From Octopus bimaculoides (lineage: Eukaryota): 36,776 bases of DNA. Both the position numbers and the translations under genes were made by a program. Position 1 is the first letter of the stretch. The number at the start of each line of letters is the position of its first letter. The notes under the pieces are model-generated. The model worked only from the letters and a program-made list of their open reading frames with translations, was not told the DNA's origin and made no database searches. Where the stretch lies: assembly GCF_001194135.2 (NCBI RefSeq), contig NC_069000.1, forward strand, positions 47,397,533-47,434,308, in the 5' to 3' direction. This document shows positions 1 to 36,776 of this stretch, in pieces.

Positions 1-616
1 AACATCTTTAAAAGACCTCAGCATTTTCAAATCCTCTTCCCCATATATTTCGGTGACAAGAAGGGTATCCAGCTGTAGAAATACAAAAAAATCCTGTCTG
101 ACCCATGCAAACATGGAAAAGTAGCCATTGAAAGAATAATGATTTCACACGCACACACACACACACACACTAATTCATTTTTACATCTGTTTTACCATGC
201 TAGCAGGGGTTAGACGAATAGATTCTTGAAACTTTCTTTTACAATCAGATTGCTCTTCCGCTTGCTAAGCTAGATCTGTTTGTCTTTTTCCAAGTAACAG
301 ATATTTTAATTTCACACTTTTTTGAAGGCAGAAAGCCAGCAGTTGACAAGGGCAAACAACAACAGTGTTACCCCTCAAAACTGGGTCATTTTCAGAATAG
401 CACAAATGTAAACACACACACACATGCTTTTTGAGTTTCTGTCTGACAGAACTATAGTGGAGGAACTTGCCCAATGTGGTGGGGTGGGCGGTTAAAAACA
501 TTTATTTCTGCTGCTGGATCATGCCCCATCCTATCATTTGTGTTGATGGACACACACACACACAGAGTTTTCCCTTTGGCTTGTCTCTATTTCTTCTGTT
601 TGTCCATTGGCCACAG

Positions 617-1010
617 AAAACAAGAAAGTCTTACATAAACTGCTGATACTTCATCCAATCAATGTCCACTTTTGGATGGCTTTGACTAACTGTTATTCAC
701 CAGAGACTACAGCTACAACTGACCACTGCAATAGTCCACACCCAGATGTCACTGACTGTCACATCAGTGCACAGCTAGAGACTACATCCACAACTGGCCA
801 CCACAACTGTGTACAACCAGTGACCACATGTAGAGCTGACCACCACAATAGTCTACTGCCAGATGTTAAGGACCTTCACAACTGTCCACAGACAGAGACC
901 ACATCTACAGCTGACCACTACAACTGTCTTTGGCCAGGTGTCACTGACCACAACAGTCCAGAACCAGATGTCACGCTTTTGAAATATCTAACTTGTCTTC
1001 ATCGATGTTC
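617..1010 (+). CDS. C8orf76: C8orf76-like TPR protein, internal coding exon (phase 1->2) with His/Cys/Asp/Thr repeat insertion
   Basis: Acceptor ...gtccattggccacag at 616 and donor GTAAGT at 1011. The open frame reads ENKKVLHKLLILHPINVHFWMALTNCY...LLKYLTCLHRC. LHKLLILHPINVHFWMALTNCY resembles the human C8orf76 segment [22 protein letters not shown] (recalled from memory, not searched). Confidence 0.75.
701..975 (+). repeat. Imperfect coding tandem repeat (GACCAC..AA..GT...CCAGATGTCACT core)
   Basis: About 4-5 degenerate units encoding DHxNxxxPDVTDxHxxxQxETTST. Confidence 0.7.
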
Positions 1011-1895
1011 GTAAGTAAACCTGTTTCTGTCCTAACACTTAACAAAAGTCCAAGCCCGTGTGTGTGGATATGTGTATATATGTGTGCATGAGTTTGTCTT
1101 TCTTTTGCATTCTCTGTTTTGCAAACAATGACTTCCTGACCGTATCTTTTACTTAATGTCCCCCAACATGTCCAGGTTTCTTGACATGTCTTGACACATT
1201 GTAGCATTTCTTGCATAGAAGAAAGTTTCCTTCAAACGATTCCGTTTGTCTGCCGTTCTCTACATGAAAATCTCCAGCTTGTTCGTTGTTCAACAGACAG
1301 GGAGATTATTACGTTGCTTGGAAACAAAGTGATGGCACGGCAACAAGAGAGGATCCATAGAAAACTCTACTTTGATCATTGCAAACATGGGAAAGCGTTT
1401 CACAAGCTGCCTACTATTTACACAGCTGAGATGCGCCTTGCCATGTTACCCCCTTTTTAAGGAATACAAGAACTGTTGCTCACCTTGTGTCAACATTTGG
1501 AACAATTTCTGTTGTTATTATTTGTAGCAAAAGGTGAAATAGCAGAACCAATAGTTCTGGCTTTTTACATTCTGAGTTCAAATTCCATTGAAGTTCATTG
1601 TGCCTTTTTTTTCCTTCCAGGGTCAACAAGTACAAGTTGAGTACTGGACTTGATGTAATTGACTAGCCCCCTCCCTCAAAATTTCAGGCATTGTGCCGAT
1701 TGTAGAGAGGATTATTATTATTAGTAGCAGTAGTAGTAGTAGTAGCAGTAGCAGCAATAGCAATAACAGTGGTAGAATCAGTAGTAGTAGTAGTAGTAGT
1801 AATCATTGAAATGTTGAAAACTTGTGGGTTTTGTTTTAATTTCTTATCTAAACTGGAAACGATGTAAATTCATTTCCCATTTTGCCCTCCATCAG

Positions 1896-1968
1896 CTCTT
1901 TACTGACACACACCTTGAAGACGACTTCATCTTTTGTTAAGAAACGCCATAAAACATTATTTAACAAG
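1896..1968 (+). CDS. C8orf76: C8orf76-like coding exon (phase 2->0): SLLTHTLKTTSSFVKKRHKTLFNK
   Basis: Acceptor tttgccctccatcag, donor AAG|GTAAGT, phase matches both neighbours. Aligns by eye with human [26 protein letters not shown]. Confidence 0.8.
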
Positions 1969-2437
1969 GTAAGTCAAATATTTTAAACTTTTCCCCATTT
2001 CTCAATTCTGAGGAATTGGTTTTCCATTTCCCCAAAATATTATATTTTGTTTTAAAGACGATGCATGTTTTCTTGTTTTTCCAAACAATATTCTGTGTTT
2101 TCTGGTGAAATTCCTCACAATTTAGACATACATCCTTTGTCTGGTTGTTTAATGTTTGTTTTTCTGGATGGGAGTTTATTTCAGCCAAGTTTTTACACCT
2201 GGATGCTCTTCCTTTTCTCCCAGTTTTAAAACCACTCCCACCCACCCACCTCACAATTACAAAATGCTAAGAGAGATGTTCTTTCATATCTCCATTAAAC
2301 CACAAAATATTATGCAATGTATCCCTTTGTCTCCAGCCTCCCATTAAACCACAAGATGTTATGAGAGGATAACAAATGACATTGTAAATTAAAATATTCT
2401 AAATTTGGTTTCAAATATTTCTTTCTTTCATTTCCAG

Positions 2438-2497
2438 GTCAATTCAGCAATTGAACAATTCCAGATTGGCAAATCCATCACAACAACAATCAAAGAG
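2438..2497 (+). CDS. C8orf76: C8orf76-like coding exon (phase 0->0): VNSAIEQFQIGKSITTTIKE
   Basis: Strong acceptor tttctttctttcatttccag, donor GAG|GTTGGT, 60 nt open frame. Confidence 0.8.
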
Positions 2498-2537
2498 GTT
2501 GGTCAATATTAAGAAAACATTTTATTACTATTTATAG

Positions 2538-2769
2538 AAGATGGCAGAATTGTTAGCACATCAGACAAAATGCTTTGCAATATTTTGTCTGTCTTTACAT
2601 TCTGAGTTCAAGTTCCACCAAGGTTGATTTTTGCCTTTCATCTTTTCAGAGTCAGTAAAATAAGTACCAGTCAGATACTAGGGTTGATGCAATTGACTGG
2701 TCCCCCGTCCCCACAAAAATATTTCAGGCCTTGTGTCTATAGAAGAAAGGATTATTCTTGTTCTTAAAA
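2538..2769 (+). mobile_element. SINE family A copy in a C8orf76 intron
   Basis: Matches 30966-31178. Confidence 0.7.
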
Positions 2770-3318
2770 ATCCTTTGAATCCTTCATTTTCCCATATCAA
2801 AGACTAAGATTCAGTTTCTGTGGAGGGAGAAGGGTTTTGATGAAGGTAGAGTCCAGCCCTGGATCCTGTAGTATCAAGACATTCCTGCCTCTTATTTTAA
2901 CACTGACCCCCCCTCTGAAGAAGCTGTAGATTGCTGTGTTTTCATCCCATTGATGTTCACTTTACATCTTCCTGGGACTGGTCATCATCACCATGTCTGC
3001 TTTTTATGCTGGTATGGGTTGGATGTGTGGGGCCATTTCTTAGAACTACTGGTCATAACTGTCATTTGGTTTAGATCTTATGGCTGGATGGATGCTCTTC
3101 CTATCACAAACCATTTTACAGCATGCTTGTTGCATTTTCTCCTGGCACCAGCGAGTTGAGTAACCCTCGACACGACCCTAAAGACCTCACAACCCTCCAC
3201 TTTCTATGCTCAAATCCTGAAACTGACTTAAGAAAATGTAATCCTCCCTAAAATTGTTGTAACTGATTAATCTTTTTGGAATTTCTCCTCATTATTCTTC
3301 TATATTTTGTTTATACAG

Positions 3319-3387
3319 GTTGTGTCACAAGATCTTGGTTACAACACAGAATTGCCAGCATCAGATGACAAACTGGTCAATCAACAG
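3319..3387 (+). CDS. C8orf76: C8orf76-like coding exon (phase 0->0): VVSQDLGYNTELPASDDKLVNQQ
   Basis: Acceptor tattttgtttatacag, donor CAG|GTCAGA, 69 nt. The junction peptide IKEVVSQDL resembles human IAEVMGEDI. Confidence 0.8.
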
Positions 3388-3592
3388 GTCAGATGATAAT
3401 CTTTTATATGAATTGCATGGTTATTCGTATCACTATGGCCAAACAGAATGATATACACTCGCTCATGTATTTATATAATAATGGAGAACACAGATTCTAC
3501 TTAGCTTGACGCATCTCTCGAGCCCTTCGTCATTTCCTCAGGGATCAAGATGACACTTGGCAAGATATGGCACAATGCAGGATTCAAAGGAT

Positions 3593-3710
3593 TTTTAATA
3601 ACAAGAATAATCCATTCTTCTATAAGCACAAGGCCTGAAATATTTTTGTAAGGACAAGGGACCAGTCGATTGCATCAACCCCAGTGTCTGACTCTGAAGT
3701 TGACCTTAGT
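3593..3710 (-). mobile_element. SINE family A 3' part, inverted relative to 2669-2769
   Basis: The reverse complement of 3593-3693 matches 2669-2769 at 90/101 nt by manual alignment. Confidence 0.75.
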
Positions 3711-4201
3711 CTATAATAATGCACATGGATTGATATTGAAAGAGTCTATAATGGCCAAGGTGCCAGCTGATTGTTTCCTTAGAATTATAAGATGGTGCTC
3801 CAGCATGACCACAGCCACCTGGCTGAAACACGTCCAAGAATAAAAGAATATACTCCTGTTTTACAAATATATTTTGTGGAAAAAATGTTTGATTTGACAT
3901 TTTCAAGTAGTTCCATAGCAAAGAAAAAAATGTCTGATTCTCTGCATTTAACTCCAATTAATATGTGACATTCTCCTCTCAAATAGAGAACCATAAATTT
4001 AATTTATTTCAAATTTCTTCTATTTTGGTCAAGAGAATCGCTATGCAACATGTTAAAACTTGTATTTCTGGCTGTAATTGGCTGGTCAAGCCCTGCTCCG
4101 TTTTTGTTATCTGCTCATAAATGGCTGACACAGGTGGATGAAAATTCAACATTCGTCTTCCGAGGTGAATGTTTCATTCAGATAAAAGAAATGCTTTTTA
4201 A

Positions 4202-4327
4202 CTCTTTAGCATTCAGATTATTCTGTCAAATGTGAAGCTTATTCATAGAGTAGGTGTGAGAGACTGGATCTGACTGGTTTGAACATAAAACCAGAAGAAT
4301 ATTTGGGCTGGTTTAAATGCTAAAGGG
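4202..4327. mobile_element. TTAA-type (piggyBac-like) MITE
   Basis: TIRs CTCTTTAGCATT / AATGCTAAAGGG (11/12 match), flanked by TTAA on the left and TTCA on the right. Confidence 0.6.
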
Positions 4328-5080
4328 TTCAAAGTCTAAATATGTAAAACACACACACGTTAACCCAGTCCAGGCTATCAGCGACTGGCAACCCTGTCAA
4401 TGCTTTTAAAGACCCTGCAATATAAAATACAAAACCTGTCAAAGGACACAAACTCAAGTAGAGTCAACAATGGTCATTCCCCAACGAGGAGTGAGAAACC
4501 CCCTTGTCTTTAGACATCTCAGGAGAAGCAAACTCTGATGTAACACCTGCAACTTGCGTCTAATGATGTTGATTAGTTCTTTTTAGGAATCAGCTCTGTG
4601 CAAGGCCTTTTGTCACCTTTGCTGTGTGTTACATACAATGGCTGACCATGGCCAAAGAAAAAAGAAAAAGCAAACACTCAATGAATTTCAATGCTGGAAC
4701 ATAAGCCAAGTGTCGGTGAAGGTGGTAACTATGAACACCTGCTGCAAGAGGTGCCCATCATTGCCACATCTGTATGAAAAAGTATAGGAGTCTAAAAGAC
4801 CACATTTGGGCTGCTTTAAGAGAGCAATAATCTTGTTGCAGCCATCATCATCATTGTTGTAATGTCTATCTTTCCATGCTTACATTGATCAAACAGGATT
4901 CGTGAAGGCAGATTTTCTGCAGCTGGGTGCTCTTTCTGTCACCCACCTTCATCAAATAATGTTTTCCTCCTTGTGTAGAAGATTGCAAATAAATATTACT
5001 GCTTGTAGAAGATGGTTACCCAAGAGATACCACAGGAACTGAACCCAAAACCATAGGGAAGCAAACCTCTTAACCATACA

Positions 5081-5084
<4 letters not shown>

Positions 5085-5142
<58 letters not shown>
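5085..5142. repeat. (TA)n microsatellite
   Basis: Direct inspection. Many other (CA)n, (GA)n, (TA)n and (AGT)n tracts occur, e.g. 1720-1800, 7211-7290, 11620-11677, 16527-16588, 22129-22174 and 33763-33815. Confidence 0.95.
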
Positions 5143-5143
<1 letters not shown>

Positions 5144-5617
5144 GCGTGCATGTACAAACATGTAAATATATAAACCTGCATGTGCCTCTTTGTATCTATG
5201 TGAGTGCATGTAGTTACACGTGTGAGTGTGCGGGTGTTGAGGGTTGCAAAGGAGAGAAGAAACTGACTCAATATGCGTAACAGAGTTTATTCATGGATTC
5301 CGAGCTGGGATTTCACTTCGTCACGTTTTTCATTTCCGTTCTTCACTGCGAAGAAAATAATGTGAAGAATAAAGAATGGAAAAACTCAGAGTAGCGACAT
5401 TGTGAAGCTTCAAATAAACAAATATGTATATATTAAGTAGTGCAGTCATTTGAACAGACTTACTCTGTAATCACAAAAGAGCAGACGTCAACATTTCTCC
5501 TCCTAACATAACACATACTGTTACAACACTTCTAATAATCTGTACTCTCTTTCTATGTACTCACATCCAACATGTACTCCAAACATTACAGCTGTATCTT
5601 TTATTTACTTTTTACAG

Positions 5618-5698
5618 GAAAACCCTGAAAGTTTATCAGCAGAAGATTTTGAGACCAAATGGTTTTCTTGGATCAAAAATATGGGCCCATGTTCTTAA
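5618..5698 (+). CDS. C8orf76: C8orf76-like last coding exon: ENPESLSAEDFETKWFSWIKNMGPCS*
   Basis: Strong acceptor ttttatttactttttacag, phase 0, TAA at 5696-5698. SAEDFETKWFSWIK resembles the human C-terminal motif SSEEFEDKWFRKIK (recalled). Confidence 0.8.
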   Translation, partial: ENPESLSAEDFETKWFSWIKNMGPCS

Positions 5699-6087
5699 AT
5701 GTTGACCTGGTGAGGAATTAGTTGGGGCAATATTCAAACACACAGCTGCTTTAAAGTCTTGAAACCAGCTCCTATGGCAAGATTTAAAGACATCACATAC
5801 AGATTTAAGCAGCATCTCTCAACTTTAGAGAATGAGGACAAGTGACATTCTTACAAGACTTTCTCATCTCTATCAGAAAAAACATTACTTTCATTATTAT
5901 GTTTCGTTCTAGGATGTAATGGGTTGGAGGGTTATGCAAATTTTGACATTTGCATAGATTTTTCCAGTTGGATGTCCTTCATATTGAAGACTAATTATCC
6001 TTCAAGTGTTATGGCCCATGACCATGTTAGCAGTCAAACATAAATTACCTCACAGCCATGGAACCAATTCCAAGAGAATCTATTGTC

Positions 6088-6093
6088 TTTATT
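6088..6093 (-). terminator. Candidate polyadenylation signal (AATAAA) of the minus-strand microexon gene
   Basis: tttatt on the + strand, about 165 nt past the TGA. Confidence 0.45.
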
Positions 6094-6256
6094 TTCCAGA
6101 AAATAGTATTACAAAATATTCAACCAGTTATTTAGAAAGTCATTAATATAAAATCTGAAATACTTGATTTTGAAATGTTTTAATAATTTAGAATTTTTCC
6201 ATAAGGTATAAACTAGAAATATTTAAATTTCAGTGAAGAGTACCAGGGAAACAGGA

Positions 6257-6330
6257 TCACTTGAGCCATGTCTGAATGATATTCATCATAATCAACCCTG
6301 TACTGCACACCATCAGTAGAGAATTAGCAG
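6257..6330 (-). CDS. Last coding exon, GPI-signal-like hydrophobic tail: AANSLLMVCSTGLIMMNIIQTWLK*
   Basis: Very strong acceptor ttttttttttttgttttttatttcag, phase 1, TGA at 6259-6257. Small residues D-A-A-N-S are followed by about 15 hydrophobic residues. AATAAA lies downstream. Confidence 0.75.
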
Positions 6331-7052
6331 CTGAAATAAAAAACAAAAAAAAAAAACACCTTCAATTAGTCTCTATCATAAAACACATTTCTACAAAAGA
6401 AAAAAAAAACATTTTGGTGGGTTGAGGTGGAATATGCTAACAGCAAAGTCTGCCTGCTGTAAACTCTTGAAGTATAAAACCTTTCAAGAGATGACCATGT
6501 TTGTATAAACTAAAATTTTTTCAGTCCCTAAATTCTGAAATGGATATTTTACAGCTCAGTAAAAATAATGCAACTCACTCAACCATTGAGGCATAATCGA
6601 ACTCATTGTCATTCATGTAAACTCAGACAAGAAGAGTTAATATTATACCTTAGCATTTAACACAACAGCAGGAGTAAGTTTTGAACTCGTGACCACTTGG
6701 TTACAGTTGTTATATTACCGCTTACAATATTTCCAGGGTTACAACTATTATTACTCTAAAAATTCATTTCTTTTCTCTCAATAATCAAAATAATATTTCT
6801 AATAATTCCTTCTGTTTCAACATTTACATGGAAATGATTGACAGAGTTTTTTAAGTGAACAGTGATTCCTTCACTTGACACTGGACACTTCTTCCACTCT
6901 TTTGATTACAGCAAATAACACTAACTTCTGGACCACTTTTTTAACTGCAATTCTGTATAGCCTTTAACACTATCCCCTGTGTGGAATGTGCCCCACTACT
7001 ATGACCATCGTTGCCCTAACTGGGATTCAATCAAAATTTAGTGGTCACTTAC

Positions 7053-7073
7053 CATCACTGGAGCCAGTTGATG
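7053..7073 (-). CDS. 21-nt phase-1 microexon: TSTGSSD
   Basis: Acceptor cttttttattttttttttag, donor ATG|GTAAGT, symmetric phase 1. Confidence 0.75.
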
Positions 7074-7208
7074 CTAAAAAAAAAATAAAAAAGCATAAGA
7101 AATATATCAAATTAACAAAAATCAGTTCAGTTATATTTTTTATCCGGTCATTTCAATATTGCCTTCTTTATAGAAAAATGTAGCTAAGGTGGGTCATATA
7201 AATTGAGA

Positions 7209-7242
<34 letters not shown>

Positions 7243-7252
7243 ATATTGTGCC

Positions 7253-7291
<39 letters not shown>

Positions 7292-8157
7292 TCTAAATGA
7301 GCAACAGAGATGTACAGATGACTGCATAGACTTCAAACAAAGGATATAACTTTATTTTTTATCCTTTATGTTTGAAGTCTATGTGGTCATCTGATGAGAA
7401 TGGTTTCTTTCAAATTGATGGAATGTTTTCATTAATCAATCAAATGGAGCTGCTTGAAATGGCCATAATGAATTGACACTTGTACATCTTTGTTACTCAT
7501 TCATATTCTCTTCACCTAACTTGGAATCTGCACTTTGGAAATACTATAGAAAGTACAGGTCTGAATTACCAAGGGCAGATATCTTCACTTGGCTGGGTTG
7601 CATTGTCTGCACACACGGCAGGAATATCAGGTACAAATACCCACTGCACGGAGTCTTGACATTCAGTATTCAATTAATATTGTTTGGGTGTGCAGATTAT
7701 ACTGACCAAGTAAGCTGCTTCTATTTAAGTACCTAATTCAACGGAATCTTAAAGGATTTATATTTAAGTTCTTTTTTATGAGAAACGTTTTTGGGTGCCT
7801 CAAAAAGGCTCCTCTGCTATTTATTATGGCTCCTGCTCATTATTCCCATCTTCCAAAGTAATTTTATGAGATGGTTATTAATTGGATGCTGCTCTGGTGT
7901 AGGATAAATATAGTAATGATATACTGGTGGGCTTCCATATAGTTTTTGTCTGCCAGTTCCACTAACAAGGTATTGGTTGACCATACAGCCATTGCCGAAG
8001 AAGAGGTGAGTGCAAGGCATCAAAGGATAGATATATTCTGCTGGTTATAACAGAATCCTTTTATCAAGTCAGAAAATCTTCATGGCTCTTCAGCAGTCAC
8101 TGTTGTGTGTCTGCTACTAAAGTAATTTTTGAAGATAGCTTTTTCCATATATTTCCT

Positions 8158-8643
8158 TTCCTGAGTGTCCAGTAACACGGTACCACGTCCTCATGTTGTT
8201 TTTCTCTTGCTTGTTCAGATTGACTATATACCACATGTTCACATGGACCCTGGCCTCCTGACTGACTTTGGAGTACCTTAATTCCTGAAATGTACCTCCA
8301 GATTACTCTTCTTCTTCATTCAGATTATGCCACTCTACACCTTGATTGGGGAAATCATTACAATTTCTCTGTGACTCGACCCACTTTATCTCCTCCTCCT
8401 CCCTATCTTCTGTTCTACTTCCACTTTTCTCTTTCCCTTTTTGTCGCCACCAATAACACCTACCACGTATGTATCATTGGCAATTTTCTTTCTCCCTCTT
8501 TAAACTTTTTCTATATTTCTGATGAAGAGCTCTGCTCGAAACGTGAAATCTTCTTTATTTTCCTGAATGTCCAATAACACAGTACTTGTACCATGTCCTT
8601 GCGTTTTTGTTTTTTCTTGCTTCTTGTTTGGATTGACTGTATT
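8158..8643 (+). mobile_element. Penelope-like element 3' remnant with direct terminal repeats
   Basis: Direct repeats at 8158-8230 and 8560-8643 (ttcctga.tgtcca.taacac...gattgact.ta), and tctgatgaagagctctgctcgaaacgt. A similar tail, gaagagcgtagctcgaaac, lies at 36150-36345. Confidence 0.4.
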
Positions 8644-9005
8644 TGTGTGTGTGATATCATTTTAACGTCCACTTTCCAATGAGAGGTCAGATGGAATTTA
8701 CTGAGGCAGATCCCCTTCCTGCAATCAACCTGTTTCCAAGAAAGGCAATATTTCCCCATGGTCAGGCACGTTTTTGTAGAATATTGGAAATGATACTGCT
8801 TATATGAGAGGGTCATTCATTTACAACTATCATGTAATGTCAGACACACACACACACATTTAAAAGAGCAGCCATGTTGTATATTTGGGCCTGAAAGATT
8901 GCTTGGAAACATCAGGTATAATAATAATAATAAGAGCTTGCCAGTTTATTGTATTTTCACAACATGAAACTTAAAATAGTAAATTGAACAGACTGTGTAT
9001 ATATA

Positions 9006-9213
9006 TTGATTGGCTTTCAAATTGTGGCCCAGGGCCAGCAAGTTGTGGGGGGAGGGGGGCTAAGGCAATTACATTGAACTCAGTGTTTTATTGACCCCAA
9101 AAGGATGAAAGGCAATGCTGACCTTGGTGGAATTTGGACTCAGAACAAAAAGACAGGCAGAATGCCACTAAGCATTTTGCCCAGCATGCTAATGGTTCTG
9201 CCAGCTCACCTAC
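9006..9213 (-). mobile_element. SINE family A copy (reverse)
   Basis: gaccccaaaaggatgaaaggcaa...ggaatttggactcagaac...aagcattttgcccagcatgctaatggttctgcc. Confidence 0.7.
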
Positions 9214-9226
9214 TATATATATAAAC

Positions 9227-9422
9227 CATCATCATCATCGTTTAATGTCCGCTTTCCATGCTAGCATGGGTTGGACGATTTGACTGAGGACTGGCGAACC
9301 AGATAGTTACACCATGCTCCAATCTGATTTGGCAGACTTTCTACAGCTGGATGCCCTTCTTTTAACGCCAACCATTCCGAGAGTGGAGTGGGTGCTTTTT
9401 ACGGGCCACCAGCATGAGTGCC
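9227..9422 (-). mobile_element. RTE-type 3' tail repeat (reverse copy)
   Basis: catcatcatcatcgtttaatgtccgctttccatgctagcatgg...tttctacagctggatgcccttc is the reverse complement of the 26.1-26.24 kb tail. Confidence 0.7.
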
Positions 9423-9702
9423 ATTCTTATTACCATCCACTTTTACTGAGTCTACTGGTTTTGTTTTCTTGAGGCACTAACACGGGATGTGTTGAATAAA
9501 GGGACCTCATAATATTCACTGATAAAGTTATAGCCATAAATAGGTATTTGTTGGTCCTTATGCTGTGTGTATGGACGGGACCTGACATAACATCTAAGGA
9601 GGTTTACATCACTGACAATTGTTAGATTGCTATTGAATCTGTAGCATACACTCCATACATTATTCTGTTTCTATAAATATTTTGGACAAAAAGACAACTT
9701 AC

Positions 9703-9732
9703 TGGTATCTTCTCCGTAAAGAGTTGTTGCCT
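9703..9732 (-). CDS. 30-nt phase-1 microexon: EATTLYGEDT
   Basis: Acceptor cttgtcttatttatttcag, donor CCA|GTAAGT, symmetric phase 1. Confidence 0.75.
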
Positions 9733-10859
9733 CTGAAATAAATAAGACAAGTTTGCATTTATTTAACATTCTATAAGAATACGTTAACATACACTGACAG
9801 ACATATGCAGACAGATACTCCACACACAAAGGAACTGCTATATATAGAGGAAGAGGGAACATCTGGCCACAGACCACAAGCTAATACCTACACCCACAAA
9901 TTGTTTCATTCAGCCCAAACTGTGTTGAGATGACACTTTTCACGACTGCAATGATAACATCTAATCGATAATGAAGCAGTTGCAACATTTACACCCATGC
10001 AATAGTTGATCAAATGACCTTCCCATGTTAAGAGTTAAATCAAGCCCAGTTGCAGCACTTCCCAATAGAAAATGTCTTCTGGTTTAGACGAAACCTTAAA
10101 AGTGTGCAGTTTCTTCAGACAAACTCAAGAAATGCTTATAGGCAGGAATCTTCCTGTCACCAACAACTACTACATACATACATACCATATTAGCCAAAAT
10201 TTTAAAAGGGCTGCAAGTAGATCCTTAGTGGACACTTATTTGTGCCCTAAATCTCTGTTGTCAAATTTAACATTCTAAGTACACCCCCATCCCCACCCTT
10301 GCTCCCATGAACCATTTCTCTTCACTTTATTCACTACCAATCCAACTACAGTCAAATACTTTGTCCACATCTGAGAATTCAAACTTAAGCTAAAAGCTTC
10401 TCTTGCAGCCATTTCTTTAGAACTATGGCACCTCTTTTCACCCTCCCACCATCAAAAGGTCATTGGCATTATATTCAGTAGTTCACTTGGCTGAATTCTT
10501 CATGTCAGTGTCTGATGATTCCAGAGACACTCTTTACCTTTGAAATCCATCTAAAACAGCTTCCATCTTACTAATTTCACTCCTAAAACATGGTTTGACC
10601 GAACACAATGGTAAAAAAAAAACAACCTTGGCCCAAGATGTCACTGAGAGGGATTGAACATGTGACCTTGAGATTGTGAAGCAGGCAACCATTTGACATG
10701 CTAATAAAATGATGGCCATTCCTTCCCACAATCCCTATTTACTACTAAACTAATTAATACAATTAGTCTGATATTAACAGCACATCTGCTGCTTGACTAT
10801 CCCACCTCTTTGCTGGTTCCATTAAACCAATTTTATTTCTCAACCTCAAAGTGTCTCTC

Positions 10860-11330
10860 TCAGACATTATTCTATGACCACCACTGTTTATATTGGAAAC
10901 ACTTCATATTTCTTATGTGAATCCTCCTCTTCGGATTCCCTTGCTCTCCGCTGTTTCCCTCATCTGACAACCCTAAGCATTACACTTCCCCTCCCCACCA
11001 ACTGGGATTCTCCCTCTGATTTGCAGCAAAAACAATTGTCTGAATCCATCATCATCTGGTCATTCAACACAGCTTGTCAGACTCTTTCCACACCAACAGA
11101 GATAGATTAATAATTCCAGATTCAACTGACACGTCAGCATGAAGTCCACTGCATCTCAATTCCAACACCTTTAATCTCTCTCCATCTCTTTTCTGCCAAA
11201 CTCCATTGGACAAGTAAAATAGCTCTCATCCGTTACTAAGCCAACTCTATTCGATTCTCATCCAACCTTTTACACGACATCCTCCTTGGTCTCACTCCTT
11301 CAGTCAACCTCTTCCAGGTTCCTTGTTAAT
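10860..11330 (+). mobile_element. Highly decayed retroelement (Penelope-like) fragment in an intron
   Basis: Pyrimidine-rich broken frames with NLLHDILL / QPLPGS segments reminiscent of the Penelope RT-GIY linker. Weak. Confidence 0.25.
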
Positions 11331-11363
11331 TACTTTCTCAAGCCAAAGACTTCAAACACTTAC

Positions 11364-11549
11364 CAACACCACCAGTTTCGTCTCCATGAACATCTGGATC
11401 TTCTTCAGTACCCATATCATCGCCACCGCCACCACCACCACCAGTACCTTTAGGAGCAGCAGTAGTGGCACCACCACCACCACCANNNNNNNNNNNNNNN
11501 NNNNNNNNNNNNNNNNNNNNNNNNNNNNNNNNNNNNNNNNNNNNNNNGT
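11364..11549 (-). CDS. Gly/Thr/Asp-rich exon (phase 1->1): D-[62-N gap]-GGGGGATTAAPKGTGGGGGGGDDMGTEEDPDVHGDETGGV
   Basis: Acceptor ttcatacttttattttttaaaacctag at 11550 and donor TTG|GTAAGT at 11363. The total of 186 nt including the 62-N gap keeps the GGT codons in frame. Confidence 0.8.
11486..11547. other. Assembly gap inside a coding exon (other gaps: 13174-13273, 17895-17904, 20239-21058, 26303-27215, 35888-35898)
   Basis: Runs of N. Confidence 0.99.
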
Positions 11550-11608
11550 CTAGGTTTTAAAAAATAAAAGTATGAAAATAAATATGAAACAGGTTGCTAT
11601 TTAAGCAT

Positions 11609-11677
<69 letters not shown>

Positions 11678-12084
11678 GTACATGGTGAGTTTAAAAAAAA
11701 CCTTATGGCAATGTGAGTGAAGAATAAAACAGAACAAAATATGATGCTGTCAGTATTCCGATATTTCAGGATAAAAATTCCCTTTTTCAGGGAGTGTGTG
11801 TGAAAAGTTCCCGGAGTCAGTTCAAAGCCAACTTGATCTGTCTTCTGATAGAAAATGGTTTCTCCTAACGTTTTATAAGCTTAGCAGTTTTCAAATGAAG
11901 GACGGAGCAGTGTCACTTGGTAGGTGAAATGGTCAGCCAAATACTGTGCAATAGGTTATCATGGGGAATGTCAGATGTGGGTCCAACAATCAAACTGTAT
12001 ACAGTAATAGTGTGTGTGTGTGTGTGCAGGTGGAGAAGAGGGAAAGGCAGTGGAGGATATAGAAGCAGTGAGTGGGTATATGTA

Positions 12085-12122
<38 letters not shown>

Positions 12123-12134
12123 ATGTATGTGGGG

Positions 12135-13092
12135 GGGGGCGGTCTCGGAGTAGCATCCCTGCCTTCGTGGGCTTAGTTTTTCACCACATTTCTTAAAAAT
12201 CGTGGTACAAGCCTTGGTCTGGGGCCCAGTCTAGAAACTGAGGTTGGGGGGTAAGCTCCCCGTAGAAAAAGCCTCATCATAGCAAAGGAGAATGGATAGC
12301 AGCCAGCTGCAGCTGCCGACCTGGAAAAGGAAGGTACAAACCCCACATCCTGGGTTGGGCAAGCATGACTTGCCTTATGATGGCCAACGGTCTGAGGAGA
12401 AGGTTGGGACATTGGAATGTGGAAGGGGAACTGAGGTGTGTGGTGGAGAGGCCAGGGTGTAAGATTCGTGGGGGGTCAAGGGAAGAAGGTACAAGTTGTG
12501 GTGGTGAGGAAATGGCAAGGGGACTGGAGGTGTGGGAGTTTTGGTGAAGGAAGGAATCTGTGAGAAGGTGGTGGAGGTGAGGAGAAATAGTGGCAGGGTG
12601 ATGACAGTGGGGTTAGCATTTGAGGAAGAAGTGGTGAGAGTGGCTTGTGGGTTAGGGTCTGCAAAGTGGTGGAAGAGGGATCGCTGAGAAAGAGTGGTTC
12701 TTTGATGAAATGGTGAATGAATGGGACTTACATAATTTGGATGAATTGGTTTCATAAGAGGAAGACCGAGGACTTGATGGGGATGCTGGGGCTGGAGGAA
12801 TCAGTGGAATGGCTGGTAAGGGCGAATGGAGTGCGGTGGTATGGGTATGTGTTGAGGAGGGATGAGGAGCATGTTCTGAGGAAAGTGCTAGAGTTTGAGG
12901 TAAATGGACAACAAAAGAGAGGTAGACAGAGGAAAATGTGGAGGAGGAGATTAGGAGGGTTGGCTTGAGAAGGGAGGATGACCAAAACCGAGCACAATGG
13001 CGAGATGGTGTGAGGGTGGTTGCTATGGCATCCAGGTAGATCTGGCCACTCCTGTTAACGGGGACAAAACCCGGATTCAAAATGATGGATGA
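12135..13092 (+). mobile_element. Internally deleted RTE-clade LINE (5' region + APE endonuclease start fused to RT C-terminus and 3' tail)
   Basis: GNGKGTGGVGVLVKEGICEKVVEVRRNSGRVMTV is APE-like. LEESVEWLVRANGVRWYGYVLRRDEEHVLRKVLEFEVNGQQKRGRQRKMW matches the RTE C-terminal RWxGHVxR...GxRxRGRPxKxW motif. Ends in a gatggatgat tail. Confidence 0.8.
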
Positions 13093-13321
13093 TATATATA
13101 TATATATATATTTAATTATATGTTATTTATTTTATCCTAATAAATAATAATTCGGATAGAATAAATGGGTTAANNNNNNNNNNNNNNNNNNNNNNNNNNN
13201 NNNNNNNNNNNNNNNNNNNNNNNNNNNNNNNNNNNNNNNNNNNNNNNNNNNNNNNNNNNNNNNNNNNNNNNNNTGTATTATGTCAATTTACCTGTTTATT
13301 TTTCAACTAAGAGGACAATAA

Positions 13322-13475
13322 AGCCAGCCTTCAATCTCCATTTATCAAATCCATCCACAAGGTTTTGGTTGGCCCAAGGCCACAGTAGAAGACACTTGCC
13401 TAAGGTGCCACTCAGCAGGATTGTACCAAGAACCATGTGATTCAGAATCAATCTTCTTACCACACAGCCACACTT
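13322..13475 (-). mobile_element. SINE family B head (reverse)
   Basis: caaatccatccacaaggttttggttggcccaaggccacagtagaagacacttgcctaagg...accacacagccac is the reverse complement of the family B head. Confidence 0.7.
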
Positions 13476-13494
13476 GCACAGAGATAGACAAGAA

Positions 13495-14395
13495 ATCCAT
13501 CTCAAGCAGTAAATCAGAATTCAAATAAAGCTGTTATGTTCATGGTCGCCCATACATGCAAGGACCTTTTCCTGGTGAAGAATGTACCCATCCACCAGCA
13601 TAGATTAGGCACTAGCAACTTTAGACCTCAGGCCAGAAGGATTCCAAGAAGCAGACCAGTCTGGAAAAGGATTTGGAAGTTCAAAGATCCTTTAAATGGT
13701 CAGAGATTTAGGGATGCCCTAATTGAGAAATTTAATGAGGAGGAGGAGAAGGAACTACAGACTTGTAACATAGAGGGCAACTGGGAATTCCTACAGGACA
13801 GTTTGCAGAGTACCACAGACTAAATCTGTGGCTGGTGCAAAGTCTCAACCAAACCGAAAGTGATGTGATGGTGGAATGATGTTATAGACAAGACCATTAT
13901 TGTAGAGAAACAGGCCTGGAAAAATGATGGTAGCAGGGAACTATATCAGGTAGCTAGGAGGGGGGGGCTAGAAGACGGGTATACTCAGCCAGGGAAGAAG
14001 CAGAAGGGAGCAACTTTGCCAATGCTCTGTGGCATGAGGCAGCTGGAGATGTTTTGGGTCGCAAGACAATGTGTCAGACAAAATTGTGATGTTGTAGGAG
14101 AGAAGTGTGTTCACATGGACGATGGCTCACTTGCAGTTACTGATTCTGCAAAGGAGGAGGCATGGAAGTGCCTCTATGAAAAGTTGCTAAATGTAGAGAA
14201 TGTATGGAAGGAGAACTTGCCTAATGTGGACTCAACTGAGGGACAGGCTATCTGAATCAACAGCAGTTTGGTCGATAACACAATTAAAGATATGAAAACA
14301 GGGAAGGCCTCCAGTCAATTACGAATCACTGCCGAGATGCTTAAAACATCTGGCAGAGTTTCCATAGCTTGGAGGATTCCTGTTCTATATTGGAA
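13495..14395 (+). mobile_element. Degenerate RTE LINE ORF fragment (end of endonuclease, linker, start of RT)
   Basis: Frameshifted ...PGEEC..HQHRLGTSNFRPQARRIPRSRPVWKRIWKFKDPLNGQRF..., AKEEAWKCLYEKLLNVENVW, and MKTGKASSQLRITAEMLK (RTE KA.G.D.I.AEMLK-like). Confidence 0.8.
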
Positions 14396-14947
14396 TAAAT
14401 TGGTATGTAGTTAGGACACTAGTTTTATGTGTCTTTAGCAGAAAACATTTCTGCAAGTGTTATGGAGGAAACATACACATGTCTGCTTGCACACAAGTTA
14501 GTGACAACAACATTTCGCAAAGGTGCTACTTACATCACACACAAAGATCGAGAGCATTTGTTGCTGACATTTCAAGATGTTAATAACATTGGAAAACATA
14601 AGCATCACACCAATAACTGTTAAGTTAGACAAGTATTAAACAATTATAAAATATTAGTAATAAGTTTGAAAACTTTAGAATCATATTTATAAATCTAGGT
14701 TAATTAGAAACAGAATTGTAGAAATATCACAAAATGTCTCCATGAAGTTTTTAACAGGCATTCGCCTCACTTTGAAGGTGAAATTTGTTTTTCCTATGGT
14801 TTTTTTCACGTGTTTTCAACAAATATAACCACCAAACCGTCAGAAATCACTTTTTTAAACTAAAATTTCACATTCAAAATGAAACGAGCGTAAATAAAAA
14901 AAATTTACCTAAATTTTTAAGGTTCTTCATCTTTCAATCCTTTTTAC

Positions 14948-14980
14948 CAGTTGTCTTAGGTTGGCCATCATTGAACACAT
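14948..14980 (-). CDS. Candidate 33-nt phase-1 microexon: DVFNDGQPKTT
   Basis: Acceptor ctctttgtagcctag (moderate), donor CTG|GTAAAA, symmetric phase 1, composition matches the other spacer exons. Confidence 0.4.
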
Positions 14981-15837
14981 CTAGGCTACAAAGAGTCCAG
15001 CAATGACCCTCCCTCCCTATTGCTAAAACCATTGCAGGCGTTTTCGTTATATAGTTTTTTCAACTATCATTCTAAACTAAGAAAGTTCACCTCAGATATT
15101 GTCATCTTAGACTTTAGTCTAAACGAGAACAATACAGCACTAGAAATACAAAAACTACACCAAAACCATCTTTGGGTCAATTCCCAGCAATTAATACTGT
15201 GATGTGTGTCCAAACAGTCCGCTACACTTCGCCCTTTGCTTGTTCAGTGAGTAACTCCCGTCGTTTTTCGTCAACACGTGACCAGTCTCATGAATAATTA
15301 ATTACATTTGGTCCTATGAAAGTCTGTGGAACTCTTTTCACTGGCTCCTTCCTCTACTCTCCTGTTTTTGAAGATGAGATTTGGTGGCCTAGCAATTATA
15401 AACAAGTTTCTACAACACATTCAATAGTAACTAAATTTTGACAGTCTTGTTGGATACCCCCTTAATTGCAGGAATTTGTTAGGAAAAATGAACCTAAAAA
15501 GAAAGAAATAATATCGACGAGACGATGAACCGATGGGAAATTACAGCCAGTATCGTCCATAGACATGGAGCACACTTAGCATTAGTCTGGGGGGGGGGGT
15601 GACCTAATGCCATTTAATTTGGGAAGAAGACTCCATATCTGGGAAAAGAGACACGTTGATTTCAGGATTAAATTGACGTTTTATCGACCTCGAAAATGCA
15701 AAAGTCGACTTAAGAAGGATTCGAACTCAGATCGACTAAATACTAAAGTGTCCAATTACATCTTCATATAAAAATCCCAAGAAAAAAATCTTTTTTTTAT
15801 TAAGTTTAAAACAAAGGAATAAGGAAGCAATACTTAC

Positions 15838-15843
15838 CATTTC
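15838..15843 (-). CDS. Candidate 6-nt symmetric phase-1 microexon (GAAATG; adds G-N)
   Basis: Long polypyrimidine tract ttttttttattctttttcctccag immediately followed by 6 nt and the consensus donor GTAAGTA. Frame-preserving. Confidence 0.5.
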
Positions 15844-16523
15844 CTGGAGGAAAAAGAATAAAAAAAAATATTATTCAAAGATATGAAATAAAACATAAGA
15901 AATATATATCATAGATTTGTAATAAAACTAAATAGGCTTAAATTAAGCTAACGATAATGGTTAACTGAAGGGGTTGTGACAGTGTGGTTAGGGGCAACCT
16001 CGGCTCGCGTCGCAGGTTCAGTTTCTGGATTGAGCAAGTAATTTCATTCTGCTCCAGCAGTCTTACTCACCTGTAAAGGTGTACTATCAAGCACCCGGCC
16101 GGTACACCCCTTTCTCACATTCTCGATGTGCTATCGGGTCCAGGTTTGGCTAAACAGGCGAAAGCATGGTACATGCTAGCAGGTCATGGCTGAAGTCAAT
16201 CGGATACAATCCTAATAATGATACTAATGTCCTCCTTGACCGTTAAATTAAGACAAAAATAGATACATTAAAACAAAGGGATTTTAGGGAGAAGACATTT
16301 GTCTTTCAACATTTTTCTAATCAAACTGTTTTAATAGTTCTAAACCTACCTAGAAGTTTTTGAGCCTTTATCGGTGAAAAATGTCTGTCTACAAATCCTG
16401 TGACTGAAGCCAATTCCCTCGTCAAAATATTATTGAAGAATACAGGCGTGGAAAATACTGTTGAAAATAAATAAGTGAGGGTAGTCATTCATTGTCTGAC
16501 TAAAACGTCCAGACATTTCAACA

Positions 16524-16561
<38 letters not shown>

Positions 16562-18051
16562 CTCTCTCTCACACACACACACATACACGATCGTTTATTG
16601 AGTATTATCTCAAATAAGAGCATATTGGTGGACATTAGTACCTAACGGATTACATCTGTCATTTCTTTCTCCCCACCGACATTGTTCCAGCATTATTAAC
16701 ATCAGAAATATTTACTAATGGCTAAAACACAATACTGTCAAAATATTCGTCAGTTTGATATTTCGTTAACTTTTCATTATTATTAAAATAAAATTAATGA
16801 AACAGTAAAAACATTAAGATAAAAAAATAATCCGAAATGTTCCATTTGAAATGAGGAAAATAAATATTTTGAATGAAGACGCCACGACTGTGGCGTCTAA
16901 CGAAGAGATAAACTGACATTTTTTAATTCAAACATTCAATGGAATGGTAAACCCATTCCCTAAAAGCTCACTTTTGATTTACATTTATTCCCGGGCCTAC
17001 ATTCATAATATCTCATGTATAACACTGTCTTCCCATGTAGCATTACCACATTTCCATTACTAACAATATTCAAAGAACCACAAATACATTAATTTGAAAA
17101 AGTTGTGAGAAAATGGTCCGAAGCCCACAGAGAATATTTTAATAATCCATTTATGGGCCACCACCCTCAAAACACTGCCATAGTCAAGAAGTGACGTAGT
17201 GTTAGTACAAGGTGAGTGACCCAACCACCCAAGGACAACGTCTAAAAACTCATTCCCGCAAAACCTAAAAGTTCGGCCGATATTTCTTATGCACAAGTTC
17301 TATATCAGAAGTCCTCAACCTTCTCCATGTCTGAACAGAGTTGAATTTCTTTTACTCCTGGAGAAAAATAAACAAAAGAATGCATCCCAGGGCTGCTATT
17401 TTATCCTCCTCAAAAGGATGAATTCGCCTTTGCCTCAGAGAACCGATGCAAGCAGCGCAAACAACGCCTCCATCTAACGATCTTAAATGCTTCTATCAAA
17501 TTGTCCTATCTTTCAAGTTGTCTAGCTGTGTGTGAGTGTGTTTGTGTACACACACACGCATATATATATCATGTTCCTATACAACTGAATCGGAAAGTAT
17601 CTGGTGCGCCCAAAACGGTAATTTATGATTTAAAACATCGTCAATTACGATTCTTGGAGGAGGGCTTATTCACTCCCCCAGCCCTGCCCTTTCTCTAATT
17701 TTCCAGTCGTGACTTTAAAAAAAAAAAATCTTTCGTTTGGAATTAATGATTCTCCATTACTTACAAAAATATAAATTTTTCAGCTTTTTTCTTTCTCCCA
17801 CATTTCCGCAATTTTTCTTCATTTCTCTTTATTTGGCGGACTTTCAAAATTTCAATTAAAAAAAAAAAAAAATTCTACCCCACCCCACTTTCCANNNNNN
17901 NNNNGATTTTAAAACTTAGATCCTATTTTAATATCAACATCTCAAATGCTGAAAACATCAACGAGGAAGAGATTTTCAAAAACAAGTCAAAACTGAAAAA
18001 TGACGGAGAGAGAGAGGGGGGAGGGGGGGAGAGAGGGAGGGAGGATAACTG

Positions 18052-18070
18052 TTATATGTGTATGTGTATG

Positions 18071-18104
<34 letters not shown>

Positions 18105-18295
18105 ATGTATATATATGCATATATATATGTATACATACATTTATATATGTATACGTGTATACATACACATATACATGTATACATATATATATATATGTAT
18201 ACGTGTATACATACACATATATATGTATACGTGTATACATATATATACATACATACATACACACACGTATATACATTTGCATATATGTGTATGTA
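18052..18295. repeat. Compound TA/TG/CA microsatellite with internal duplications
   Basis: atatatgtatacgtgtatacat units are repeated three times. Confidence 0.9.
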
Positions 18296-18467
18296 AGAGG
18301 CATAGATAAGCACACAGATTTCAAAATTTGAATCAGCTGAGACAGAGAGAGGAGTGGAGAGAGGAGAGATTAGAGAGAGAGAGAGAGAGAGAGGGAGGGC
18401 AGTGGAATCCCTTGTGGGTGGGGCTCAATTACAAGAAATCAAAGAAAATCGTTTGGTGTTTGTTTAC

Positions 18468-18549
18468 CTTGACAGGAGACTTGGCTCATAAAACCACACA
18501 TCATGACCAGTAAAATAAATACTCGCATGACACACATGGATTTCGACAT
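18468..18549 (-). CDS. First coding exon of a small secreted/GPI-anchored protein gene: signal peptide MSKSMCVMRVFILLVMMCGFMSQVSC|Q
   Basis: ATG at 18549-18547 with a purine at -3. Basic n-region, hydrophobic h-region and V-S-C cleavage motif. Phase-1 donor AAG|GTAAAC at 18467. Confidence 0.7.
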
Positions 18550-18598
18550 TTCTCTCTTGTGTATTTTACTTTCCTTTAACAGAATTTGTCTCAAAAGT

Positions 18599-18632
18599 TG
18601 GTTTATAGCAGCTTTTACCTATATATAAATAC
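18599..18632 (-). promoter_or_regulatory. TATA-like elements upstream of the minus-strand signal-peptide exon
   Basis: TATAAA (18607-18602) and TATATATAG lie 55-80 nt upstream of the ATG. The context is very AT-rich, so chance occurrence is possible. Confidence 0.25.
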
Positions 18633-21058
18633 CTATATATTTAAATAAATATATATATATATATATCTATATAAATATATAGATATAAAATATATATATA
18701 TTTATTTTTTGTTTTAATTTAGTGAAATCAACTTAAAGAAAAGTTTCGACACTCCAGTTTCAAACGGGAGAATGGTTCAACGATGGACGCTGAGCGCCGA
18801 TTGTGATGTCATCGACGATAGACGCTCAGTTTTAAATTTCAAATTCATAGAGAAAGAGGAGGAGGCAGAGGAAGAGAAACAAAGCGTTTATCACTTCTCC
18901 CTCGCCTTCCCTTCTGTATATAGCATCTTTTCTTACTCTCTCCCTATTACATCTTACTTTCTCTATCTCATATATTTCTCACACTCATTTCTCCCTGTTA
19001 CATCTCTCTCTTTACACCTTTCCTCTTCCTCCCACTCTCATCATATTTTCATATTGAATCAATGAAAAATTAAAAAAAAAAAAATCTTAACGTTTCTTAA
19101 TTTCAAAATAAAATAAATGAATGGCATCAATTTATTTTCCACGTGAAGAGAAGTGAAATAACGTCGTTGTTGTCGTTGTATTGCCCAGGTCAAACCTGAC
19201 CAAGTAAAAACCCTATGATCACAGATGTTCCAACCGTGACCCATATGAAATAAAGCTAAATTTGGAAATGCCAGTCTATCTCCCCAGAGTCGAAGTGAAG
19301 AGATCTTTGGTTTAAAAAGGTGACAGATTTACAGTTTAAAGGGGAGATGTTGGTAGATATGGTTTCGAAAAAGAAAATTGAAAGTGACACTAGAAAACTA
19401 GTTTTATTTGATTCGTAAGTTTCAGAATGGTTCATTTAACGTAAGCCCTTTCTTAGACATCACTGATCTGGTACCAATTGACTCAATATATTGTGTCCAA
19501 GGGGTTTTCCTTTTGGAGAATATCAAAGACATTTTCCCGTTAAATTTACGTAAGTTTTATATCTTTTAGCTCCGAGAGTCATCCCTAATCTACCAGAGTC
19601 ATCCCTGATCTATCAGACTCTTGGGTCACACTACATCCAAATATGTCCGTTTTTTAAAAGATTGTTGGGTTTGATTTAGAGGGGATTTAGCTGCTATTTC
19701 TGGCAAGTCAACTGACGAAGTAGAAACTATGCAAATAAGAGAAGTATTAAAAATGGGGGGGGAGTTAATGAGATTCCCCCTCCCTCCCCACTGTCCGCTT
19801 TCTTCTTTTGGTTTCCGGTTATAAAATTTTGTTTCAGTAACAAACCAAGTTAACGAGAGTTTGAGAGACAGACAGACAGACAGGAAGGGAGGAGCGAGAA
19901 AGACTGGAAAAGGTGAAATGAACCCCAAGAAAGACACCGACAGAGGCTACTAATGGCGGGTTCGGGAGTAACGAGGAATTTGAATTTGAGATTTATCTCT
20001 GTTTTGATTTACTGAATTCTGATCAGTGCTTTTGAAAAAGAGAAAGGCTGACTGGGGGGAAAAAATTATTGATGAAAATATTGCAATTTTTTAAAAGTTC
20101 ATTTTTATGTTCTCTTCTTTTTGCAGTGTCAAAAAGTCCGAGATCTAAAAGATAGAAACCCCGAAATTAATTGTCGACGAAAATATGATGGAAAAAAAAG
20201 AAAGAAAGAAAGAAAAGTGGGTGGTTGGTGTGCTTCTTNNNNNNNNNNNNNNNNNNNNNNNNNNNNNNNNNNNNNNNNNNNNNNNNNNNNNNNNNNNNNN
20301 NNNNNNNNNNNNNNNNNNNNNNNNNNNNNNNNNNNNNNNNNNNNNNNNNNNNNNNNNNNNNNNNNNNNNNNNNNNNNNNNNNNNNNNNNNNNNNNNNNNN
20401 NNNNNNNNNNNNNNNNNNNNNNNNNNNNNNNNNNNNNNNNNNNNNNNNNNNNNNNNNNNNNNNNNNNNNNNNNNNNNNNNNNNNNNNNNNNNNNNNNNNN
20501 NNNNNNNNNNNNNNNNNNNNNNNNNNNNNNNNNNNNNNNNNNNNNNNNNNNNNNNNNNNNNNNNNNNNNNNNNNNNNNNNNNNNNNNNNNNNNNNNNNNN
20601 NNNNNNNNNNNNNNNNNNNNNNNNNNNNNNNNNNNNNNNNNNNNNNNNNNNNNNNNNNNNNNNNNNNNNNNNNNNNNNNNNNNNNNNNNNNNNNNNNNNN
20701 NNNNNNNNNNNNNNNNNNNNNNNNNNNNNNNNNNNNNNNNNNNNNNNNNNNNNNNNNNNNNNNNNNNNNNNNNNNNNNNNNNNNNNNNNNNNNNNNNNNN
20801 NNNNNNNNNNNNNNNNNNNNNNNNNNNNNNNNNNNNNNNNNNNNNNNNNNNNNNNNNNNNNNNNNNNNNNNNNNNNNNNNNNNNNNNNNNNNNNNNNNNN
20901 NNNNNNNNNNNNNNNNNNNNNNNNNNNNNNNNNNNNNNNNNNNNNNNNNNNNNNNNNNNNNNNNNNNNNNNNNNNNNNNNNNNNNNNNNNNNNNNNNNNN
21001 NNNNNNNNNNNNNNNNNNNNNNNNNNNNNNNNNNNNNNNNNNNNNNNNNNNNNNNNNN

Positions 21059-21094
<36 letters not shown>

Positions 21095-21150
21095 TAGACA
21101 TACGTACGTACGTTGATACAGACTAGTTGAAGAGATAATTCTCATCAACG

Positions 21151-21693
21151 TGACGGCTATTTTAAACGTTTGTATGTTTAAACGTTATGTCGGGCTGCCC
21201 ACCCGTGACCATTCTACATTGTCTCATTTCACTGTTCGATTCCACCGAGGTCACTATGCAACTTGCAAGACTACAAACCCCAAGAAAGGTGGGTTTTCAT
21301 GTTTACATGCCAGGATATGAGGGCTTTAAAGGAATGACCAAGCAGTGCAGAACAGATTTCTTGCGGTGGAGGAGTGACACGGCCACTCATCTTTTAGAAG
21401 AGAGGATAAGAGCGGTCTGATCGGAGCAAGAAAAATGGTAAGAATAGGGGTGATGAGGTGTCAGATGGACCCTGAAGGTAGAAGGTGAACAGAAGTGAAT
21501 GGGGACAGAAGAACAAGGAGTATGAGTGGGTGGGTAGAGGTTACAAGACTGCATAGGGAAAGTGAAAGATGGTCAGAGATAGGGAATAAGTGAGAGGGTG
21601 AATCAATGGAAAACTCCTACTAGGCCCCACCCACTGTTAACTAGGCCTCGCCCACTTTTTAAATATGCCCCTCCCACACTGTTTTAATGGCCT
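21151..21693. mobile_element. Unclassified 543-bp insertion flanked by a perfect 15-bp direct repeat
   Basis: TAATTCTCATCAACG at 21136-21150 and 21694-21708. Confidence 0.55.
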
Positions 21694-22126
21694 TAATTCT
21701 CATCAACGATAATGAAATATTCATTAGAAGAAATGCAACTATGGTAATTATGATTCTTCAATTAAAGAATATAAATTCCTGTGAATTCTATAACAATTGT
21801 CAATTGTAGTTGGGAGAATTAGAGGGAAGACTAAAAGTGGAACCAATATAGTTATTTCTCAAAGAATGGAAGTTGACTGATAAAAAAAAAAAAAAAAGAA
21901 TTCCAGGTCAAAAGCTTTTCACCAAAGAATCAAACATTTAACGAGAGGCAAGATTTTGCAGAATTCATGATAAACCTCGACCAGCAAAAAAAAAAAAAAA
22001 AAACCGCCCAACATTTATCAACTGTAAATATTTGAGTCAGGTTATTGAAATAATGAAGATTTTAAGTCTGCTATTCGAACTCTATGTTATGATTCTCACA
22101 CAGAACACGCGTATGTATATAATATT

Positions 22127-22178
<52 letters not shown>

Positions 22179-22185
22179 GTTAAGG

Positions 22186-22305
22186 ATGTACGCGTGATCG
22201 TAAGATTGTGGTTTCAGTTCCTGGGCCAGGCGACGCATTGAGTTCTTGAGCAAAACACTTCATTTCACTTTACTCCAGTCCACTCAACTGGCAAAAATGA
22301 GTTTA
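22186..22305 (+). mobile_element. tRNA-derived SINE head (third family)
   Basis: gtggttaagg...ggtttcagttcctgg...ttcttgagcaaaacacttcatttcac...ctccagtccactcaactggcaaaaatgagt. A related decayed copy lies at about 15975-16080 and an inverted copy at about 22520-22635. Confidence 0.6.
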
Positions 22306-22689
22306 TCCTGGAGAGGGATGCGCTCCGCCAGGCTCTCTCGCTCGAGATACGCTTCAAGGCTGCAGTGTCCCCCCAACGACCCCACAAAGGGATAAGGAAC
22401 TTGTCATCTTCTCCCGTCGAAGATTTGTTTCTAGCGATCGAATGCTCGTGCCGCACATTAGCTCACTCTCACTCTCTCCATCAAATCGGTATTGTTTGAA
22501 CAGGTGCCACAGGTGTGCCATGCGCCAGGTGAGATGAAGTGTTTTACTGAAGAACACAACGACCCACCCGGTCCAGGAATTGAAATCATGATCGCCAGAT
22601 CATAAATGCAACACCCTGACCAAGCCATGCGCCTAGTGCTTGTGGGTTTAACCCATGCCAGTATGAAACTTGTGTTAAATGATGCTGAT

Positions 22690-23560
22690 GATAGTGGGGA
22701 AGAAGAGGATATTCTCTCATACATCCATCCTCTCTGCCCCCCCCCCCGGACACATCCTGTCTGTCTACCTGTACCTCCCCCCACTAGCACCAACTTTTCC
22801 AGTCAGTTGCTCTCCTCTCCATGCTGTTGTAAACTCTATCACTGTGTCTTCTTCACAGATTTGAGTAATCCTCTTCTTAGGTGGTCTACCTCTTGGCCAG
22901 GGGTCAGAAAGTTTTGGTAAAATGCCTGCATTCCATATTTATGAGGTGATCTTCTCATTAAATGGCGAAACCACTTTAGTTCTTTCCTTATTTCTTCAGT
23001 AACGGTGTATGTTATGTAAATAGATTTTAATAATGTCTCAAGTATAAACCATAAACGTGCCATTTCCAGACTTTATACTCTGCAATTATATTCACATTTT
23101 AGGGTCCAAGTAAGTGTATAATAGGGCACAACTGTCTGCAGCACTTTTGAGTTAGGAGACAGCTGTCTGCGGCACCTTTGAGTTAGCAAGTAAATGAATA
23201 TGTGCATGTAGTTTTCTACACTAACATGACCTCCTGTGCATGCAGCTGCTTGTTACATTCGTCAGTGCCCAACTCTACAATAAACCTCACTGAATTAGCT
23301 TTGTTCATGTCTCTCCTAGGAACTCCAAGAAGGAAAGCGAAATGGCCAGGAACATTTCAGTAATTAGACTTAGCTGACCGCCCAAACGTTGGTCAGAGAC
23401 AGAATAGTGAGCTACAGCAATATTCTGAGTCGCTGACAGCAGTAGGTGGCGTATTCCACCTGTAGTTCTTCATGGGTAGGACAACCTACGATGCTGTGCG
23501 GCAGGCCATTGTTAATGCAGACAAAGTCTCTTCACTGCACTGGTCACACTGTCTGGGGGA
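22690..23560 (-). mobile_element. Degenerate RTE LINE remnant
   Basis: ELKWFRHLMRR followed by a degenerate GxRPRGRP-like segment and an atcatcagcatc tail near 22680. The upstream part is heavily decayed. Confidence 0.55.
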
Positions 23561-24663
23561 GTCTTTTATTGTGACCAAAGGGGACATGTTTCTTGTAGTT
23601 TCCAGCTACCAAATTTTTCCCTAAGGCATCAGTCAGCTTCACAGGAGACTGAATCCAAAACCATTTGGTTAAGAAACAAGATTCTTTACCACACAGTCGT
23701 GCCTATACGTACCCCCACTCTCTCTCTCTCTCTCTCTCTTTCTCTCTGCATGTACGGTTGTGTGTGTGTCTACGTAGTTTTACATAGACATTAGTTAACT
23801 CATTTTCCGTTTTTTTTAAAGAGCATTCTCAGCGAATGAATGATTCAGTTAAAAAAATTAAGGCATGGCATGTGAGCCAGAAACACACAGCTTATATACA
23901 GAGACAAACAGACAGAGAGAGAGAGAGAAACAATATAGATAGAATATACATATAAAGCAGGCATTTTCTTTTCATTCTTTGCAATCAGTAGAGTCAGTAA
24001 GCAGATGTCGAGTGCAGCTAACATGTGTGCGACGACTAATAGTTGTTGGATACTTAAGCGGAGTCTTTTGTTAATTCTAAAGAAACAGAACTGATTTCCC
24101 TGTAATATTACTATTCTTCTTAGCTCCATCCTGATTAGACTTGGCATGGGTCATGTTTCATTTCGCTTAGTGGCAATTATCCATTTTAGTAATGGAAACA
24201 ACTGGCTTTACCGGAATTTCGTCTCCACCCATTTTAGGCTTATACAAGTCACTGAGTAGTCTCCCTTACATCTCAACTGAACTCACTGTACTTAGATTAG
24301 GTCTTGTTTAGCCCCAGGTCGACATTCCATGAGCAGACCTGGAACCAAATGCGTTCCAAGCACGTATATGATATTTTATAATCGAGTGTAGTGTTAGATA
24401 TAATCTCTCTAAATCCTTTTGTTACTGTATTTCTATCGAAATACTCTGTCGCTGTTTTAAGTTTTCTTAAGAATGAAGATTTTGGTAAAGAACAGAAATT
24501 AATTGGAAATTTTGATGGAAAGTTTTAATTAAGATCATTTTAAAACAGAAAGTTTGTATCTTTAAATTTGGGATATTAAACTTTGGGAGGTTGGTACCAA
24601 AAGATTTAAGGCAGAGGAGTGTGATTTAAAGGGAGATTTGGCTGCTATTTTTAACAAATGTTG

Positions 24664-24821
24664 CAGGAGTGGCTGTGTGGTAAGTAGCTTGCTTACCAAC
24701 CACATGGTCCCGGGTTCAGTCCCACTATGTGGCATCTTGGGCAAGTGTCTTCTACTATAGCCTTAGGCAGACCAAAGCCTTGTGAGTGGATTTGGTAGAC
24801 AGAAACTGAAAGAAGCCTGTC

Positions 24822-24870
<49 letters not shown>

Positions 24871-24914
24871 TATACACATATATGTATATATATATACACA
24901 TATATATACACATA

Positions 24915-24951
<37 letters not shown>

Positions 24952-25163
24952 ATGTGTGAGAGTATGTGTCTGTGCTTGTCCCCTCAACATCACTTGACAT
25001 GCGATGCTGGTGTGTTTACGTCCCCATAACTTAGCAGTTCGGCAAAAAGAGACTGATAGAATAAGTACCAGGCTTACAAAGAATAAGTTCTGAGGTCGAT
25101 TTGCTCAACTTAAAGGCAGTGCTCCAGCATGGCCACAGTCAAATGACTGAAACAAGTAAAAGA
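24664..25163 (+). mobile_element. Near full-length tRNA-derived SINE (family B) with internal TA/CA microsatellite
   Basis: A-box-like TGGCTGTGTGG and B-box-like GGTTCAGTCCC in the head, then body and tail ...gctccagcatggccacagtcaaatgactgaaacaagtaaaaga. Heads recur at 25711-25864 (+), 13322-13475 (-), 10600-10725 (-), 23590-23705 (-) and 36362-36415 (-). Confidence 0.75.
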
Positions 25164-25710
25164 ATTTAAAAAAACCACTTAGAGTGTTGATGTAAATGAT
25201 TTTTCTATATTTCTAAGTGAATTCATAAAAATGGCCAGCAGTTAGCATTCGTCCGTTTACTAACTTGGTTATAACTGGAAATACAGTTTGGTGCTTGTTG
25301 AAACCCATCCAAACATGAAGTTCTATTAATGAAACAATCTTTGCAATAAACATGAAAACAAGATTTCTCTCACAGAATTCAAAACTAAATGGGATTGGTT
25401 ACCAAGTGATGTTGTTGAGTCAAAAGTCACCAAACAGTTTCAAAATAGATTTTATAATTATTGAGAGAACAATATATCTTTTTTTTTTTTTGCTTATTTG
25501 CAAACACACAATTATGGTGAACAAAATTGAATAAAAGATTCCTTAAAAACTAACAATAAACAAAAAAACAAAATCAACACAATTTAGATATCTTTTGGTT
25601 TTTTTCTGATTTTGTGGAAAAGGAAAAAAAAATGGTGGACAGAGCCAAGTTATAGAGTTAATGATGATAACGTGTCTGGTGTTGGTAATGTGTTGCTATG
25701 CAACAGTCAC

Positions 25711-25864
25711 AGGCATGGTCTTGTGGTAAGAACTTGGCTTCCCAACCACATGGTTCCAGGTTCAGTCCCACTGTATGGCACCTTGAGCAAGTATCTTCTA
25801 CTATAGCCTTAGGCAGACCAAAGCCTTGTAAGTGGATTTGGTAGACGGAAACTGAAAGAAGCCC
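25711..25864 (+). mobile_element. SINE family B head
   Basis: High similarity to 24664-24822. Confidence 0.7.
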
Positions 25865-26241
25865 ACAGAGGCAATGACAAGAGACCAAGACCTTTGGAGA
25901 TATGCTATGATTGAGAAGACCCAACAAGTAAAGTGAGATCACAGCCGTAGCCTATACCAGTGTCACATAACCAGCCCATTTTAAAAGTACCCTTGAATCA
26001 TCAGGTGATACGCTCCAGTGCCGGTGACATGTGAAAAGCACCATTTGAGCACGACCGTTGCCAGTGTCACCTTACCGGCACATGTGCTAGTGGCACATAA
26101 GAAGCACCCACTACACTCTCAGAGTGGTTGGCATTAGGAAGGGCATCCAGCTGTAGAAACTTTGCCAGACCAGATTGAGCCTCAGTCAAACCGTCCAATC
26201 CATGCCAGCATGGAAAGCGGACGTTAAATGATGAGGATGAT
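25865..26241 (+). mobile_element. RTE-type 3' end/tail repeat
   Basis: ctttggagatatgct..gagaagaccc...ggaagggcatccagctgtagaaac...catgccagcatggaaagcggacgttaaatgatgaggatgat. The same tail occurs in reverse at 9227-9422 and 4843-4955, and partially at 56-142. Confidence 0.7.
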
Positions 26242-28705
26242 ATATATATATATATAAGTATCTTGAGAGAAAAGCTGAACATTAGAAGCATCAGTTGTGG
26301 CGNNNNNNNNNNNNNNNNNNNNNNNNNNNNNNNNNNNNNNNNNNNNNNNNNNNNNNNNNNNNNNNNNNNNNNNNNNNNNNNNNNNNNNNNNNNNNNNNNN
26401 NNNNNNNNNNNNNNNNNNNNNNNNNNNNNNNNNNNNNNNNNNNNNNNNNNNNNNNNNNNNNNNNNNNNNNNNNNNNNNNNNNNNNNNNNNNNNNNNNNNN
26501 NNNNNNNNNNNNNNNNNNNNNNNNNNNNNNNNNNNNNNNNNNNNNNNNNNNNNNNNNNNNNNNNNNNNNNNNNNNNNNNNNNNNNNNNNNNNNNNNNNNN
26601 NNNNNNNNNNNNNNNNNNNNNNNNNNNNNNNNNNNNNNNNNNNNNNNNNNNNNNNNNNNNNNNNNNNNNNNNNNNNNNNNNNNNNNNNNNNNNNNNNNNN
26701 NNNNNNNNNNNNNNNNNNNNNNNNNNNNNNNNNNNNNNNNNNNNNNNNNNNNNNNNNNNNNNNNNNNNNNNNNNNNNNNNNNNNNNNNNNNNNNNNNNNN
26801 NNNNNNNNNNNNNNNNNNNNNNNNNNNNNNNNNNNNNNNNNNNNNNNNNNNNNNNNNNNNNNNNNNNNNNNNNNNNNNNNNNNNNNNNNNNNNNNNNNNN
26901 NNNNNNNNNNNNNNNNNNNNNNNNNNNNNNNNNNNNNNNNNNNNNNNNNNNNNNNNNNNNNNNNNNNNNNNNNNNNNNNNNNNNNNNNNNNNNNNNNNNN
27001 NNNNNNNNNNNNNNNNNNNNNNNNNNNNNNNNNNNNNNNNNNNNNNNNNNNNNNNNNNNNNNNNNNNNNNNNNNNNNNNNNNNNNNNNNNNNNNNNNNNN
27101 NNNNNNNNNNNNNNNNNNNNNNNNNNNNNNNNNNNNNNNNNNNNNNNNNNNNNNNNNNNNNNNNNNNNNNNNNNNNNNNNNNNNNNNNNNNNNNNNNNNN
27201 NNNNNNNNNNNNNNNATTATGTGTATTTCTTCTATCTTAATGAATAAAAATTCTGATAGAATAAATGGGTTAATAGAAACCAATGTAGCAAAGAACACAA
27301 AATAACTGTGGTTTAGTTCCTGTTTTTAAGGCAGGAACTCCTTGAAATTTGGGGTATTTGAGTATATTTAAGAATTTAAGGAATGGAGAAAACGCATGTT
27401 ATAATTGCATACTTTATTCCTACATATGTTTTTCTATTATGTGTTTCAGCCAGGTGGGTGTGGTCATGCTGGAGCACCACAAATGGTCTGAAGTTCACTA
27501 CAGTTGTTTCAGACATGTCTTTTATTGATGGACAAATCAATTACATCATGTAAAAACCCCGTTTTCTTCAGATGAATTAAAATTAAAATAAAATTTAATA
27601 TTTGGGATTTTTCACACAGTATAGAATGCATGTGTGTGTGTGTGTGTGTGTGTGTGTAACGGGATTAACAAAATACAAACAGTTGTGTGTGTTTGAATTA
27701 GGACGAAAAGGGATTAACAATAAAATATATTGAAAGGGATTAACTTGACATACGTGTTCTTCTCCATCATCTAATAAAATTTTTAAAAAACACATAAAGG
27801 CATTCAGATTAAATCATTTATAACATTTTTGTACGGAAAAGAGAAGAAAATAGGAAAACCAAGAGAATCCTGAGTGAAAGTTCAGTGATTCCTCATAGAC
27901 GGTACACACACACATACATACACACACACACCATATGTGCGCGCGTCAATAACCTTGAGAAAAACTTGTCCTAATGTCTTCTCTCTAATTTATTACGTGA
28001 CAGTGAGATAATGTAAGAAATACAATCTACACGTGGTGGAACGAATATATTTTAGAGTTTTTATCTTCACGTCAACATTTACTGACATAACTCACAAATG
28101 TTTTTCTTTATATAAACATTAAAACTTGATTGTGGCTCCTGAGGAAACGGTCCTCTGTCAGTCACAACGTCGGAGACGATGTCTGTTTAGCGAAGGAATT
28201 GTTTAAAAAGGTTTCCCAATGACGACAACCTGTTAATTTAGTTCCCATTCATCATCAACCGCTGCATATTTCAGAGGTAGATACTACTGACAGACAAGTT
28301 TTCATAGTCAGTAGTCGAGTTTCTGGGCGACCAGCCAGACCGGCCGGCCAGCCAGCCAGCCAGCCAGTATATTTTACTGACACGCTCAGGAATGTGGTGT
28401 AAATAAACTTCTAGATTTGCTTTACCTCTTTTCTTTTTTTTTTACGCAACTAATTACGGTCGACCGCCGGATTCGAACCGTGGAACAGCGCGTCGAAAAA
28501 GAGAGGAAGGGAGGAAACATTGGGATCTGAAGATAGGAGAAGAAAAAGAAAAAGAAAGACAGGCACCTGACTGAGTGGGTCACCTCCTGGGGTTTATTTT
28601 ACCTAAATCTATCGAATTTGTATGTAATTAGTCGCTATTTTAAGAAGCAAGTAGTTTGCTGTTAATAACACACTACCCTCATAGTCTACGATGTCTTTAT
28701 TTCAG

Positions 28706-28756
28706 CTTCAGGTTTAACCTGTTGATGCATCTGAAAGAGAGAGAAAGAAATGTTTG
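28706..28756 (+). other. Candidate 5'-UTR exon of the 29.7-kb gene
   Basis: Tandem acceptors tctttatttcag|cttcag and donor TTG|GTGAGT. A CpG-richer region at 28.1-28.5 kb just upstream could be the promoter. Confidence 0.35.
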
Positions 28757-29749
28757 GTGAGTATATTAAGTTCATGATTGCCATTGCACACACAACTGTT
28801 GCAAGTTAGAGCAGAAGGGAGAGATTCAAGTGTTTAGACTATGAGAACAACGAAATGACTGTGACACGAGGAGGATGTTATTTTCTCTTTCTTGTTAAAA
28901 TGAAAGGCAGAAAAATGTAGAGAAATTATGGCAAAAGACTTCTAAGTATTGTAAATAGGTTGGGTTTTTTTTTTTTCATAACTTTTTATTTGAACAAATG
29001 TCTTAACTTTTCTTTCCTTGGCTGTCTTCGTTTAATCCATCTACAAACATACTGCGACCACCTGTTTACGAGGATATATCACAGGAAGAGGAATATATAA
29101 CAGCTGCAGGGAAATGCCACAGGTGGAGGAATAATACAACATATACCACAGCGACAGTAATATAGAAGAGGTAGAGGAATGTACGACATGTAGAAGGATA
29201 TATCACAGGTGCAGAAGTATATCACACAGGTAGAAGAACGTATGACACAGCGACAGACACACGGACGACAAGTTTATGTTTAAAAAAATATTACAAACAG
29301 TGAAAAGAAATTCAAGTTTCTCTCCACCGAAAGAAAAGCAAAACTCTGGTCAGACCTAAAAAAAAAAGATAGCATCACGGTTTAAAAAGCAACTTCGTCG
29401 CCGTGCTCTGTTATATTTGCGCAGAGAAAGCAGCCAGTTGGTCGGTCGGTCGGTCGGTCGGTCCATTAAATCCATTTACAATCTGCTGCTGCTTCATTTC
29501 ATTGCTCAGTCCTGAGACAATATGAGTGGGATTTTTATATAAGCTCTTGACAAACGATGTAAACAGTTTAATGAATCGGGGCCCCGGAAAAGCAAAGTTT
29601 CAGTGAAACTGTGTCCCCACATTGTCCAGTATGGTCATCCTGTATACACCGAGAAGAATTATTTAACAGACAACACACACACACACACTGTCGATATTTC
29701 GAACAGAAAGGATTATTATTTATTTAATATTTATAGACATATTTCTATC

Positions 29750-29837
29750 ATGGGATCTATTTTCCACGGACTTTTACGTTTGGTGGAGTTTACCGGCTTG
29801 GTCAACGTGTTGATGTGGTCCTTCGCACCTGTACAAG
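29750..29837 (+). CDS. Probable first coding exon of a secreted/membrane protein: MGSIFHGLLRLVEFTGLVNVLMWSFAPVQ(G/D)
   Basis: Acceptor tatttaatatttatag at 29736, ATG at 29750, hydrophobic stretch ending A-P-V-Q, and strong phase-1 donor AAG|GTAAGA at 29838. Confidence 0.55.
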
Positions 29838-30158
29838 GTAAGAAAAGATCCAGAGACTGAGTATGGTGGGAGAACGATAGACGAGTTGGTTGTTTGTGGA
29901 GGATTATGTTTTAACTTTCCTGGGCAACCATAAGTAGGCATGTATGTATAGAGATTGGATGTGTGTATATATATTATGTACGTAAGCGATCGTTGTTTAG
30001 CCCCAGGTCGGCCTTTATCAGGCTTTATCCAAATCAGAACCTTTCCAGCCATGCCATTCCCTCTTTTTTTCTCTCATACATTATTATATCTAACACTTCA
30101 AAATCTCCAGCATCCAATATATTCTTTATTTCGAAGACATTGGATCCGTTGTTTTCAG

Positions 30159-30176
30159 ATGGTGCACCACAAAGAG
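30159..30176 (+). CDS. Candidate 18-nt phase-1 microexon: DGAPQR
   Basis: Acceptor ccgttgttttcag and donor GAG|GTATCA. The donor motif is part of a local degenerate repeat, so it may be cryptic. Confidence 0.3.
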
Positions 30177-30432
30177 GTATCAAGGTGTACCTGCACGGTG
30201 GGGGTGGGGGATCGAGGTTTACTGTAAAGGGTACCTATGTGTGTTGTGTTTGGGTATCTGAATGTTACCGTAAAAGTGGCGTGTCTAGGCCTTCTGTCAA
30301 GAGTATCGAGAGGTTGCTGCAAGAGGTATCTGGGTGTGCTTTAAGGTGTTGCTGTAAGAAGGGATATCTGGTTCTGTTGTAATAGATATAGAGGTGTTAT
30401 TCTAAGGGATGAGGTATCTATGTCTGTTTTAA

Positions 30433-30619
30433 CCCTTTCGGCATGGCTGCTACAATTGTACAGGTCAAATATGTGATGCGGTATAGTACCGCTCCGGTTT
30501 TTCTAGTAAGTATGTAGCGCCAGACGTTTGATCGGAGTGTATGGCACTGTAATGACAGCTGAAAAGGTTCGCATGCGTACAAACCCCCTGCCATTACCGA
30601 CTTGAGGAAAGATCAAGGG
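30433..30619. mobile_element. TTAA-type (piggyBac-like) MITE
   Basis: TTAA|CCCTT ... AAGGG|TTAA, 187 bp, inserted in a degenerate tandem repeat. Confidence 0.55.
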
Positions 30620-30965
30620 TTAAAGGGCACCTGTGTGTGTTCTAATAAGAGATTTGAGGTGTTGCTGTCAGGAGTACCTGTGTAGAGTTGCAAGAGGTTC
30701 GTGGTTGCGCTCCGAGGAATAACAAGCTACTCGAAGATATCAACACACATGAAATACCCACGAATATCAAACACGTTGTCATTTTACTTCAGTCCAAATA
30801 TAAAACAAACAATAGTTTCTCTATTCTATGATTTTATATGAGTTTTTTGATCTTTAAAATATTTGAGCCATGTTTGATTTTATATATGTATATATAATGA
30901 TAATATTTGTCTTGTTTTATTTTTTGTGTGAAATGTGAGAGAAATATTTTAGTTTGGTCTAAAAT

Positions 30966-31178
30966 ATTTGGCAGAATCGTTAGCATGCTGGGCAAGATCG
31001 TTAGCGGCATTCCATCCATCTTTGGGTTCTGAGTTCAAATTACGCTGAAGTCGACTTTGCCTTTCATCCTTTCGGGGTCAATAGAAAGAGTATCAGTTGA
31101 GCACTGGGGTCGATGTAATCGACTTACCCTGCCCCGACCCCAACGTGCTGGTCTTGTGCCAAAATTTGAAACCGATAT
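30966..31178 (+). mobile_element. tRNA-derived SINE family A
   Basis: ggcagaatcgttagcatgctgggc...ttctgagttcaaatt...ctttgcctttcatcctttcggggtc...agttgagcactggggtcgatgtaatcgactta. Copies at 1529-1715 (+), 2538-2769 (+), 3593-3710 (-), 9006-9213 (-) and 15655-15745 (-). Confidence 0.75.
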
Positions 31179-31574
31179 TTTAGTTTGGTCTCTTGTATAT
31201 AGAGAACCACTGGACCGGGATGGATTTGAGGGAGATTTGGCTGCTTTTTCTAACAGGTCGAGCGAGCGATTGTGTAGTAAAGTCTTTTGTTGTGTGTGTG
31301 AAACAATTCTGATTAGGAAGAATTCGGTGTATTTATCAATAAAAGAGAAAACGTGGGTGTAAAGAATACATTAGTTTAATTATGGTAGAACAAATACCAT
31401 TTAGAGTTGTAAAACATCAAAAAATGATAATAAAGGAATCAAAAACAGAAACAATAAATAAATAAATAAATAGTAATAAATATGAAATTAAAAAATGAAT
31501 GTAATTATATAAGTGATGTGTGTCAGTATGTATGTGAGCCCACCATTTCTTTTTTTTTTTTTTTTTTTTTCATA

Positions 31575-31833
31575 CTAAATTCCGATATAATCGTAATTTA
31601 CACTCACTGAAAGGGGTTTGTAGAAAATTTCATAAAAAATTACCCATTTTCTGGAAGTTATAAGGAAACAAAGCAAACTTTTGTGAATTTTCCGAAACTC
31701 TTCTCTCCACTCCTCAGGAAAATTTGGTTTCACAACAAATTCGGATATAACTAGAATTTACACTATCTGAAGTGAATTTGTAGAAAATTTTATATAAAAA
31801 TATCCATTTTTCTGGAAGTTATGAAGAAACAAA
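31575..31833 (+). repeat. Local tandem duplication (about 100-bp units spaced about 160 bp)
   Basis: aaattc.gatataa...aatttacact...tttgtagaaaattt...ccattttctggaagttat..gaaacaaa occurs at 31575-31680 and 31737-31833. Confidence 0.65.
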
Positions 31834-33760
31834 CTCTGCCACTGAAATATTCAATACACCCAAGTACACAGACTCCCTGCTGATACTCTCTTAAATACCT
31901 TTTACCAACAAAATATTTTAAATGGTTCGACAGGTTTCAGCCTGAATTGTCCCACTCCATTATTCAGCAGCAGCACATGCAAAACACAATTGACTCGTAA
32001 TCCTCTGCTCTTTCTCAGATGCCATTTGTTAACTTCCAGCTTCTGGGTACCTTTCTGTAAATTCCGAGCTACTAAAAACTATTTTTCCTCCACAAGGTTC
32101 AGTAATTTTTGTTTGGTACCTCAGTGGCGTGAAAAGCAGGGATTTGTTTATTTTATTGTCAGAATACGAAAGGCAAAGATCGCTACTGTTTATATTCACT
32201 TCCGTAAAACAATTTTAGATTACAAGTCGCACCTCTACACTTGTTTATTCATCTACACAGCACAATATATACTTCCTCAACTCATTCAAACATGATTTTA
32301 CACTCTCTCTGTCTGTCTGTCTGTCTGTCTGTGTGTGTGTGTGTGAATATCAGCTGGAAATAAGCTAAGGTTACTGCTGTTCTGGTGTCACTTACTAAGG
32401 CAGGGACAATCAGTCTGTCTTTCCCATCAATGTCATATCTGTTCTGGAGGAGTCTTCATTCTCAAAACTATCCTCCTTTTTCATTTGGGGTCAGTACCAT
32501 TTACCTCCAACTCATTGTCCTACTCTACCAATAAGTTAAGAATTCTTGTTGTATGGCATTTAATATACTTTTATTTAACTTCTTTCTTCAAATGCATGTC
32601 ACTGATCACTCTTACTTCTCTCCTTTTATATTTGTTTAATTCTTTAGTATTTGGATGTCAAACTTAATGCATCAGCATCATCCTTCATTTACATTGTAGG
32701 CAATAGGTATTATGTTTTGAACACCGTGACAATGAAATTATTTACTTACATAGCCCCCCCCCCTCCATACACATATTCAACTCATGCCAACATGATAGAT
32801 GATACACACTCACACACACACACATACATAAGCACTCATTCATACACACACGCACACGCACACATTCCTGACACTAATACTCTATGATTTGAAAGGTAGA
32901 AATCTTTCTGCTTATATTACACTATATTTAATATATATTTAAAAACATATGATAAAATAAGTCAAGGGAAATAACTCAAGTTGGCCAATGGTATGAAGAA
33001 GAGGGTGACATAGTGGGCTGATGGGTGCAACGTTCTTAATTGATTGACATTTTCCTACTCGTTTGGAGCAAGAAAAAGAAAAACAAAGCAATTTAATATA
33101 ATTTGGATTGCCACTTACAACAGAGTGTGTTAATATATATCGGTGGCAGCAGTGGTGGTGGCGTTGGAAGGCAACAAGGAAATCATGTGTCGAATACTAA
33201 ACTATTATTATTTAATTGGACAATGAATTGTGTGTGTGAAATGATTGGCTCCAACCAACTTCGTCTCGCAAGAGATGTCTGGTTAATCAGTTCGTGCATG
33301 TAGAACATGGAGTTAGTCAGCAAATATTGCATTTGATAGTCTCAAAGAACTGAAAAAGATTTCTAACCAAGTTCCTTGGAAATCATTGTTAAATACTAAA
33401 CTTTTATGTGAAACAACTTTCAAAATGCAAAAGCAACATTAATGATAACATTATCTTTGTCAGGCAATAATTATTTGAAGAAGCTTTGTAATAATGGTTA
33501 GTTCTTGCCTTTTCTAAATATACTTCAACTGATAACATTTCTATGGGATTTAATGACCAATTATGACTCACAGTATTCTAATTCCATGAGACACCAGGAC
33601 TCACCACCTCTCCTCATCACTCACATTTAATCTTAATTCACCAGTCATGTCTTTTACCAACACAGCCACTAGTTTCCCAAACTGTGGCACTTTTAATTAT
33701 AATGACTCACTAAACAGTGTGAGATGTTTACTTCATTTTTGTCATCTCACTCTTCTGCCG

Positions 33761-33818
<58 letters not shown>

Positions 33819-34744
33819 TGTCTGCCTGTTGCAGCAAGTTTCTTCCTTTCAGAGTCATTCAGGCTTCCCACTGTTTCCCAGCTAATATTTCTTGTGTGTC
33901 TTTGAAATGTAACTTCCCAATTCCGTTGGGTTTCATACGATGTAGAGACACGATAAAGAAAACTGAGTGCAAAAAGTAAGCAGAGAGAAACAAGTGAGAG
34001 CAGCCAATGGGAAGAAGTATTTGAACAACAAAGATGAAGAAGGGTATATTAAATACCATACAATGTAACTTCTTGGTTTATTGTAAAAAGTTATGGAAGA
34101 GGGAACGGTAAAAGAGTAAAAAAAAAAAAATTAAAATTTTGAGAAAAATTTTGTTTGGAATCACAACTTGTATGAAAAACCCAGAATACCAAAAATTAGA
34201 AAAATACCCCAAAATGTTTCCCATGAAATGTAGGGTACCTGATATGAAAGCTCTTCCTAAATTACAGAATATCATTTAGTCTTAGTCTTTGTTCCTATTC
34301 CTCACCTCAAACATCAAATGATGAGATCTCCACCCAGCTTGATTACAAGCCCTCTCATAAACTTACTCCCAAGTGAGGCCCATATTTGCCAGGTCCTTCT
34401 TCACAATCCTCTTTGAACTTGCAACTGGTCTGCTTTACCTCTTCCTATGCATCTGTACTTCTGGCTTCCACTCAAAAAAGCTCTCCCTGGGTTGTGTCTT
34501 CATGTATATGTTCATCACATGACTTATCATTTCCCACCATCTCATTGAATTCTCAATGTCAGTACACTAAAGTTTCAATGTTAAGCAACTATCTTGGTAG
34601 AAGCCCACAAAATTATTCACCATCATTCCAACAACAAGTTTGGTCACCATTATAAACTCAATATCTTTATCATTCATGGACAAGCTTATAAAATGATAAT
34701 ATAAAAAGAAAGAAAAAAAAAAACAGTTCGCTACCCAGTTGTTA

Positions 34745-35431
34745 ACTGTCATGACACTGCATCCTTCAAACCTTTCATGCTCCCACGCTGAAATTCACCA
34801 GTGTTCCTTCCACTGCTGGAAATCCCTTTTTGGGATGAGCTTTGAGAATGGCCAAAAGTTACATGGAGCCAAGTCTGGAGAGAGTAGGAAGCCTGATGAA
34901 CAAGTGGTGTGTTTTGCTTGACAAGGAAGGCTTGAATAACATGGGCAGAATAAGCGGGTGCGTTGTCATGGAGTCTCCAGTTCTTTGCTGCCTACAGACT
35001 ATTCCTTGAACTTTTGCAATCATTTCATCATTTCTGCTTGTCAATCGTCTGCCACAATGTGGCTCTCTGTCCACTGAGGTGCAGCCATCTTTGAACCGGT
35101 TGCACCACTCTTTTATTTTTGTTTTTCCGATAGCATCATCTCCAGAGGCCTTCTGCATCTTTTCAATAGTCTGGGCTTGCATATCACCAGGTTTTTGGCA
35201 GAATTTGATACAATATCTTTGTTCAATGGACTCAGTCATCTTGACTCAAAAAGAAAAATTGTACAGCACGCTCTTCATGTCTGCACTCAATGCATCGCTT
35301 TGGGCTGAATGGTGCAACCTACAGACACAATAATATCTGCGCATGCTCAGGAAAGATGCAGACACCTCATACCCATGCGAATTTTGTGCTAAACACAATC
35401 AAGGTCAGATACTTTTTCACTACACTTCATA
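34745..35431 (-). mobile_element. Internally deleted mariner (Tc1/mariner) transposon
   Basis: N-terminal HTH EQRYCIKFCQKPGD...KIKEWCNRFKDG..SVDREPHCGR joined directly to DNAPAYSAHVIQAFLVK...YSPDLAPCNFW. One TIR-like end, tatgaagtgtagtgaaaaagtatctgacctt, at 35431. The other TIR was not recognised. Confidence 0.85.
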
Positions 35432-36424
35432 TGTTAGAGGATACACAGCATGTATTGAAGCAACATAGTCATCTTTAACCAGACATCTTTTGTCAAAATA
35501 TTTATAGGAAAATCTGTTTTTGGTATTTGCTTTCATAACTCTACTGATGTAAACACACACACACACACACACGCATGTGTGTGTGTCCTGCAAGTCTTGC
35601 ATTCCTGCAGCAAATGCCATCTCTGAATTATTGCCATTCCATAAACACCTGATCCTTACTTTACTAATCACTAATCTGTCTGTCTGTCTCTCTATCTAAC
35701 TCATATTTATTTCTCTATCTCTCTGTATATCCCTCCCACAACCCCCCAACCCTGTAAAGTCATAAAACAGATGTTGTTGAAAATTGTGAAACTTCAATAT
35801 CAGATTTATAAAATAAATGTCATATCTTTATATGACACTCTGTGTATGTGAGAGAGAGAGAGAGAGAGGGAGAGAGAGAGAGAGAGANNNNNNNNNNNAG
35901 AGGGAGAGAGAGAGAGGGAGAGAGAGAGAGAGAGAGAGAGAGATGAGACAGACTTGGAACAGATGTTTAACTGATTTGAAAAAGAAAAGAAAACAAAACA
36001 AATGTCCAATACTCAACCAAACACCAAACACCAACCAGCTCCATTTTTGTATCATCTCGCCGTACTTGTATGGATGGTTTCTATTTCCAACCTTTTCTCC
36101 ATCCCTGCTATCATTTGATCTCAGTGTACCAGCTTATGATAGATCGCTGACCACTACATTTATATTTTTTTTCTACTTGTTTCTCTCCTTATTTCTTTCT
36201 GTGTTCCTTTCAGTTGAAGAGCGTAGCTCGAAACATCAAAGACTTTCTCTATTCCCGAGCGTTAAACTAATACATCCATTTGTTGTTTACACCGCCTGTC
36301 TTCGTCTGCTGTTGTTTTTTTCATAAATTCTCCTATATATATATACATATATATACACACACGATGAGCTTCTTTCAGTTTCCGTCCACCAAATCCACAG
36401 CCACTCCTGTGCCTACACAGTCAT

Positions 36425-36725
36425 ATATTTATATATATAAAAATGAGAATGTCTGTCTGTCTGTCTGTGTGAATCCCTAAAACTCGAGAACTACGCAACC
36501 AATTTCATTCAAATTTTACAGATGCCTTACTTAGGGTTCCAGTTGTGTTTTAGTCAAAAAAATGTTTAACTTCTTGCAGAGTTCGAGCCCACGGCAACAT
36601 AATATCTCCTCCACTATTTAAGTATTATGTGTCAAAAGTGAAACAAAAACACTCATGTCAAATACTTTCACTTTAAAAATGAAACTATTCTACTAACTGA
36701 AACAATCACATTTCGATACTGTAAT
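36425..36725 (+). mobile_element. Possible non-autonomous Helitron/HINE-like element 5' end
   Basis: atatatataaaaatgagaatgtctgtctgtctgtctgt followed by aaaactcgagaactacgcaaccaatttcattcaaatttt, a layout typical of DINE/HINE-type repeats. Confidence 0.35.
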
Positions 36726-36776
36726 GACAGATACTTTCAGAGAGAGAGAAAGAGAGAGAAAGAGATGTATATGTAT

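Follow-up and report, generated by a model that had tools for sequence, protein, structure and literature searches.

The minus strand of Octopus bimaculoides, in the 36,776-nt stretch of DNA analysed here (the window), very probably carries a real spliced protein-coding gene that is only partly annotated. As proposed, this gene covers about 12.4 kb, from an ATG at 18549 to an AATAAA at 6093. The explanation that we favour, and consider probable, is that of a single minus-strand gene made up of a signal-peptide exon, symmetric phase-1 exons and a terminal exon opening at 6330, with a secreted or lipid-anchored product. Under this explanation, the model underlying the uncharacterized 72-aa UniProt protein A0A0L8G1F3_OCTBM is correct for its first exon only.

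The gene had been proposed, in a first-pass annotation, as a chain of seven minus-strand segments (Table 1, exons 1 to 7). Reading of the sequence at each junction showed AG before and GT after every internal exon; the segment lengths (82, 6, 33, 186, 30, 21 and 74 nt, the 186 including 62 N) add up to 432 nt and the translation matches the one reported. As claimed, four of the segments (6, 33, 30 and 21 nt) are microexons of 33 nt or shorter, and at least three of them (6, 30 and 21 nt) are well signalled; each of these three, all fully sequenced, has a length divisible by 3 and opens in the phase in which exon 1 ends. The further claim that all internal exons are symmetric and of phase 1 holds for the 6-, 33-, 30- and 21-nt exons (4 of 5), the length of exon 4 being hidden by an assembly gap. 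No overlap between the candidate exons and dispersed repeats was found within the window. Taken together, the exons likely to follow exon 1 as well-supported symmetric phase-1 exons are the 6-nt exon 2, the exon ending at 11364, the 30-nt exon 5 and the 21-nt exon 6.

Table 1. Coordinates of the exons, candidate exons, gaps and motifs of the locus, in order along the minus strand
Feature	Position	Strand	Sequence and remarks
TATAAA	18602..18607	-	53 nt upstream of ATG; possible core promoter element, weak
Exon 1	18468..18549	-	ATG (A at -3); predicted signal peptide MSKSMCVMRVFILLVMMCGFMSQVSC/Q; phase 1 end CAAG/gtaaac
Gap	17895-17904		In proposed intron 1; CDS untouched, could hide exons
Candidate extra exon, 108 nt, phase 1-1	16350..16457	-	VFSTPVFFNNILTRELASVTGFVDRHFSPIKAQKLL; absent from the first-pass chain
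Exon 2, 6-nt microexon, phase 1-1	15838..15843	-	GAAATG; acceptor ttttattctttttcctccag, donor gtaagt
Exon 3, 33 nt	14948..14980	-	DVFNDGQPKTT; in the first-pass chain, unsupported
Alternative 15-nt symmetric microexon	14131..14145	-	E-S-V-T-A; candidate outside the first-pass chain
Gap	13174-13273		In proposed intron 3; CDS untouched, could hide exons
Exon 4	11364..11549	-	Sequenced part 11485-11364 encodes GGGGGATTAAPKGTGGGGGGGDDMGTEEDPDVHGDETGGV; 5' part within 62-N gap
Exon 5, 30-nt microexon, phase 1-1	9703..9732	-	EATTLYGEDT; acceptor top 2.4%, donor gtaagt top 2.3%
Exon 6, 21-nt microexon, phase 1-1	7053..7073	-	STGSSD; acceptor cttttttattttttttttag top 0.36%, donor gtaagt top 0.5%
Competing terminal acceptor	6362..6390	-	tttttttttcttttgtag/A; phase 1 EMCFMIETN then stop; tail absent
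Exon 7, terminal coding exon	6257..6330	-	AANSLLMVCSTGLIMMNIIQTWLK then stop; carries GPI-signal-like hydrophobic tail
AATAAA polyadenylation signal	6088..6093	-	About 165 nt after stop codon

The gene had been described as hidden. The open reading frame track indeed misses the spliced gene, but exon 1 and its donor were already present in UniProt: exon 1 encodes the first 27 aa of A0A0L8G1F3_OCTBM, with complete identity, and the start codon, the signal peptide and the donor at 18468 are common to that model and to the proposed chain. None of the other 890 ATG starts considered in 147 kb (window plus controls) opens a signal-peptide-like exon. Exon 1 displays an n-region containing K/R, an h-region of 12 residues (mean Kyte-Doolittle value 2.8), and V at -3 and C at -1 (VSC/Q), in line with the N-terminal signal peptide claimed for the 5' exon; this call rests on a heuristic made up of hydropathy and the (-3,-1) rule only. 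The donor of exon 1 lies in the top 2.9%. Upstream, the TATAAA is likely a chance TATA-like motif because a (TA)n microsatellite (18620-18705) adjoins it.

A bare in-frame GT-AG chain is no proof of a gene, because the span, with its 715 AG and 732 GT, holds 386 symmetric phase-1-open microexons of any strength that would be equally legal. Splice sites were scored with position weight matrices of generic metazoan values rather than matrices trained on octopus. Below exon 1, the highest-scoring in-frame splice chain reached 48.8, 31.9 and 18.5 at exon penalties of 5, 7 and 9, respectively, and the control chain maxima (37.6, 18.5 and 9.5) were all below it, these controls being 549 overlapping windows that amount to an effective number of independent controls far below 549. 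It should be noted that some of the picks of the splice-only dynamic programme fall within a CT-rich stretch or a microsatellite and are surely spurious exons. When strong acceptor and donor pairs were ranked over 147 kb of sequence plus controls (n=46), exon 2 came first, with an acceptor score of 12.2 (top 0.05% of all AG) and a donor in the top 0.5%, and exon 6 came third. Exons 5 and 6 have a common composition: 78% and 100% of their residues, respectively, belong to the G/T/D/E/S/A/P set, compared to a background of 33%, and the value for exon 6 is in the top 0.3% of 2428 control microexons. Use of an alternative acceptor at 9837 would lengthen exon 5 by 35 residues that are hydrophobic and unrelated.

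Half of the predicted mature protein comes from exon 4, which is at least 124 nt long. Read in the claimed frame, its sequence shows very strong three-base periodicity (position 1, 92% purine; position 3, 72% T), T-ending codons also make up 15 of the 23 non-Gly codons, and its donor, TTG/gtaagt, is in the top 1.1%. By contrast, the acceptor assigned to it (cctag/AC at 11549) did not stand out from chance, being only in the top 9%, and it is separated by just two real bases (AC) from a 62-N gap at 11486-11547 that lies inside the claimed exon. On its other side this gap is bordered by (GGT)5, which places the break of the assembly in a triplet repeat. The gap makes unverifiable the 186-nt length, the 21 codons assigned to the N run, the 143-aa total and the reading frame that would join exons 1-3 to exons 4-7; that exactly 62 N keep the phase has a 1-in-3 probability by coincidence. 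Exons 4-7 are also open in a second frame, phase 0, which gave no database match. The 33-nt exon 3 fared no better than the acceptor of exon 4: neither its acceptor nor its donor does better than the top 8%, all others of the 20 symmetric candidates in the span outrank it, which is chance level, and about 0.8 such exons are estimated to occur by chance in these introns. Since it is symmetric, exon 3 can be dropped without change of frame. The 15-nt candidate at 14145-14131, with an acceptor (cctcctcctttgcag) scoring 8.3 and a donor gtgagc scoring 4.1, takes third place among these symmetric candidates.

 The acceptor at 6330 (ttttttgttttttatttcag) is in the top 0.35%, and the stretch that it would open ends in LLMVCSTGLIMMNIIQTWLK; the last 20 residues have a mean Kyte-Doolittle value of 1.3 and are uncharged except for the final K. 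The small residues T-G-S-S-D-A-A precede this hydrophobic C-terminus, with G, S, S and D in T-G-S-S-D-A-A-N-S as candidate omega sites and a spacer of only 2-6 residues depending on the site. An uncharged hydrophobic tail was found in 7 of 240 control terminal exons (3%). Regarding the layout of a GPI-anchored protein assigned to this gene, the signal peptide is retained on heuristic grounds, and a hydrophobic stretch of the usual 15-20 residues or so, running to the C-terminus with no cytoplasmic tail behind it, exists if 6330 is used; this tail is absent if the acceptor at 6390 is used instead, as a stop then follows after 9 codons and the GPI-like tail is lost. GPI signals also call for small residues at omega and omega+2 and a polar spacer ahead of the tail. 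GPI anchoring of the product is plausible as a prediction. As regards the AATAAA downstream of the stop codon, such motifs occur at a density of 1.14 per kb on the minus strand, giving an approximately 18% chance of finding one within 165 nt.

According to the explanation that we favour, the nascent chain would enter the ER through the signal peptide and be cut after VSC, leaving a chain of about 70-110 residues, acidic, Gly/Thr/Asp-rich and without a folded domain. This chain may carry O-glycosylation on its Thr/Ser clusters, a modification that is speculative. With acceptor 6330, a small residue in T-G-S-S-D would receive a GPI anchor in place of the uncharged hydrophobic C-terminus, and the anchored form would be displayed on the outside of the cell as a hydrated glycopeptide with negative charge. 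With acceptor 6390, the protein would simply be secreted.

This second route leads to an alternative in which a real gene mainly yields a soluble secreted protein that is acidic, Gly/Asp-rich, of low complexity and devoid of a GPI anchor, either through acceptor 6390 (C-terminus ...SSDEMCFMIETN) or because the tail is not a substrate of the transamidase. Such a protein could possibly be associated with extracellular matrix, mucus or biomineral, by analogy with the acidic/Gly-rich matrix proteins of molluscs. Acceptor 6390, located 60 nt upstream of 6330, has the higher score (9.2 vs 8.1) and is the one chosen by the splice-only dynamic programme; the short distance from the small residues to the hydrophobic stretch and the acidic, Gly-rich composition point in the same direction. 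However, acceptor 6330 comes with a long T tract of its own and with a branch-point-like CTAAT about 38 nt upstream, the in-phase 24-codon ORF with its uncharged hydrophobic end is the 3% chance event noted above, and TAG/A is less favoured than CAG as an acceptor. We regard a soluble main product as unlikely.

Downstream of exon 1, A0A0L8G1F3 continues into 16457-16321 and stops there, whereas the first-pass chain skips 16457 and extends 10 kb beyond. In the UniProt model, acceptor 16457 opens a terminal exon that reads through to the stop at 16321 (tblastn, 100% identity over 16458..16324), near which an ATTAAA is present at 16335-16330. An internal donor, CTAG/gtaggt at 16350, scores 4.6, and phase 1 is open throughout the 36 codons between these sites. 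Possibly, 16457-16350 is one more internal exon of the gene; as an internal 108-nt symmetric exon it would reconcile A0A0L8G1F3 with the longer chain. That only the annotated gene is real (exon 1 and 16457-16321, yielding a 72-aa secreted peptide), and that the rest is a chance chain around a degenerate (GGT)n microsatellite, we judge to be improbable. This alternative draws on the end of the UniProt model at 16321 with its ATTAAA at 16335, on the 386 legal symmetric microexons among which the earlier reader was free to choose sites, and on the fact that no homologues were found. It has to be set against the location of the microexon signals ranked first and third, which lie downstream on the same strand, in order and in phase, against a chain score that exceeds all controls and would still do so with the obviously spurious exons subtracted, against a periodicity of exon 4 that reaches well past the pure GGT runs, and against a composition that is coherent across separate exons. 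That the segments are spliced into a non-coding RNA or belong to a decaying pseudogene, the predicted protein not being made, fits with very short coding exons and with the lack of a homologue and of conservation evidence, but is very improbable given a frame open through every well-signalled exon and protein features that cohere (signal peptide, periodicity, hydrophobic tail).

The product predicted for the single gene is acidic (15 D+E vs 2 K+R) and Gly/Thr/Asp-rich, with a low-complexity middle. Its description as domain-less and without a recognised homologue stands: no Pfam domain, no PDB relative and no homologue were found. A transcript, an orthologue or a paralogue did not turn up either, in databases none of which appears to contain cephalopod transcript or genome ORFs, which makes this result an absence of data rather than negative evidence. 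The gene is probably lineage-specific.

Shematrins and Asp-rich shell-matrix proteins are secreted matrix proteins of molluscs that have no C-terminal hydrophobic anchor signal. The octopus product has in common with the acidic/Gly-rich matrix proteins of molluscs a predicted signal peptide, Gly runs, Asp/Glu-rich low complexity and a lineage-specific, fast-evolving character; no sequence relation to them was detected in these same databases. CD24 and CD52 are small mucin-like GPI-anchored glycopeptides encoded by few exons and no microexons. Like them, the predicted product combines a signal peptide, a short Ser/Thr/Gly-rich unfolded segment and a C-terminal hydrophobic signal of the GPI type; unlike them, it is longer, strongly acidic and encoded in part by microexons, it shows no homology to them, and its GPI attachment and glycosylation are hypothetical.

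The micro-exon genes (MEGs) of schistosomes are specific to Schistosomatidae; most of their coding region consists of 10-20 very short exons (6-81 bp), and their proteins vary through alternative splicing or exon skipping. The analogy drawn with these genes holds only for the architecture: a signal-peptide first exon, symmetric internal exons with lengths divisible by 3 and down to 6 nt, introns on the kilobase scale, and a small secreted product that has no known domain and is restricted to one lineage. It fails for exon count (7 exons, up to 9 with the extra candidates, and not 10-20) and for microexon share (6+33+30+21 = 90 of 432 nt, 21%, with one exon of at least 124 nt), and the hydrophobic/aromatic motif that is reported to follow the signal peptide in MEGs is absent from the first-pass octopus chain. 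Membership of the MEG family was rejected on the grounds of the taxon, Octopus bimaculoides, and of the lack of any sequence relation. Symmetry of all internal exons would allow each of them to be skipped with the frame intact; combinatorial exon skipping at the octopus locus is speculation.

The seven minus-strand segments that the first-pass annotation had joined into a single reading frame were all recovered, with AG preceding and GT following every internal exon; their lengths total 432 nt and the translation of the joined segments agrees with the product proposed. The only database protein matching this finding is UniProt A0A0L8G1F3, an uncharacterized Octopus bimaculoides protein of 72 aa, which maps to the locus and shows that it is already annotated in part. 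The window (36,776 nt, G+C 38%) carries six N runs and numerous microsatellites. No paralogue was found in it, tblastn returning just the exons themselves, nor any tRNA gene or Rfam family. The proposed introns measure 722-3,398 nt.

To weigh the splice signals against chance, sites were scored with donor and acceptor matrices of a generic metazoan type, not trained on octopus, and compared with all AG and GT on both strands and in the two reversed sequences, a pool of 147 kb. The span holds 715 AG, 732 GT and 386 symmetric AG..GT microexons of 3-36 nt that are open in phase 1, the phase left by the exon 1 donor, so that a bare in-frame GT-AG chain has no evidential weight. The ranks of the individual sites are collected in the table below. 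In a scan for signal-peptide exons (ATG, charged n-region, hydrophobic core and good donor) covering 890 ATG starts in the four sequences, exon 1, with its two internal ATGs, was the sole match. A splice-only dynamic programme was then run in phase 1, with the exon 1 donor as origin and exon penalties of 5, 7 and 9. The best chain below exon 1 scored 48.8, 31.9 and 18.5, respectively, compared to means of 17.7, 6.9 and 1.5 and maxima of 37.6, 18.5 and 9.5 for control chains from 549 overlapping windows. This chain includes the core of the proposed gene, namely the 6-nt exon, the exon 4 donor, the 9703 donor and the 21-nt exon. Three other exons chosen by the programme are artefacts, one (18336-18139) falling in a TA/TG microsatellite, the others (12557-12321 and 12791-12732) within a CT-rich stretch; after subtraction of the spurious exons, the chain score still exceeded all controls.

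Features of the locus and other elements of the window
Feature	Position	Strand	Observation
Exons matching A0A0L8G1F3 (tblastn)	18549-18468; 16458-16324	minus	100% identity
6-nt exon	15843-15838	minus	acceptor top 0.05%, donor top 0.5%; rank 1 of 46 strong acceptor+donor pairs
Exon 3 of the first-pass chain	14980-14948	minus	both sites top 8% only; ranks last among 20 symmetric candidates; about 1 expected by chance
Exon 4 acceptor	11549	minus	top 9%
Exon 4 donor	11364	minus	top 1.1%
Exon 5	9732-9703	minus	moderate; acceptor and donor each about top 2.4%
21-nt exon (exon 6)	7073-7053	minus	rank 3 of 46 strong acceptor+donor pairs
Terminal acceptor	6330	minus	top 0.35%
Peptide of the predicted protein			GTEEDPDVHGDETGGVEATTLYGEDTTSTGSSD
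Transposase-like ORF	34859-35239	minus	126 aa; Mos1/mariner transposase HTH match (Pfam PF17906, E = 2.8e-5, just over gathering score)
Dispersed repeat, SINE-like in look	13330-13478; 24662-24817; 25710-25863		3 copies, each about 135-155 nt; identity 76-89%
Second dispersed repeat family	9086-9414; 26085-26254; 30969-31087; 2566-2660		77-88% identity
CT pyrimidine-rich stretch	12250-13080	minus	800 nt; long ORFs of 126 and 142 aa, both Pro/Ser/Thr-rich; acceptor scores inflated
ORF in intron 3	13536-13823	plus	95 aa, opposite strand; no Pfam match
T/H/C/P-rich ORF	607-1014	plus	135 aa; Pfam match sub-threshold only
Tandem repeat inside this ORF	802-941		75 nt, 1.9 copies, 78% identity
Inverted repeat pair	2669-2798 / 3564-3693		130 nt, 89% identity, about 770 nt apart
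Palindromic self-match, proposed intron 5	7315-7393		81 nt, 81% identity
TA/TG and GA microsatellites	18073-18397		dense; onset about 70 nt downstream of exon 1 donor

A coding signal is also present in the downstream exons. In exon 4, of which 40 codons are sequenced, position 1 is a purine in 92% and position 3 is T in 72%; this periodicity goes beyond the GGT runs, as T is the last base in 15 of the 23 non-Gly codons. The residues G/T/D/E/S/A/P make up 78% of exon 5 and 100% of exon 6, against a background of 33%, and the composition of STGSSD (exon 6) falls in the top 0.3% among 2,428 control microexons. No dispersed repeat in the window overlaps a candidate exon. Exons 4-7 are open in phase 0 as well (VVVVVPLLLL...LLILY, then a stop), a reading that would require a frameshift within the assembly gap of exon 4, has no periodicity argument and gave no match among 5.8 billion protein clusters.

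This gap of 62 N (11486-11547) leaves just 'AC' between itself and the proposed exon 4 acceptor (cctag/AC), and (GGT)5 on its far flank indicates that assembly failed at a triplet repeat. Accordingly, exon 4 has only a provisional length, and the 21 codons and total of 143 aa proposed for the product are provisional as well, as is the frame that connects the 5' exons to exons 4-7; an in-phase fit at exactly 62 N had a prior chance of 1 in 3. The remaining two gaps of the span sit in proposed introns 1 and 3.

Several exons and acceptors lie outside the first-pass chain. The annotated second exon, which had been overlooked, begins at 16457 and has a good acceptor (ttatttattttcaacag). A donor internal to it (CTAG/gtaggt at 16350) delimits a 108-nt exon, a multiple of 3 open throughout in phase 1. 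Judged from these signals, this exon (VFSTPVFFNNILTRELASVTGFVDRHFSPIKAQKLL) may be an internal cassette, the UniProt model being its read-through, and its inclusion would mean that not all of the mature protein is low-complexity. A 15-nt candidate at 14145-14131 has signals superior to those of exon 3. At the 3' end, a rival terminal acceptor at 6390, 60 nt upstream of 6330, scores 9.2 versus 8.1 and leads in phase 1 to EMCFMIETN and a stop, so the GPI-like tail is present only when 6330 is used. A long T tract of its own accompanies this latter acceptor, and a branch-point-like CTAAT lies about 38 nt upstream. An acceptor at 9837 is unlikely, as it would bring in 35 unrelated hydrophobic residues, and the idea that the 6-nt exon is a recursive splice site was set aside because its flanking introns are short. 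Taken together, we consider it likely that a real, under-annotated and lineage-specific spliced gene joins exon 1 to exons 4-7 on the minus strand.

The predicted signal peptide has K/R in its n-region and a 12-residue core (mean Kyte-Doolittle 2.8), with V at -3 and C at -1 followed by Q. The known mature residues include 21 G, 12 T, 10 D, 5 E and 3 S; 15 are acidic versus 2 basic, and Cys is absent. At the C-terminus, T-G-S-S-D-A-A-N-S precedes 20 residues (mean Kyte-Doolittle 1.3) that are uncharged up to the final K, a plausible textbook GPI-precursor layout, though with a short spacer; a comparable hydrophobic tail occurs in 7 of 240 control terminal exons (3%). On the predicted sequence, the product could equally well be GPI-anchored or not. 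It resembles the CD24/CD52-type GPI glycopeptides, to which it had been likened, in layout alone, and an acidic Gly-rich secreted matrix protein, as in molluscs, is a fair functional alternative. An AATAAA lies 165 nt past the stop, with a chance expectation of about 18%, and a TATAAA, adjoining a (TA)n tract, 53 nt ahead of the ATG.

The sole match of the spliced product among 5.8 billion protein clusters was the existing UniProt model, via exon 1, and that model used as query retrieved nothing besides itself from the same clusters. The exon 4 peptide had no match among 1.84 billion representatives (HMMER), neither the predicted protein nor the UniProt model belongs to a Pfam family, and no PDB sequence matched below E = 0.7. 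Neither the UniProt model nor an ORF of the window, each looked up exactly, is recorded in the contig collection, which seemingly lacks this genome and its transcripts, and the negative searches thus say little on expression or conservation. The literature search returned nothing relevant on the locus or accession, octopus micro-exon genes, cephalopod microexons or O. bimaculoides GPI.

The first-pass annotation had also compared the locus with the schistosome micro-exon genes (MEGs), which are specific to Schistosomatidae, comprise 10-20 exons of 6-81 bp (lengths mostly divisible by 3) separated by long introns, and encode a signal peptide. The two share symmetric microexons, a signal-peptide exon, long introns and a domain-less product. 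Unlike MEGs, however, the octopus locus belongs to another taxon, has no homology to them and differs in exon number, its microexons representing 21% of the CDS. It is partly MEG-like in architecture but not a member of the MEG family. Diversification through exon skipping is speculation. We consider very improbable an independently evolved MEG-like design, in which exons for the signal peptide and GPI signal would bracket symmetric microexons, so that a single locus would produce, through combinatorial skipping and the choice between 6390 and 6330, a family of acidic glycopeptides in secreted as well as membrane-anchored form. A MEG-like architecture beyond the flatworms would matter more widely only if exon skipping were shown to diversify the isoforms.

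The discovery is an ordinary one, a re-annotated orphan secretory gene of mildly interesting architecture. If confirmed, it would mainly turn a 72-aa 'uncharacterized protein' into a longer protein, lineage-specific, acidic and of low complexity, that is secretory or GPI-anchored. The locus further illustrates how gene prediction in cephalopod genomes can fail when it meets microexons down to 6 nt and an assembly gap in a triplet repeat. Small orphan surface or mucus proteins are candidates for cephalopod-specific tissues (skin, suckers, mucosa); nothing in these data ties the gene to a tissue or function.

Other elements were observed in the window. The transposase-like ORF upstream of the gene is, by its Pfam match, a transposon remnant. 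The CT-rich stretch is probably repeat or low-complexity DNA and not an exon, a mucin-like exon there being the less likely reading. In proposed intron 3, one SINE-like copy adjoins the gap 13174-13273, and the opposite-strand ORF resembles the tail portion of 'craniofacial development protein 2-like' ORFs, which derive from retroelements. Shortly after exon 5, proposed intron 4 contains one copy of the second repeat family. The inverted repeat pair may form the termini of a small DNA element, and the microsatellites that follow exon 1 yield long spurious ORFs on both strands.
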